DNA of 63,660 nucleotides, counting the filler. It is 4 parts of 4 records of this genome, joined end to end, with 100 filler letters (N's around TTAATTAATTAA, not from the genome) between each part and the next. Parts side by side here need not be neighbours in the genome. Positions count along the whole stretch, not along the records: positions 32,484 to 48,697 come from SRR31156797_293; 3 more parts are not named here. One strand, given 5' to 3'. This document shows positions 1 through 63,660 of the stretch, one piece after another (the stretch's first letter is position 1; every line of letters begins with the position of its first letter). Below the pieces are notes generated by a model that was given only the letters and a program-made list of their open reading frames with translations, was not told the origin of the DNA and did not search any database. The position numbers and the translations under genes are program-made.

Positions 1-1
1 T

Positions 2-700
2 ATTATTGACTTTTATCGCCTAAAGGTACGACTGGTACCGTCATTCAAAGAACTCGACATCATGCTGAGCCTGTTGGCCCGTAGTGCGGTGGGCGCAAAA
101 CTTACATCCTACATGACTCTCTTTACAGGCCCACGCGGACAGGACGACAAAGATGGCCCAGAAGAGCTGCACATCGTCATAGTCGACAACGGTCGGTCAA
201 AGGTACTTGGATCTGCCTTTAAAGATGTCTTAAAATGCATTCGATGTGGCACCTGCATGCTTGAGTGTCCGGCATATAGACATGTCTGTGGACACGGGTA
301 TGGAGCACTCTATCCAGGTCCTCTTGGTGCAGCACTGGTGCCGGTACTGGCTGGATACCAATCGTTCAAGGACCTGACTAAAATATGCTCTCTTTGCGGC
401 GCCTGTAATGAGGTATGTCCGGTCCAGATTCCCCTATATGAATACATCTTTGAACATCGCCGAATAATAGCAGAAGAAAAAAAACTTGAAGGGCAGTTGG
501 AGGGTGTTGCCAATGAACTGTATGGGAGCATCATCGGCAGTGCAAAACTCTACGATTTCACCACCCGGTTTGCATCGCTTGCCAACATTACCCCCAAAAT
601 AGGCCCACTCAAACAGTGGTGCAAAAATCGAGAACGACCCCATGTAGCCACCCAGCGATTTAGAGACTGGTACCAAAAAAACAGAGAGGGGGCAAAATGA
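2..700 (+). CDS. lutB: L-lactate utilisation Fe-S protein LutB/LldF, C-terminal part only (5' incomplete)
   Basis: Two ferredoxin motifs CIRCGTCMLECP and CSLCGACNEVCP plus the LutB motif GPEELHIVIVDNGRS; directly upstream of lutC. The frame is open from nt 2, but recognisable homology starts at about nt 29 (RLVPSF). Confidence 0.9.
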   Translation: MIDFYRLKVRLVPSFKELDIMLSLLARSAVGAKLTSYMTLFTGPRGQDDKDGPEELHIVIVDNGRSKVLGSAFKDVLKCIRCGTCMLECPAYRHVCGHGYGALYPGPLGAALVPVLAGYQSFKDLTKICSLCGACNEVCPVQIPLYEYIFEHRRIIAEEKKLEGQLEGVANELYGSIIGSAKLYDFTTRFASLANITPKIGPLKQWCKNRERPHVATQRFRDWYQKNREGAK

Positions 701-1389
701 TGCAAACAAATAAAGAAACCTTCCTCCACACTCTTTCAAAGGCGCTGGGCAGAGAAACAATCCCTGAAAGAGCAACCCCGCTCGAACTGCCAAACGATAT
801 CCAGCAAGAATATTATCGAGGTACCACATCTCAAGCACTGAAAGAGCTCTTTATTGAGCAGAGTAGGACCGCTGGCACCTTAGTCCATGAATGCGGCATG
901 GAAACGCTCAACGATACCATAATGACCGTTGCATCAGAACTTGGAGAAGGACCGATTCTGCTTGCCGACGACCCACTGCTGCAACAGCAGCGAACTGCTG
1001 CAGCAGTGGGCGAGAGATACACCAAAGTCCACACTTGGAACAGCAACAGAAGCCGAGAGAAAAATATTAACTGGGCCGAGTCGGCCGGCATTGGCATTGC
1101 CGTGGCACAGCTTGCACTGGCAGAAACCGGTACCGTCATGATGTACGGCCAAAAGGGGTGCGGCAGGGCTGTCACGCTCTTGCCGACAACGACAATTTTT
1201 ATCATTTTAAGCGACAGTATACTCCCCCGCCTGACCCAAAGTATGGCCTGGCTGGCAGATAAGGCACGGGGCAACCTGCCCTCCTCGGTAAACTATATAT
1301 CCGGAGCCAGTTCAACTGCTGACATTGAACTGGTGCGGGTCCAGGGAGTCCATGGACCAATACAAATTGCCTACATAGTCATCAGTTAA
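697..1389 (+). CDS. lutC: Lactate utilisation protein LutC/YkgG (LUD domain)
   Basis: LAETGT and ISGASSTADIELVRVQGVHGP motifs; ATGA overlap with lutB. Confidence 0.92.
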   Translation: MMQTNKETFLHTLSKALGRETIPERATPLELPNDIQQEYYRGTTSQALKELFIEQSRTAGTLVHECGMETLNDTIMTVASELGEGPILLADDPLLQQQRTAAAVGERYTKVHTWNSNRSREKNINWAESAGIGIAVAQLALAETGTVMMYGQKGCGRAVTLLPTTTIFIILSDSILPRLTQSMAWLADKARGNLPSSVNYISGASSTADIELVRVQGVHGPIQIAYIVIS

Positions 1390-1571
1390 TAACTGTTGAC
1401 TATGGCCTACAGCTCCAGAGGCAAGGTACGAATACTTGCTCTTGGCTGAAACCCACAGGGTGTAGTGCTTGACAGAAAAATGAATTACGATTTAACTGCA
1501 TGACATTCAAATACATTTAAGCGCATTAACAGCGCTCCACAGCTGCGATTTTTTTTGGAGGCAGAGGCATC

Positions 1572-2687
1572 ATGACCCCGAAAGACGTTAAGAGAAGTTT
1601 CCGTTACTCCCCCGTATCCATTCTTTTTTCCTGTTTTCTTATGAGCGTACTCCTGTTTTCTTCGGGCTGTCGTGATAAGGAAGAAAAAGAAGTGGTAGAA
1701 GTCGTAAAGCCTGTAAAATTTATTACCATCGAGGCAGGTCAGGAAACGCTTGCCATGTCACTTCCAGGCCGCGTACGAGCTGCACGTCGTTCTGAACTTT
1801 CCTTCAAAGTTTCCGGTGACCTGAGCAAACTGCCCATAGAAGAAGGCCAGGTTATTAAAAAGGGAGCAATCGTAGCCCAATTACTGCCCCGTGATTTCCA
1901 AACTGCAGTCAACGAAGCCAAGGCTCGTGAACTTGAGGCTGAACAGCAGTACCGCCGTTATAAAGAACTCTATGCCAAGAAACAGGTGTCCAAGGCTGAT
2001 TTTGACAGATATCGTGCAGCACGTGATGTTGCACGCGCCAGACTCGAAGACGCCCAAAATGCCCTCAAAGACACGACCCTAATCGCTCCTTTTGATGGTG
2101 TTATCGCTAAACGCTATGTGGAAAACTTTGAGAAAGTACAAGCAAAGGACCCCATTGCTTTTCTGCAGCTCATAGAACAGCTTGAAATCCTCATCGATGT
2201 TCCCGAACTGATGATGGCTCGCTTCCAGAGCAGTGACGGGGTGAAAACAATAGCCACCTTTGAGTCCATTCCAGGGATTAACTTTCCCATTACCGTCAAA
2301 GAATTTTCTACGGACGCAGACCCTGCTACTCAAACCTACCAGGTCGTGCTTGTCATGGACCAACCTGAAGAGGCTAATATTCTGCCAGGCATGACGGCAA
2401 AAGTAACTGCTGAAGGAAGCGAGACAGGGGGAGAAGTTACCACTATTCTTATCCCTGCCATATCCGTTCTCAATGACCCGGACGGTAGGAACTATGTGTG
2501 GCTACTCGACCAGGAAACAATGACTCCCCTTAAGACACTGGTCAGCATTAAACAACTGGAAGGAGCAGATAAAATATACATTACAGAAGGCTTAAAAGGT
2601 GGGGAACAGCTGATTATAGCCGGGATTACCCAACTTCGAGAAGGGATGAAAGTCAGGCCCTGGGAAGGACAGCGAGAAGGGAAATAA
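1572..2687 (+). CDS. RND efflux periplasmic adaptor (membrane fusion lipoprotein)
   Basis: Lipobox FSSGC, LSFKVSG and LIAPFDGVI barrel-sandwich motifs, helical hairpin; upstream of the RND permease. Confidence 0.92.
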   Translation: MTPKDVKRSFRYSPVSILFSCFLMSVLLFSSGCRDKEEKEVVEVVKPVKFITIEAGQETLAMSLPGRVRAARRSELSFKVSGDLSKLPIEEGQVIKKGAIVAQLLPRDFQTAVNEAKARELEAEQQYRRYKELYAKKQVSKADFDRYRAARDVARARLEDAQNALKDTTLIAPFDGVIAKRYVENFEKVQAKDPIAFLQLIEQLEILIDVPELMMARFQSSDGVKTIATFESIPGINFPITVKEFSTDADPATQTYQVVLVMDQPEEANILPGMTAKVTAEGSETGGEVTTILIPAISVLNDPDGRNYVWLLDQETMTPLKTLVSIKQLEGADKIYITEGLKGGEQLIIAGITQLREGMKVRPWEGQREGK

Positions 2688-2690
2688 TCT

Positions 2691-5600
2691 ATGAATATCG
2701 CAGAATTTTCCATCAAAAAATCGGTCATTACCTGGACCATGACAGTGGTCCTGCTTGTGCTAGGATTCTTTGCCTACCTGGATCTTCCCCGACTTGAGGA
2801 CCCTGAGTTTGCCATTAAGGATGCCGTAATTGTAACACCTTACCCTGGTGCCTCTCCAGAGGAGGTTGAACAGGAAGTCACAGAGAAGATTGAAAAAGCC
2901 ATGCAGGAAATGGGGCAGCTTAAACGTGTTGAATCCTATTCATCCCGCGGCATGTCTGTGGTCAAGGTTAAAATTCATGACAAGTACGATAAAGATGCCC
3001 TGCCAGCAGTGTGGGATGAAATGCGAAGGAAGGTTCTGGATGTTATGCCGGAACTGCCTCCTGGATCGGGTCCGCCGATCGTCAATGATGATTTTGGCGA
3101 TGTGTACGGTGTCTACTTTGCGTTGACCGGTGCTGGTTATACCTATGCCGAGCTGAAAGATGTTGCTGAACTGCTGAAAAGAGAGCTGCTCGTTGTTCAG
3201 GATGTAAAGAAAGTCAGCTTCTTCGGTGAACAGTCTGAAGCTATTTTCGTCGAGATGTCACGCAATAAAATGGCATCACTAGGCATTACCAAACAGGAAA
3301 TTTTTGACGCCCTTCAGGCAAAAAACCTTCCAGTAAACGCCGGCAGCATCAAAATCGGCCCTGAGTACATGGCAATCAACCCTACAGGCGACTTTCAATC
3401 AGAAAAAGATTTTGCTGATTTATTCATTGCCTCCAAGGACGGCAAACTCATTTATCTGCGTGATGTGGCTACTGTTGTTCGCGATTATGTGGATCCACCG
3501 CAGAATCTTTTGAGAATAAATGGTGCCCCTGCCATTGGTATTGCGCTCTCTACGATCAGTGGCGGGAATGCGGTGACCATGGGTGATGGCGTCCTCAAAA
3601 GAATTGATGAGCTTCAAGGAGAGATTCCCCTTGGAATGGAGCTCATTGAAATCGCAATGCAGTCCAAGGCGGTAACAAAAGCAGTCAACTCCTTTGTCAT
3701 CAACCTTGTTGAGGCCGTTGTTATTGTCGTGGTGGTGCTGCTTATTTTTATGGGATTACGATCCGGACTCATCATCGGCTTTATCCTCGTCCTTACTATC
3801 GCCGCAACCTTTATGGTCATGGGATACTTCCAGATTACACTGGAACGGATCTCTCTGGGTGCACTCATCATTGCCCTTGGCATGCTGGTTGACAATGCGA
3901 TTGTGGTGGTCGACGGAATGAAAGTCCGCATGGAGCAGGGCATGGACGGGCTTGATGCCGCCAAAGAAGTGGTCGGGCAAAACTCGATCCCGCTTTTAGG
4001 CGCCACCGTGGTTGCTGTGCTAGCCTTTGCCTCCATAGGCGGGATGGATAACTCAACCGGAGAGTACTGCCGGTCACTCTTTTATGTCATTCTCATTTCG
4101 CTTATGCTCTCCTGGCTGACCGCCGTTACTGTCACCCCAGTCATAACGAAAACCTTTGTCCTTGGCAAAAAAGCAAAACAAAAGGGAAGTAAAGCTACAA
4201 AGGACCCCTATGGCGGTAAATTCTATCAAATATACCGTGGTTTTCTTGCCCTGGCTATCCGCCTTCGTATGATCACCATCCTTATTGTCTGTGGTCTCTT
4301 TGGTCTGTCCATTTACGGTTTTGGTTTTCTGAGCAATCAATTTTTTCCCAACTCGACCACTCCCCAATTTATGGTCGAAGTCCAGTTTCGCGAAGGTACC
4401 CACATTCGGGAAACGGAGAAAGGCGTCGCCCAGATGGAAGAGTATTTGATGGAGCTGGAGGGCGTGACAGAGGTCGCTTCTGCTGTTGGTGCCGGACACC
4501 CGCGCTTTTTACTGGTGTACAGTGTCCCGGTTGATGCTTCTACCCATTACGCCTGCCTGCTGGTCTCCGTTGATGACCACGAGCTTATTGATTCCCTTCT
4601 GCCACAGATACAGGAAGATTTTGAAACAATGCTCCCTGATGTAGTGATCAACACCAAAAAGTTCCTCCTGGGACCAGGTGAGGGTGGAAAGATCCAACTG
4701 CGCATCAATGGGCCTGACCCGGATGAACTGCGCAGAATGGCAGCAACGGCCATGGAAGTCATTAACCAGGATCCCGGCTCCAAGGCTGTCAGGACAGAAT
4801 GGGGAGAAAAGGTAAAAGTGCCGCAGCCTGTGATTGCCGAAGACCGTGCCAGGTCTCTCGGTATTGACCGCCCCATGATTGCCACGGCCATTGAATCCAA
4901 TTACTCCGGTACCACCACCGGTATTTATCGTGAGGGAATTGATCTCATCCCTATCATAGCGCGGGCTCCCCACAATGAACGGAGCAGGATGGATGATTTG
5001 GAAGAATTGCAGATTCATAGTCCTTCTGCACAAAAAGACGTCCCAATATTGCAGGTGATCAACGGTATCGACACCACTTGGGAGAATGCACGGGTATCGC
5101 GCTGGCACCGTCGACCATTTATAAAGGTGCATGCCGACCCACGCCAGGGCCTCCCCTCAGAGTTGTTGGACCGCATAAAACCTAAAATAGAAGAAGCGCT
5201 TGGGGTGGATTTTGCACAAGCCGCCGGCCCAACCTATAAAGAAGGGGCAGCCATTACTGGTGCAACCATTCCTGTCTTGTATGATGATATAATCCCCATC
5301 AAAGGGAAACCAGGCTACTTCATTGCCTGGGGTGGGGAGGTCGAAGATTCGTCCGATGCTACTGCCCAGTTATCAGCCAGCATCCCTATTTATTTTGGGA
5401 TGATGATCCTGGCTGTCATCTTCCTTTTTAATGCGTTCAAACAACCTTTGATCATCTGGCTAACAGTACCGCTATCACTGATTGGAGTAACCGCAGGTCT
5501 TTTGATCTTTAACCAGCCATTTGGCTTTATGGCGCTCCTGGGCTTAATGAGCCTTTCCGGAATGCTCATTAAAAACGCCATTGTCCTTATTGACCAGATT

Positions 5601-5849
5601 GACCTGAACATAAAGACAGGTATGGACAGAATGGAGGCTATCATTGAGTCGGGAGTGTCCAGGATGCAACCGGTAATGATGGCTGCGTTAACAACCATGA
5701 TGGGCATGATTCCGCTGTTCCAGGATGCTTTTTTTGTGGCCATGGCCGTAACTATTGTCTTTGGTTTAGGATTTGCAACAGTGCTTACCCTGGTGTTTGT
5801 CCCGGTTCTGTATGCAACATTTTTCAAAATCCCTTCAAAACAACAATAA
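2691..5849 (+). CDS. RND efflux transporter permease (AcrB/AcrD/AcrF family)
   Basis: 1052 aa; LPRLEDPEF, YPGASPEEVE, GMLVDNAIVV, GMLIKNAIVL and SRMQPVMM motifs; hydrophobic pattern of two TM bundles. Confidence 0.95.
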   Translation: MNIAEFSIKKSVITWTMTVVLLVLGFFAYLDLPRLEDPEFAIKDAVIVTPYPGASPEEVEQEVTEKIEKAMQEMGQLKRVESYSSRGMSVVKVKIHDKYDKDALPAVWDEMRRKVLDVMPELPPGSGPPIVNDDFGDVYGVYFALTGAGYTYAELKDVAELLKRELLVVQDVKKVSFFGEQSEAIFVEMSRNKMASLGITKQEIFDALQAKNLPVNAGSIKIGPEYMAINPTGDFQSEKDFADLFIASKDGKLIYLRDVATVVRDYVDPPQNLLRINGAPAIGIALSTISGGNAVTMGDGVLKRIDELQGEIPLGMELIEIAMQSKAVTKAVNSFVINLVEAVVIVVVVLLIFMGLRSGLIIGFILVLTIAATFMVMGYFQITLERISLGALIIALGMLVDNAIVVVDGMKVRMEQGMDGLDAAKEVVGQNSIPLLGATVVAVLAFASIGGMDNSTGEYCRSLFYVILISLMLSWLTAVTVTPVITKTFVLGKKAKQKGSKATKDPYGGKFYQIYRGFLALAIRLRMITILIVCGLFGLSIYGFGFLSNQFFPNSTTPQFMVEVQFREGTHIRETEKGVAQMEEYLMELEGVTEVASAVGAGHPRFLLVYSVPVDASTHYACLLVSVDDHELIDSLLPQIQEDFETMLPDVVINTKKFLLGPGEGGKIQLRINGPDPDELRRMAATAMEVINQDPGSKAVRTEWGEKVKVPQPVIAEDRARSLGIDRPMIATAIESNYSGTTTGIYREGIDLIPIIARAPHNERSRMDDLEELQIHSPSAQKDVPILQVINGIDTTWENARVSRWHRRPFIKVHADPRQGLPSELLDRIKPKIEEALGVDFAQAAGPTYKEGAAITGATIPVLYDDIIPIKGKPGYFIAWGGEVEDSSDATAQLSASIPIYFGMMILAVIFLFNAFKQPLIIWLTVPLSLIGVTAGLLIFNQPFGFMALLGLMSLSGMLIKNAIVLIDQIDLNIKTGMDRMEAIIESGVSRMQPVMMAALTTMMGMIPLFQDAFFVAMAVTIVFGLGFATVLTLVFVPVLYATFFKIPSKQQ

Positions 5850-5864
5850 TCGAGGAGCATCCGA

Positions 5865-8249
5865 ATGAGACTTCGTCTTCTCATACTTTGCCTAACCATA
5901 CTCTTCTTATCCTCCTCACCTTTAGGTGCCGAGCAGAGTCAAGAACTCCCCTTTCAACTGGATACAGAAATCCCTCATTTTAAGATAGGATTTCTTACTG
6001 ATGGGCCTATTCCCAGTTTTCCGGACTTAATCAATACATATCGCAGGGAAATTGAACAGGTAGCAGGGGACGAATACACCATTTCTTTCCCTCCAGAAAT
6101 GACCTTGGAGGCTGCTGGCACCAAGGCAAGCGTTAACAAACAGCTTGATAGACTCCTTGGCAATCAGGAAACCAGCCTGATCATCGCCTTAGGGACTGTT
6201 GCTTCCAGCGAAGCACTCAAACGAAAATCTCCCCCAAAACCGATAATTGCCCCATTCGTGCTTGATACTGATTTACAGAATGCTCCAAGAGAGGATCTAG
6301 GCAGTGGAGTTCACAACCTGACTTATGTATTTATCGGAACATCAATCAACAAGCTCTTAGCTACATTTCGCGGGATAATCCCTTTCAAACACCTTGCAAT
6401 GCTCATTGACGAACGAGATATCAAAGGTGTTGATGGCATTACCAAAAAGGTGAGGCAGCTGACCAACGAACATACCATAACTATAGACCTCATCCCGGTA
6501 GCAGCCTCAGCTGGAATGGCAGTTCAGGCTATACCACCCGGGGTCGATGCGGTCATGGTGGGACCACTCTGGCAACTAGACAAAAAAGAATTTTCCACTC
6601 TCAGCAAGGGACTTATCCAGCGGCAACTTCCCAGTTTTTCCATGTGGGATTATAGATATGTTGAGCAGGGACTTTTTGTGACCTCCATGCCGGAAAACAT
6701 CCAAGAGCACCTTGCTCGTAGGGTTGCTGTGACTGTCCAAGAAATTCTCTTGGGAGAAGATCCTGCCACTTTGCCAGTAGTTTTCACTAAGACCCAAAAA
6801 ATGGCCTTTAATATGGAAACTGCCAGAGCTATTAATATCTATCCCAGCCTTGGCCAACTGACGGGTTCCAAACTCCTGCATGAACAGCGGCAGGATATCC
6901 AACGCCGCCTCTCTCTACCTGAGGCCGTTCAGGAAGCGCTGTCAGCCAACCTTGATCTTGCTGTTGCCGAACGTCAGGTAACGGCAGGCACCTATGCCGT
7001 AGGCGAAGCCAGGTCGCCCTTGCTGCCCCAGGTTGGAATCGGTGCTTCTGGCAGGGTCATAGATGATGACCGTGCATTAATCAGTGGCGGTACCACTCCG
7101 GAAAAGGCCTGGATAGCGAGTGCCAGTGCTTCACAACAGATCTATTCAGAAAAAAGCTGGTCAACCTACACGGTTGAAAAATATAGGCAAAGCGGCAGAG
7201 AATTCAATCGCGACACAGTTCGGCTTGATATAATACTGGATGCGGCCAACGCCTATCTCAACGTACTTCGTCAAAAAACCATTGAGCAGCTGCAAAAAGA
7301 AAATATGCAGTTGACCCAGGCTAACCTGGAGCGGGCTCAGATACGCCTGAGCACCGGCGTTGCAGGCCCGGATGAACTGTATCGGTGGCAGACCAAATTT
7401 GCCAATGATCGCCAAGTTGTGCTCCGTGCCGAATCAGCCACACTTGATGCCATGCAGCAGTTAAACCGTATTCTGCACCGACCACTACAGGAGGAGTTCA
7501 TAGCTGAAGAGACTGACTTGAGTGATCCTTTACTCATTACCGGTGACCAGCTTTTTTACCAACTCATGCACAATCCAAGATATTTAAAAGACTTTAATGC
7601 CTTTGCAATGGAGGAAGGCCTTAAATTGTCGCCTGAGCTGCAGGTAATTGATGCAGAGATCGCTGCCCAGAAACGTATCATCGTCCGCTCCAAGCGCGAA
7701 TACTGGCTTCCTGATTTCTCAGTTGAAGGGAATGTTGATCAAGTCCTCTCTGATTCCGGCGAGGGACAGCGTGATGAATCAATAACCGGTCTTGATGATA
7801 CAGACTGGTCAGTAGGTGTATTTGCACGGCTCCCCCTCTTTGAAGGGGGAAGAAAAAGTGCTACTCTCGGTAAAACCAGGGAACAACTTAACCAGCTCAA
7901 AACCGAACGGATGGCCACAGCAGAAAGAATTAACCAACGGATTCTTGCGGCCTCAAACAATACCAGGGCTTCCTACCCATCCATCAATCTTTCCAGGGAA
8001 GCTGCCGAAGCTGCACGCCGTAACCTGCAGTTAGTCACTGATTCCTATGTGCAGGGTATCAAATCAATCATTGACCTCCTAGATGCACAGAACCAGGCCC
8101 TCAACTCAGACCTTGACGCAGCCAATGCAGTGTATAACTTTTTAATAGATCTTATGGGGGTTCAGCGCTCCATCGGTCAGTTCATTATTTTCCTGCCACA
8201 GGAGGAGCAGCAAAAGTGGCTCGAGCGCGCAAAAGCTTCTCTTCAATAG
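5865..8249 (+). CDS. TolC-family outer-membrane efflux protein fused to an N-terminal ABC substrate-binding-like periplasmic domain
   Basis: Signal peptide. The C-terminal half has OEP motifs (LSLPEAVQEALSANLDL, LPLFEGG, YVQGIKSIIDLLDAQ). The N-terminal ~340 aa has periplasmic binding protein type I-like features (IIALG, ILLGEDPATLPV, FNMETARAI). Confidence 0.85.
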   Translation: MRLRLLILCLTILFLSSSPLGAEQSQELPFQLDTEIPHFKIGFLTDGPIPSFPDLINTYRREIEQVAGDEYTISFPPEMTLEAAGTKASVNKQLDRLLGNQETSLIIALGTVASSEALKRKSPPKPIIAPFVLDTDLQNAPREDLGSGVHNLTYVFIGTSINKLLATFRGIIPFKHLAMLIDERDIKGVDGITKKVRQLTNEHTITIDLIPVAASAGMAVQAIPPGVDAVMVGPLWQLDKKEFSTLSKGLIQRQLPSFSMWDYRYVEQGLFVTSMPENIQEHLARRVAVTVQEILLGEDPATLPVVFTKTQKMAFNMETARAINIYPSLGQLTGSKLLHEQRQDIQRRLSLPEAVQEALSANLDLAVAERQVTAGTYAVGEARSPLLPQVGIGASGRVIDDDRALISGGTTPEKAWIASASASQQIYSEKSWSTYTVEKYRQSGREFNRDTVRLDIILDAANAYLNVLRQKTIEQLQKENMQLTQANLERAQIRLSTGVAGPDELYRWQTKFANDRQVVLRAESATLDAMQQLNRILHRPLQEEFIAEETDLSDPLLITGDQLFYQLMHNPRYLKDFNAFAMEEGLKLSPELQVIDAEIAAQKRIIVRSKREYWLPDFSVEGNVDQVLSDSGEGQRDESITGLDDTDWSVGVFARLPLFEGGRKSATLGKTREQLNQLKTERMATAERINQRILAASNNTRASYPSINLSREAAEAARRNLQLVTDSYVQGIKSIIDLLDAQNQALNSDLDAANAVYNFLIDLMGVQRSIGQFIIFLPQEEQQKWLERAKASLQ

Positions 8250-8366
8250 CAACATTGGCTCATTACCGATGGAAATTACAGTTGCTTTATTTATCCACAC
8301 CGGATACACGCCTATGGATACCTACCGCATCTCCATCCCCACTCATTTCTACACCCATTCTAACTA

Positions 8367-9875
8367 ATGATAAAAAAGATACTTTCCCTTGCAGGCCGAT
8401 CCATAAAAAATCTGGCTCGCTCGGCAACGGGCAAAGGAAAAGCGCCCCCCAAGCCGCCTGAAAAAGAAACTACACCCCAGGCCCCACCGCAGGTGGGGCA
8501 GCAAAGGCATAAGGACACCAAACCGCAGCATAAAAAATTCAGGCAACCATCCAAAAAGAAAAAGCCAGCGGTTGCCTGGAAGATCGAAGAATTTGAGGTT
8601 GTACCACTTCCGGATAAAAGCAGATTTCACGACTATGAGCTGCCATTGGAAATCATGCATGCCATTGCAGACCTCAAATTCCAGTACTGCACCCCTATAC
8701 AGGAAAAGGCACTCCCCACTGTCCTTAAAGGACAGGACATGATCGGGAAAGCCCATACTGGGACGGGGAAAAGTGCAGTTTTTCTTATTACCATTCTCGC
8801 TCGACTCTTTAAGCAAAAACGATCTTATTCGCCGTCAGGCACCTACAAGCCAAGGGCGCTTGTTATTGCCCCTACGAGAGAATTGGTTATCCAAATTGCC
8901 AAGGATGGTAAAAAGCTGGCCACTTATACGCCACTGACCATTACAGCGGTCTATGGAGGTGTGGATTATCAAAAGCAAATCAATGAAGTCAGCCAGGGCA
9001 AAAGTGATATCATCGTTGCCACTCCGGGAAGGCTGCTGGATTTCACCAACAAGCGACTCCTCAAGCTGGACCAGTGCGAAATCATGGTTATCGACGAGGC
9101 AGACAGAATGCTGGACATGGGGTTTATTCCTGATGTCCGCCGCATAATAGGCAGGGTCAAGAAAAAAGAACAACGCCAGACCATGCTCTTTTCGGCGACC
9201 ATCACCGAGGAAGTAAAACGCCTGGCCTTCCAGTGGTGCCGAAATCCGGAAATGGTTGATGTAGAAACCGAACAATTGTCCATCGAAACAGTTGAGCAAC
9301 TGGTCTATCTGGTGACCACTGAAGAAAAATATACGGTTCTCTACAACCTTCTTCAAGAGAAAGCGAAAGAGCGCATCATGGTTTTCACCAACCAAAAACA
9401 TGAAGCCAAATCTCTGAGTGCTAAGCTGCAGGCTAATGGAATCGACTGTACCCTGCTTTCAGGCGACGTTCCTCAACAGAAAAGGACCCAGCGGTTGGAG
9501 AGATTTCGTGAAGGCAAGGTAAAGGTGCTGATTGCAACAGATGTTGCAGGAAGGGGAATTCATATTGATGGGATCAGTCACGTGGTCAATTTCACGCTCC
9601 CTTATGAACCGGAAAATTATGTACACCGTATAGGTAGAACCGGCAGAGCTGGTGCACAGGGGACTTCGATCAGTTTTGCCTGCGAGGAAGGCTCCTTTTA
9701 TCTGCCAGAGATTGAGGAGTACACAGGCAGAACTCTAGAATGTGTTGTTCCTGAAGAATCGCTGCTGGCAGCCGTTCCACCGCCGAAGAAAAAACCGAAC
9801 AAACATCGTAGAAGAAGACCACCTCGCCATCGGGCCAAGCAAACACATCATAAAAAAGAAGGCAGTTCAGCTTAA
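8367..9875 (+). CDS. rhlB: DEAD-box RNA helicase (RhlB-like)
   Basis: Q-motif TPIQ, AHTGTGKS, APTREL, TPGRLLDF, DEAD, SAT, HRIGRTGR; SFACE motif as in RhlB; basic N- and C-terminal tails. Confidence 0.85.
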   Translation: MIKKILSLAGRSIKNLARSATGKGKAPPKPPEKETTPQAPPQVGQQRHKDTKPQHKKFRQPSKKKKPAVAWKIEEFEVVPLPDKSRFHDYELPLEIMHAIADLKFQYCTPIQEKALPTVLKGQDMIGKAHTGTGKSAVFLITILARLFKQKRSYSPSGTYKPRALVIAPTRELVIQIAKDGKKLATYTPLTITAVYGGVDYQKQINEVSQGKSDIIVATPGRLLDFTNKRLLKLDQCEIMVIDEADRMLDMGFIPDVRRIIGRVKKKEQRQTMLFSATITEEVKRLAFQWCRNPEMVDVETEQLSIETVEQLVYLVTTEEKYTVLYNLLQEKAKERIMVFTNQKHEAKSLSAKLQANGIDCTLLSGDVPQQKRTQRLERFREGKVKVLIATDVAGRGIHIDGISHVVNFTLPYEPENYVHRIGRTGRAGAQGTSISFACEEGSFYLPEIEEYTGRTLECVVPEESLLAAVPPPKKKPNKHRRRRPPRHRAKQTHHKKEGSSA

Positions 9876-9946
9876 CCAGCTTTTCCGCTCCGAAAGGCAG
9901 TTTCTGATTACTCTCACTTTTCGTGTCTTCTGCTGACGCTACTCCA

Positions 9947-9980
9947 CAGCCACATTGCTAAATAAGTAGCAACGTGGCTG
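9947..9980. repeat. Inverted repeat downstream of the helicase gene (possible terminator or stabilising hairpin)
   Basis: CAGCCACATTGCTA-aataag-TAGCAACGTGGCTG, a 14-bp stem with one mismatch and no clear U-tract. Confidence 0.5.
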
Positions 9981-10124
9981 CTGTGAGACCTGGGAAAATG
10001 GACATATCTAGAAAAAGCCAATTTCCTACATCCTGCAATTGCCAATTTCGAAGTCCTCGCTACCTGCCGGAGACGCAGACATAATGAGCACTAGAAGCCT
10101 TCGGTAACAAAGCAGATTCGGTAA

Positions 10125-10224
10125 NNNNNNNNNNNNNNNNNNNNNNNNNNNNNNNNNNNNNNNNNNNNTTAATTAATTAANNNNNNNNNNNNNNNNNNNN
10201 NNNNNNNNNNNNNNNNNNNNNNNN
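10125..10224. other. Artificial contig linker (N44-TTAATTAATTAA-N44)
   Basis: Six-frame stop spacer flanked by Ns; gene content and apparent taxonomy change across it. Confidence 0.98.
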
Positions 10225-10268
10225 GCCTTACAAGCAGGGGGTCACTGGTTCGAATCCAGTAACTCCCA
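10225..10268 (+). tRNA. tRNA-Val(TAC), 3' half; 5' part cut by the contig edge
   Basis: Anticodon loop CTTACAA, variable loop GGGGTC, T-arm ACTGG-TTCGAAT-CCAGT, acceptor strand AACTCCC-A. Confidence 0.88.
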
Positions 10269-10269
10269 C

Positions 10270-10301
10270 AAAAGCCACTTCATTTTTGAAGTGGCTTTTT
10301 T
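10270..10301 (+). terminator. Intrinsic terminator after tRNA-Val
   Basis: AAAAGCCACTTCA-tttt-TGAAGTGGCTTTT followed by more T residues. Confidence 0.85.
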
Positions 10302-10472
10302 CGTTTTGGACTATCATTTTTACATTCTTTATTCCTATGTGAAATCAAGTGAAGTTATGAAACTACAATAACCTCATTCACAATTTCTCACACCCTTCTT
10401 ATCCACTCATTTACAATACCTTTCAGTAATGAAAATTTAATCGGCTTATTATTGCAGGATTTGGATTTGCAG

Positions 10473-10480
10473 TACTTTTG
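10473..10480 (+). promoter_or_regulatory. Bacteroidetes housekeeping promoter -7 element upstream of mce
   Basis: TACTTTTG matches the TAnnTTTG consensus, about 50 nt before the mce ATG. Confidence 0.6.
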
Positions 10481-10529
10481 TGAAAAATTTAACATTGTTC
10501 ATAAATAAACAATAAAACCACGTTTCAAC

Positions 10530-10931
10530 ATGAAACCATCACACATTGAGCACATTGGAATCGCCGTAAAAAGCCTCGAAGAAAGCATCCCCTACTACGA
10601 AAAAGTTTTAGGACTGGAATGTTATGCCATCGAAGAGGTGAAAGACCAGAAAGTGAAAACCGCATTCTTCAGGGTTGGACAAACCAAAATCGAATTGCTG
10701 GAATCAACAGATCCTGAAGGGCCAATCGGAAAATATATTGAGAAAAAAGGCGAAGGCATCCATCACCTGGCTTTTGCTATGGAAGATGTTGCAGGTGCAT
10801 TGAATAATGCTGAAGAAAACGGCATTCGCCTCATCGACAAACAGCCCCGCAAAGGTGCCGAAGGACTTAACATCGGCTTCCTTCATCCAAAGTCAACACA
10901 TGGTGTGCTTACCGAATTCTGCGGTAAGTAG
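10530..10931 (+). CDS. mce: Methylmalonyl-CoA epimerase
   Basis: VOC fold: IEHIGIAV, IELLE, GEGIHHLAF, FLHPKSTHGVLTE; first gene of the mmd cluster. Confidence 0.95.
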   Translation: MKPSHIEHIGIAVKSLEESIPYYEKVLGLECYAIEEVKDQKVKTAFFRVGQTKIELLESTDPEGPIGKYIEKKGEGIHHLAFAMEDVAGALNNAEENGIRLIDKQPRKGAEGLNIGFLHPKSTHGVLTEFCGK

Positions 10932-11054
10932 CGCTCTTTTAGTATTAAAATAGGATCATAAAGTTGATCATCTTTTACTGGGTTGTTTATGCAACCCGTG
11001 TACTTCATCCAAAAACCACCAATAATTTCAAACCAAAAACCAAAACCATTCATT

Positions 11055-12614
11055 GTGAATAATCAGGATAAATTACAGCAACTCATCGACCTCCGGGTGA
11101 AGGCTCGCGAAGGAGGCGGTGAAAAACGCATTGAAGCACAACACAACAAAGGCAAATATACCGCCCGGGAACGCATCGAAATGCTGCTGGACGAAGGCAG
11201 CTTCGAGGAGTACGATATGTTTGTAACGCACCGCAGTCATGACTTTGGTATGGAGGAAAAGGTTTACCTCTCTGATGGTGTGATCACCGGCCACGGCACC
11301 ATCGATGGCCGAATCGTTTACGTTTTTTCACAGGATTTTACCGTATTTGGCGGCTCACTTTCCGAAACGTTTGCCCAGAAGATATGCAAGATCATGGACC
11401 AGGCCATGAAGGTAGGAGCTCCGCTTATCGGGATCAATGACTCTGGTGGAGCACGTATACAGGAAGGGGTGAAGAGCCTTGCCGGGTATGCCGAAATCTT
11501 TGAACGCAATATTATGGCTTCGGGTGTTATCCCGCAGATATCTGCGGTGTTTGGCCCATGCGCCGGTGGAGCTGTTTATTCGCCTGCTCTGACCGATGTA
11601 ATCATCATGAGCGATCAAACCAGCTACATGTTTGTTACCGGACCGAAGGTTACCAAAACGGTAACCGGTGAAACCATCTCGGAAGAAGACCTGGGCGGCG
11701 CAACCGTGCATGCCACAAAATCCGGGGTTGCACATTTCAGAGCCGATGATGAGGACGAAGGCATCATGCTCATCAGGAAACTGATGGAATACCTGCCACA
11801 AAACAACCTCGAAGATCCACCCATTTCGGAATGCCACGATCCCATCGATCGCAAAGAAGATGAACTGAACGAAATAATTCCGGATAATCCGAATACACCT
11901 TACGATGTTAAAGACGTCATTTATTCGGTTGTTGATGATAAGGAGTTCCTGGAATTTCACAGGCATTTTGCCAAAAACATTGTGGTTGGATATGCCAAAT
12001 TCAACGGGCAGCCGGTGGGTATTGTGGCCAATCAGCCCAACTTTCTTGCTGGGGTGTTGGATATTGATGCTTCCCGCAAGGCAGCCCGCTTTGTGAGAAT
12101 GTGCGATGCGTTTAACATCCCGATTGTTACCATGGTTGATGTTCCGGGATTTTTGCCGGGTAGCGGACAGGAGTATGGTGGAATTATCATCCACGGAGCC
12201 AAATTGTTGTTTGCATATGGTGAAGCCACAGTTCCAAAAATTACCATTACGCTCAGAAAATCCTATGGTGGCGCCCATGATGTGATGGGATCGAAACAGT
12301 TGAAAGCCGATATCAATTATGCATGGCCTTCAGCCGAAATTGCTGTTATGGGTCCCAAGGGAGCCATCGAAGTACTCGAAGGCAGGAAAATCAGGGAGTT
12401 TGAAGATAAGGAAGAAGCGGCAAAATATACGGCAGCCAAAGAGGAAGAATATCGCAAGGCTTTCGCCAACCCATACCAGGCAGCACGTTTCGGGTATATC
12501 GATGATGTGATTGAACCCCGAAATACACGCTTTAGGATTATCAGGGCACTACAGACTTTGGCTACTAAGAAAGATGCTTTGCCAGCCAAGAAACACGGAA
12601 ATATTCCCATGTAA
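11055..12614 (+). CDS. mmdA: Methylmalonyl-CoA decarboxylase alpha subunit / acyl-CoA carboxyltransferase
   Basis: [32 protein letters not shown] and terminal KKHGNIPM motifs. Likely start is GTG at 11055 rather than the ORF-track start at 10983. Confidence 0.92.
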
Positions 12615-12626
12615 AAACCCGCAACT

Positions 12627-12998
12627 ATGATTGTTAATGAAATAGGATTTGATTTCTCAAATATTACAGGTTTCAGCATCACTGTAGCCATTGTTGGATA
12701 TGTGATCGTGTTCGGAGCCCTGGTGCTGTTGTTTTTCGTGTACAACATGCTTCCTAAATTTATCAATTTCAAAGCAAAGCGAAAACTGCGCAAGGCAGGA
12801 AAATGCGATGACTGCGAGGTTGAACACATCGAAGGTGACGTGAGTGCCGCCATCAGCATGGCCCTATATCTTCATTTCAATGAAATACACGATGAAGAAA
12901 GTGATGTTATCACCATCAAACGTATCTCCAGACAATATACTCCCTGGAGTTCAAGGATTTATTCTACAAACTCTTTTTACAGGTTACAGAAAAAATGA
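12627..12998 (+). CDS. OadG/MmdD-family membrane subunit of the Na+-pumping decarboxylase
   Basis: Single TM helix (IVGYVIVFGALVLL), AAISMALY and PWSSRIY motifs; lies between mmdA and the biotin carrier. Confidence 0.85.
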   Translation: MIVNEIGFDFSNITGFSITVAIVGYVIVFGALVLLFFVYNMLPKFINFKAKRKLRKAGKCDDCEVEHIEGDVSAAISMALYLHFNEIHDEESDVITIKRISRQYTPWSSRIYSTNSFYRLQKK

Positions 12999-13423
12999 AA
13001 AAATTCACATTCAACATAAAAGGCCACGAATACGAGGTTGAACTTCTCAAATTTGAAGATAACCTTGCCAAAATTGATGTGAACGGAACCATCTATAAGG
13101 TTGAAGTTCAAAAGGAAATCAAACAGTCTAAAACGCCAAAATTGGTTCGCCAGGAAATCCAAACCAGGCGGCAGGACAGCAAGATCAAGAAAACCATCAC
13201 CAGAACCATTGGGCACGATGTAAAATGTCCGTTGCCGGGAAACATTGTGCAGGTATATGTGAAAAACGGTGATCAGGTCAAACTGGGTGATAAACTGGTG
13301 ATGTATGAAGCCATGAAAATGGAAAATACCATCGTGGCTGAAAAAGACGGTGTTGTTCAGAACCTTTGCGTTCAGCCCGGCGACAGTGTGCTTCAGGATG
13401 AAAAGTTAATGGAAATAGAATAA
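12995..13423 (+). CDS. mmdC: Biotin carboxyl carrier subunit of methylmalonyl-CoA decarboxylase
   Basis: EAMKM biotinylation motif; ATGA overlap with the upstream gene. Confidence 0.9.
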   Translation: MKKFTFNIKGHEYEVELLKFEDNLAKIDVNGTIYKVEVQKEIKQSKTPKLVRQEIQTRRQDSKIKKTITRTIGHDVKCPLPGNIVQVYVKNGDQVKLGDKLVMYEAMKMENTIVAEKDGVVQNLCVQPGDSVLQDEKLMEIE

Positions 13424-13443
13424 CCTGTAAACATCAGACAACC

Positions 13444-14775
13444 ATGAAACGATTACTGACTGTTATCGGGATAATTTCAATCCTGGCACTGATTTCATTT
13501 ACATTTCCTACAAATACCGGAAAAGAATTTTCGGATAACACCACTGAACAAGTTGTAGAGAAAAAGGATATTTCGAACGGAATCAAACATGAATCGGATG
13601 CAAGCAAAGGCATCAACCAGTTTATTCGCTATACCGGTTTTGCCAATGCCACCGGCGGGCACCTGATCATGCTGGTGGTGGGTTTGTTCTTTATTTTCCT
13701 GGCCATCAAATATGATTATGAGCCGTTGCTGCTCATACCCATCGGGGTGGGCATTTTAATAGGGAATGTTCCATTTATGCTGGATGCCGGGTTAAAGCTG
13801 GGTATTTATGAAACAGGGAGTGTGTTGAACTACCTGTATTTTGGTGTGACAGCCGGCATTTATCCGCCCCTGATTTTCCTGGGTATCGGAGCCATGACCG
13901 ATTTTTCATCCTTGATTTCAAATCCAAGGTTAATGTTGCTGGGGGCAGCAGCACAGGTGGGTATTTTTGCCACTTTTATTGGTGCCCTGGTTCTTGGATT
14001 TCACCCATCCGAAGCCGGAGCCATTGGCATTATTGGTGGAGCTGACGGTCCAACGGCGATTTTCCTGTCATCCAAGTTGGCCAACGGGATTAATATTTTG
14101 CCTGATGGAACCACCGTGCAAAACCTAATCGGGCCAATCGCCATCGCGGCTTATTCATACATGGCGCTGGTTCCGGTAATTCAGCCGCCCATCATGCGTG
14201 CACTCACCACCAAAAAGGAACGCAAAATCAGGATGAAATCGCCCCGGGCAGTAACAAAACTTGAAAAGATCCTTTTCCCGATCATCGGGCTTTTGTTTAC
14301 CGCTTTCATTTCCCCAAGTTCACTGCCTTTGCTGGGGATGCTCTTTTTCGGAAATATCCTTAAGGAAAGTGGCGTTACCAAACGATTGGCTGATACCGCA
14401 AGAACTTCGCTGATTGATATTGTTACCATTTTGCTTGGGCTAACGGTTGGAGCATCCACACAGGCTGATGTTTTCCTTACCGATCAATCCATCCTGATTT
14501 TTGTGCTGGGAGCGTTATCATTTATGGTGGCAACCGCCGGTGGTTTGATATTTGCCAAGGTGATGAACCTTTTCCTTCCGGCAGATAATAAGGTAAATCC
14601 GCTCATTGGGGCGGCCGGTGTGTCGGCGGTTCCTGACAGCGCCAGGGTGGTGCATGCCGAAGGATTGAAAAATGATCCGAACAACCACCTGCTTATGCAT
14701 GCCATGGCTCCCAACGTTTCTGGGGTAATTGGCTCGGCTGTGGCAGCCGGTATTCTGCTAAGTTTCCTGCTTTAA
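13444..14775 (+). CDS. mmdB: Na+-translocating decarboxylase beta subunit (OadB/MmdB)
   Basis: YEPLLLIPIG, PPLIFLGIGAMTDF, IGIIGGADGPTAI, GVSAVPDSAR and LMHAMAPNVSG motifs. Confidence 0.95.
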   Translation: MKRLLTVIGIISILALISFTFPTNTGKEFSDNTTEQVVEKKDISNGIKHESDASKGINQFIRYTGFANATGGHLIMLVVGLFFIFLAIKYDYEPLLLIPIGVGILIGNVPFMLDAGLKLGIYETGSVLNYLYFGVTAGIYPPLIFLGIGAMTDFSSLISNPRLMLLGAAAQVGIFATFIGALVLGFHPSEAGAIGIIGGADGPTAIFLSSKLANGINILPDGTTVQNLIGPIAIAAYSYMALVPVIQPPIMRALTTKKERKIRMKSPRAVTKLEKILFPIIGLLFTAFISPSSLPLLGMLFFGNILKESGVTKRLADTARTSLIDIVTILLGLTVGASTQADVFLTDQSILIFVLGALSFMVATAGGLIFAKVMNLFLPADNKVNPLIGAAGVSAVPDSARVVHAEGLKNDPNNHLLMHAMAPNVSGVIGSAVAAGILLSFLL

Positions 14776-14795
14776 AAAATGATTAGAGTATAGCC

Positions 14796-14832
14796 AGGCC
14801 GGTTTTGGAATTTAATCTGAACCGGCCTTTTT
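14796..14832 (+). terminator. Intrinsic terminator of the mce-mmd operon
   Basis: AGGCCGGTT...AACCGGCCT stem followed by a T-run. Confidence 0.75.
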
Positions 14833-14937
14833 GTTTGCATTCAAAATATTTGGGCACTTTTTTTGTTAAGGTTGCCGGAGGTTTGAATTGAAATTTGACA
14901 GATACTTTAAACAAAATGAATCAAAAACATCAGGCAA

Positions 14938-15759
14938 ATGAAGAAATACATATTTACTTTTCTGGCAATTATAGCCGGTACAGCCATCATATTGCAATCA
15001 GCTTGCGAAAAGGATGAAATTGAAACCATTCCGCTTCAAACCGTAAGCGGCGAAATTCTTGAAACCGTGGATTATGGCACAAAGGTTTTCCTTTTTAGTT
15101 TCAAAACCGACCTTCAAACCTATCCTGTAACATACATCATCAGGAACGAAACCGATGTTGAGGGCAACCAGGTGAACATCAACCTGATCGACATTCAAAA
15201 GGATGGCCTGGATGATTTGAATATAGAAAAAGGTCCGGCTTCGTGTATCATCCAGCTTGGAGCTCTTGATAACGGAACCTACGACGTACAGATTACAGCC
15301 GGGAATTTCTCTGGTGCCGGCCAGTTTACTATATCAGATGAGCAGGTTATGTTTGATTTTCCGGCAACCGAGGGCATCACAATTTCCCATGATACCCTTA
15401 ACCGCATTCCATTTGGAACAATCTGGGGCTATGTAGGATATCAGAGTATATCACATGCATCTATTGCAACCAGTTTTATTTCGAACATGGATGCCATCGG
15501 TGCTGAAAATGCAGACTTCGATCCTGGCTATTATGGCTATTTTTCAGTTTCAGATTCGGGTAATATCATCCAGCCCATTGACGATGGATTTGAATATTAT
15601 AAGGAGTTTTTTAAAACCTATTCCGGCGAAGGAAATGCTATGGAGGAACATGTGAATTACTATATGACCGAATATTTTAATAAGGTAGATATTTCGTTTT
15701 ACTGGTATTATGGGGGTGATACCAAATCCAATTCAGGAAGCACGTCGGCCTGGAAATAA
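14938..15759 (+). CDS. Hypothetical lipoprotein (probably surface exposed)
   Basis: Signal peptide with lipobox QSAC followed by acidic EKDE, similar to Bacteroidetes lipoprotein export signals. Confidence 0.75.
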   Translation: MKKYIFTFLAIIAGTAIILQSACEKDEIETIPLQTVSGEILETVDYGTKVFLFSFKTDLQTYPVTYIIRNETDVEGNQVNINLIDIQKDGLDDLNIEKGPASCIIQLGALDNGTYDVQITAGNFSGAGQFTISDEQVMFDFPATEGITISHDTLNRIPFGTIWGYVGYQSISHASIATSFISNMDAIGAENADFDPGYYGYFSVSDSGNIIQPIDDGFEYYKEFFKTYSGEGNAMEEHVNYYMTEYFNKVDISFYWYYGGDTKSNSGSTSAWK

Positions 15760-15794
15760 TTGAACAAATCTACTCCTAAAATGTAGTTGCTGGC

Positions 15795-16586
15795 ATGAAG
15801 TTATTTTTCAGGGAATATGGCCATGGTCAACCATTGATTATCCTCCATGGTATTTTTGGGATTTCTGACAACTGGGTTTCTTTTGCACGAAGTGTTGAAG
15901 ACCGTTTTCGGGTATTGATTCCGGATCAGCGAAATCATGGCCAGTCGCCCCATGATCCGACCTTTAATTACTTTGCCCTTTGCGCTGACCTCACAGAATT
16001 TATTGAAGAACATGATTTGGAAGATCCGATCATCCTGGGGCATTCGATGGGTGGAAAGGTGGCCATGCGTTTTGCCCTGGAAAATCCGGATATGTTAAAA
16101 GCGCTCATTATTGTTGATATCAGCATGCGGACTTACCAGCGCCGGTTTCGCCATCTGGATATGATAGATGCGATGTTAAATGTTGATTTCGAATCAGCAG
16201 AAACACGTGAAGATGTTGAAAATCAGCTGCTGGATAAAATCAGGGAAAAGCGCATCCGGCAATTTGCCATGAAAAACCTGTATCGCAGGGATCGAAGTGG
16301 CCAGTTCGCCTGGAGGCTGAACCTCGAAGCCATCAACCTGAACATGGACGAAGTTTTTGAAGGCATTGATCTGGATAAATCCTTCGATAAACCAACACTT
16401 TTTATCAGGGGAGGGGATTCGGATTATGTGAAATACCAGGATTACGACCAGATTTACCGAAACTTTTTAAAGGCGCAGATTGAAACCATTGATGGTGCAG
16501 GTCACTGGCTGCATGCCGAAAACCCTGAGGAATTCCTAAATATATTTGATAATTTTATCAGGATGAATGAATTGCTGAAATCCTAA
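15795..16586 (+). CDS. Alpha/beta hydrolase, YbfF-like esterase
   Basis: LHGIFG, DQRNHGQSP, GHSMGG nucleophile elbow, GHWLHAE. Confidence 0.9.
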   Translation: MKLFFREYGHGQPLIILHGIFGISDNWVSFARSVEDRFRVLIPDQRNHGQSPHDPTFNYFALCADLTEFIEEHDLEDPIILGHSMGGKVAMRFALENPDMLKALIIVDISMRTYQRRFRHLDMIDAMLNVDFESAETREDVENQLLDKIREKRIRQFAMKNLYRRDRSGQFAWRLNLEAINLNMDEVFEGIDLDKSFDKPTLFIRGGDSDYVKYQDYDQIYRNFLKAQIETIDGAGHWLHAENPEEFLNIFDNFIRMNELLKS

Positions 16587-17580
16587 CGCCTTTGCTTTTT
16601 CCTTTTATTTCCTGCTCGCCCAATGGTTCACGCCTGTACTTTCCGATAGCAAGTTGCTCAAGTATTTGATCAGAAATCAATAGGTTTTTACCGAGCGGAT
16701 TACACAAAGATTCTATGCGGGCAGTGGTGTTAAGCACATCTCCCAAAAGCGCAATTTCCTTTTTCATATGTCCCATTTCACCCGTCACAACCAATCCGCC
16801 GTGGATGCCGGCCTTGAATTCAGGAATCAGATCGTATTTCCTGGCATAGTTTAATTTGTTTTTATTGATCCTGGATTCGATGCTGAAAAAACAATCCAAA
16901 GGCAGTGTTTTTCCTGTTACTTTTTTTGTTTTCCATGAAATGATGGCCTCATCGCCAACGTATTTGTATATCTCACCTTTTGTTTCACTTACAGCTATTG
17001 AAACATCATAGAAGAAGTCATTAAGGAGTTGTAAAAACATCTTATGTCCGAGTGCTTCGGCCAGTGTTGTTGAGGATTTTAGATCGAGAAACATAAAAAC
17101 CCTGGATTCCTCAAATGGATTGTGATATTTGCCAACCAGTAGTTTGAGCAGGAAATGCCGTCCAAGCAATGTGTTGAACATAGAATAGGAACTGAAAAGC
17201 AGAAAAATGAAGAACCCAAATATCAATCCATACCCCATTGCCTGGCTAAACAAAATAGATTCGAAATTTGAAATGATAAGTTTGACATCAAAACGATTCA
17301 GGATGATTATCGCGATAAAAACGGCAAGAATGATCAGTATCATATTGATAATCGTGCTCGTTAAAAGCGCAAGAAAGAAATTCCTGCGCGATAACCGGGG
17401 CTTAATATAAATCTCAAACGTAGAAATGTATAAATGGGCTTGCAGTCCAACCAAAAATCCTAAAACAAAATTTGAGAATGCTGGTGAAAAGAATAAATAG
17501 ATGAATGTTCCAGACAGGAGTGATGAAATCAACAATTGCGGCAGTAGTCCCAGAAATGTCTTTTTAATACTTTGCTGCAT
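16558..17580 (-). CDS. Membrane-anchored class III adenylate/guanylate cyclase
   Basis: About four N-terminal TM helices; FMFLDLKSSTT, KYVGDE, GDVLNTTARIE. Confidence 0.88.
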   Translation of the reverse strand: MQQSIKKTFLGLLPQLLISSLLSGTFIYLFFSPAFSNFVLGFLVGLQAHLYISTFEIYIKPRLSRRNFFLALLTSTIINMILIILAVFIAIIILNRFDVKLIISNFESILFSQAMGYGLIFGFFIFLLFSSYSMFNTLLGRHFLLKLLVGKYHNPFEESRVFMFLDLKSSTTLAEALGHKMFLQLLNDFFYDVSIAVSETKGEIYKYVGDEAIISWKTKKVTGKTLPLDCFFSIESRINKNKLNYARKYDLIPEFKAGIHGGLVVTGEMGHMKKEIALLGDVLNTTARIESLCNPLGKNLLISDQILEQLAIGKYRREPLGEQEIKGKSKGVRISAIHSS

Positions 17581-17587
17581 TTATTCG

Positions 17588-19696
17588 TTAATATTTATCC
17601 CTGATGGTTTCCACGCCATCCCAGTCATCGGGTATACCAAAGTCGAGGATGTTGCGGCATCTGGCCACATATAGTTCCGCAGCATGGTCGTTAGGATTTG
17701 CTTCGATTACTTTTCTGAATAACGCCAAAGCCTCATCAAATTCCTTGCTCTTATATAATTGCAATCCCTTGCCAAAATCGGCTTTTGTTTCAATCTTGAG
17801 TTGTTTGTTCTTTTTTGTTTCCCCGTTAAGCACTTCAAAAATATATACGGCTTCTTTCTTACCTTTTACTTTCACCACATCCAAAAATCGGTAGTCGTAT
17901 CTGTTTGGGTCTTCCAGTTTAATGAGCGTATCCTGCGAAATGATAATGGAGGTGCCATACATTTTGGTCAGCCCCTCAATCCGCGAGGCCAGGTTAACCG
18001 CATCCGAAACTACAGTTCCATCCATCCTGCCATGGCCACCCACCACACCAAGCATCAGGTTTCCCGTATGTATTCCAATGCCACTGTCGATGGGTAATTT
18101 CCCCTCAAGTTTACGTTTCACATTAAAATCAGCCAATGCCACACGCATCTCGATTGCAGCATCAATGGCATTTTCAACGTTGCCCACAAAAAGGGCCATG
18201 ATCGAATCGCCAATGTATTTATCGATAAACCCGTGATTGCGCGAAATGAGCGGTTCCATCACACTGAGATATTCATTCAGGAAATCGAAATTCTCCTTTG
18301 GTGTTAAATCTTCTGACATTGTTGTGAAGTCACGGATATCCGTAAACAGCACCGACATCTCTTTTTGAACCTGGTCACCCAATTGAACTTCTGTAATGTT
18401 GTCTTTTTCAAGGAAGTCGAGAAATTGTTTAGGCACAAAACGATAATAAGCCTTGTTCATTTTTTCGATCCGGCTGATGTATCGTTCGATTTGCCCGGTC
18501 ATCTCATTAAACCGTTCGGCGAGTTCACCAATTTCATCGTTGCTCCTAACCACCGTATAATTTACGTTTTTACCGTCCCCGGTTTTTTGCATGTTGAATA
18601 TCAGTTCACGCACAGGATAAACAATATCTACAGCGGTCCATTTTACAAAAAGAAAGATATATATCAGCGAAGCAATAATTCCTGAGCTGATTCCAAAGGC
18701 CATAATCAATCCGTCCATGGCGTTGATGAAGAAGAAAACATGACCCATATTTTCCAGGTTGCCATCATCATTTATCACATTTTCCATCATGGGGCTGTAT
18801 CTGCCAAACAAAATTTCTATCTGATCTTCATTGATATTATCCAGAGAGAGATCATTTAATTTGGTTACACTAAAAAGCAGGTAAGCTATAACGATGGATA
18901 ATGGCAGAAGCGTGGTCATAACACTAGAAATCCAGAACCGGTTTTTGATACGGCTTCTGCCGGCCTTGAAGATACGTTTTCGCAATTCTTCCTTGGAAAA
19001 TAAAAACTCAAGGTATTTGATATGAACGCGATGTTTTTCCCAAAAATAAACAAAGAGGACTGTAAGCAGGGTAGCGAATAGTGAAATTACGAAGAACCTT
19101 AAAAATACTGGTGTTGATGCATTGATGTACTCCGGATATTCGATCATCATTACAATCATGTAAATAAGTGAAGCGAATAGCGCTGAGCCAAGAATTGCTG
19201 CATTTATCCATGGTGATCGAAGGATGTACCGCTTGCAGAAAGCAAACAGTTTGTCCGAAATTTCTTTGTTGCGCCTGCGCCGTCTAAAAAACCGTTTAAA
19301 AGGGAAATTAAATATAAAACCCAGTAGAAATGCCGCGGGCAGACTTATGGCCATCAGAAATCCAAAAGATTTTGAAAGCATTTCGTTTTGGGGATCAGTG
19401 GTAGGAGATTCGTCGGTTTCCGCAGGAATATCCGCAGCTGTTTCCTCGGGATTGTTGAGATCATCTGTTACGGTGGTTTGCACGCGAAGTCCTGTAGCGG
19501 TGTCTTCTTTAACAAAAAGTGTGTCCTTATTCTGATCATCATTAAAGGCATTTGCCAATGATCTATTTTCGATCAGGTCGGGGATGGATTGAAAAAACAA
19601 AAAGCCCGCAAAGGGTGCCACCAGCATGAAATACATGATTGTGGAAACAAAATATATTCGGAAACCGTAGAAGCCTGGAAATTTTCTGTTACTCAT
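17588..19696 (-). CDS. Membrane class III adenylate cyclase with HAMP domain and C-terminal TPR-like helices
   Basis: Multiple TM helices; HAMP (DEIGELAERFNEM); VLFTDIRDFT, KYIGDSIMA, SDAVNLASRIE; terminal PDDWDG. Confidence 0.9.
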   Translation of the reverse strand: MSNRKFPGFYGFRIYFVSTIMYFMLVAPFAGFLFFQSIPDLIENRSLANAFNDDQNKDTLFVKEDTATGLRVQTTVTDDLNNPEETAADIPAETDESPTTDPQNEMLSKSFGFLMAISLPAAFLLGFIFNFPFKRFFRRRRRNKEISDKLFAFCKRYILRSPWINAAILGSALFASLIYMIVMMIEYPEYINASTPVFLRFFVISLFATLLTVLFVYFWEKHRVHIKYLEFLFSKEELRKRIFKAGRSRIKNRFWISSVMTTLLPLSIVIAYLLFSVTKLNDLSLDNINEDQIEILFGRYSPMMENVINDDGNLENMGHVFFFINAMDGLIMAFGISSGIIASLIYIFLFVKWTAVDIVYPVRELIFNMQKTGDGKNVNYTVVRSNDEIGELAERFNEMTGQIERYISRIEKMNKAYYRFVPKQFLDFLEKDNITEVQLGDQVQKEMSVLFTDIRDFTTMSEDLTPKENFDFLNEYLSVMEPLISRNHGFIDKYIGDSIMALFVGNVENAIDAAIEMRVALADFNVKRKLEGKLPIDSGIGIHTGNLMLGVVGGHGRMDGTVVSDAVNLASRIEGLTKMYGTSIIISQDTLIKLEDPNRYDYRFLDVVKVKGKKEAVYIFEVLNGETKKNKQLKIETKADFGKGLQLYKSKEFDEALALFRKVIEANPNDHAAELYVARCRNILDFGIPDDWDGVETIRDKY

Positions 19697-19723
19697 AACT
19701 TAATCCTCGCTTGTTTAAATCAC

Positions 19724-20146
19724 CTATGCTTCCTTTCCCGAATCAATTAAGCAGGTTCTGATTTTGTATATAAGTTCCTCGCTGCGAATGGGTTTTGCAA
19801 TGTAATCATCGCAACCTGCATCAAAGCACTTTTGTTTCTCTCCGGAAAAAACAAACGCTGTTTGAGCAATAACTGTTATGTCCTGACGAATTTTTTTTAT
19901 TTCCCTGGTAGCAATATAACCACTAATGCCCGGTAGATGAAGGTCCATTAACACCAGGTCGATATTGGTATTTGTAGCACAGATGTCGATAGCCTCATTA
20001 CCTGTTTTGGCGTGCAGAATAATTGCTTTTGTAGGTTCAAGCGCTTTTTGCAAGTACCTGAAATTAGGCTCAACATCTTCAACAATTAACATGGTGCGAT
20101 AGTCCCAGTTTACACTTAAATTTAAAGGGTCAAATATTTGCTTCAT
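19724..20146 (-). CDS. Single-domain CheY-like response regulator
   Basis: LIVED, DLVLMDLHLP, IAQTA, YIAKP. Likely start is ATG at 20146 (MKQIF) rather than 20218. Confidence 0.88.
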   Translation of the reverse strand: MKQIFDPLNLSVNWDYRTMLIVEDVEPNFRYLQKALEPTKAIILHAKTGNEAIDICATNTNIDLVLMDLHLPGISGYIATREIKKIRQDITVIAQTAFVFSGEKQKCFDAGCDDYIAKPIRSEELIYKIRTCLIDSGKEA

Positions 20147-20319
20147 TTCGAGTAGCTCAGTTGCTGATGGTTTTAAGATTTGCAAACAAAAATAGAAAAA
20201 TTTCAATGCAACCGGCATTTAATTTCCGGTTTTGGAAGTAATTTCGATGATTATTTGGTTTGTGCCGGGATTATGAACATTCGGGCAACAGGCCTGTTTT
20301 TCAAACAAAATAAATTGCA

Positions 20320-20511
20320 ATGGAAAAAATTAAGGACCCATGTATTTCGATTTGTCAGTACGACGACAATGAAATTTGCCTCGGTTGCAGCCGCACAAAA
20401 AAAGAAGCTAAAACATGGTGGAGGATGAAGGATGACGAAAAGCTACAGGTTCTTGAAAATATTAAATCCAGAGCGGAAAACGCATCTGACCATTTAGATT
20501 ATTACGTTTAA
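20320..20511 (+). CDS. DUF1289-family small Cys-rich protein
   Basis: PCISIC...CLGCSRT..E...W pattern. Confidence 0.8.
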   Translation: MEKIKDPCISICQYDDNEICLGCSRTKKEAKTWWRMKDDEKLQVLENIKSRAENASDHLDYYV

Positions 20512-20514
20512 TCA

Positions 20515-21081
20515 CTATTCGGTAAGTAGTTTTTCGATAACAACGGGGTAATGTTTGTATTCTAATTCATGAATTTTACCGGCCAATGTATCGGGAGTAT
20601 CTCCCGGTTCAACAGGACATTTGGCCTGAAAAACCACTTTACCGTGGTCATAAATTTCATCCACAAAGTGAATTGTTATACCGCTTTCCTTTTCCCCTTG
20701 GTTAATCACAGCCTCATGAACACGCATCCCATACATCTTTTTCCCTCCGTATTTTGGAAGTAGGGCCGGATGAATGTTGATGATTTTTTTAGGGAATGCG
20801 CTCAACAGACTTTGTGGAATAAGCCACAGAAAACCAGCCAGTACAATCAGGTCAATTTTTCGTTTTGTTAGCAACTTGGCCAGTTTGTCCGGGTTTTTCA
20901 TATCATCCCTCGAAAACAGGGCTGATTCAATTCCAAGTTGTTTTGCCCTTTCTAAAACATATGCATCAGGGTTATTCGTCAGAATCATTTCAACCCTGAT
21001 ATCATTTTGATTTTCAAAGTGGTGGGCAATATTTTCAGCGTTAGTTCCACTGCCTGAAGCAAAAATCGCTATCCTTTTCAT
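20515..21081 (-). CDS. purN: Phosphoribosylglycinamide formyltransferase
   Basis: IFASGSGTN, LAGF, NIHPALLP, GITIHFV, YDHG. Confidence 0.96.
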   Translation of the reverse strand: MKRIAIFASGSGTNAENIAHHFENQNDIRVEMILTNNPDAYVLERAKQLGIESALFSRDDMKNPDKLAKLLTKRKIDLIVLAGFLWLIPQSLLSAFPKKIINIHPALLPKYGGKKMYGMRVHEAVINQGEKESGITIHFVDEIYDHGKVVFQAKCPVEPGDTPDTLAGKIHELEYKHYPVVIEKLLTE

Positions 21082-21322
21082 TTGGTAAAGCTATTCAAAT
21101 TAAGCCCAAAAGAAAAAATTTTCAGCCGATTAAATATAGGTATGTTTAAATATCGGGTAAGAATTTATGAGGCTCCTTAAAGCTGGTTTTGAGACTATGA
21201 TTCCTAATCCCCTGTAATTCTATCATTTAAAAATTGAAAATTTGGATTTGAGAAAAAAAATGCTTGGTAGTTTTTTCAAAAAGTATTTCCTTTGCGCCCT
21301 GTTTAACTAAAAAATTGTAGAT

Positions 21323-21559
21323 ATGTCTGACATTGCAACAAGAGTAAAATCAATCATCGTTGACAAACTTGGTGTAGATGAAAATGAAGTTACACCAGAA
21401 GCAAGTTTTACTAACGACCTAGGAGCTGATTCGCTTGACACTGTTGAGCTGATCATGGAATTTGAAAAGGAATTCAACATTGCCATACCTGATGATCAGG
21501 CTGAGAAGATTGGCACTGTAGGAGACGCTATTAAGTATATCGAAGACAATACGAAATAA
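21323..21559 (+). CDS. acpP: Acyl carrier protein
   Basis: [12 protein letters not shown] phosphopantetheine site. Confidence 0.98.
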
Positions 21560-21572
21560 TTTCCCTCCTTAC

Positions 21573-22826
21573 ATGGAACTCAAACGAGTAGTTATAACCG
21601 GTTTAGGTGCCCTAACTCCATTGGGTAACTCAGTTGACGAGTATTGGGACAACCTGCTCAAAGGAGTAAGTGGTGCTGGCGAAATTACCCGTTTTGATTC
21701 TTCAAAGTACAAAACCCATTTCGCTTGCGAGCTTAAAAATTTCGATCCGAAAGATCATTTCGACCGTAAAGAGGTTAGAAAGCTTGACCCATATGCTCAA
21801 TATGCTATGGTTGCTTCTGATCAGGCTGTTATTGATGCCGGACTGCTTTCGGATGGAATTGACAAAAACAGGGTTGGGGTAATTATGGCAACAGGAATTG
21901 GTGGATTTACCACGTTCCTGAACGATGCAGCCGAATTTGGCAGAAATCAGGATAACCCCAGGTTTAACCCGTTTTTTATCCCGAAGATTATCGGTGATAT
22001 TGCTGCGGGTCACATTTCCATAAAGTATGGATTCAGGGGACCGAATTATGCCACAACCTCGGCTTGCGCATCAGCAGGCCATGCTATTATCGATGCCTTT
22101 AATTACATCAGGTTAGGAAAATCCGAAATTATCATTTCTGGTGGCTCCGAAGCAGGAATCAACCCTGCAGGTATTGGCGGTTTTAATGCCATGCATGCCA
22201 TTTCTACAAGAAATGATGACCCCAAAACAGCCTCACGTCCTTTTGATAAAGATCGTGATGGTTTTGTGCTGGGAGAAGGATCAGGTGCCATTGTGCTTGA
22301 AGAATATGAACATGCGAAAAAACGCGGTGCTAAAATTTATGCCGAAATCATTGGAGGTGGCAGCACTGCCGATGCACATCATATTACTTCACCTCATCCG
22401 GATGGTTTGGGTGCTAAACTAGCCATGTTGTATGCTGTAGAAGAGGCCGGTCTTGAACTGAATATGATTGATCACATCAACACGCATGGTACTTCCACCC
22501 CAGTGGGTGATATTGCAGAACCTAAAGCCATCGTAAGCCTTTTTGGTGATCACGCGTACAAGATGAACCTGAACTCAACCAAATCAATGCACGGACACCT
22601 GCTTGGTGCAGCAGCAGCAGTGGAAATTGTTGCTACCACGTTATCGGTGAAAAATGATATCGTTCCACCAACCATCAACCATTTTACAGATGATCCGGAT
22701 ATAGACAATGCATTGAACTTTACCTATCACAAAGCAGCTAAACGCACCGTTAATGTTGCACTTTCAAATTCATTTGGGTTTGGCGGTCACAACACATGCA
22801 TCGCGGTTAAAAAATACATCGAGTAA
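21573..22826 (+). CDS. fabF: 3-oxoacyl-ACP synthase II
   Basis: TSACAS, NTHGTST, KSMHGHLLGA, NSFGFGG. Confidence 0.97.
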   Translation: MELKRVVITGLGALTPLGNSVDEYWDNLLKGVSGAGEITRFDSSKYKTHFACELKNFDPKDHFDRKEVRKLDPYAQYAMVASDQAVIDAGLLSDGIDKNRVGVIMATGIGGFTTFLNDAAEFGRNQDNPRFNPFFIPKIIGDIAAGHISIKYGFRGPNYATTSACASAGHAIIDAFNYIRLGKSEIIISGGSEAGINPAGIGGFNAMHAISTRNDDPKTASRPFDKDRDGFVLGEGSGAIVLEEYEHAKKRGAKIYAEIIGGGSTADAHHITSPHPDGLGAKLAMLYAVEEAGLELNMIDHINTHGTSTPVGDIAEPKAIVSLFGDHAYKMNLNSTKSMHGHLLGAAAAVEIVATTLSVKNDIVPPTINHFTDDPDIDNALNFTYHKAAKRTVNVALSNSFGFGGHNTCIAVKKYIE

Positions 22827-22840
22827 TTATTCATTAGGCT

Positions 22841-23572
22841 TTGAGGTTGATAAAGACATTAAAAGGCTATTTTTCTTCTGATAAAGATTTAATATTTTCA
22901 ATAAGAAACATTTTCGGGTTTTGTCCCGGAAATGTTTCTCTTTATAAGCTCGCATTTTTGCATCGGTCTGTTGCCGTTGAAACCAATGGCCATAAACTAT
23001 CCAATGAACGACTGGAATATTTGGGCGATGCTGTGCTTAGCTCGGTGGTTGCCGATTATCTCTTTAAAAAATTCCCATATAAAGACGAAGGTTTTCTAAC
23101 CGAAATGCGCTCAAAAATTGTGAGCCGTGAGCAGTTGAATAAACTATCACGCAAACTCGGCCTCGATAACTTTATAAAATCGAGTCAGGACACAAAAAGC
23201 TTTTTCCGATCAATGGAGGGTGATGCATTTGAAGCTTTCATCGGGGCCATTTATCTTGACCGGGGATATAATTTTACCCGAAAAGTTATCATCAACCGCA
23301 TCATTAATGTTCATTTTGACATTGATGACCTTGAACATACTGAGGTTAATTTTAAAAGCAAACTGATCGAGTGGTCACAAAAAGAGCGTAAGGAGGTTGA
23401 CTTTAACGTGGTTACCGAAGTTGGCAATGGTAACAGTAAACAATACATCGTTGAAATTAAAGTGGATAACAACACCTGTGCAATCGGACAGGATTACTCC
23501 ATTAAAGGTGCCGAGAAAATAGCTGCAGAAAAAGCGTATTCCTCACTCCATCTGGAAGAATACGCTTCCTGA
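22841..23572 (+). CDS. rnc: Ribonuclease III
   Basis: NERLEYLGD signature, DAFEAFIGA, C-terminal dsRBD; TTG start; conserved acpP-fabF-rnc order. Confidence 0.96.
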   Translation: MRLIKTLKGYFSSDKDLIFSIRNIFGFCPGNVSLYKLAFLHRSVAVETNGHKLSNERLEYLGDAVLSSVVADYLFKKFPYKDEGFLTEMRSKIVSREQLNKLSRKLGLDNFIKSSQDTKSFFRSMEGDAFEAFIGAIYLDRGYNFTRKVIINRIINVHFDIDDLEHTEVNFKSKLIEWSQKERKEVDFNVVTEVGNGNSKQYIVEIKVDNNTCAIGQDYSIKGAEKIAAEKAYSSLHLEEYAS

Positions 23573-23577
23573 TTTTT

Positions 23578-24927
23578 TTAGATTCTTTTCCTGATTTCCT
23601 CAGTTTCCTTTTCAAAACCTGGTTTCCCCAGGAGCGCAAACATATTTTTCTTGTATGCTTCAACACCTGGCTGGTCAAATGGATTTACGTCGAGCAGGTA
23701 TCCACTCAGTCCACATGCAAATTCATAGAAATAAATCAACTGGCCGAGGTAATACTCATTCACTTCAGGAATTGATATTCTAAGGTTTGGAACCTCGCCG
23801 TCAATATGTGCAAGTGTTGTTCCTGTTTCGGCCATCTTATTCACATAATGGATATTTTTTCCGGAAATATAATTGAGCTTGTCCAGATTTGATTTGTCTT
23901 CGGGAATGGATACAGATGACCGTGGATTTTCAACTGAAAGGACCGTTTCAAAGATCTTGCGTTTGCCTTCCTGAATGTATTGTCCCATCGAATGCAGGTC
24001 GGTGGTGTTTATTACACCGGCAGGGAATATTCCCTTGCCTTCTTTACCTTCACTTTCGCCATAAAGTTGTTTCCACCATTCCGTGAAATAGTAGAGATTG
24101 GGCAAATAATTCACCATAATTTCAACGAACTTTCCTTTATCGTATAGTGCATTTCTTGCAGCGGCATACAGCGATGCCGGGTTGTTTTCGATAGTGGGTT
24201 CAGCAACAAGCGTTTTACGCATATCCCTAGCTCCCTGTACAAGTTTTCCGATGTTAAATCCTGCGATAGAAATCGGGAATAACCCAACAGGTGTTAAAAC
24301 AGAATATCTGCCGCCAACATCATCGGGCACAACATAAGTTTTATAGCCCTCTTCATCTGCAAGCTGCTTTAGGGCACCTTTAGCCTTATCGGTGGTGGCC
24401 ACAATTCGTGATGCAGCTTCTTTACGTCCATATTTAGCTTCAATATGATTTTTAAGAATTCTGAATGTTACAGCAGGTTCAGTTGTAGTTCCTGATTTGG
24501 AGATTACGTTTATTGCATAATCACGATGGTCAAGCACCTCAAGTAAATCTGCCAGATAATCTTCTGACAAGTTCTGTCCGGCATAAAGCACCAATGGTTT
24601 TCCGGCATTTGGTAAAAGCTGGTCAAAATTGTGTTTGAGTGCTTCAATAATTGCTCGTGCACCAAGATATGATCCACCGATGCCAACCATAACCAAAATT
24701 TCGGCTTTGGCACTTAGTGTATCTGCAACTGTGTTAATGTCTGATAATACCTCAGCATTAATTTCTGTTGGCAGGTCCACCCAACCCAGAAAATCGTTTC
24801 CTTTTCCTGTTTTGTCAATCAGTGCGTGATGTGCAACATTAACTTTTTTCTGGTAAGATTTTACCTCATTCAGGCTAACAAATTGTAGTATTTTGCTGAT
24901 ATCCAGCTTTATTGAATTCATATGCAT
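23578..24927 (-). CDS. pgi: Glucose-6-phosphate isomerase
   Basis: GIGGSYLG, SKSGTTTE, GGRYSV, ESEGK, DLHSMGQ, PFDQPGVEAYK. The start may be the second Met at 24921. Confidence 0.97.
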   Translation of the reverse strand: MHMNSIKLDISKILQFVSLNEVKSYQKKVNVAHHALIDKTGKGNDFLGWVDLPTEINAEVLSDINTVADTLSAKAEILVMVGIGGSYLGARAIIEALKHNFDQLLPNAGKPLVLYAGQNLSEDYLADLLEVLDHRDYAINVISKSGTTTEPAVTFRILKNHIEAKYGRKEAASRIVATTDKAKGALKQLADEEGYKTYVVPDDVGGRYSVLTPVGLFPISIAGFNIGKLVQGARDMRKTLVAEPTIENNPASLYAAARNALYDKGKFVEIMVNYLPNLYYFTEWWKQLYGESEGKEGKGIFPAGVINTTDLHSMGQYIQEGKRKIFETVLSVENPRSSVSIPEDKSNLDKLNYISGKNIHYVNKMAETGTTLAHIDGEVPNLRISIPEVNEYYLGQLIYFYEFACGLSGYLLDVNPFDQPGVEAYKKNMFALLGKPGFEKETEEIRKRI

Positions 24928-24944
24928 TGTTTTGTAAGTGAAGG

Positions 24945-24952
24945 CAAAGGTA
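24945..24952 (-). promoter_or_regulatory. Bacteroidetes -7 promoter element for pgi
   Basis: Minus strand reads TACCTTTG (TAnnTTTG), about 20 nt upstream of the start. Confidence 0.6.
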
Positions 24953-25013
24953 TTTAAAATTGAAATTGTTTGAGTGGATGTTAAGGATTTTATTGGTAGG
25001 ATTTACCTGGTTC

Positions 25014-25045
25014 AAAAGAAAAGTGCAGCCGGGGAGACTGCACTT
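25014..25045 (-). terminator. Orphan intrinsic terminator in the pgi / sensor-kinase intergenic region
   Basis: AAGTGCAG-ccggggaga-CTGCACTT stem; on the minus strand it is followed by TTCTTTT. No annotated CDS ends here. Confidence 0.6.
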
Positions 25046-25172
25046 CAAAACCAAAAACCAAAATTTATGAATCAGAAATCTTTAGCACAAAATATAAATC
25101 ATCAAAAATTATCTGGCATAACTATGAGATTTATATTCATGCAAAAATAACATGCAGATATACGCACCCCAA

Positions 25173-25208
25173 GTTAAAGGACATTAACAAACGTTAAATA
25201 TAGTTAAC
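25173..25208. promoter_or_regulatory. Four phased RTTAAM repeats (10-bp period), candidate OmpR/RprY-type binding array
   Basis: TTAA at 25174, 25184, 25194 and 25204, just upstream of the sensor-kinase promoter. Confidence 0.5.
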
Positions 25209-25234
25209 CATTGAAATTGAGGCCTTTTCACCAA

Positions 25235-25242
25235 TACATTTG
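25235..25242 (+). promoter_or_regulatory. Bacteroidetes -7 promoter element for the sensor kinase gene
   Basis: TACATTTG matches TAnnTTTG; a TTG lies about 21 nt upstream. Confidence 0.55.
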
Positions 25243-25307
25243 CCTTTTGCACTTTATCATCTTATTAAGAATTTACATCAGATTTTTACTTGTGATATAA
25301 ACCGTTA

Positions 25308-26750
25308 ATGAACAAGAATCTCATCAATTTAATCATCATAGTTGTTTCATTTGTGTTGTTAAGTTTAACAGCCGTACAACTTTATTGGGTGAGGAATGCA
25401 ATAAGTATAGAGCGGGCTAATTTTGAAAACAGGGTGAACTCTGCTGTAAATGGGGTAATTGATCAGTTGGAAAAGTTAAAAACTATCAACAACATAAACA
25501 AAAGTTCCGGGTCGAAAAAACAAATTCAGTACTTTCTTCAATCCATCGATTCCATAAATTCAGAATTATCAAAAAACATGGAAGACGTCTCTGATCTCGA
25601 TGATATTGAAAAATTAGTCAGGAAAACCGAGCTCGCACAGGAAGTAATAAATGAAATGATAGAGAGCAATGAGGTATTTGAAATCGAAAATCATCTTGAT
25701 CGAGAGGTACTCGATTCATTGCTTCACAAGGAAATTGGAGACCACGGTATTGAAACCATGTTCGAATATGGGGTGTATTCAACCGTAACAGGACAGTTGA
25801 TCATAGATAAGTCAGGGAAGTATAAAAATGAACTACAGGACCAGGGGTTTGTTTTCACGCTTTATCCACTGGAGTTTACAGATTCACCGAATTACCTGAT
25901 GATTTACTTCCCTTATGAAATCAGGTATTTGTTAAAGCAAATGGCATCCATAATTTTTATCTCACTGATACTTATTGTAATCACACTAATGTTATTTATT
26001 TATGTAATCAAGGTGATTGTTTGGCAAAAACGATTATCGGAAATGAAAAGTGATTTCATAAATAACATGACCCATGAAATCAAAACACCGATCTCAACCA
26101 TTTCACTGGCTTGTGAAGCATTGGGAGACAGTGAAATAAAGAAAAATCAGATGCTTGCTGATAACTACCTTAAAGTAGTAATTGATGAAAACAACCGGTT
26201 GGCAGGTATTGCCGAAAAGATCTTGCAGGCTGCAGCAATAGAAGAGGATAATTTCAAGCTAAAGCGTGAGAAAGTTGATATCCATGAACTGATCAATAGC
26301 GTAATCAACACCGTAGGAATCCAGGTGGAAGTAAAAGATGGCGAGATTAAACGGGATTATCATGCAAATAAAACCACGGTAAACTGCGACAAGATGCATA
26401 TGACCAGTGTGATTTCCAATATTATCGACAATGCAAATAAATACACACCTAAAAAACCAATGATAAAAATCACCACCGAAAACTACATGGATGGGTTAAA
26501 GATTTGTTTTTTGGATAATGGGGTGGGTATCAGTAAGGAAAATCAACGTAAAGTATTTGATAAATTGTACAGGGTTCCGACAGGTAATGTACACGATGTG
26601 AAGGGTTTTGGTTTGGGATTGAGCTATGTAAAAACCATAATTGAACTTCATGGTGGGAGAATAACTGTGGATAGTGAATTGAAAAAAGGTTCGAAGTTTT
26701 GTCTGTTTTTACCCTTCAGCGGGAAAAGTAAACAGAAAACATCATCTTAA
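25308..26750 (+). CDS. Sensor histidine kinase (RprX-like)
   Basis: Two TM helices, H-box FINNMTHEIKTP, N-box NIIDNANKY, DNGVG, GFGLGL. Confidence 0.93.
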   Translation: MNKNLINLIIIVVSFVLLSLTAVQLYWVRNAISIERANFENRVNSAVNGVIDQLEKLKTINNINKSSGSKKQIQYFLQSIDSINSELSKNMEDVSDLDDIEKLVRKTELAQEVINEMIESNEVFEIENHLDREVLDSLLHKEIGDHGIETMFEYGVYSTVTGQLIIDKSGKYKNELQDQGFVFTLYPLEFTDSPNYLMIYFPYEIRYLLKQMASIIFISLILIVITLMLFIYVIKVIVWQKRLSEMKSDFINNMTHEIKTPISTISLACEALGDSEIKKNQMLADNYLKVVIDENNRLAGIAEKILQAAAIEEDNFKLKREKVDIHELINSVINTVGIQVEVKDGEIKRDYHANKTTVNCDKMHMTSVISNIIDNANKYTPKKPMIKITTENYMDGLKICFLDNGVGISKENQRKVFDKLYRVPTGNVHDVKGFGLGLSYVKTIIELHGGRITVDSELKKGSKFCLFLPFSGKSKQKTSS

Positions 26751-26846
26751 AAATGAAATAGATTTTAATGAATTTAAAGCATTTTTCGTGATTAGTTTAA
26801 AAAATGTTAATTTTACAATCTAAAAATTTCCAAAACCAATAATTCC

Positions 26847-27554
26847 ATGACTATGGGAAGCGAAAAAGTAAAAGTATTATTAGCTGAGGACGACAAGAAT
26901 CTTGGCAACGTTTTAAAGTCATATCTTGAAGTAAAAGGTTACGAAACCACCCTGTGTGTAAACGGACAGGAAGCCTGGAATGCCTATGAGAAAGGTGGCT
27001 ACGGTTTTTGCATTGTTGATGTGATGATGCCGGTAAAAGACGGGTTTACTCTTGTAAAAGAGATCAGGGAAAAAGACAAAAACATTCCGGTCCTTTTCCT
27101 CACTGCCAAGTCGATGCAGGAAGATAAACTCAAAGGTTTTGAAGTAGGTGCCGACGACTATTTAACCAAACCATTCAGCATGGAAGAGTTGCTGGTTCGT
27201 ATCCAGGCAATTTTACGCCGGGCACATGAAAGACGAGGGGGCGAAATTCAAAACAATGTATTTAGGGTAGGTGAATATATTTTTGACTTCAACAGGCAGT
27301 TACTGAAAATTGATGATAAGGAGCAAAAACTGACTTCAAAAGAAGCTGCCCTTCTTCGCTTACTGGCTATGAACCTGAACGACGTACTCGACAGAAGTTA
27401 TGCATTAAAAGAGATCTGGAACGACGACAGCTACTTTAATGCCAGGAGCATGGACGTATACATTACCAAACTTCGGAAATTCCTGAAAGGGGATAAAAAT
27501 GTTGAACTGATCAATGTACATGGTATAGGTTTTAAGCTGGTTACCAATTCCTGA
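26847..27554 (+). CDS. rprY: OmpR-family response regulator (RprY-like)
   Basis: Receiver domain (LLAEDD, DVMMP, LTAK, KPF) plus wHTH with YFNARSMDVYITKLRK, typical of Bacteroidetes RprY. Confidence 0.85.
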   Translation: MTMGSEKVKVLLAEDDKNLGNVLKSYLEVKGYETTLCVNGQEAWNAYEKGGYGFCIVDVMMPVKDGFTLVKEIREKDKNIPVLFLTAKSMQEDKLKGFEVGADDYLTKPFSMEELLVRIQAILRRAHERRGGEIQNNVFRVGEYIFDFNRQLLKIDDKEQKLTSKEAALLRLLAMNLNDVLDRSYALKEIWNDDSYFNARSMDVYITKLRKFLKGDKNVELINVHGIGFKLVTNS

Positions 27555-27583
27555 TCATTGTTTGTTTTTCCGGATAAATCGAT

Positions 27584-27931
27584 TCACCTCTTTTTCGGAA
27601 CTTTTCCTTCGTATTCCGATAATTCATCCACAATTGTTTCATCACTTTGTCTGATGTTCATCAGGTGAGCAGCTCGTGACAACATATGAGCACCAACGGG
27701 CGTGGTGATGAAAATAAATGCAATAATCAGTGTGCCTTTCACCACGATCAGGATATCTCCAAAAAAAACCATGATCCCAATCACCATTAAAAACACACCT
27801 AACGACGGGGCTTTGGTGGCCGCGTGCATGCGAAGATAAATATCAGAAAAACGTAAAATTCCGATTCCTGCCATCAGCATAAACCCTGCACCAAAAACGA
27901 GCAATATGGCTGTTATCCATTCACTTATCAT
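27584..27931 (-). CDS. mnhG: Mrp/Mnh Na+/H+ antiporter subunit G
   Basis: DIYLRMHAATK and TPVGAH motifs. Confidence 0.92.
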   Translation of the reverse strand: MISEWITAILLVFGAGFMLMAGIGILRFSDIYLRMHAATKAPSLGVFLMVIGIMVFFGDILIVVKGTLIIAFIFITTPVGAHMLSRAAHLMNIRQSDETIVDELSEYEGKVPKKR

Positions 27932-28202
27932 AAACGCGTCGTTTTAAATATTTGGAAATGGCCACCGTACCGATGAAAACGATCAGGGCAATAAATATGG
28001 CAATATCCAGATAAACACTTTCACCACTGTATAAAACCAGGGTAAGCACCATGCCTATCGACAGGCTTGCTATCAGGTCTAGTGCAACTATCTTGTCAGG
28101 AACTGAGGGACCGATAAACAGCCGGATAGCTGCAAGTACCATTCCGGTAACTATGAGTCCGAAAGCAATAAGCGAAGCAATATTTAAAATGCCTGTTTCC
28201 AT
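27921..28202 (-). CDS. mnhF: Mrp/Mnh antiporter subunit F
   Basis: RLFIGPSVPDKIVALD and FIGTVAISKY motifs. Confidence 0.92.
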   Translation of the reverse strand: METGILNIASLIAFGLIVTGMVLAAIRLFIGPSVPDKIVALDLIASLSIGMVLTLVLYSGESVYLDIAIFIALIVFIGTVAISKYLKRRVYDK

Positions 28203-28549
28203 TATCTGGTAATTTTTAAAATACGGTATTCCAGCTTTTCCTTTAACAATAGTTTGGATGCTTCAATATTTTCAAGGTACATCTCGTGGATGAACAAGTA
28301 TTTTTTATCGTCGGAAATATCCATGGTTAAACTGCCGGGCGTCATCGAAATCAGGTTGGTAAGCGCCATAATTTCCTGATCACTCCTGGCATCCAACTCA
28401 ATTTTTATAATTCCGGGCCTTACTTTTGGTTTGGCAGATAAAATTTCCCTGGCGATTAAGATGTTAGCCGTTATCAATTCTGCTATGTAAAGCACTGCAA
28501 ACCAAATCAGTCTGCCACCTTTAATCATATATTTTCCAAAATTTTGCAT
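28202..28549 (-). CDS. mnhE: Mrp/Mnh antiporter subunit E
   Basis: RPGII and NLISMTPGSL motifs. Confidence 0.92.
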   Translation of the reverse strand: MQNFGKYMIKGGRLIWFAVLYIAELITANILIAREILSAKPKVRPGIIKIELDARSDQEIMALTNLISMTPGSLTMDISDDKKYLFIHEMYLENIEASKLLLKEKLEYRILKITR

Positions 28550-28553
28550 ATTA

Positions 28554-30038
28554 TTATCGTCCCAAAACTGTATTGATATAAATTTCCGGGTTAATCAATT
28601 GTTCAGCAACCTGCATTACTACCCTGATAATAGGCTCGGCAAAAATACCGAGCACTATAGTTCCCATAGCTAATATTACAACAGGCAGATACATGCTGAA
28701 CGGAATATTTTTTTTTGGTTCCGCAACTTCATCAGGCTGTTTTTTCCAGAATCCTTCGTTCCAGATCTTTACCATCGAAAACAAGGTGAATAGCCCAACC
28801 AGGATTGCAACTGAAGTAATAATATAGTTCTGGTCCTGAAAACCTGCAATGACCAGCAATAGCTTTCCGGCAAATCCAGAAAGTGGCGGAACACCTGCCA
28901 GCCCAAAGGCAGCAATGAGAAACAACAATGCCAGGAATGGGTATGTTTTGTAGAGGCCACCAATCATTTTCAATTCGTAAGTGCCTTTTATTTTGCCAAT
29001 AATACCGGCTATAAAAAATGTGTTTGTTTTGGCGATGATATTGTGCATCATGTAAAAAATGGCACCTGCAATTCCCAAAACCGTAAACAGGCCCAACCCC
29101 ATCACCATGTAGCCAATTTGACTGATAATGTGAAAGGAAAGTATTTTTCGTATGTCGTATTGCGATGCTGCTGTAAGTACGCCAACCACCATGGTCAGGC
29201 CGCCAATGATCAAAAGCAAAGGATGCCAGAAGCTTTGATTCTGAACAAAAAACAGGGTAAAAAACCGGATCATCGCATAAATACCAACTTTGGTCAACAG
29301 GCCTGAAAACAAAGCGGTGATGGCAATGGGTGGTGTGTGATAAGATGCCGGCAGCCAAAAGAAGAAAGGGAAAACGGCAGCCTTGATACTGAATGCCACA
29401 AAGAAAAGCATGGCTGAACTGTTCAAAAGCAGCGATTCGTCAGATTCACCAATTTTCACAGCTAAATCCGCCATATTCAAGGTACCGGCCTTGCCATAAA
29501 GTAAGCCGATTCCGGCCAGGAACATCATGGAGGCAATCAGGTTCATACTTACATATTTTATGGCACCATCCATTTGTTTCCGGCTCCCACCCATGGTGAG
29601 TAATACAAACGAAGCCAGGATCATCACCTCGAACCATACATACAAATTGAACACATCACCGGTAAGAAAGGCTCCGTTTACACCCATCAAAAGTGCATTC
29701 ACCAGGGGAAAGTAGGTAAATCGCTGCCTGAACCTGTCGATGGTGGAAATGGAAAAAAAGGCCACAACCATCCCGATGATACCTGACATGATGAGCATGA
29801 TTGAACTGAAAAGATCTGCAACAAAGGTGATTCCGTATGGTGCAGGCCAGTTACCCACTTGTACTACCTGAATGCCAACGGCAGATACCTCCCTGAAAAT
29901 GCTGATCGCCACAATCAACTGAAGTGCTATGCCGCCAATACCAAAAATTTGTTGTACACCTTTAGACCCACGGGCAAACAAACCAATGGTGATGGTTGCA
30001 AGCGGTATCAAAATAGGTAACAAAATCAGGATGTTCAT
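28554..30038 (-). CDS. mnhD: Mrp/Mnh antiporter subunit D
   Basis: GDVFNLYVWFE, KAAVFPFFFWLP, LLTKVG, GVPPLSGF. Confidence 0.95.
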   Translation of the reverse strand: MNILILLPILIPLATITIGLFARGSKGVQQIFGIGGIALQLIVAISIFREVSAVGIQVVQVGNWPAPYGITFVADLFSSIMLIMSGIIGMVVAFFSISTIDRFRQRFTYFPLVNALLMGVNGAFLTGDVFNLYVWFEVMILASFVLLTMGGSRKQMDGAIKYVSMNLIASMMFLAGIGLLYGKAGTLNMADLAVKIGESDESLLLNSSAMLFFVAFSIKAAVFPFFFWLPASYHTPPIAITALFSGLLTKVGIYAMIRFFTLFFVQNQSFWHPLLLIIGGLTMVVGVLTAASQYDIRKILSFHIISQIGYMVMGLGLFTVLGIAGAIFYMMHNIIAKTNTFFIAGIIGKIKGTYELKMIGGLYKTYPFLALLFLIAAFGLAGVPPLSGFAGKLLLVIAGFQDQNYIITSVAILVGLFTLFSMVKIWNEGFWKKQPDEVAEPKKNIPFSMYLPVVILAMGTIVLGIFAEPIIRVVMQVAEQLINPEIYINTVLGR

Positions 30039-30382
30039 TCTTCTCCCTCCGAAACTTCATCCAGGTCTTCCGTGCCTGTGGTTTTATAAAACCTGTACAT
30101 CAACGCCAGGGCAAAAGCTGTAACACCAAAACCAATAACAATGGCTGTAAGGATTAATGCCTGTGGCAAAGGGTCGGATACTTCTCCGGTTGCAGCAGTT
30201 TTTCCGGCCTCAACAAATGCCGGGCTTGCCTTGGTAAGTCCGCCCGAAACAAATATAACCAGGTTGGTGGCGTTACCCAGGAAAATGATTCCCAGGATCA
30301 GCTTGACAATACTTCGCCTGAGCAGCAAATAAACACCTGCAGCGAAGAGTACACCGATCAATATGGAAAGTATAAGCCCCAT
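30035..30382 (-). CDS. mnhC: Mrp/Mnh antiporter subunit C
   Basis: DPLPQALILTAIVIGFG signature. Confidence 0.95.
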   Translation of the reverse strand: MGLILSILIGVLFAAGVYLLLRRSIVKLILGIIFLGNATNLVIFVSGGLTKASPAFVEAGKTAATGEVSDPLPQALILTAIVIGFGVTAFALALMYRFYKTTGTEDLDEVSEGEE

Positions 30383-30787
30383 TTATTCTTGTTTATCGAG
30401 AATTGCAACCATAACTGTTAATACCACACCAATAACCGTAAAATACACGCCTACATCAAAAAGTGTAGGTGAGCCCAGTTTAATTCCAAATACTTCAACC
30501 CATTGCCCGGTCATAAACGGTTCAGCGTTAAAAAAACCGATGAAACCACTAGTTACCGCAAGTAAAATTCCGAGTCCCATCAATTGAAAGGGTTTGATCC
30601 ACATTTTTTTAATTGTGGTTTTTACATCAAAGGCCATCATATAAAAAATATAGCCTGATGCGGCCAGCAATCCGCCAATAAAACCACCACCAGGCAGATT
30701 ATGTCCACGGTAGAGCACTAGCAGAGAAATAATGAAAAACATGGGCTTGATAAACTTTGCCGAAATATGCAGGATTTGCGAACTCAT
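30383..30787 (-). CDS. mnhB: Mrp/Mnh antiporter subunit B
   Basis: RGHNLPGGGFIGG and FDVGVY motifs. Confidence 0.95.
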   Translation of the reverse strand: MSSQILHISAKFIKPMFFIISLLVLYRGHNLPGGGFIGGLLAASGYIFYMMAFDVKTTIKKMWIKPFQLMGLGILLAVTSGFIGFFNAEPFMTGQWVEVFGIKLGSPTLFDVGVYFTVIGVVLTVMVAILDKQE

Positions 30788-32383
30788 TTTGCTGCCCCTC
30801 CTTTCGTTTTCCTGATCTTAAGCCGCATCAGCGAAAAAACACCCACTGCTGCAATAGCCAGCACTACGATCTCACCCATGGTATCCAATGCTCTGAAATC
30901 CACCAGGATCACATTTACAATATTCCGGCCTTTACCAATGGTGTAGCTGTTTTCGTTGAAATATTCAGAGATATTGGGATACAAATCAAGGTAATCGGCT
31001 TTAAGAGTTAAACCAGTCATAAAACCACCAAAAATCACTGCGATGATGCCATCCCGAATTCTGGATGCTTTAGAACTGAGGTTTTTAAATACCGGCAAAT
31101 GGTAAATCACCATAACAAAAAGTACCAACACCAATGTTTCTACCATGATTTGTGTGATTGCCAGGTCGACTGCACCGTAAAAAGCAAACAACAGGGCAAT
31201 ACCCCATCCAACAACGCCCATCGAAATAATAGCAGTCAATCTGGATTTTGTAAGTACAGTTAACAAAGTTGCTGCTATCATAACCACCACCAGGGCAACT
31301 ATATAATATTGTACAGCGCTGAAGTTGTAATCTACTTCCCAAAAACGCGTGCGAATGAGCTGATACCAAACAAAACCCGATGTGACCAGGAAAATGACCA
31401 TCAGGTAAAACCGCTGTATACCACCCTGAATAAAGTTGGTTTTCTTCTTGGTAAATACAAGAAACCCATCAATCAGTTTTGCGAATTCAGTTGAAAAACT
31501 AAACCGGACCATCCGGCCATTAATACGCCTTAATTTGGGGATGATTGTATCCCTGAAAAGAAAAATCAAAACGCCCAGTGCAACAGTAATGGCACTCAAC
31601 AGCAACACCAGGTTAAAACCATGCCAGAGCTTGATTTTAACGTCTATCTCTTCTGCACGTACCGCACTAATGGCCGGACTGATCACATTTTCTGCAAAAA
31701 ACCCGGGAAAAACTGCAAGTACCAGGCTCAGCACAGCAAGAACGCCCGGCCCTAGCCACAACCTGAACGGTGTTTCAACGGGTTTTAGCGGTGTATTTCC
31801 CGGGTTGCCGAAAAATACTTTCCAGGCAAAAATTCCTGAAATGGCTACCATAAATACGTTGGAAGCAATGCCTGTGTAGATCAGAAAATCTGATGCTTCA
31901 GGCAAAGCCACTTTGGCTTCATAAATCAGCTCTTTGCCGATAAAACCGATGAATGGTGGCAACCCCGCCATCGAAAATAGCGCAACCAAGGCAACAATAG
32001 TGGTATAAGGCATTTGTTTTCGGAGTCCGCCTAAAAGTTCAATATCGCGAGTACCGGTTTTTTTATCAATCGATCCGGCTATCATAAACAGAGAACCTTT
32101 GTATAGTGAGTGTACGACCAGGAAAATAAGTGCTGCTTTAATCGATTCTTTGGTGTCGATACCAACAAGTAATACCAATGTTCCCAGAGCGCTTATGGTG
32201 GTGTATGCTAAAATCTTTTTAAGATCAGTTTGGGTGAGTGCAAAGTAGGAGCCAATGAACATGGAGGTAACCCCAAAAACGGTCAATCCGGTTTTCCATT
32301 CAATGGTTCCACCCAAAACAGGGGCAAGGCGCATCAGGATGTAGATTCCAGCTTTTACCATGGTGGCTGAATGCAAAAAGGCA
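30784..32383 (-). CDS. mnhA: Mrp/Mnh antiporter subunit A, 5' truncated by the contig edge
   Basis: LHSATMVKAG, DLKKILAY, NIVNVILVDFRALDTMGE; the frame runs open to the linker. Confidence 0.95.
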
Positions 32384-32483
32384 NNNNNNNNNNNNNNNNN
32401 NNNNNNNNNNNNNNNNNNNNNNNNNNNTTAATTAATTAANNNNNNNNNNNNNNNNNNNNNNNNNNNNNNNNNNNNNNNNNNNN
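32384..32483. other. Artificial contig linker
   Basis: N44-TTAATTAATTAA-N44. Confidence 0.98.
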
Positions 32484-32728
32484 TCAGTTTTTGCTTTCGA
32501 TCATTTTTCAATAAACAGTTCCTCCAGTTCACACAGAGCATGTAATTGATACGTCAAAGGAATAAACGAACACTCCATTTTTCTGTCGGCACATCCAGGC
32601 GTAAAACTCTTTTTACATAAGCTACTTAAGATTAATAATCCTTAAATAAATCGACCAACTCAATTGTCTCGACAGTGTAGAGACTAAATTCGAAAAATCA
32701 TCTTTGGAGTTAGTTCGGTGCGACAAGC

Positions 32729-34318
32729 TTATACCCCCCTATAAACATTATCACAATCACATGTTATTTTTTTTGCCTTAGCTGAATAATCACCGACTTT
32801 GTCAGCGTTATACAGCCTCTGGAAATATTCATTTGCTCTACGACGATCTCCGATGATGTAATAATACTGTCCAAGGTGGAATAGGCTGAATAGATCAAAG
32901 GCATCTATAGCCAAAGCTTGATTATAAAAACTGAGAGCAAGAAGATCATCACCATTTAATGAATGCGCCCATGCTAACTTGTTATATATAACCAAAGCTT
33001 CTGGCTTCTCGGATCTCACTTCTTCGAGAAGCTTGATCGATTGCCGGTAATCACCGTCTAATCCGTACGCTATCGCGAGCTTGAATTTTGAATAGGTGCT
33101 TGGGCTTATTTTTACCAACCTATTGTAAATCTCGATTGCTTTCTCATAATGCTGCTCATCGACATAAAGGGAACCGAGACGTTCAATGGTTTCAATTTTC
33201 TGACGATCTTCAACAGGGTATCCGCGTTCGTAAATTTCCATTAATCTTTCGTAGGCAGCTATTGCTTTTTTTTTGTAGCCGACCCGAATACAGATACCAC
33301 CAAGCATTCTTAAATACTGCGGGTGCTCATCACTGCGATCAACGGCAGCTTCGGCGGCTTCCAAAGCTCCCTGATGATCACCATCCGAGATCTTCTTCTT
33401 AGCAAGTTCAAGGTAATACAAAGGACTTGATGACGGAGGTTGAAATTCCTGCTTGATAGAAACTCTTGAAGGAAGACCAGCGACAACATTGCTGCTGGTC
33501 AAGGTATCCATGCAACGGTCAACATCCGCTCTCAACTCACCGACATTCTGGTACCTTTTTTCTGGCCTCCGAGCCATAGCTTTCAAAATCAAATTTTCAA
33601 GATCTGAGGGGATATCAGAATTGACTTCACGAGGTTTTGCAATATTCAAACCCGTCAATAACTGGTGTGGGCTTGTATAAGGAAGCGAGCCGGTGGTCAT
33701 CTCATACAGGAGCACCCCGAGCGAATATATGTCTGACACCTTGCTTCGCTTTCCCTCAAGGGCCACTTCAGGAGCCATATACGATTCGGTTCCATGCCGT
33801 TTGGTCCAAACCCATGCATCTTCAAATCGTCGGCTGACACCAAAATCAGTAATTTTGGCTTTGTTGCTATCTTTCGCAATTAAGATATTTTCCGGCTTAA
33901 GATCATTGTGTGATATATTTCTCTGATGAACTGCGGCAAGACCATCCAATATATTTATGAGCCATTCCAACATCTGCTTGAATGAAAGATTGACTGTGTT
34001 ATTGGGTCCTTGCAAAATAGCTGAAAGGCTGAAGCCGTCAACAAATTCCATTTCGATAAAAAACAGATCGCAGATATTATGAAAAGCATAGACCTGAACA
34101 ATATTCGGATGGATGATTCCACGAACAATATCTGCTTCTTTCCGTAAAACTTTTTCGCCTTTTTCTTGGTCTTTTGGAACTTTTATGGCAACATGCTTGC
34201 CATCCGATAAACGTTCTGCTCTCCAAACCTCGCCAAAACTTCCTTTACCGACTTCTTCTATAAGCCTAAAGCGATCTCCAAGCAGTTCGTTTTTCTTAGT
34301 CCTGAAAAAGATACCCAT
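32729..34318 (-). CDS. Hanks-type Ser/Thr protein kinase with C-terminal TPR repeats (soluble)
   Basis: GKGSFGEV, VAIK, HPNIV, HNDLKPEN, DFG, GTESYMAPE, SDIYSLG. The C-terminal ~230 aa has TPR-like repeats (e.g. LGSLYVDEQHYEKAIEIYNRLVKISP). No TM segment; GGAGG RBS; TAATG overlap with the upstream gene. Confidence 0.93.
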   Translation of the reverse strand: MGIFFRTKKNELLGDRFRLIEEVGKGSFGEVWRAERLSDGKHVAIKVPKDQEKGEKVLRKEADIVRGIIHPNIVQVYAFHNICDLFFIEMEFVDGFSLSAILQGPNNTVNLSFKQMLEWLINILDGLAAVHQRNISHNDLKPENILIAKDSNKAKITDFGVSRRFEDAWVWTKRHGTESYMAPEVALEGKRSKVSDIYSLGVLLYEMTTGSLPYTSPHQLLTGLNIAKPREVNSDIPSDLENLILKAMARRPEKRYQNVGELRADVDRCMDTLTSSNVVAGLPSRVSIKQEFQPPSSSPLYYLELAKKKISDGDHQGALEAAEAAVDRSDEHPQYLRMLGGICIRVGYKKKAIAAYERLMEIYERGYPVEDRQKIETIERLGSLYVDEQHYEKAIEIYNRLVKISPSTYSKFKLAIAYGLDGDYRQSIKLLEEVRSEKPEALVIYNKLAWAHSLNGDDLLALSFYNQALAIDAFDLFSLFHLGQYYYIIGDRRRANEYFQRLYNADKVGDYSAKAKKITCDCDNVYRGV

Positions 34319-34932
34319 TAGCGTATTCCTCCAGATAAATACCGTTCGTTACGCATATCCCGAAGGAATTCTCCAAACACAAGATGCTGCGAATCTCTTG
34401 AGTTTTTCATTACACATTTTATTACCATTAAAGGAGTCACCGCCTTGGGGACTACGATACCGTTTCGCCTGAAACTGGAACCGTAAGGGGCAACAACACA
34501 ATCCATATTTCTGGGCATTGAACCAGACTTTACCCAGTAAACAAGGACCGCTAATTCAAGTGACTCACTTAGCCCCGATGTAATAGCCAAGTTTTCAATC
34601 TTTTGCTTGAGTTTCTTTTCATCCCCTTTTTCAAATCTCTCAAACTCGAAAGCGATCCTCGGTGACAGATCCTTTTTATCAAACCATACAGAGTCAGCCC
34701 TAATATCTCCGATGCCATGAAATGATTCATTGATACTCACAGGGCACTCTGTAATTGCTGAATAACCTGCTTTCATACCGCAGCTCGACAGGTACGTCAA
34801 AAAATGAGAGTGAATTGTAACCCCTCTATCTGGAATTCCAGCCTCCAGAAGCATGGGAAAACTCTCTGCCATCAATGCCTGGTCAGTAACGGCAGAAAAA
34901 ACCATTTCACTAATTTTTACGCTTCTGTTCAT
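34318..34932 (-). CDS. Hypothetical protein, probable PD-(D/E)XK restriction-endonuclease-like fold
   Basis: AITECPV...IRADSVWF...IAFEFER gives an E...D...ExE pattern on predicted beta strands. Likely start is ATG at 34932 (TAATG overlap with herA, GGAG RBS). Confidence 0.6.
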   Translation of the reverse strand: MNRSVKISEMVFSAVTDQALMAESFPMLLEAGIPDRGVTIHSHFLTYLSSCGMKAGYSAITECPVSINESFHGIGDIRADSVWFDKKDLSPRIAFEFERFEKGDEKKLKQKIENLAITSGLSESLELAVLVYWVKSGSMPRNMDCVVAPYGSSFRRNGIVVPKAVTPLMVIKCVMKNSRDSQHLVFGEFLRDMRNERYLSGGIR

Positions 34933-36626
34933 TAAATCTCCGGTTTTCCCCAACGTTCACATACCTTTGGTGATTCACCCCCATGAACAAGGGCTTTTGT
35001 GCCTACTTTAACCACAAGAGGAGCGATAATTGCCCGACCGCAAATTAATGTTTCACCAGTTGAAAGCGTTGGTAATTCAGCAAGATCTGCGGCAGAAAAA
35101 TAATCCGATGTCTTCTGTATGAATCGTTGATCATCCGGATTCTTAATTCGCATGGCGACAATAGTATTACACTGACTGGTAACATCAGAATCCAGCTTGC
35201 TTGGCCGCTGACTTACAATGGCGAATCCGACACCGAATTTTCGCCCCTCGGCAGCAATACGTTTAATTATGTTCTTTGAAATACTAGACTCTCCATTGGG
35301 AGCGAAATTATGGCCTTCTTCGTAAATTATAAAGGAGGGCCGTATAGGACGACTCTTGTCTCCTGCGGCCTTCATCAATTCACTGGATATTAACGCCACA
35401 ATGACCTGTCTTGCAGTATTCGAGAGCCCTTGAAGATCCACAATACAAAGGCGGCCAAACGATTCGTTATCGTCTCCCACCATTTTGTAGACATCGAAGG
35501 GTTCACCGGCCGCACGTGTGAAAAAACTTTGGGCTTCGTTAATCATTCTGCGTAAACGGATGGCGGCAATGTTCGCACTTCCTCCCTTGAGAGCGCTGGC
35601 TTCTCCCGGACTGCCTGATTCCGCAACCCAGCTTTTCAACCGATCAAGGTCGTCCAGTACGGAAAACAGCTCTTGTATGTCTCGAGGTTCGTCAAAATTT
35701 TCCTTCCAGTACCTTAGGGCTACATCTAAAACCCGTTGCTGCGGTTCCGTTAATCCCGGCAATACACCTGAGAATTCATCTACATCGAAGTGATCGAGCT
35801 GAAGCGCCAGATTCTGATTTTTACCGGCATATTTTTCGGAAAAGCTTCTGAGTTGAGGCGTGAATACTGTTATGCCAGCACCTTTTTCCTGAAGGACCTG
35901 CATTCTTTTCTGAATTTCAACAAGTTTCTCACGGTCTTTCACATCCTCTACGGAATCAAACCGATCATTAAAGTTAAGCGTTCCGCCTCGAAGGGCCTTT
36001 CCATATTCACCATGAGGATCAAAAACCACCACAGAAGCATTTAACTGGGCGACAAGGCGTTCAATGATTCGACCGACCGTGTAGCTTTTTCCCGCACCAG
36101 TCATTGCTAAGACTGCCAAGTGTTCGGTTACCAATGTATTTGCATCGAGATAGACGGGGACGACATTTGCACCTTTCTCATACCCTACGAGATTGCCCAG
36201 ATGAATGCTTGTATCTTCAGAAAAGTCATAAAATTTTGTCAGGAAATCGTAATCTACACTATAAACCTTTGTACCCGGGTTAAGAGGTCTGCGCGGGATT
36301 CGGATTTCACCTGTATATGGGTCTTTGTACCCAACAAGCTCAATTGTTCCATACACTGTCTCCCCGGACACTTTTGAGTGCGGCAGCAGTTCAACCTCAC
36401 TGATCCCTTCACCAAGGGCCGGATTAAAAAGAATGCTGCTTCTGGACAAGGAAACAATCCTTCCCAGCACGTCCATGTTTTGATCATTTTCTCGCTCTTG
36501 ATGTGCAATCCTAACGAATTCGCCACGTCTCGCCGAAAAGCTGTTTCTGAGCGCAATGGTCAATTTATCCGGTTGCCCTGTATTCCCAACCAGTTTACCT
36601 ATGAAACTGTCTTGACTCTTTTTCAT
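34932..36626 (-). CDS. herA: HerA-family DNA translocase/helicase ATPase with N-terminal HAS barrel
   Basis: HLAVLAMTGAGKS (Walker A), VFDPHGEY, IIYEEGHNF (Walker B), EGRKFG, VSQRPS, SQCNT; N-terminal beta-barrel (RGEFV, VLGRI). Confidence 0.93.
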   Translation of the reverse strand: MKKSQDSFIGKLVGNTGQPDKLTIALRNSFSARRGEFVRIAHQERENDQNMDVLGRIVSLSRSSILFNPALGEGISEVELLPHSKVSGETVYGTIELVGYKDPYTGEIRIPRRPLNPGTKVYSVDYDFLTKFYDFSEDTSIHLGNLVGYEKGANVVPVYLDANTLVTEHLAVLAMTGAGKSYTVGRIIERLVAQLNASVVVFDPHGEYGKALRGGTLNFNDRFDSVEDVKDREKLVEIQKRMQVLQEKGAGITVFTPQLRSFSEKYAGKNQNLALQLDHFDVDEFSGVLPGLTEPQQRVLDVALRYWKENFDEPRDIQELFSVLDDLDRLKSWVAESGSPGEASALKGGSANIAAIRLRRMINEAQSFFTRAAGEPFDVYKMVGDDNESFGRLCIVDLQGLSNTARQVIVALISSELMKAAGDKSRPIRPSFIIYEEGHNFAPNGESSISKNIIKRIAAEGRKFGVGFAIVSQRPSKLDSDVTSQCNTIVAMRIKNPDDQRFIQKTSDYFSAADLAELPTLSTGETLICGRAIIAPLVVKVGTKALVHGGESPKVCERWGKPEI

Positions 36627-37771
36627 GATTCTACCTCTTCCTGAATTGTGTCGATACCTTCAAGCCATGTCTGATCAACTTCTTTGTCTCTAAGCATTGC
36701 AAGAGTTGACTTTAAATAGCTGATTAGCACCTCCCTAGGCATACGAACGAGCTGTTCGGCAAACCACAGAGGAAGCGGCTTCATTTTTGGATTGTCATGT
36801 ATGGTTAAATACGAAATCAGGCCTGCCAGCTCATCAAGGCTTTCCGATGTCCAGCTTTCCCGTTTTCCAATGGTTTCCACTTTCCAGATAGGTGTTCTAA
36901 GACCTACTTGAAGATGAAATCCAACCAGGCCATGCTCCGATACAAGCTTGGGCTCAAAGCGTTTCATATATCTACTTACGGATTCGTAGTAGTATGCGGC
37001 GGTTCTGCGACCTGCCTTCAATGTACCTTTCAGGAAACGCAGAATCCCCACCCGGCGAAGTTGCCCCCAGTCCTCCCGAATAAGGTTCACGATTTTGTCG
37101 TCAATAGACTCAGGACTGCCTTCTTGACCTTTTTCTCTGATCGCATTCAGTACAGCACTGTTTAAATCATGCTTTTTTTTAAGGGATACAAGAAATGGCC
37201 CATCCGGATTATTTGGGAAAAAATCATTCAGATGCCGTTGCCAGAACTCTCCCATTACATCAAGCAATGCCTGCCACTCTTCCTGAACATCCTCTTCCTC
37301 AAGATAGAGACTTTGCTCAGCCCTGGATACCAAGAGAGGAATATCGACAAAGATGATATCCGGTTTCGTATCAAGACTCATCAAATCTGAAAGCAACCGA
37401 TAGACAAGGATAAACTCTTTCCACACGAGCCGTTCTGATGCCCCAAGAAAGTTCATGTCGTTGATGTCGACTCTACTGTCCTGCAGGCCTTCCCGGACCT
37501 CATTATTGGCAACGACCAGATCATGCCTGAGTGCTGCTGCGCCGTAAAGCACCCCCCCCAAAGCGGGCATGCTTCTGCTTTTGGATGAAATGCCAACCGC
37601 ATAAACTTTTTCATGGGTACCTTGATCGATATTTCTAATCAGACCTCCGTGATGAAACAGCGGGCCTTTTGAATCTACATAACGCATCTTGTTCGCCAGT
37701 TTGCCTGCGGTGCCGGGCAAGCGCAGGCTCATGGCCGCTGTTAATGCGCGTGACATTTCAACGTTTTTCAT
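36623..37771 (-). CDS. nurA: NurA-family (RNase H fold) protein with a degenerate first catalytic motif
   Basis: Coupled to herA by an ATGA overlap. YAVGISS sits at the AVDGS position, IIFVDIPL at the xDGxL position, and there is a C-terminal PLPLWFAEQLV motif. Confidence 0.72.
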   Translation of the reverse strand: MKNVEMSRALTAAMSLRLPGTAGKLANKMRYVDSKGPLFHHGGLIRNIDQGTHEKVYAVGISSKSRSMPALGGVLYGAAALRHDLVVANNEVREGLQDSRVDINDMNFLGASERLVWKEFILVYRLLSDLMSLDTKPDIIFVDIPLLVSRAEQSLYLEEEDVQEEWQALLDVMGEFWQRHLNDFFPNNPDGPFLVSLKKKHDLNSAVLNAIREKGQEGSPESIDDKIVNLIREDWGQLRRVGILRFLKGTLKAGRRTAAYYYESVSRYMKRFEPKLVSEHGLVGFHLQVGLRTPIWKVETIGKRESWTSESLDELAGLISYLTIHDNPKMKPLPLWFAEQLVRMPREVLISYLKSTLAMLRDKEVDQTWLEGIDTIQEEVES

Positions 37772-38640
37772 GAATCAGCCTCCTCTTCTTCAAGCATTTC
37801 CTTTATTTCTCTCGCATAGGAATAGTGCCCAGCTTGATCGATGTAGTCTTCCAGACTTGATATCAAATTTTCGCCTGTTGCATCAAGCTTCAACGCAAGC
37901 CGTTCTATCGCAAGCCGAATGATTTCGACATCACACTCAAGAGTGAAGAACCGGGACATTTCAGCAAAAATCCTGTCCGAAGCAGTGCTATTGCAGGCGA
38001 ATGACAGAATAGCGACAGCCTGCAATACACTTTCTTCAATCGCATCAGACGCGTCTTTCGAATCCCCTGTGACTGGATTTTTTTTGTTTTCCCAGTCCAG
38101 CAGCAATCTAAGAAGGGATTCCCGATCCTCCTCATTTGTCATTCCACTGTAAGAAAGCAATTTCAGGGTAGTAATGAAAACCGCTCCCGAAGTGTTTTTT
38201 GGTTGATATTTGAGGAGGATGGTCTCTTTATTAGAGTCGACGCCCATGATGCCGGAAGAGAATGAAGAACAAACAATGCCATCAGACCAGATCTCATATT
38301 CACTTTTGGAACTGGGTCCTTCAAACCCTGAAGGTATACAAATGGATGACGCCTTGCGCTTTTTCACGACAATTGAAACCGGAGCCTCAATTGCATTGCC
38401 AATATCGGTATCAACCGGAGGGTTTACGATGATTAATCCACTCCCATTTTTATATTGGCTGTTTGCCAGTTTACGGACCGTGCCGACAAAATCATCAATG
38501 CCTTTGGACCCCAGCAATACACATGACGCATCTTTCATGCTGAGTGCTTCATCGAGCGAAACAAATTCTATTTCTGCCGTATGTTCCAGAACCGATGATT
38601 CGAACCGATCTTTTTGAACATCAAGAATTATGGTTTTCAT
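37768..38640 (-). CDS. Hypothetical protein (290 aa), possible class I glutamine-amidotransferase-like fold plus helical C-terminus
   Basis: ATGA overlaps at both ends and a GGAG RBS support a real gene. The fold guess rests on CVLLG, NGSGLIIV, GAVFITT and LLRLLLDW. Confidence 0.7.
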   Translation of the reverse strand: MKTIILDVQKDRFESSVLEHTAEIEFVSLDEALSMKDASCVLLGSKGIDDFVGTVRKLANSQYKNGSGLIIVNPPVDTDIGNAIEAPVSIVVKKRKASSICIPSGFEGPSSKSEYEIWSDGIVCSSFSSGIMGVDSNKETILLKYQPKNTSGAVFITTLKLLSYSGMTNEEDRESLLRLLLDWENKKNPVTGDSKDASDAIEESVLQAVAILSFACNSTASDRIFAEMSRFFTLECDVEIIRLAIERLALKLDATGENLISSLEDYIDQAGHYSYAREIKEMLEEEEADS

Positions 38641-41600
38641 CGCAGCTCCAATCTTGTTCTGATGAGTTTCATCTTTTTCAGAGCCCTGATAGCCTCTTCG
38701 TGATCCGGATGTTCCTCTTCGCTGTAGGTTCCGTCACTTAAACCTTTATAGATATCGGCCCACAACTCAAACGACACAGGATAACCGGACTGTTCGAAAA
38801 TATCGTTACCTTCGGAAATCACCTTTGTATTGAATGCCTCATATGCCATCTTGGTCTTCAGATAGGTTTCCTCAGGCTTTGGTTCATCCATGATACTTTT
38901 TCTCTCAGATTGTAATAGCTTGTTCAATGCCTGAAGTTGAGTTCTACGGATGATATTCAACAAATCCGATTTGATCGTATCCAGTCGATCTGTAATATTC
39001 TGTTGCATTGGCGGGATTTTTGACTCACAAGCATCGACTTCATTTTCCAGCATTGTAAGAAGCTCGTCTTCTGCAGTATCGTCGCACTGGGCTTGGATCT
39101 GACTTTCCAGTCCGCCGGAAATCATTCCGTTGTATTTTTGAATTTCCGCTTTTATCCCGCATAAATCAGACAGGATTTCCTGAGGTGCGTCCTTAGTAAA
39201 ATCCGACAATTGCTTCCAGACGCTATCAGTGCCTTCGAATGTCTGAATAACCGACTCCCAACGTTTCCGGAGATCAACAAATCTCGAATAGAAGCTATCT
39301 GACATATCCGGTGTTACGAGGTCAGCCAAAGCAGATAGGCGTTCCCAAGCTGACTCGTATTTAGAATCCACAAGATATTGGTCTATCAATAGCTTATAAT
39401 TGCCAGCCTTAATCGTTGCCATGCAGGTCATGGATGGAGCCCCCATGCCTTTTAACGCATTTTCCAACTCGTTCTGAATCGCCTTGACAGGCAATGTCAG
39501 AGGGGCAATGGGAAACGGTTTGCCAGAAGCAAATTTGAATTCGTTGCTGTCCTTGATAATTTGATTGATCTCGGACAGAATCTCTTCCCGTTTGAAAAGG
39601 AACTGTTTTTTCAGCCAGCTCAGGAATGAAACCTTCTCCCACAAAGAAAACGTATCATACTTTCGTTCAAATAGGCCAATCTGAGCCGCAACACATTCGA
39701 ACTCCACATTCTTGCTCCCGATATCCAGGGGGCACACTTCGAGGATCCGTTTTTCAATTTGAAGAACCTGCGCAACCAGATCAGTGAACGTATCCTCCGT
39801 CAATGAATGAACGGAAGGGGCATTCAATATTTTGAAATCTATCGCCTTTATTTTCTTTTCAGCATCATCAAGCTTCTGACTGGCGTCCGGATACGAGGCC
39901 TTCAATAAAATGCCTGCCTGTGTAGGGAAAAGGCCCTCGCAATTTTTGATGACATTTTTGCATTCATTTTTTAGCCATTTAGAAGCAGCTTCCCTGCGGA
40001 TTTCCAATTGATTCTTATCAATTGCCCGGAAGAGATCACCGCCGGTCTGACGAACAACGCCCAACCCGATCATAAGCTCAAGAATCTGTCCCATCTGCTG
40101 GACAGACTTGATTTCCTTTTCAGGAACAATAAAGAAAAAGTTTTTAGCCAGCTTGTTGGCGGAAGTCTGAGTTTTCAGCTCACGCAGAATAGAAAAAAAA
40201 CAACGCGGCACCCTTGGCTTATAATCCGTCAGGATCTCCAACAGGTCTCCGTAATTCCATGCCGTCGGAGGATTCATATTTTTCTTGGCGGCCTGCCTGC
40301 AGTTTTCAAATTCAACATCACTCAAAGGACCGCCATGGTCTTCATGGGCTGCATCCAGGGAATTGTTGGTTGCAAGCATATATCGGTACCCCTTGGCAAA
40401 ATCAGCCACAGGGATTCTTTTGGGTTTACTCCAAATAGGAGCAATCAGATAACCTTCCTGCCTGACCTTGGTTGCCCAGGTTCTGGCCTTGGAAATCCAG
40501 TCATCCTGATATGATTTCAGCAGACCATTGGCAACTTTGCTGAGCCTTGCTTCCTGTGGATCAAATACAGACCCCCGGGCTGAGTACTTGATCAGAAAAT
40601 CTTCTTCCTGCACCACAAGCCTGGAGACCAGGACACATCGTTTAAGGATCGGATATTTATCAAGCTGCCCTTCAAAGGCAGCGTAGTCTGCGGATGCAGG
40701 GAATAATACGATAATGGGATGCACACGCTCGGTGCCAAGGTAAGTACTCAGTTTCCTGATGGTGTCATCCGAGTCGAGGCAATAAGCGATTGTAAGTTTC
40801 CCATCCGGCGTGACTCGAAAGCCATCCACTGACGGAGACATAAAACGGGAACTGAACCCCTGATGGGAAATACCTGAAAGAGCTTGAGCCGTAGCTGTTT
40901 TTTCAAGTGACTCATCCAACAACTTGGCCAGCCCCAAACACACTGCTGCGGTCCGTTTGGCCTTTGAGCCGGATAATGCCTTTACATGCTCTTCCAGCGT
41001 ATGTTCGAAACGTCCGTCCTTGAAAAAGCGAACGCTTTCCGTATTTGCATTCAGAAGCTTATTGAACTCTTTCCACAGCCTGAATGCCATTCCGAGGAAT
41101 CGACTGTCTTCAACTCTATATTCCGGACTCAGAAAAACCCGGTGGAGAGCTTCGGCGGCAAACTCTATACCGTCTCTCGGGTAAAGAGCCGTCAATTGTT
41201 CACCCCATTGTTCAAGATCGGTGTAGATGACAATTTCAGAGGACTTGTTACTGCCTGCCGTAACCGAAAAGGCTTTCAGGGCTTCCAGCAGACCGACCAC
41301 GGACAGCTGGCATGTGGAAGTGAAATAGGTGTCCGCTTTGCCTTCAACCGGCTTAAACCCATACTCAGGACGGATCAATTCACTTGCAAGGGTCGACGCA
41401 TCGATGTGGACCATGCTCAGTTCAGCAAAGGTCTTGCCGCGCCCCGCAATTTCATGATCAAGAAGTGTTTCGGCTACGGCCGGAGAAATATTGTTCGGAC
41501 AGGTTCCGCCAACACCTACAGGCAGCTGGCCATAGACGACCCGTTCAACGATTTCCTGGGAAACATCCTTGATCCTGCCGATCAACGGCATGGCGGCGTT

Positions 41601-42698
41601 GTCGTTAAAAATGTGGTCTGCACGGGCGTCTGTTTTGGCAAAATCCCGAATCAATGCCCACGAACTGATCTCTTCGCTTCTTTCTTTATGCCTGGCGTAA
41701 GTTTCATGCACCGAAGACATGATAACATTCAACCAGCCAAAATTCCTGTTTGCGGAGAGGAATGCGGCTTGCAAGGTGCCTGCCGGATATTCAACCGAGA
41801 CAGGGTCTGCCAATGATTCTTTTATGTGGTTCACGTAACGTCCCACATCGGTAACCTGATTCGGTTCAATGGTTACGCTACTGGCACGACGCAGGTTCGG
41901 TCCGATTTGAATCTGGTCCCTCATACCGAGGGAACAAAGCAACAGGAAGTTCACATAGGGGTGCTGGCTGCGCCAGTTTTCGTGTTTGATAACCTCGGAC
42001 ACCATCAAGAGATATTCATCGTCGATACTGGGTGGAGGATCATCCCGAAGACCACGTTTAAGGTCGCCGGGGGTTTCCACTTCGTCAACAATTACCCAGA
42101 GGTGCCTGATTCCTTTTGGTTCGAGGATTTCCATAACAGCATCAAGCCGCTCTGAATAATCCTGTTCCCCATTCTTTATACAGGTCGTCAATTGTTCAAG
42201 TGAAATGCCTTTGGCATGAAGGGTATTGGTTATGTCCGTATAAAGCGCCTTAACACCGCCGGATTTAACATCACACTCAAGGGTTTGCCGCAGCGCTTCA
42301 ACTGTAAGACGAGCAACCCATGTCGGCGCATCAAGCTCATCATCACAGACGGAGCTGTAACGGATGTAGACCGGAAGCACTCCGTCGGTCAGGGCCGGTT
42401 CAAGCACCCGGGCCTTCTTGTCATTCCTGTTGTACGGAGCGACCACATATTCATGTTCATTCAGCAGCCACTCATCAACCTGGCCGGTTGCTTCACCGAT
42501 AAGTTCATAGCCGAGACGAGTCTTACCGAGCCCCCAGTCTCCGAATGCCACAAAGAATCCTGCAATATCATGGGTTTGACCGTCCCAGAACGATCGCCGG
42601 AACTGATGCAGTGCGTTAAATACTTGATTTTGTCCAACCATGCAGAAACTTGGTGGATAAAGCGCGACTCCTTTTGCTGCCCAAGGTTTCATTATCAT
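38637..42698 (-). CDS. Large (1353 aa) P-loop ATPase: N-terminal AAA+-like domain, long helical/coiled-coil C-terminus
   Basis: MVGQ, Walker A GDWGLGKT (aa 53-60), Walker B LWVIVDEVE, NFLLLCS strand, NLRR (possible Arg finger); GGAGG RBS 9 nt before the ATG. Confidence 0.82.
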   Translation of the reverse strand: MIMKPWAAKGVALYPPSFCMVGQNQVFNALHQFRRSFWDGQTHDIAGFFVAFGDWGLGKTRLGYELIGEATGQVDEWLLNEHEYVVAPYNRNDKKARVLEPALTDGVLPVYIRYSSVCDDELDAPTWVARLTVEALRQTLECDVKSGGVKALYTDITNTLHAKGISLEQLTTCIKNGEQDYSERLDAVMEILEPKGIRHLWVIVDEVETPGDLKRGLRDDPPPSIDDEYLLMVSEVIKHENWRSQHPYVNFLLLCSLGMRDQIQIGPNLRRASSVTIEPNQVTDVGRYVNHIKESLADPVSVEYPAGTLQAAFLSANRNFGWLNVIMSSVHETYARHKERSEEISSWALIRDFAKTDARADHIFNDNAAMPLIGRIKDVSQEIVERVVYGQLPVGVGGTCPNNISPAVAETLLDHEIAGRGKTFAELSMVHIDASTLASELIRPEYGFKPVEGKADTYFTSTCQLSVVGLLEALKAFSVTAGSNKSSEIVIYTDLEQWGEQLTALYPRDGIEFAAEALHRVFLSPEYRVEDSRFLGMAFRLWKEFNKLLNANTESVRFFKDGRFEHTLEEHVKALSGSKAKRTAAVCLGLAKLLDESLEKTATAQALSGISHQGFSSRFMSPSVDGFRVTPDGKLTIAYCLDSDDTIRKLSTYLGTERVHPIIVLFPASADYAAFEGQLDKYPILKRCVLVSRLVVQEEDFLIKYSARGSVFDPQEARLSKVANGLLKSYQDDWISKARTWATKVRQEGYLIAPIWSKPKRIPVADFAKGYRYMLATNNSLDAAHEDHGGPLSDVEFENCRQAAKKNMNPPTAWNYGDLLEILTDYKPRVPRCFFSILRELKTQTSANKLAKNFFFIVPEKEIKSVQQMGQILELMIGLGVVRQTGGDLFRAIDKNQLEIRREAASKWLKNECKNVIKNCEGLFPTQAGILLKASYPDASQKLDDAEKKIKAIDFKILNAPSVHSLTEDTFTDLVAQVLQIEKRILEVCPLDIGSKNVEFECVAAQIGLFERKYDTFSLWEKVSFLSWLKKQFLFKREEILSEINQIIKDSNEFKFASGKPFPIAPLTLPVKAIQNELENALKGMGAPSMTCMATIKAGNYKLLIDQYLVDSKYESAWERLSALADLVTPDMSDSFYSRFVDLRKRWESVIQTFEGTDSVWKQLSDFTKDAPQEILSDLCGIKAEIQKYNGMISGGLESQIQAQCDDTAEDELLTMLENEVDACESKIPPMQQNITDRLDTIKSDLLNIIRRTQLQALNKLLQSERKSIMDEPKPEETYLKTKMAYEAFNTKVISEGNDIFEQSGYPVSFELWADIYKGLSDGTYSEEEHPDHEEAIRALKKMKLIRTRLELR

Positions 42699-42750
42699 TT
42701 CACTGTTCCTCCGCGAGGTTGTTGTTCGCTTTTATCCCTATAACCGTCCC

Positions 42751-43908
42751 TCATGCGGACGGTGTAAATTCAATTTTCAATCGACGGCAGTTACTGTCTC
42801 CAAACAAACCACGTCCCATTCGGGGTTGACCGGTATGATAGGATTCGATGACCAGCCGGTCTTCATACATGGCTTGACGGACAAAACGGTCCAGCGCCGC
42901 TCCCCGTTCTTCAACCGGAGTACGGCAAAGGTCCCCGAATTTATCCGCAAGCGCACTGACAATGATATAACCATCACTATCAGCAGAAAAATTCAATGCC
43001 TCGACAAACAGTTCATCCGTTGTCTTATTCTGATCATGGCTTCCGGCGGATATGCCGAATGATTCGAGCACATCATTTCCCAATAACTGGCAGACCCGAT
43101 CCGTATCAACATGCCAGCCCCGGGCGTCCCGGGAAAAAAGTCCAATATAAAAGAGCAGCCCGAAACTTTTCTTAATGGCGGAAGAAAGATCCTTGACGGA
43201 TGGCCGGTCAACACGGATACCGCACCATTCGATGGGAAGGCTCAACCCGTGTTCCGACAGTTCAGATATCCATACAGGTCCAAGCGCCATCTCCGCATGC
43301 TCTAAAAGCAGGCTATTGAACTGCCGGCAGTCCCTGGATGTGATATCCAGGTTTGAATTATCTTCGGATACAAAGGACATCCGGCTCTTGGGGAATTTGT
43401 TAAAAACGTCAGCCTGCAACGCCCACCCCTTGAGCATCAAACCAAACAACAAGCGAGTTCTCGGTTCCCGAAGGAGAAGATGCCTGGCCAGCAGATGCAG
43501 CCACGTATCCGGCTCCGCGGAGTTCCCATACGCCCGCCCGAGTTCAATACCGGATTCAGAGACCTCAAATCCCGCACCTGTTTTCCTAATAAAATCGAGA
43601 CCATTTACGCACAATTTCCGGCCGAAGCGCTCGAAGCCCATGGCGTTGACAATGCCATCGATTCCACGTCCCCGAGGTTTACCATTTGTCTTAAAGGTCA
43701 AGGTAGGAGTGATATCAAACAACTCCCGTTCGATTTCCTGTCGTGTATAGATACGGCCTTCTTCCGCTCTGGAAAGCGCTTCCGGATACTCCTGATACCT
43801 TGTCGGGTCATTCCACAAAAACAATTTTGGCAAGGCAACTCTGGAAATAATCATGAAACCCTCTGGCATGTTTGCCGGCTCTATCACCCTATCTCCAACC
43901 TTCTTCAT
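42751..43908 (-). CDS. Hypothetical protein (385 aa), probably multiple winged-helix domains
   Basis: Long ORF in the operon, overlapping the upstream gene by 20 nt. Helix-then-hairpin patterns: LDFIRKTGAGFEVSESG, FYIGLFSRDARGWHV, DGYIIVSALADKF. Confidence 0.7.
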   Translation of the reverse strand: MKKVGDRVIEPANMPEGFMIISRVALPKLFLWNDPTRYQEYPEALSRAEEGRIYTRQEIERELFDITPTLTFKTNGKPRGRGIDGIVNAMGFERFGRKLCVNGLDFIRKTGAGFEVSESGIELGRAYGNSAEPDTWLHLLARHLLLREPRTRLLFGLMLKGWALQADVFNKFPKSRMSFVSEDNSNLDITSRDCRQFNSLLLEHAEMALGPVWISELSEHGLSLPIEWCGIRVDRPSVKDLSSAIKKSFGLLFYIGLFSRDARGWHVDTDRVCQLLGNDVLESFGISAGSHDQNKTTDELFVEALNFSADSDGYIIVSALADKFGDLCRTPVEERGAALDRFVRQAMYEDRLVIESYHTGQPRMGRGLFGDSNCRRLKIEFTPSA

Positions 43909-45175
43909 GATAACTTCGATCTGCTGCCCCCTTCACTTTTTGAATCATTCGCTCCTGCAACGACTTACCCGGACGAAACACCGATCGAAGCCTGCCTGCC
44001 ATAAGGGTGGACTGAAAATCGGAGTGAAGAACGATGGTGTCATCAGACTGGTCCAGAATATCCAGAGCCAAAAGGTTCTCCATCATATTGACTACCTGCT
44101 CATCATTCAGGGGGCTGGCCGCAAAACAATCCTGGCATTGAACAAATACAGGCAGCCACTCTTTAAGCAGCCCGATTTTTCCGGTTTCATAAAAGAGCTC
44201 CACCTCGCACAGTTCCGCGCCGGGCCGCAGGTACAGCTCAAAGCTTGATAAAGATACGGCCTTGGCCCGGTAATGGTTAATCGCCAATTGGATTACCGCT
44301 TTGTAAAACGGTTGCTCTATCAGGGCATCCTGAAGGGCGAATTTTGACTTTCCGGCAGTGCTGAAATCCCATAAAGGCTTTCCATTCCCATCGAACAGTG
44401 CGATACCGCTCTGTATCTCCTTCCGCCTGATATTCCATGGCGCGGGCGTTATGTTCATATGCTGTGCGCTACCATGGGCGTCCGGCAACGTGATCACCGG
44501 GAGTATTGCCGGAGTACGGCCCTGGTCATCACTGCTTTCGGGAACGGCATAAGGCACAAACCGTTTCAAAACAAAATCGAAAAGATCCTGGGGGCGTGCA
44601 GTCCGGCCCAGCAGCAATTGATTCCAGCTGTTCAAGGAATCAGGAGTTAGAAATTGGGAGTCAGAATATTTCGACTCCCGGTATCGATTGAATTTTTCGT
44701 TAATTTCATCGCTGGTGCCATCGATCAGTCGATAACCATTGGTTTCAATTTCATCAAGTATCCGGTTAATGGAAGGCAAAAACGGCAACAATTCATTGCC
44801 GGACCATTTCTCCACATCTGCAAGAAGGCCCTGTTTGGCGGCAGAGGCTAGCCCCTCTGCAAGAATGGAAATCAGGTAGTTGCGGTACTCCGGGATTTGA
44901 AACAGGATGGTTCGAACGGCTTTTTCAAAATCTGTTTGAATAAGGCTCCACAACCCGGGAGACAAACTCCACCCACCGGCCCCGTTATCCTCAACGGCCT
45001 GGCGAACAACACCCGCCGTTTCAAAAAGCGCCAACCAGTCCCGACCACCGGCAATGCCATTCAGCTCAAAACGGGAGATCTCACCCAGGGAGACAAGATT
45101 CGTTATGATTTTCCGTGCGGTCTTCAGGTTGAAATTCACGGATCGCACTCCTAGCGCCTCAACCAGATTAGACAC
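43889..45175 (-). CDS. Hypothetical protein (428 aa), probable N- and C-terminal winged-helix domains
   Basis: GTG start overlaps the Schlafen gene by 25 nt. wHTH-like patterns WLALFETAGVVRQ...GWSLS and MENLLALDILDQSDDTIVL. Confidence 0.7.
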   Translation of the reverse strand: MSNLVEALGVRSVNFNLKTARKIITNLVSLGEISRFELNGIAGGRDWLALFETAGVVRQAVEDNGAGGWSLSPGLWSLIQTDFEKAVRTILFQIPEYRNYLISILAEGLASAAKQGLLADVEKWSGNELLPFLPSINRILDEIETNGYRLIDGTSDEINEKFNRYRESKYSDSQFLTPDSLNSWNQLLLGRTARPQDLFDFVLKRFVPYAVPESSDDQGRTPAILPVITLPDAHGSAQHMNITPAPWNIRRKEIQSGIALFDGNGKPLWDFSTAGKSKFALQDALIEQPFYKAVIQLAINHYRAKAVSLSSFELYLRPGAELCEVELFYETGKIGLLKEWLPVFVQCQDCFAASPLNDEQVVNMMENLLALDILDQSDDTIVLHSDFQSTLMAGRLRSVFRPGKSLQERMIQKVKGAADRSYHEEGWR

Positions 45176-46302
45176 TTGAATAAATTTCCAGCCCTGTCAT
45201 CCACGAAATCAATGTTAGGGTAGTTTTCCAGCGCTCTCAATATTCCGGAGCCGTACCCCCGATAAGGGAGAAGCTGATAGGCAAATGATGCCAGTATCGG
45301 ATTTCGTGTGTTTGAATTACCGGCCTTTACATTTTCAACCGTCAAGTTATTGGGAAGATGCCCCGGACTGATAATTTCGATACGGTTGGAAAATACAAAA
45401 ACCCTGACAGGGGCAGATATGAAATAGTCCCGGTGAACAAAGGCATTAACAAGCAGTTCTTCAAAAACAATACGAGGTATCTGAGGTTGTCCCGGACTGT
45501 TGACCGACTGTTCTCCCTGGACATGCCTTATATTGGTCTGAATGAAACCCATGGTCTGCTGAAAAATATCAGCCATTTTACCGGTGATATCCCGGCTGTC
45601 GAGATAGGTGTCGGCTGTTATGCTTTCACCCGGGAATGCGCCGGCTTTTACAATATAGGCAGGCAGCCTGTTTGACGGATTTTTGCTGAAAAGCAACGCC
45701 CCGGTCAGGTTAAGTTCCGCGCCAGAACCCAGGTTCAGGTTGTTGATGGTCTGTTCCAGGGGAAGCTGCTGATTTTCCAGCGTTTCTCCGTAACGTTTCT
45801 TGAAGAACTCACTGAAATAATCCAAATCCAGATCAGCGATGGTCAATCCGCTTGCAGGTGTCTCATCGGCATGAACAAGACCTGAGGATTGAAACAGTCT
45901 CTGTATCTCTTCCCGCGAAGTTGCTCTTCGTTTGTCAGCCCCGCTTTTCACCCAGAACACACCGTTTTTATCCTGGTATGGCTTATTGATGCCCTGGGGT
46001 ATCTCGATAACAAGGATCAAGGTGTCTTGAATTGTCAGAATCTGTGTGGTCGGGTTAATGGCGGGCTTCACATTCTGACTGGCGGCATTGGATATAAGCT
46101 GATTTAAGCGTTGAATATCTGAAGTTTCCAGGCCTGGAATACTTCCATCGTCATCAACGCCGATAAGAATCCTGCCCCCATTCCCGTTGCTGAAGGCAAC
46201 CATTTCAGCCGCCAGCGAATCAGGATTGGTCATATTTTTCTTAAACTGGTGTTCGCTGTCCTCTCCCTGGGACAAGATTTGCATAAGTTCTAGGGTTTCC
46301 AT
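45151..46302 (-). CDS. Schlafen/AlbA_2 domain plus HATPase_c_4-like domain protein
   Basis: GEDSEHQFKK, AFSNGNGGRILIGVDD, ELLVNAFVHRDY, RIEIISPG, RNPILA, GYGSGI. Confidence 0.88.
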   Translation of the reverse strand: METLELMQILSQGEDSEHQFKKNMTNPDSLAAEMVAFSNGNGGRILIGVDDDGSIPGLETSDIQRLNQLISNAASQNVKPAINPTTQILTIQDTLILVIEIPQGINKPYQDKNGVFWVKSGADKRRATSREEIQRLFQSSGLVHADETPASGLTIADLDLDYFSEFFKKRYGETLENQQLPLEQTINNLNLGSGAELNLTGALLFSKNPSNRLPAYIVKAGAFPGESITADTYLDSRDITGKMADIFQQTMGFIQTNIRHVQGEQSVNSPGQPQIPRIVFEELLVNAFVHRDYFISAPVRVFVFSNRIEIISPGHLPNNLTVENVKAGNSNTRNPILASFAYQLLPYRGYGSGILRALENYPNIDFVDDRAGNLFKCLIWLRR

Positions 46303-48697
46303 ATCTGATAAATCTCCTTACGCCGGTTAAAGGCCTCACGACCGCCTTCCATGATGTTGACGATGGTTTTCTGAATGCCACCATTATCCACGCTGCCGCT
46401 CTGAATGGCAATCCTGTCATCCGCAAAGGAACAGGCGTGCACCTGTTCGGCATCTCCCAACACAGGAATATTGGGATTATGGGTCGCAAAAATAAACTGG
46501 ACTTCAGGCTTCATCTTCCGGATCAGTTTGATGACATCCTCGTAAATGGTCTGGTTATCCAGGTCATCTTCCGGCTGGTCAATGATAATCACATCATTTT
46601 CCTGTTGACTCAGCACAAACAGCATCAGGGCAGAGGCCCGCTGGCCAAGGGAATGATGCTGCAATTCTTTTTCCCGGTACCTGATTGTAAATTTATTCGG
46701 CACCTGGTAGGTCAAGGCAATCTTCAGATTCTTCATGATCAAACCGGTCAGCACCTGGGGATTACTGCCGAACAGTTTTTGCGCATTGTCAATATCCTTA
46801 AAAATCGCAATAAAATCCAGGTATTCATCCACGATTTTTTTATACGTGGTTTCACGGATGCCGCTGCCCTTGAACAATTCTTTCATAAATCCAAGAAAAG
46901 ACGGTTTGTCTTCCTTGTAACCCGCCTCAATTGATAATGACGTGTTGTTTTCACCGACTGCGTCGAGTTCCTGTTTTATGATTTGAAATTCCCGGTGCCA
47001 GAGATCATTCAGCTTTTGCAGTTCCCTTTCCAGGGAATCCTCGAATTCCTTTTTTCTGTCTCCCTGCTTTTGAAGCTCCTCCAGCATCCGGGTTGTTGAC
47101 GCAAGTTTTTTTCTTAATGTCAGAAACTCTTCCGAACTGATGTTCTGGCTGCCGTTGCTCCTAAGCTCTTCCGCAAGCTTTCGTTCTATACCGGCAAATT
47201 CATCCACCAGGCTTTTTCTGATTTCATCAAGTTTACCGCGAGTCCCGGCCAGGTTATCTTTTACTTTTTCAGCTTTGGTCAATTCCTGTTTTAACACATC
47301 AACACACTGAACCAGGACATTAAAATCGGCATGGAATTTTTCGAATAATTCGGGATTGTGTTTTGATACGTAACCGCCGAAATTACGGATGTCATCTTCA
47401 TGTTTTGCAATGAATTCCCGCAGATCATCAATAAACAGGCCGGACAGTTCGACCCCTCTTTTCATGGTCCGCATATCGGCATCAAAATCCAGGCGTTTCT
47501 GGAGTTTTTCCTCCACACCATGTGTTTTGTAGAATTGCAGTTTATGTTCGGTATCCTGCTTTATCCCGGTCTGTTCATCGATGTGTTCCTTGACATTTGC
47601 AACTTTGATAAGCCGGTCCACAGCCTTCGCGACAGTTTCCTTTTGCTGATCGATTTCTCGCCTGATGTCATCAAGCTTTGCACCCAGCAGTTTCTCCACC
47701 AGATCCTTTTCAAACCCTTCACCGGTATTGGAAAGATCTTTTTGACCAAAATAGATAGGTTTGTGTATCACAGTCTCCCGAATGGACACCCCAGGCTGCA
47801 TCGTATCGTTAATGAAGACTTCGGAACTGCTTTCCCGAAGAACGCGCCTGATCTCGTAAGATTGGCCGTAACGGTCCACGGCATTGATAATCACCTTGCC
47901 GCCGCTGCCCATGATATAAGCAACCAGTTTATTCTTGTATTCTATGTCACCGGCTTTTTCTCCAAAAGGAATGCCGACAACATAACGCAACACTTCCAGG
48001 ATGGAAGACTTGCCGCTGCCACGAATCCCGATCAGGGTTGTCAGTTCCGGTGAAAATTTTATCTTTTTGCCATCCAAAACTCCCCCTTCAAAACGGATGC
48101 TTCTGATATGGGAGTTTTTGTGCTCTGCGGGTTCCCTGCAAAGACGGCTTTTATAATCAGTCAAAGCGAATTTGACAGCATCAAACGAAAATGCGCCAAG
48201 CTTTAAATAACATTCTTTCCCGTTACCGATCCCTTTAATGGATTTGCAATCCGAACCTTCGACTTCGGCAGGATACCAATCGCCAAGCCAATCCTGAACT
48301 TTTACACGACAAACCCTGTCCGGCACATCATGGGTTCTGACCTTTTGGAAACCGAGAGCCCTGCCCCTAACCGCATTGTACCGGTTCTCCCTGAAATCTC
48401 CAAGTTTGCCGCCCTCCATAGCTTTCCACAGGCCGCTTTTTTGTTCCACATGGGCAAATACCAGGAAATAATCACGGGCCGTCTTTTCCAGTTCTTCAAC
48501 CACCTGAAGAATGTTTTTATCACTTCGGCCATTCTCATGTTGATATTCCGGCTCCGCTTTCCCGGGAAACATGCTGGTAATAAAAGGAGAGATATAGTCA
48601 TACCCGTTCTCCAGCCACTGATCGCTGAAGACAATCAACGTATGAATGCCGTTGGCGCCGTCATTCACTGACAACTCCACACCGGGCAACAGATAAA
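46290..48697 (-). CDS. PHP phosphoesterase fused to an SMC/ABC-type ATPase (Ppl/TrlF-like), 5' truncated by the contig edge
   Basis: PHP motifs LLPGVE, IHTLIVF, FAHVE, GSDC. Walker A GIRGSGKS, coiled coil, signature SLGQR, IIIDQPEDDLDN, ATHN. The frame is open to the linker. Confidence 0.88.
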
Positions 48698-48797
48698 NNN
48701 NNNNNNNNNNNNNNNNNNNNNNNNNNNNNNNNNNNNNNNNNTTAATTAATTAANNNNNNNNNNNNNNNNNNNNNNNNNNNNNNNNNNNNNNNNNNNN
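48698..48797. other. Artificial contig linker
   Basis: N44-TTAATTAATTAA-N44. Confidence 0.98.
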
Positions 48798-50851
48798 ACC
48801 TGTGCATTCATATTGGCACCATCCATATAAACCTGACCGCCATTTTCATGTATGATATTGCAAATTTCAACCACAGAAGCTTCGAATACCCCATGTGTTG
48901 ATGGATACGTAATCATCAGGCATGATAAGGTGTCTTTATATTTTTCTGCTTTTTCTTTTAAATCAGTAACGTCGATATTTCCTCTTTCGTCACATTTTAC
49001 AACTACTACATTCATTCCGGCCATTACAGCACTGGCTGGGTTTGTACCGTGAGCGGATGAAGGAATAATGGCTACGTTACGTTGATGATCACCTCTGCTT
49101 TGATGGTAGGCTCTGATAACCATAAGTCCGGCATACTCACCAGCAGCGCCAGAATTAGGCTGTAAGCTGACATCTGCAAATCCGGTTATCTCTGCTAAAT
49201 CTCTTTTCAGTTCAGCAAATAATAAATGATAGCCGGCAGCCTGATCGCCTGGAACAAATGGGTGAATACCTCCAAATTCAATCCAGCTCAAAGGAAGCAT
49301 CTCCGTTGCAGCATTTAATTTCATGGTACACGAACCTAAAGAAATCATCGAATGAGTTAAAGAGATATCTCGTCTTTCCAGCTTTTTAATATAACGTACC
49401 ATTTCGGTTTCAGAACGATAACGTTTGAAAACTTCTTGCTTCAGATAATCACTTGTACGAAGTAGTGTTTTATCAATGGTACATGTTTCTGGAATATCTC
49501 TCATTTCAGGTTCATCGGTACAAGCTGCACGAGCAAATACTTCTAATATCCAGTTGACATCTTCCAGGTTGGTAGTTTCATCAATGCTAATTCCTACATC
49601 TCCATTGTCAAAATAACGAAAGTTCATTTCAAGTTCTAAGGAGAACTTCTCAATTAAATCTACAGAAGCGTGAGGAGCCATCGAGAAACGAATCGTATCG
49701 AAATAGTTATCGTTTAATTGCTGATAACCTAATTTCTCGATTTCTTGTGTTAATAAGGCTGCGATATTGTGTATTTGTCCTGCAATACGTTTAATGCCTT
49801 CAGCACCATGATATACTGCAAAAAAACCAGCCATTGTAGCCAATAAAGCCTGGGCTGTACAAATATTTGAGGTAGCTCTTTCTCTTTTAATATGTTGCTC
49901 ACGAGTTTGTAAAGCCATACGCAATGCTCTTTGACCATTGGAGTCTTTCGTAATTCCAATAATACGACCAGGCATAAAACGTTTAGAAGCTTCGCGAGCA
50001 GCAAAGAAAGCAGCGTGTGGACCTCCATAACCCATAGGTACTCCAAATCGCTGAGAAGAACCAAAAACAATATCCGCACCCCATTCTCCCGGAGGAGTTA
50101 ACAAAGCTAAGCTTAATAGGTCTGCAGCTACGGCCACTTTACATTCCTGCGCATGTGCTTTTTCAACTATACTTTGGTAATTCTCGATATTACCATCTGA
50201 ATTAGGATATTGAACGATAATTCCAAAGTGATTTTCACTAGGAGTAAAGTCATTCCAATTACCAAATTGTATTTCAATATCTAGAGGATTAGCACGCGTT
50301 TCGAGAACAGCTCTGGTTTGTGGCCAAACTTTTTCATCTACAAAAATGATGTTTGCTCCGGACTTAACCATTGCTCTTGGACGCGAATTATACATCATAA
50401 CCATTGCTTCTGCTGCAGCAGTTGCTTCATCCAATAGTGAAGCATTAGCAATTTCCATCCCTGTTAATTCTGTAACTACCGTTTGATAGTTAAGTAACGC
50501 TTCTAATCTACCTTGAGAAATTTCAGCCTGATAAGGAGTGTAAGATGTATACCAAACCGGATTTTCTAATACATTTCTGTGTATAACTGCAGGGGTAATT
50601 GTATCATAATACCCCATCCCGATATAGGTATTATATACCTTATTTTTGGATGCAATGTCTAATATTTTCCTGTAATACTGACGTTCTGTTATTCCTTTAG
50701 CCAACCTTAACGGTTCTTTCAAGCGGATATTCGAAGGAACGGTTTCTTCAATTAATGCTTCCATGGAGTCAACTCCAATGGTTTTTAGCATTTCTTCAAT
50801 TTCGTGATCACGAGGGCCAATATGCCTTGTTACAAATTTATCTGTAGCCAT
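48798..50851 (-). CDS. gcvP: Glycine dehydrogenase (glycine cleavage P protein), 3' truncated by the contig edge
   Basis: RHIGP, YTPYQAEISQGRLE, NASLLDEATA, ATSNICTAQ, LGSCTMKLN, SAHGTNPAS, YMDGANMNA. Confidence 0.97.
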
Positions 50852-51006
50852 ATTTGTTATTAAAATAATCTAACAATAGAAAAATGAAAGAGTTTGCCTT
50901 AGGCAATAACTATTTTTTCGATGGCTATAAAGGTAAGATGTTAAGGGAATTATAAAAATGATTGATGTAGTAATTAGGGATGATTTTTGTCAGAATTGAG
51001 GACACT

Positions 51007-51046
51007 AAAAAAAGGAGATATAGTTGTTGGAACTCATATCTCCTTT
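51007..51046 (-). terminator. Intrinsic terminator after the MBL-fold gene
   Basis: AAAGGAGATAT...ATATCTCCTTT stem; the A-run on the plus strand gives a U-tract on the minus strand. Confidence 0.7.
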
Positions 51047-51081
51047 AATATTTTAAATTCTTTTAGTTGAAATTGAATGGA

Positions 51082-51720
51082 CTAGAAAAAAGAATTGTTT
51101 ACTTTCTCATGTCCGATTGTAGTTGAAGGACCATGCCCACAATAAACTACTGTATCGTCAGGTAGGGAAAGTAAATGTGTTTTAATACCTGAAATTAGTG
51201 TATTAAAATCTCCTCCCGGTAAATCAGCTCTACCAATACTTTCTCTAAACAATACATCGCCGGCAATAACTGTATTTTCTTTTTCAAGATATAAAGCCAG
51301 CCCTCCTGGAGAATGCCCGGGAATATGCAAAACCTTTATGGTTGATCCATCAAATTCAATAGTTTGATCATGCTCTAAATAAGCTTTTAAAGCAGGAGGA
51401 TTCTCTTGCAATTGAATTCCCATTTGCGCAGCATAAGGCACCATTTGTTCAATCCAGAACTCATCTCCTTTATGCGCTTCGGCTCCTAAATTGAATTTTT
51501 CACAAACAAAACGATTGCCAAATACATGGTCAAGGTGTAAGTGTGTGTTGAGCAAGCGAACGGGAGTTAATTTGTTTTCTTTTAAAAAGGAAACCAAATG
51601 ATTTTCTTCTTCCAGCGTTAAACATCCCGGATCAATAATGATGCAATCTCCGTTTTCGGCTTCAAGGATGTATGTGTTCTCTTGCCAGGGATTGTAAGGT
51701 AACATATGAATTTTTAGCAT
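51082..51720 (-). CDS. MBL-fold metallo-hydrolase (glyoxalase II/YcbL-like)
   Basis: THLHLDH, PGHSPG, AGDVLF, GHGP. Confidence 0.92.
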   Translation of the reverse strand: MLKIHMLPYNPWQENTYILEAENGDCIIIDPGCLTLEEENHLVSFLKENKLTPVRLLNTHLHLDHVFGNRFVCEKFNLGAEAHKGDEFWIEQMVPYAAQMGIQLQENPPALKAYLEHDQTIEFDGSTIKVLHIPGHSPGGLALYLEKENTVIAGDVLFRESIGRADLPGGDFNTLISGIKTHLLSLPDDTVVYCGHGPSTTIGHEKVNNSFF

Positions 51721-51750
51721 ATTCTAATTTTTGGATATCAGCATGTATGC

Positions 51751-52452
51751 TTATTTAGCATTTACTAATGGTATGAGTTGTTTTAAATCAGTAATTTCAT
51801 TCTTGAGTTCACGGTTGTGAGCTATTTGGTTCGGGTTATAAAAAGCATAATCTAATCCGAAATTAATGGCGCCTTCTATATCTGTTTCCAGATTGTCGCC
51901 AATTATCAGGCATTCTTTTTTACGAGCATTGGCACTTTTTATAGCATATTCAAAAAAAGCTGTTTTAGGTTTGGATGCACCAATTGTTTCTGAAATAAAA
52001 ATTTTAGAAAAGTATTTCTCCAGATTGCTGTTTTTCAGTTTTATAAATTGTACTTCTTTAAACCCATTGGTAATAACGTGTAAAGTGTGCCTTTGTTTAA
52101 GTGTTTCTAGCACTTCTATGGCGTTCGGCATTAAGGCTGTTTTAGTAGGACTAACCGTAATGTAATCTTTGGCAAAGTCCTGGGCTAATTTTTCACTGGT
52201 AATTCCAACCTCAAAAAAAGGAACATAGAAACGATCAAAGTTCAGTTTCTCTTTGGTTATTTTTCCATCTCTGTATGATACCCATAATTGCTCGTTATGC
52301 TTTTCGTAACGCTCATAAAATGCTGTGAAGCTTTGAAAGGATTCGTTTAGCTTGTATTTGTTATATAATTGCTCCAGCGTATGAATGGAGTTAGTCTCGA
52401 AGTCCCAAAGCGTATGATCCAGATCGAAAAAGAGATGTTTATATTTTTGCAT
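51751..52452 (-). CDS. YjjG-family HAD pyrimidine nucleotidase
   Basis: FDLDHTLWDF, ITNG, KP, IGDNLETDI. Likely start is ATG at 52452, because a TATCTTTG promoter element lies at 52471-52478 on the minus strand. Confidence 0.9.
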   Translation of the reverse strand: MQKYKHLFFDLDHTLWDFETNSIHTLEQLYNKYKLNESFQSFTAFYERYEKHNEQLWVSYRDGKITKEKLNFDRFYVPFFEVGITSEKLAQDFAKDYITVSPTKTALMPNAIEVLETLKQRHTLHVITNGFKEVQFIKLKNSNLEKYFSKIFISETIGASKPKTAFFEYAIKSANARKKECLIIGDNLETDIEGAINFGLDYAFYNPNQIAHNRELKNEITDLKQLIPLVNAK

Positions 52453-52490
52453 AACCGAATAAATATCTTGCAAAGATAGTGCTAAAACAA

Positions 52491-52516
52491 CAAACTCCGC
52501 AATGAAGCGGAGTTTG
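52491..52516 (-). terminator. Intrinsic terminator after the coiled-coil lipoprotein gene
   Basis: CAAACTCCGC-aatgaa-GCGGAGTTTG perfect 10-bp stem. Confidence 0.7.
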
Positions 52517-52538
52517 TATTAACTTGTATAATGGAATC

Positions 52539-53408
52539 TTAATTCACCTGAGCAACCATAAAGTTAGAAATGCTCCAAAAAGCTTCCTTATCTAGAATTT
52601 TTATGGTTTTCACATCTTCTTCGCCAGAAATAATTTCATAGGAACCTTCCGGATGATTCGTTAATATCTTAACCTTAGGACGAAATAAAGGAATTGTTTC
52701 TACCTCGCGAATATCTACCTTAGTAAAATAATCTTCGTTAAAGTCATTGCTTAGTACTTTTACTTTCCCAACAAGCGGTAAACCTTCATTAGAGATTACC
52801 TTGTGTTCTTTTAATTCTTTTTTAGTGCCAAAAGCATAATAGGCAGTATTCAGTTCAATGGTAGTTGAATCCAATACGGCTTTAGTGTTTTTATTTGCCG
52901 CTCTTATAGAATCCAGTACTTGACTCATTCCCTCAACCGTAAAGTTAAGTGCAGCAATTTCGATATTTTTAGAGCCTAACTGCTCCTTTAGTGTGATTAT
53001 CTCCACACTTTTATCTTTTAATTGTCGGTTAAGACGAGATACCAGGCTGTTTAAATTTTTATTGTCAGAGCTTGTTGATTGCAATTTGCTTTCCAGCTCA
53101 GCAATTTTTTCTTTGTTCGCTAACATCAAATTATAAATGTCTTTGATGTCGTCATTAATTTTCTTTTGAATGTCGGGATTAGCACTTTCGGGTGTACCCA
53201 TGTTTACTTCAATCAGCTTTTCTTTTGCTTTAATATCCTGCAAATTCTGATCGATAGCTACCAAAGTATTTACCAAATCGTTAGTAATTTGTTGTTGCTC
53301 GATGGCCACGGAAACCAGAGAATCATTTTTTTGCTCTAATTCTTTTTGCTTTGATGAGTTACAGGCAACCAGACCTAGTAACAAAAATGGAATTAGTTTT
53401 TTAATCAT
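52539..53408 (-). CDS. Conserved Bacteroidetes coiled-coil lipoprotein
   Basis: Lipobox LVAC, long heptad region, C-terminal AYYAFGTKKELK, LTNHPEGSY and FWSIS. Confidence 0.8.
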   Translation of the reverse strand: MIKKLIPFLLLGLVACNSSKQKELEQKNDSLVSVAIEQQQITNDLVNTLVAIDQNLQDIKAKEKLIEVNMGTPESANPDIQKKINDDIKDIYNLMLANKEKIAELESKLQSTSSDNKNLNSLVSRLNRQLKDKSVEIITLKEQLGSKNIEIAALNFTVEGMSQVLDSIRAANKNTKAVLDSTTIELNTAYYAFGTKKELKEHKVISNEGLPLVGKVKVLSNDFNEDYFTKVDIREVETIPLFRPKVKILTNHPEGSYEIISGEEDVKTIKILDKEAFWSISNFMVAQVN

Positions 53409-53461
53409 AATGTGTTGTATTTAGTGTGTTTGATGATTTCCTTAGGAGGAAATGTATTTAT

Positions 53462-54181
53462 TTAAACGTCTTTGTTGGCATATTTATTTTCTTTTTTGCT
53501 TGTTGGTTTTTCTTGTTTACCTTCTACAATAACCACAATCTCACCTTTTACGGTTTTACTGCCAAAATACTGCGCCAATTCGCTTAAGGTACCTCTTTTA
53601 TTTTCTTCGTGCAATTTAGAGAGTTCTCGACTCACTGAGGCTTTTCTATCTTTTCCAAATACTTCAGCCAGTTGTTCCAGTAATTTTACAAGCCTAAAAG
53701 GGGATTCATAAAATATCATGGTTCTGGATTCTTCTGCTAAAGCAAGCATTCTTTTCTGGCGTCCTTTTTTTTGCGGAAGAAAACCTTCGAAACAAAAACG
53801 ATCATTGGGTAAGCCCGAATTAACCAAAGCAGGAACAAAGGCTGTAGCGCCAGGCAAACATTCTATATCTACATCTTGCTCTGCTGCATGTTTAACTAAC
53901 AGATAACCAGGATCGGAAATGGCCGGAGTACCTGCATCAGAAACCAGGGCACAACTTTCTCCGGCCAATATTCTTTGCACAATATGCTCAGAGGTTTTAT
54001 GCTCGTTAAACTTATGATGAGAGTGCATCTTAGCATCAATGTTAAAATGCTTAAGTAAGAAACCGGTTTTTCGCGTGTCTTCGGCCAGTATAAAATCTAC
54101 TTCTTTTAAAATATTTAGCGCTCTAAGCGTAATGTCTTCTAAATTTCCGATAGGAGTGGGAACAATGTATAGTTTGCTCAT
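53462..54181 (-). CDS. rsmI: 16S rRNA (cytidine1402-2'-O)-methyltransferase
   Basis: PTPIGNLEDIT, AEDTR, SDAGTPAISDPG, FEGFLP, YESPFR, RELSKLHEE. Confidence 0.96.
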   Translation of the reverse strand: MSKLYIVPTPIGNLEDITLRALNILKEVDFILAEDTRKTGFLLKHFNIDAKMHSHHKFNEHKTSEHIVQRILAGESCALVSDAGTPAISDPGYLLVKHAAEQDVDIECLPGATAFVPALVNSGLPNDRFCFEGFLPQKKGRQKRMLALAEESRTMIFYESPFRLVKLLEQLAEVFGKDRKASVSRELSKLHEENKRGTLSELAQYFGSKTVKGEIVVIVEGKQEKPTSKKENKYANKDV

Positions 54182-54256
54182 ATTATCAGTATGCAGTTGT
54201 CAGTATGCAGTAAACAGTAATGCATTATTAAAGCTGTCTACTTTATTCTACTGAGT

Positions 54257-55048
54257 TTAGAATTTTCTTTCTATATAATTATAAAATGCCTTGGTGGCTT
54301 CTGCTTCTTCGTCCCAGGTAAAGTTAGACTGAATAAATGAACATGCCGAATTATAATCAGGCATATCATTTAATTGCTGCAATGTTTGGTTCATTAATTC
54401 ATTGCGGCCTTCAAATAGTTCTCGCTGAAACATAAAACGGTCGTTAATTCCCAGACCTTTGGATAAATCAGCTACTGGCTTTCCTTTTAGTGTTTTTTTT
54501 AGGTTAGAAACCTGCGTATTGGCCATTTTGTCATTAACCGAATTTTTTTCCGCAATTAAAGATTCACCAAGCGTTTTGTTGTTGTCTTTCGTCTCCTTTG
54601 TTTCTGGTTTCTCAATAGGTTCCGTATGAACCTTCACTTTTTCTATAGTTGCAGGTTCTTCCTGATTTTCAGGTTCTTTTATTTCTTCAACGACAGGTGC
54701 TTTCTCCATAACTTCTTCTTGAACTACAGGAGCTTCTGTAACTTCAGTAGTTTCTGGTTCTTCAATATTGTGCTGAGGTTCTATTTTTTCTTTAATAGTC
54801 TCAGGTTGTTTTTCAGAAACAACAAGATTAGAGTCTGAGGCTTCAGGTAAATCCTCCGTTTGAGCAGAGGAAGTCCCAGCATTAATCTCCTTAAGTAAAC
54901 TAACCTCTTGTGATAAGTGGGTCAGTTTGCTTTCTGTAAGGTCGATAAAAGCAGAAGGAATATTCTCTTGTCCCTGAAAAGATCTCACCATGGTTTCAAT
55001 TTCACCAAGGTCTTTCAGTATTATATTGATTAAAGTTTCTTTATCCAT
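54257..55048 (-). CDS. Conserved Bacteroidetes hypothetical protein with an acidic low-complexity linker
   Basis: C-terminal LGINDRFMFQRELFEG motif; E/P/T-rich middle; TAATTTTG promoter element at 55085-55092 on the minus strand. Confidence 0.8.
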   Translation of the reverse strand: MDKETLINIILKDLGEIETMVRSFQGQENIPSAFIDLTESKLTHLSQEVSLLKEINAGTSSAQTEDLPEASDSNLVVSEKQPETIKEKIEPQHNIEEPETTEVTEAPVVQEEVMEKAPVVEEIKEPENQEEPATIEKVKVHTEPIEKPETKETKDNNKTLGESLIAEKNSVNDKMANTQVSNLKKTLKGKPVADLSKGLGINDRFMFQRELFEGRNELMNQTLQQLNDMPDYNSACSFIQSNFTWDEEAEATKAFYNYIERKF

Positions 55049-55194
55049 AATAATATCAAATCAAACTCTTTTTTTCTTATTTTGCAAAATTAGCGAATTT
55101 AAGTAGATCGCTACAGAATAAAAGTACCAAGAAAAAAGCAAAGTCAGCTAATTAAGCACGTAAATGCTTTTCATCCTTTATTGTAGAATAATTT

Positions 55195-55776
55195 ATGTTT
55201 TTAGAAAATAAGCGTAACACTAAGGAAAAACAGGGCTGGATTGAAGTGATTGCCGGTTCCATGTTCTCGGGAAAAACAGAGGAATTGTTACGTCGCTTGC
55301 GAAGAGCAAAAATAGCAAAACAAAGAGTTGAAATATTTAAACCACATGTTGATGTTAGGTATAGTGAAGATGAAGTGGTTTCTCACGATGAAAATTCTAT
55401 TTTATCTACTCCTGTTGAAACTTCAGGAAATATTCTTCTTTTAAGCGGAAATGTGGATGTGGTAGGAATCGATGAAGCGCAGTTTTTTGATTCTGGACTA
55501 ACTTCTGTTTGTCAGCAGTTGGCTAATCAGGGAATAAGAGTTATTGCTGCCGGGCTGGATATGGATTTTAAAGGCAAACCATTTGGACCAATGCCACATC
55601 TGATGGCTGCAGCCGAATATGTAACTAAAGTGCATGCTATTTGTATGCAATGTGGTGAATTGGCGCATTTCTCGCATCGATTATCAAAGGACGAGAAGTT
55701 GGTTATGCTAGGCGAGAAGGTAGAATATGAACCTTTGTGTCGTTCTTGTTTTAAAAAGGTAAATAGCGGTTCGTAA
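55195..55776 (+). CDS. tdk: Thymidine kinase
   Basis: [25 protein letters not shown], zinc motifs CMQC and CRSC. Confidence 0.97.
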
Positions 55777-58244
55777 TGATGCAATCATATTTATTTAGCG
55801 AAGTAAGTCAGTGGATAGATTGCGAGGCAAATATTTCCAAAGATGTTCATTTTTCTCACCTTATTACAGATAGCCGTTCTGTCAGTGATCCGCAAACGTC
55901 CATGTTTATTGCGATCAATGGGAAAAATCATAATGGTCACGATTATATTGAATCTTTATATCAACAAGGTATTCGCTGCTTTTTAGTTGAAAAAGATTTT
56001 CAAATATCAGAGCAACTTTCCGAAGCTAATTTCTTAAAAGTAAATAATGCTTTAGCAGCTTTGCAACAATTGGTGGCTTTTAAGCGGAAAAAATATAATT
56101 GTCCGATAATTGGGATAACCGGGAGTAATGGAAAAACGATTGTGAAGGAATGGATTTCCCAGATGATAGGAAAAAGCAAGGTCGTAGTTCGTTCTCCTAA
56201 AAGTTACAATAGCCAAATAGGAGTTCCACTTTCTGTTTGGCAGTTAAATGAATCATGTGAGGTAGGTGTTTTTGAAGCAGGAATTTCTTTAACCGGAGAA
56301 ATGGAAAAAATTGCTCCGGTTATTATGCCGTCAATTGGTGTTTTAACGAACATTGGAGCTGCTCACCAAAAAAACTTCAGCTCGAAAGCGCACAAGTTGA
56401 AGGAAAAGCTCAATTTGTTTAAAGATGCACAAACCATAGTTTATAGAGCGGATGTTGATTTTATTCAAAATGAAATACAACAACTTTATTCAGGTAAGAA
56501 TTTATTTAGTTGGGGAAAAGATAAAGGATGTACCATTCAAATCGTATCAGAATCTTTAGGTGCGAACAAGGCTAGCTATACGATTCAATACTTAGGTAAA
56601 GAAGATGTGTTGCATTTTCCTTTTTCAGATCAGGCATCTCTCGAAAATGCAATGCATGCTGTTGCTTGCATGCTGTTATTAGGTTATGATATAAGTTATA
56701 TAAATAAGTCTTTGAAGGGTTTAGTTCCGGTGGCTATGCGCATGGAATTAAAGGAAGGGATTAATAATTGTATCATAATAAACGATGCTTATAATTCCGA
56801 TCTCTCATCGTTGGCATTATCACTTGATTTTTTAGTGCAACAAAGCAAACAGCGTACTTCCAAGCGTACATTAATTCTGTCGGATATTTACCAAAGTGGC
56901 ATAGAAGATGACGAATTGTGCAGACAGGTAAATGACATGCTGGTGCAAAAAGGCATTGCTAAACTTATAGGAGTTGGATCAGTTTTGCCCTCTAATGCGA
57001 ATTTATTTGAAATAGAAAGTTCCTTTTTTTCAAGCACAGATGAACTTTTGGAAAAGCTGTCGTCACAAACCATAAAAGACGAGGCTATTTTAATTAAAGG
57101 ATCAAGGAATTTCGAGTTTGAAAAAGTCACAGAACTATTAGAAAAGAAACATCACCAAACTAGTTTGGAGATAAACCTGAATGCACTGGTTGATAATTTG
57201 AATTACTATCGTTTAAAACTAAATGAAGGGACAAAGCTTTTGGCTATGGTAAAGGCTTTTAGTTATGGTAGTGGTTCTTTTGAAATAGCAAATGTACTTC
57301 AACATCAAAAGGTAGATTACTTAGGCGTAGCTTTCGCTGATGAAGGTGTGGAATTAAGAAAGGCAGGGATTTCTTTGCCTATTATTGTCATGAACCCGGA
57401 AGCGAAAAGTTTTCCCATGATGTTGGCTTACAAACTAGAGCCTGAAATGTATGGTTTTAATGAGTTAGAGCAATTTGTTCACTTGCTTTCACAGGAGGGA
57501 ATTACGGAATATCCGGTTCATATAAAGTTCGACACGGGAATGAACAGGTTAGGATTTGTTGAGGCTGAGGTACCTGAAATTATTCAACGATTAGCTAATA
57601 CTCCTGAAATCAGAGTTAAATCCGTTTTTTCTCATTTGGTGGGAAGTGATGATGCTCAGTTTGATGATTTTACGGAAAATCAAATATTGAAATTTAAAGA
57701 ATTCACCAATAAGCTGAAAGAAGCTTTAGGGTATGATTTTATCAAACATATTTTAAATTCAGCTGGCGTATTACGATTCCCGGATGCCCAGTTTGATATG
57801 GTTCGGTTGGGAATAGGCATGTATGGTATTGGTGCTGTAGATCAACATAAATTAAGGGTAGTTACCCGATTTAGATCTTATATTTCTCAACTAAAAAGAG
57901 TGAAAGCTAACGAAACTGTTGGGTATAGTAGGAAAGGAAAGTTAGCTTATGATGCTGAAATAGCAGTTGTTCCGGTTGGGTATGCGGATGGTTTGAATCG
58001 CAGATTGGGAAATGGCGTAGGACAACTAATGGTTAATGGTCAATTAGCTCCCATTGTGGGTAATATTTGTATGGACATGTGCATGATTGATGTAACCGGC
58101 TTACAGACTAAAGAAGGTGATGAGGTGGAAATTTTTGGTACCGATAATTCGGTGATGGATTTAGCAGAATCTTTAGGAACGATTCCTTATGAGGTATTCA
58201 CCAGTATCAGTAGGAGAGTGAAACGAATTTATTATTACGAGTAA
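55776..58244 (+). CDS. alr: Bifunctional MurF ligase-like / alanine racemase fusion
   Basis: ITGSNGKT, NDAYNSD, IKGSR; then AMVKAFSYG (PLP Lys), KFDTGMNRLG, GYADG, ICMDM, TIPYE. Confidence 0.93.
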   Translation: MMQSYLFSEVSQWIDCEANISKDVHFSHLITDSRSVSDPQTSMFIAINGKNHNGHDYIESLYQQGIRCFLVEKDFQISEQLSEANFLKVNNALAALQQLVAFKRKKYNCPIIGITGSNGKTIVKEWISQMIGKSKVVVRSPKSYNSQIGVPLSVWQLNESCEVGVFEAGISLTGEMEKIAPVIMPSIGVLTNIGAAHQKNFSSKAHKLKEKLNLFKDAQTIVYRADVDFIQNEIQQLYSGKNLFSWGKDKGCTIQIVSESLGANKASYTIQYLGKEDVLHFPFSDQASLENAMHAVACMLLLGYDISYINKSLKGLVPVAMRMELKEGINNCIIINDAYNSDLSSLALSLDFLVQQSKQRTSKRTLILSDIYQSGIEDDELCRQVNDMLVQKGIAKLIGVGSVLPSNANLFEIESSFFSSTDELLEKLSSQTIKDEAILIKGSRNFEFEKVTELLEKKHHQTSLEINLNALVDNLNYYRLKLNEGTKLLAMVKAFSYGSGSFEIANVLQHQKVDYLGVAFADEGVELRKAGISLPIIVMNPEAKSFPMMLAYKLEPEMYGFNELEQFVHLLSQEGITEYPVHIKFDTGMNRLGFVEAEVPEIIQRLANTPEIRVKSVFSHLVGSDDAQFDDFTENQILKFKEFTNKLKEALGYDFIKHILNSAGVLRFPDAQFDMVRLGIGMYGIGAVDQHKLRVVTRFRSYISQLKRVKANETVGYSRKGKLAYDAEIAVVPVGYADGLNRRLGNGVGQLMVNGQLAPIVGNICMDMCMIDVTGLQTKEGDEVEIFGTDNSVMDLAESLGTIPYEVFTSISRRVKRIYYYE

Positions 58245-58283
58245 AAAAAAGAGGCTGCTCAAAGTGAACAGCCTCTATATTTT
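58244..58283. terminator. Terminator between convergent genes (probably bidirectional)
   Basis: A-run, AGAGGCTG...CAGCCTCT stem, then a T-rich tail. Confidence 0.75.
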
Positions 58284-59379
58284 AATTTAAAATTTCTTTA
58301 AGTTTTTCTTCAAGTGCAGGACCTCTTAGGTTTTTCGCAATGATTTTTCCTTCTTTATCTAATAATAAAGTAAACGGAATTCCAGTTACACCATAAGTAT
58401 TCGCAATATCACCTGTTCCGTCGATAACCTGAGTCCAGGATAAACCATCATCAGCAATTGCTTTTTTCCAGGCAGTAGAATCACGATCTAAAGAAACAGA
58501 AAGAACATCGAAACCTTTACCTGAGAATTCATTATAAGCTTTAACCACGTTAGGATTTTCCTGACGACAAGGACGACACCATGAAGCCCAGAAGTCAACT
58601 AATAAAACATTACCTCTTAATGAAGATAAAGAAACTTCATCTCCTGTTACTGATTCTAACGTAAAATCAGGAGCAAGGGCACCAATTTCAGTAGCCTTTT
58701 CTGCGGCAGCCGCTTTTTCTAATGGCTCAATTGCTTTTTTCAGATCAGCAATGTATTTGCTTTCTCCAAGGTTGCTCTCAAACTGAGCTATCATTTCTTT
58801 TAGTTCATCTAACTCAAATTCACTGGCAGCCTGCAAAGCCATGTGTGCACCAACAATATTGTCTGTATTAGTTTTAACAAAGTTGATGAAATATGCTTTT
58901 TGCTCTTCCATTAATTCATTTACTTCTTCGCGAAGTGCCTGCATACCATCTTTATCACCAGATCCCATGGCTTTTTGGTATTCATTATTAATTTCTTCCA
59001 TTCTGGCTCTTCCTGGAACATCTTTAACAAATGCAGTATAAATGTCAGTAATAGAAGATCCGGTAATAACCGCTTCCTGAATATCTGCAGTATTAGCAGA
59101 AATGTTTATGTTAGCATTTTCTCCAAAGAAAACAATTGGAACTTGTTGCTTGTCAATAAATATAAGATATAACTCAGGTTCAGTTACAGCACCTGTAAAA
59201 GTAAATTTTCCTTCTACGATGTCAGCAGTATCCAATGATACAGGCATTCCGTCTACAATATTTTTTAATACAGCCTTTCCTTCAGTAACATCTTCAAGCG
59301 TACCATTAATTGTATAGGTGGATTGTTGACAAGCAACAAATGAAATAGCCACTAAAAGGCCTAAAATAATTTTATTCAT
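58282..59379 (-). CDS. TlpA/redoxin lipoprotein (DUF4369 plus thioredoxin-like domain)
   Basis: Lipobox FVAC, APDFTL, DFWASWCRPCR. Likely start is ATG at 59379. Confidence 0.9.
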   Translation of the reverse strand: MNKIILGLLVAISFVACQQSTYTINGTLEDVTEGKAVLKNIVDGMPVSLDTADIVEGKFTFTGAVTEPELYLIFIDKQQVPIVFFGENANINISANTADIQEAVITGSSITDIYTAFVKDVPGRARMEEINNEYQKAMGSGDKDGMQALREEVNELMEEQKAYFINFVKTNTDNIVGAHMALQAASEFELDELKEMIAQFESNLGESKYIADLKKAIEPLEKAAAAEKATEIGALAPDFTLESVTGDEVSLSSLRGNVLLVDFWASWCRPCRQENPNVVKAYNEFSGKGFDVLSVSLDRDSTAWKKAIADDGLSWTQVIDGTGDIANTYGVTGIPFTLLLDKEGKIIAKNLRGPALEEKLKEILN

Positions 59380-59422
59380 TGTGTTTTTTTTAGTTGGCAA
59401 AAAGTGTTTGCCTTGTTGATAT

Positions 59423-60541
59423 TTATGGATTAATTTTTTTAAAGTAAGTATTTAATAGTTCCTGAGCTGCAGCAAAAGAACTCATTTCATCGTTCAGTAC
59501 TTTAGTCTTATAATTTTCAGTTAAGCTTGATAAATCCGGATTGTTATAAAAATTCGATTTAAGATTTTCATTAATCGTTTCAAACATCCAGTATTGGGAC
59601 TGCTCATTTCTTCGCTGCGTAAAGTAACTATTTTCTTTTGTTTTTACGACATACTCCTTCACCATTTCCCATAATTCAGAAACACCTAAATTTTCAAGAG
59701 CAGAATAAGTCTCTACTCTAGGTATCCAGCCCGACTTTGTTGGGGGGAATAAGTGTAAGGCATTGGTATATTCTGTTTTAGCCATGCGGGCTCTATCTAT
59801 ATTATTACCGTCAGCTTTATTGATAGCGATAGCATCAGCCATTTCCATTATGCCTCGTTTAATACCTTGCAATTCGTCTCCAGCTCCAGCCAACATGATC
59901 AATAAAAAGAAATCAACCATAGAGTGCACGGCAGTTTCGGATTGACCAACACCAACTGTTTCAATAAAGATGGTATCAAAACCGGCAGCCTCACATAAAA
60001 TGATGGTTTCTCGGGTTTTTCTTGCCACACCACCTAAAGAACCTGCTGAGGGTGAAGGGCGAATATAAGCATTGGCCTCGCCAGAAAGTTCTTCCATTCT
60101 GGTTTTGTCACCAAGGATACTTCCTTTAGATCTTTCACTACTTGGGTCAATAGCCAGCACCGCCAATTTTCCTCCTTGCTTAATGATGTGCATTCCAAGT
60201 GCTTCAATGGTTGTGCTTTTTCCGGCTCCAGGAACACCTGTAATTCCCAAGCGAATAGAATTACCGGCAAATGGTAAACATTTTTCAATGATTTGCTGAG
60301 CAATAATCTGGTGGTCGGGTTTTGAACTTTCAACTAAAGTAACTGCCTGACTTAACAAGGTTATATCTCCATTTCTGATTCCTTCAAAGAACTCATCAAC
60401 AGAAGGTAGTTTTCTTTTCTTTCTTAAAAAGCGTTGAGCAGCAGCTTTATTAACTGTTTCAATATTTTCAACGCCTTTATTTACAATTAGATTTTTAAAA
60501 TGAGGGTCGTTTTCTATATGGTGATGATCGTCCTGATTCAT
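59423..60541 (-). CDS. meaB: Methylmalonyl-CoA mutase-associated GTPase
   Basis: GITGVPGAGKST, DPSS, GDKTRM, ETVGVGQSE, GDELQGIKRGIME, NKAD. Confidence 0.95.
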   Translation of the reverse strand: MNQDDHHHIENDPHFKNLIVNKGVENIETVNKAAAQRFLRKKRKLPSVDEFFEGIRNGDITLLSQAVTLVESSKPDHQIIAQQIIEKCLPFAGNSIRLGITGVPGAGKSTTIEALGMHIIKQGGKLAVLAIDPSSERSKGSILGDKTRMEELSGEANAYIRPSPSAGSLGGVARKTRETIILCEAAGFDTIFIETVGVGQSETAVHSMVDFFLLIMLAGAGDELQGIKRGIMEMADAIAINKADGNNIDRARMAKTEYTNALHLFPPTKSGWIPRVETYSALENLGVSELWEMVKEYVVKTKENSYFTQRRNEQSQYWMFETINENLKSNFYNNPDLSSLTENYKTKVLNDEMSSFAAAQELLNTYFKKINP

Positions 60542-60637
60542 ATTAAAAAGTAATGTTTAAAAATGCGAATTTACATTTTAATCTTTATAAAATGGGAATA
60601 GCTTACATTTTAATCTCTGAAAGGTTATAAAACGTAA

Positions 60638-60678
60638 AAACGGAATATTTATGGAAATCATCCATAAATATTCCGTTT
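60638..60678 (-). terminator. Long perfect hairpin / terminator after the DUF1573 gene
   Basis: AAACGGAATATTTATGGA-aatca-TCCATAAATATTCCGTTT, an 18-bp perfect stem. Confidence 0.7.
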
Positions 60679-60697
60679 ATTAAATCGTAAAATATCC

Positions 60698-61780
60698 TTA
60701 GTTTGCTATCACCGTACCTTGAATTCGCAATAAAATATTGCTGGCTAAAGGGTCGTTTGTGATTACAGTAACGGACTTATTTTGTCGTCCTTTTTTACCT
60801 GCAGAATTAAATTCTGCGGTAATTGAAGTTTTTTCTCCGGGAGCAATGGTCGTTTTGGCTGGCTTAATTGCGGTACAACCACATGACGCTTTCACCTTTC
60901 TGATAATAAGATCAGTCTTACCTGTGTTGGTAATATAATAGGTGTGAGCTGTTTTATCTCCTTGCTTAATTTCTCCAAAATCAAATATTTTGTTATCAAC
61001 TTCAATTTTGGCAGCTTTGGATTTTTGATCTGCGCTCCAGCTGGCAAAATCTTCTTGAATGTTAGCATTAACACTAATTCTGTTTTTATAATTCTTTTCT
61101 CCATTTAAGGTTAAAAAGATTTGATCATAAACAAAACCCCAGTCGTTTTTGATTTTTGCATTGTACGTAGCTTCAATAACACCTTTCTGTCCAGGTTGTA
61201 GAATTTCAGGCTTAGCTTTTATCGTAATGTGCTCAGGCACTCTTTCAAAGCTTATAGATATTTGTTTATCTGAAGAATTTATTAATTCAACAGTTTCTGA
61301 TTTAGTTTCGGACGGTTCAATGCGAGTAAAGCTAATATGCGTTGATTTAAAACGTAAATCCCCAACTACTCTTGGATAAATATCTTCAACCGTTTTAGGT
61401 TTTTGTAAAACTTCACCTGTAATTCTTAAAACAGTATTCGCTTTTTCAGTATTGGCAGTAACTGTAATGGTTTTATTAAAATTTCCAGGTCTGTTTCTTG
61501 GATCAAATGTCGCTTTAATAAATCCTTTTGCTCCAGGAGCAATTGGAGTACGAGTCCACTCTGGTGTAGTACAACCACAGGATGCACGAACATTGTGAAT
61601 AACTAATGGCAAGCTTCCAGTGTTTGTGAAATTAAAGGAGTAGGTAACCTTACCGTTTTCTTCTTTTATTTTACCAAAATCATGAATTGTATTATTAAAT
61701 GAAAAGGCAGGTTTTGACTGTTGCCCGATCACCAATGACAATTGCATTAATGCGATAAATAAAAAAACTATCTTTCTCAT
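60698..61780 (-). CDS. Secreted DUF1573 (Ig-like) repeat protein
   Basis: Signal peptide; two DFG...NTG..L.I..V.ASCGCT repeats. Confidence 0.88.
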   Translation of the reverse strand: MRKIVFLFIALMQLSLVIGQQSKPAFSFNNTIHDFGKIKEENGKVTYSFNFTNTGSLPLVIHNVRASCGCTTPEWTRTPIAPGAKGFIKATFDPRNRPGNFNKTITVTANTEKANTVLRITGEVLQKPKTVEDIYPRVVGDLRFKSTHISFTRIEPSETKSETVELINSSDKQISISFERVPEHITIKAKPEILQPGQKGVIEATYNAKIKNDWGFVYDQIFLTLNGEKNYKNRISVNANIQEDFASWSADQKSKAAKIEVDNKIFDFGEIKQGDKTAHTYYITNTGKTDLIIRKVKASCGCTAIKPAKTTIAPGEKTSITAEFNSAGKKGRQNKSVTVITNDPLASNILLRIQGTVIAN

Positions 61781-62185
61781 AATTATAAAATTTTGTTGCT
61801 AATTATTACCTCTATCTATGAATTAATAATTAATAAGTATTGTAGTTAGTTTTTACTCTGAGATAGTAATTCGATACAAATCTAATAAAACAAATGTTTC
61901 TGCATGATTTGAATTGATGAATTAACATCATATTAACGCTATCCATTTGAATATATATGCAGAAAGTGTTGTATTTCCTATATAAATACTAGGTGTGATT
62001 ATAATCATGTTTTTCACAGTTGTAAAGCTATTAATATTGCCTTACTTTTAGATTGATAAAACAAATTCTAACCAAAGTCAACATTTTTTTATTAGCGTTG
62101 TTAGTTAATCGTTGAATCCATTTTATGTGATTTAACAATTCATGTTTTGGAATAATTTCATATTAAGCAAATATATTATAATCAT

Positions 62186-63577
62186 ATGCAATACGATTTA
62201 GTAGTTATTGGAAGTGGCCCTGGAGGCTATGTTGGAGCTATCAGAGCTTCGCAATTAGGATTAAAAGTGGCTGTTGTTGAAAAAGCGGAGTTGGGAGGTA
62301 TCTGTTTAAATTGGGGATGTATTCCAACAAAGTCATTATTAAAAAGTGCTTCTGTTTTTGAGTATATCAAGCATGCAGAATCATATGGAATAAAAATAGA
62401 AGGAGAGTCAAAAGCTGATTTTGATGCCATGGTGAAAAGAAGTAGGGAAGTGGCTGATGGCATGAGTAAAGGGATTCAGTTTTTGCTTAAGAAAAATAAA
62501 ATTGATGTGATCAATGGTTTTGGAAAACTGGTTGATAACAAAACAGTAGAAGTAAGTAAGGAAGATGGTTCTAAAGAAAGTGTAAGTGCCAAACATATTA
62601 TGCTGGCAACCGGAGCCCGAAGTAGAGAGCTTCCTAATTTACCACAAGATGGAGAAAAAGTAATCGGTTACAGAAAAGCACTAACACTGGATAAAAAACC
62701 GGAATCAATGATTGTTGTGGGTTCTGGAGCTATTGGGAGTGAGTTTGCTTACTTCTATAATTCAATAGGAACTAAGGTTACTTTGGTGGAGTACTTACCT
62801 AATATTGTGCCTTTAGAGGATGAAGAAGTTTCTAAACAGTTAGGACGTTCGTTTAAAAAAGCCGGAATTGATGTGATGGTTTCAGCGGAAGTGCTAAGTG
62901 TAGATACCAGCGGAGATAAGGTTAAAGCAGTTATTAAAACCAAAAAAGGAGAGGAAACTTACGAAGCAGATGTTGTATTATCTGCAGTAGGAATTTCTCC
63001 AAATTTGGAAGGCATAGGATTGGAAGAAGTGGGTGTTGCCGTTGAAAATGGTAAAATAAAAGTAGATGAATTCTACCGTACTTCTGTAGAAGGGATCTAT
63101 GCAATTGGAGATATTGTTCCGGGGCAAGCTCTAGCACATGTGGCTTCTGCAGAGGCTATCACTTGTGTTGAGAAAATTGCGGGGCATCATCCAGAACCAA
63201 TCAATTATGGAAATATTCCTGGGTGTACTTATACATCTCCGGAAGTAGCTTCGGTAGGAATGACTGAAAAAGCAGCCAAAGAAGCCGGATATGAATTGAA
63301 GGTTGGTAAATTTCCTTTCTCTGCATCAGGAAAGGCAAGTGCGGCAGGGCATAAAGATGGCTTTGTTAAATTAATATTTGATGCAAAATATGGAGAGTTG
63401 TTGGGAGCACATATGGTAGGAGCCAATGTTACTGAAATGATTGCAGAGCTGGTTGTTGCTCGTAAATTAGAAACGACTGGTTTGGAATTGATTAAATCAG
63501 TGCATCCTCACCCAACATTGTCAGAAGCTGTTATGGAGGCAGCAGCAGCAGCTTACGATGAAGTGATACATATTTAG
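62186..63577 (+). CDS. lpdA: Dihydrolipoyl dehydrogenase
   Basis: GSGPGG, GGICLNWGCIPTK, GSGAIG, HPHPTLSE. Confidence 0.97.
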   Translation: MQYDLVVIGSGPGGYVGAIRASQLGLKVAVVEKAELGGICLNWGCIPTKSLLKSASVFEYIKHAESYGIKIEGESKADFDAMVKRSREVADGMSKGIQFLLKKNKIDVINGFGKLVDNKTVEVSKEDGSKESVSAKHIMLATGARSRELPNLPQDGEKVIGYRKALTLDKKPESMIVVGSGAIGSEFAYFYNSIGTKVTLVEYLPNIVPLEDEEVSKQLGRSFKKAGIDVMVSAEVLSVDTSGDKVKAVIKTKKGEETYEADVVLSAVGISPNLEGIGLEEVGVAVENGKIKVDEFYRTSVEGIYAIGDIVPGQALAHVASAEAITCVEKIAGHHPEPINYGNIPGCTYTSPEVASVGMTEKAAKEAGYELKVGKFPFSASGKASAAGHKDGFVKLIFDAKYGELLGAHMVGANVTEMIAELVVARKLETTGLELIKSVHPHPTLSEAVMEAAAAAYDEVIHI

Positions 63578-63600
63578 AGATATTTGAACTTATTTAATAT

Positions 63601-63635
63601 GGGTTCTCAGCATCGAGCTGAGAACCCTTTTTTTT
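63601..63635 (+). terminator. Intrinsic terminator after lpdA
   Basis: GGGTTCTCAGC-atcga-GCTGAGAACCC followed by a T-run. Confidence 0.9.
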
Positions 63636-63660
63636 ATTGGTCTCAGAAGTTGGATGAATT

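Follow-up and report, generated by a model that had tools for sequence, protein, structure and literature searches.

An eight-gene HerA, NurA-fold and kinase cluster as the probable restriction half of a long MADS-like defence operon

The eight genes considered here (g1-g8) are probably, with a probability of about 0.7, the restriction (effector) half of a long, MADS-like defence operon, and the view that they form a co-inherited, multi-gene unit of the defence type, with a predicted anti-phage role, is supported. The sequence-only reading had taken them for a self-contained system that matches nothing known. That claim does not survive, because a methylase accompanies the cluster in its relatives, the logic of the whole is that of MADS, and a 'MADS-like' system has already been named.

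The contig and the layout of its genes

The window, i.e., the whole 63.6-kb stretch of DNA that was analysed, is made of contigs chained by three N44-TTAATTAATTAA-N44 linkers (10125-10224, 32384-32483 and 48698-48797), and the eight-gene cluster lies on a contig of its own with 16,214 nt (32484-48697). The linker at 32384..32483 is the downstream end of this contig and the linker at 48698..48797 its upstream end, which means that the mrpA fragment beyond the former and the gcvP fragment beyond the latter are no true neighbours of the cluster. The contig stops 3.5 kb upstream of g1, within a TrlF gene. A 23,327-nt Logan contig from another assembly, possibly of the same source run, covers the contig in its entirety and continues for 7,113 nt further upstream.

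The tight packing of eight co-oriented genes that had been described from the letters was confirmed by the ORF listing, in which g1-g8 are all present on the minus strand with unchanged coordinates, and by the letters at the junctions, where g3/g4, g4/g5 and g5/g6 overlap by ATGA, g6/g7 and g7/g8 by TAATG, and g1/g2 by 20 nt, while a 52-nt gap precedes g3. Shine-Dalgarno sites, noted from the letters at most of the genes, are seen as GGAG-type motifs ahead of g3, g4, g5, g6, g7 and g8. The start of g7 was set to the ATG at 34932, giving 204 amino acids, and the TTG (34953) of the ORF lister was set aside. For g1 the most likely start is the GTG at 45139, giving 416 amino acids, since an AGGAG lies ahead of it and related proteins align only from residue 16-20. 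Scans for promoters and terminators gave no signal above that of shuffled sequences.

All eight frames are open and the catalytic motifs are intact. When g3, g5, g6 and g8 are compared with loci L001-L007, the identity is about 77% for DNA and 86-95% for protein, and this difference, together with the open frames, implies selection. These observations bear on the possibility that the cluster is a decaying remnant which has lost its modification half. Such decay does occur, as proved by the fragmentary copy L082, in which a Schlafen gene is flanked by short remnants of the operon's small first gene, of TrlF, of g1 and of g8. In the present case, however, identity is high in protein but not in DNA, the frames and motifs are undamaged, and the break falls exactly on an assembly linker, which makes a remnant unlikely.

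The encoded proteins

Of the eight genes, g6 (34932..36626) is the best conserved, with 64-95% identity across phyla. It encodes a stand-alone HerA hexameric translocase of 564 amino acids, in agreement with its earlier label, with Pfam matches to DUF87 (3e-39) and the HAS barrel (2.7e-05), PADLOC matches to HerA (1.2e-56) and mad8 (1.1e-28), and matches to NCBIfam HerA models that all fall under their equivalog cutoffs. Its Walker A motif is GAGKS (K180) and its Walker B motif YEEGH (E436/E437). Translationally coupled to it through ATGA is g5 (36623..37771; 382 amino acids), a protein with NurA (RNase H-like) fold. Its AF2 model has a mean pLDDT of 91.6 and a pTM of 0.87, and the Foldseek search of the PDB places NurA from S. 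solfataricus first (2ygk, E 2e-13, TMt 0.64), followed by further NurA or HerA-NurA entries at ranks 2-9 and 13; in the Atlas, 30 of 30 feature matches fall within the NurA set, with a top score of 0.96. The NurA assignment made from the letters is thereby borne out at the level of fold. In the family alignments the canonical first-strand catalytic Asp of NurA is not evident and Pfam NurA matches one of 33 family members (at 7.4e-4), and g5 may for these reasons be a non-catalytic scaffold. D143 is conserved to about 90% in the wide family, and Q97-D98-S99 in the near family.

The last gene, g8 (32729..34318), encodes a Hanks-type Ser/Thr kinase of 529 amino acids, with the kinase at residues ~18-256 and a C-terminal TPR array at ~300-510, as had been proposed. 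Pfam finds Pkinase (2.2e-49) and several TPR families, and the translation contains GKGSFG, VAIK (K46), HND (D139), DFG (D158) and APE, so that the kinase looks active. The PADLOC match to mad6 (2e-64) is limited to the kinase part, positions 43-318 of 659, and the NCBIfam MAD6 score, 158.9 bits, falls short of the cutoff of 460. Between g6 and g8 lies g7 (34318..34932), a putative PD-(D/E)XK-type nuclease. Searches of Pfam, NCBIfam, PADLOC and PDB sequences returned no match for it, and that part of the earlier label which stands does so by the conserved E...D...ExE...K motif: H41, E62, D80, E96-F-E98-R-F and K111 are invariant in the alignments, also in a distant E. coli copy.

The giant ATPase g3 (38637..42698; 1353 amino acids) was rightly named AAA+. 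Its N-terminal ~400 residues form a module of the ORC/Cdc6-TnsC-RFC-BrxC type, with Walker A GLGKT (K59), Walker B VDEVE (D205/E206) and R270/R271 invariant in the alignments; the alpha/beta and helical domains beyond this module have no counterpart in the PDB. For residues 1-1200 the AF2 model has a pLDDT of 87.5 and a pTM of 0.65, and the best Foldseek matches are TnsC (8e-4), ORC2 and Cdc6/Orc1 (1.2e-3) and the N-terminal part of BrxC (2.8e-3), over about 360-520 columns. These scores are weak (E ~1e-3, TMq 0.14-0.18) because just one third of the model aligns. The Atlas neighbours include AAA_22, ATPase_2 and STAND clusters, and g3 matched nothing in Pfam, NCBIfam, PADLOC or PDB sequences.

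The remaining three proteins, described here from alignments, have no fold assigned. The fastest-evolving gene of the set is g4 (37768..38640; 290 amino acids), which has 27-31% identity to its Actinomycete-clade relatives, where HerA has 84-86%, and which gave no match in Pfam, NCBIfam, PADLOC or PDB sequences. The gene g2 (42751..43908; 385 amino acids) occurs in every related locus that reaches its position and has the conserved motifs LPKLFLW, REPRTR and GQPRMGRGLFG; family and PDB searches gave no match, and hhalign found no similarity to MAD7 or g1. Also fast-evolving is g1 (43889..45175; 416-428 amino acids, depending on the start), with 28-39% identity to distant relatives and no match in family and PDB searches. 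The wHTH labels that the sequence-only reading had given to g1 and g2 thus gained no support from these searches.

Related loci, the methylase and the variable slot

The order and strand of g1-g8 are identical in all 32 related loci, and by tblastn all eight genes are present in 21 of them; among the other 11, eight are truncated where a contig ends and three have no tblastn match for g1 and/or g4. Judged by their record titles, the loci belong to Desulfobacterota, Planctomycetota, Bacillota, Actinomycetota, Myxococcota, Chloroflexota, Gemmatimonadota, Verrucomicrobiota and Gammaproteobacteria, and relatives with 81-88% identity are spread over three phyla. The order is thus conserved across distant taxa, and the arrangement recurs far beyond chance.

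In all 28 related loci with enough upstream flanking sequence, the cluster is preceded on its own strand by an HsdM-like N6-methylase (Pfam N6_Mtase 8e-23, PADLOC MTase_I 2e-116), and in 26 of these there is also an HsdS-like gene. The S gene of L022 and L029 is situated between g5 and g6, which argues for one system rather than two neighbours. The methylase co-evolves with g3, as their identities drop in step: methylase identity is 89-96% where that of g3 is 81-88%, 71-79% where it is 58-62%, 48-50% where it is 34-46%, and 36-37% where it is 23-26%. The S subunit is hypervariable, with 22-65% identity where the methylase keeps 71-97%. The operon comprises 10 genes in the E. coli locus L038, and 12-13 genes in L001 and L009.

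Between this modification pair and g1 there is a variable slot, and the cargo that fills it in relatives (YhcG nuclease/PDC-S02, an AriA/AriB-like pair, a second kinase, an EVE-domain protein) is of known defence type. In the window, the sequence-only reading had placed the cluster directly behind Ppl-like and Schlafen genes, and both were recovered on the minus strand. The Schlafen gene (45151..46302) encodes a Schlafen/AlbA_2 protein of 383 amino acids with an HATPase_c_4 domain (Pfam SLFN_AlbA_2 2.1e-24, HATPase_c_4 4.8e-14). It is the second gene of a two-gene module embedded in the slot, and it occurs in none of the loci L001-L032. The first gene of the module (46290..48697) encodes a TrlF-family (Ppl-like) ABC/SMC-type ATPase (NCBIfam TrlF_fam_ATP 2e-141, profile positions 77-944; Ppl 1.1e-37), the 5' end of which is cut by the contig end. 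It is short of ~84 N-terminal residues compared with the 883-aa copy (ORF 5124-7775) on the metagenome contig L107. Of 80 Schlafen loci, 46 have a TrlF gene immediately upstream, which in five of those 46 is a mere remnant. The gene order on L107 is small gene, M, S, YhcG, TrlF, Schlafen, its methylase is 95% identical to that of L001, and the same layout would here need a further ~5.4 kb ahead of the truncated TrlF gene of the window.

The statement that the locus lacks a methyltransferase is true of the letters, as no methylase or S homologue occurs anywhere in the 63.6-kb window, but the absence is probably explained by a contig that ends too early, and the statement has no bearing on the locus as a whole. 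It is therefore quite improbable that the eight genes are a self-contained, methylase-independent system which senses foreign DNA or DNA ends alone, in the manner proposed for stand-alone DndFGH-type cassettes. The eight intact genes with their conserved catalytic motifs would suit such a system, and DndFGH has been argued to work without a modification module (Rakesh et al. 2024). Against it, the window consists of joined contigs, the one with the cluster stops within TrlF while another assembly runs 7.1 kb further, the methylase is constant in relatives and co-evolves with g3, and L107 has M-S-YhcG-TrlF-Schlafen.

The occurrence of the family is sporadic. Among 301 sampled Streptomyces genomes one is positive, which is the centre genome itself, and the HerA gene is matched in 251 of 5,426 E. 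coli genomes; the distant E. coli copy has McrBC on one side and an integrase on the other. Replication and DNA transfer, too, make use of ORC-like AAA+ and HerA/FtsK proteins. One may therefore consider a housekeeping or mobile-element machine for DNA processing, serving HerA-NurA end resection, replication or the transfer of an integrative element, and the integrase adjoining the E. coli copy would fit this, as would the role of HerA-NurA as the end-resection pair of archaea and Deinococcus (PDB entries; PMC12977600). Such a machine is very improbable in view of the constant association with a type I-like methylase and its hypervariable S subunit, the defence cargo in the slot, the sporadic occurrence, and the lack of a relaxase, a replicase or mre11/rad50 among the conserved genes.

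Proposed working and comparison with known systems

When the cluster is read as the restriction half of a longer operon, the full order of the family would be small gene, HsdM-like N6-adenine methylase, HsdS-like subunit, slot and g1 to g8, with the TrlF-Schlafen module as slot content in the window and the M and S genes expected in the ~7 kb upstream. Judged by homology, the M/S pair would methylate adenines in a bipartite target and thereby mark self DNA. The ORC/BrxC-like g3, together with g1, g2 and g4, for which a sensor role is guessed from their fast evolution, would then sense unmarked DNA or an infection cue and constitute an ATP-dependent licensing switch. The PD-(D/E)XK-like g7 would make an entry cut, at which the HerA hexamer and the NurA-fold g5 would load to degrade the DNA processively. 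The TPR-kinase g8, in which the catalytic motifs are present, may gate the complex by phosphorylation or, alternatively, add a second, abortive layer by the same means. Taken together, this would be an HsdR-less, type I-like restriction-modification system with a HerA-NurA machine as its nuclease-motor, controlled by the AAA+ protein and the kinase, i.e., the logic of MADS built from other proteins.

The likeness to type I restriction-modification lies in the HsdM-like methylase and the separate, hypervariable, two-TRD HsdS-like subunit that head the operon of the relatives; the difference is that no HsdR-type SF2 helicase-nuclease is conserved, and eight other proteins take its place. With the HerA-NurA complex (PDB 2ygk, 3tai, 7f6d, 9x1n) the cluster shares a HAS-barrel HerA that adjoins, and is coupled to, a NurA-fold protein. 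Here, however, the pair, which is predicted from the genes, shares its methylase-linked operon with a kinase, a giant AAA+ protein and a further nuclease, mre11/rad50 are absent, and g5 has no evident counterpart to the first catalytic Asp of NurA.

HerA/FtsK 'capture' systems with Orc/Cdc6 AAA+, REase and wHTH proteins have been described (Rakesh, Aravind, Krishnan, NAR 2024, PMC10853773), as have Schlafen-HATPase genes as common add-ons of BREX-type loci (PMC10853773). An ORC/Cdc6-type AAA+ protein, a HerA-type translocase, a small REase-like protein and fast-evolving accessories, as in that description, are found here too, whereas NurA, TPR, HsdM and 'specificity subunit' are absent from the main text of PMC10853773; its Supplementary Data may list the eight-gene neighbourhood. 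The N-terminus of g3 resembles the N-terminal part of BREX BrxC as presented in PMC12839542, but the eight-gene family has neither PglZ nor a PglX-type methylase.

The closest parallel in layout is the methylation-associated defence system, MADS, with genes mad1-mad8 (Maestri et al., bioRxiv 10.1101/2023.03.30.534895; NAR 2026 PMC13662399). As described there, it likewise combines an m6A methylase and its specificity subunit with a Ser/Thr kinase and with an ATPase-nuclease pair in which the ATPase is of the HerA/FtsK type, and it may also hold an OLD-like ATPase-Toprim pair, to which the AriA/B-like genes in L001 and L017 correspond. This common layout, the mad6 and mad8 matches of g8 and g6, and weak PADLOC matches of mad2, mad5 and mad3 to upstream genes of L001 and L009 would be expected of a canonical mad1-mad8 member missed by the family models. 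Yet the mad7 model matches no window protein at E up to 10, and it finds mad7 in none of five genomes that carry the eight-gene family, compared with eight of 301 Streptomyces genomes; in hhalign comparisons g1, g2 and g5 show no likeness to MAD7, nor does g3 to MAD8 (probability 0.1-0.14), and the MAD6 score of g8 stays far below its cutoff. A true Streptomyces MADS, L037, has a 1395-aa MAD6 with NERD/PglW-kinase-SspF-like architecture where the present cluster has a 529-aa kinase-TPR protein, and a 1849-aa MAD8 with a 565-aa, SspG-like MAD7 where the present cluster has a stand-alone HAS-barrel HerA with a NurA-fold partner, and the latter adds the four family-specific proteins g1, g2, g3 and g4 and the small g7. 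Canonical membership is, in consequence, highly improbable.

The restriction half of a MADS-like operon remains the preferred reading, and the name itself is in use. The preprint on MADS also presents madl1-madl11, a putative 11-gene 'MADS-like' system from defence islands of Pseudomonas aeruginosa, with a predicted N6-methyltransferase and, according to its authors, some domains in common with MADS (Maestri et al., bioRxiv 10.1101/2023.03.30.534895). There is no P. aeruginosa member among the named matches to the eight-gene family. What the two have in common, as far as that account goes, is a long operon (11 genes compared with 10 in L038 and 12-13 in L001 and L009) with an N6-methyltransferase, and by this description, by which alone they are set side by side, the operon is likely the 'MADS-like' system already named in 2023.

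The gene cluster and its contig

The cluster consists of eight minus-strand genes, here called g1 to g8 in transcription order, which run from g1 (43889-45175) to g8 (32729-34318), and an ORF listing returns all eight where the sequence-only reading had placed them. The close packing that it described is likewise read directly from the junction letters: ATGA overlaps join g3 to g4, g4 to g5 and g5 to g6, TAATG overlaps join g6 to g7 and g7 to g8, the overlap between g1 and g2 is 20 nt long, and the sole gap, of 52 nt, precedes g3. Shine-Dalgarno sites, said to stand before most of the genes, are of the GGAG type and occur in front of six of the eight. The g7 gene starts at the ATG at 34932, which gives a protein of 204 aa. 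For g1 the start is most likely the GTG at 45139, downstream of an AGGAG, because the alignments of its relatives begin only at residue 16-20. When the region is scanned for promoters and terminators, the counts equal those in shuffles.

Linkers that read N44-TTAATTAATTAA-N44 occur three times in the window, at 10125-10224, 32384-32483 and 48698-48797, and the window therefore consists of four or more contigs, from a draft assembly or a metagenome-assembled genome, joined in a chain. From the linkers it follows that gcvP and TrlF, as well as g8 and mrpA, are false neighbours, and that the ORFs abutting a linker are cut; the "truncated" gcvP and mrpA beside the cluster are mere ends of other contigs. 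The linkers at these places also led to the rejection of another explanation, an inserted island that was flanked by truncated gcvP and mrpA and had lost its methylase and specificity genes. The contig of the cluster (32484-48697) is 16,214 nt long, and its upstream end falls within the TrlF gene. A contig of 23,327 nt from another assembly (run X1), possibly the window's own source, contains this whole stretch with zero differences and reaches 7,113 nt further upstream. When draft assemblies are concatenated, false neighbours are created, and those parts of an operon that fall out of view seem to be absent.

Conservation of the cluster and its link to a methylase

The family of g3, a 1353-aa AAA+ ATPase, is small in nearby sequence space: the 8,000 candidates that were scored include 61 clusters of it, every one named "hypothetical". 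A scan with one genome per species gives 32 loci from about nine phyla, and the gene order is conserved across these distant taxa, with the same order and strand in 32 of 32. All eight genes are present in 21 of the loci, another 8 are cut by contig ends, and g1 and/or g4 are undetectable in the remaining 3 (L021, L022 and L032). The identity to proteins of the Actinomycete clade is highest for HerA, encoded by g6 (84-86%), followed by g5 (66-68%), g8 (63-66%), g3 (58-59%), g7 (54-58%), g2 (41-44%), g1 (32-36%) and g4 (27-31%).

The sequence-only reading had taken the lack of a methyltransferase to be a property of the system. A tblastn survey of the window finds no homologue of the HsdM-like methylase gene (M) or the HsdS-like specificity gene (S) of the related loci, but M precedes the cluster in these relatives and the window's contig ends inside TrlF. 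In the two relatives L001 and L009, a small gene, M, S and variable cargo lie upstream of the cluster, on the same strand and overlapping, and their M matches Pfam N6_Mtase and the PADLOC model MTase_I (2e-116). By tblastn, M is found in 28 of the 32 loci, that is, in 28 of the 28 with enough upstream flank; in the four loci that lack it (L003, L008, L021 and L023), the upstream flank is no longer than 1.6 kb. S, found by tblastn in 26 of the 28 loci that carry M, is hypervariable, with 22-65% identity as against 71-97% for M.

The identity of M follows that of g3 over the whole range of loci, and in the most divergent sub-clade S lies between g5 and HerA, not beside M (L022:14175-15635 and L029:10565-11953). 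When the methylase varies in step with the ATPase and the specificity gene can sit inside the "restriction" genes, it follows that M/S and g1-g8 are one system. A metagenome contig, L107, carries the small gene, M, S, YhcG, TrlF (883 aa) and Schlafen up to its own contig end, with M 95% identical to that of L001, and what is missing from the window is predicted to have this layout, which would take up about 5.4 kb. The undescribed, methylase-free system of eight genes is an artefact of the contig end. The small conserved first gene (L001:483-959 and homologues) stands in front of M in most loci. Its product, about 100-160 aa long, matches no family, shows 29-89% identity among loci and may be a regulator.

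The family is rare in Streptomyces, where it occurs in 1 of 301 sampled genomes, the centre genome itself, and is rarer than MADS, the methylation-associated defence system (8 of 301). In E. coli, the HerA gene has blastn matches in 251 of 5,426 complete genomes, one of which was inspected. Its ten-gene copy (NZ_CP019455.1, 2531310-2546726) has McrBC genes on one side and a tyrosine integrase on the other, and its order is small gene, HsdM, S, proteins of 428, 1428, 282 and 385 aa, HerA, a 180-aa protein and the kinase; in RefSeq, HsdM, S, HerA and the kinase are named and the other six are "hypothetical". Comparison of the E. coli 428-aa protein with g1 and with g2 by hhalign gives no similarity. 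With its distant copy in E. coli, the family can be tested directly in a laboratory host.

Proteins of the cluster and cargo of the variable slot

Among the eight genes, matches to curated families are confined to g6 and g8. The HerA label of g6 is secured by the Pfam families DUF87 (3e-39), HAS-barrel (2.7e-05, slightly below the gathering score) and HerA_C (3.5e-4), together with a Walker A motif GAGKS and a Walker B motif YEEGH, and the protein is a stand-alone HerA of 564 aa with a HAS barrel. The Ser/Thr kinase-TPR label of g8 is equally sound: a Hanks-type kinase is followed by TPRs, and the motifs GKGSFG, VAIK with K46, HND with D139, DFG with D158 and APE are all found. For g1, g2, g3, g4, g5 and g7 nothing meaningful is found in Pfam, NCBIfam, PADLOC v2 or PDB sequences, and their profiles match PDB chains at chance level only. 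The same holds when the window's g1, g2, g4 and g7 and their distant relatives are searched against Pfam at E up to 5, and hhalign detects no similarity between g1 and g2.

The fold of g5 is that of NurA. Its AlphaFold2 model has a pLDDT of 91.6, its top PDB matches are NurA structures (2ygk, E 2e-13, TM-score 0.64 by target), with further matches to NurA of T. kodakarensis, P. furiosus and D. radiodurans, and 30 of 30 protein-atlas matches fall within the NurA set. By sequence, the Pfam NurA family is reached by 1 of 33 family members, at 7e-4. The genes of g5 and HerA are adjacent and overlap by ATGA. The fold part of the earlier NurA label therefore stands. The first-strand Asp, one of the canonical catalytic acidic residues of NurA, is not evident in g5, which may be either catalytic or a non-catalytic scaffold. 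The first strand reads AVGISS, with no Asp, D143 is conserved to about 90%, and the near family keeps QDS. A predicted complex of HerA and g5 scored 0.00, a value that was computed without alignments and is informative in neither direction.

That g3 is a giant AAA+ ATPase agrees with its invariant motifs, a Walker A GLGKT (K59), a Walker B VDEVE and an RR pair, and with a model of residues 1-1200 (pLDDT 87.5), the first ~400 residues of which resemble the AAA+ parts of ORC/Cdc6, TnsC, RFC and BrxC in a structure search, weakly (E 8e-4 to 3e-3). The atlas neighbours (AAA_22, ATPase_2 and STAND clusters) are consistent with an AAA+ fold. Beyond the first ~400 residues the structure search found no PDB counterpart; the helix-helix-hairpin units of the model near 865-892 and 1065-1103 are suggestive only as regards a wHTH or an inactive restriction endonuclease insert. 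In g7 the residues H41, E62, D80, E96-x-E98 and K111 are invariant and kept in the 28%-identical E. coli copy. This pattern is PD-(D/E)XK-like and agrees with the earlier label as far as the motif goes, which makes g7 a candidate nuclease by motif only. Taken together, the earlier assignments are largely correct for four genes out of eight.

Upstream of g1 lies a variable slot, filled in the window (45151-48697) by overlapping genes for TrlF (Ppl-like) and for a Schlafen protein with AlbA_2 and HATPase_c_4 domains. The pair is recurrent: among 80 Schlafen loci (L039-L118), TrlF stands immediately upstream of Schlafen in 46, 5 of these as remnants only. Homologues of g1-g7 are found in none of the other 78 Schlafen loci, and distant kinase matches (26-32% identity) occur in L048 and L059 only. 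Since TrlF-Schlafen otherwise occurs without g1-g8, the pair is cargo in the variable slot, and it is a candidate stand-alone two-gene defence module. In relatives, the slot holds YhcG (L001, L002, L004 and L107) or an AriA/AriB-like pair (L001 and L017). A second, shorter Ser/Thr kinase of 380 aa (L009:4200-5342) lies between S and g1 in 18 loci, so that most family members have two kinases; in the window, it is absent between Schlafen and g1. Most loci of the Actinomycete clade also have, between g1 and g2, a 755-aa protein with EVE and DUF7669 domains (L009:6559-8826). EVE/PUA-like domains are readers of modified bases, and such a protein would suit a methylation-reading system.

At another Schlafen locus (L082:9780-11627), an intact Schlafen gene lies amid short pieces that remain of the small first gene, the TrlF C-terminus, g1 (residues 9-58) and g8 (residues 314-345). 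It looks like a whole operon that has collapsed, with Schlafen alone kept.

Proposed working and relation to known systems

From the observed folds, motifs and linkage we infer the activities in the following scheme, which is the most likely working of the system. The wider reading, in which the family is a kind of methylation-guided immunity in its own right, next to R-M, BREX and MADS, and has a landing pad for further modules, has a probability of about one in three. In the scheme, M/S would put m6A marks on self DNA. The ORC/BrxC-like giant g3 and the three fast-evolving orphans g1, g2 and g4 would use ATP to sense unmarked DNA or to license the attack on it. The small PD-(D/E)XK-like g7 would cut this DNA, and HerA with g5 would translocate on it and resect it, with the TPR-kinase g8 gating the complex as a checkpoint or supplying a second, abortive layer. 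The gap between the two halves of the operon would serve as a landing pad for auxiliary modules under operon control: TrlF-Schlafen in the window and L107, and elsewhere PARIS-like AriA/B, YhcG, the second kinase or the EVE reader. If this is true, methylation-guided restriction has been built at least twice from unrelated parts, from DndFGH-like ones in MADS and from HerA-NurA with an ORC/BrxC-like ATPase in this family, which would also be the first case of an archaeal-type HerA-NurA resection machine serving as the killing arm of an R-M-like system. Since g1, g2, g3, g4 and g7 have no Pfam, NCBIfam or PADLOC v2 model, current defence finders would miss the family.

Neither HsdR nor another SF2 helicase occurs among the eight genes or among those upstream in L001 and L009, the one ResIII-type trace in a Pfam search of the eight being a sub-threshold match within HerA, and the family is therefore not type I R-M. 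It is not BREX either, since PglZ and PglX are absent from the ten proteins of the contig and from the ten that lie upstream in L001 and L009; the likeness to BREX is limited to the AAA+ head of g3, which weakly resembles the N-terminal part of BrxC (E 2.8e-3). With the HerA-NurA pair the family shares both members, a HAS-barrel/DUF87 HerA and an adjacent NurA-fold partner. Capture systems combine an Orc/Cdc6 AAA+ protein, which has an inserted inactive REase and a C-terminal wHTH, with an active REase and HerA/FtsK (PMC10853773), and the theme of AAA+, HerA, REase and fast-evolving partners, as set out in the main text of that paper, is common to both. Here, the ORC/Cdc6/TnsC-type AAA+ head is seen by fold, HerA is present and the REase is seen by motif only; NurA, TPR, HsdM and a specificity subunit have no mention in that main text. 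MANTIS/Gao_RL was set aside as an identity, being, in the accessible part of its description, a different four-gene system.

MADS (mad1-mad8) is similar in logic. PADLOC mad6 matches g8 and mad8 matches g6, covering the kinase and ATPase cores alone, and mad2 and mad5 match the M and S genes of relatives weakly (2e-15 and 4e-26), below the type I models. In the MacSyFinder model of the MADS authors, as the available text of their preprint gives it, MAD7 is mandatory (Maestri et al., bioRxiv 10.1101/2023.03.30.534895); the PADLOC mad7 model, which as a positive control found 8 of 301 Streptomyces genomes, has no match among the window proteins, with E up to 10 allowed, and finds none of 5 genomes in which the family occurs. 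By hhalign g1, g2 and g5 show no similarity to MAD7 (probability 0.1-0.14), and profile comparison shows none between g3 and MAD8. A true MADS locus of Streptomyces (L037) has mad2-mad5, MAD6, an SspG-like MAD7 and MAD8. Its MAD6 is a 1395-aa protein with PglW- and SspF-like parts, whereas g8, which has TPRs instead, matches only positions 43-318 of the 659 in the PADLOC mad6 profile and reaches 158.9 bits with the NCBIfam MAD6 model, the cutoff of which is 460. MAD8 of the same locus is 1849 aa long, in contrast to the stand-alone 564-aa HerA g6 (mad8 ATPase profile, 1.1e-28). From these mismatches it follows that the family has the logic of MADS without its core proteins.

The claim that the cluster matches no known system is not supported, since MADS logic is shared and the family can probably be equated with a system already named. 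In the part of the preprint available, a "MADS-like" system of 11 genes (madl1-11) with an N6-methylase is reported from 10 of 444 P. aeruginosa islands (Maestri et al., bioRxiv 10.1101/2023.03.30.534895), and this one-line mention is all that was found in the literature on the gene set. No P. aeruginosa member occurs among the named homologues of our family. The family is likely to be this system, for which the source gives the gene content in its Fig. 2c and Supplementary Notes. In relation to known systems, the locus belongs to a widespread putative defence family that is MADS-like and methylation-linked, and it has a TrlF-Schlafen insert.
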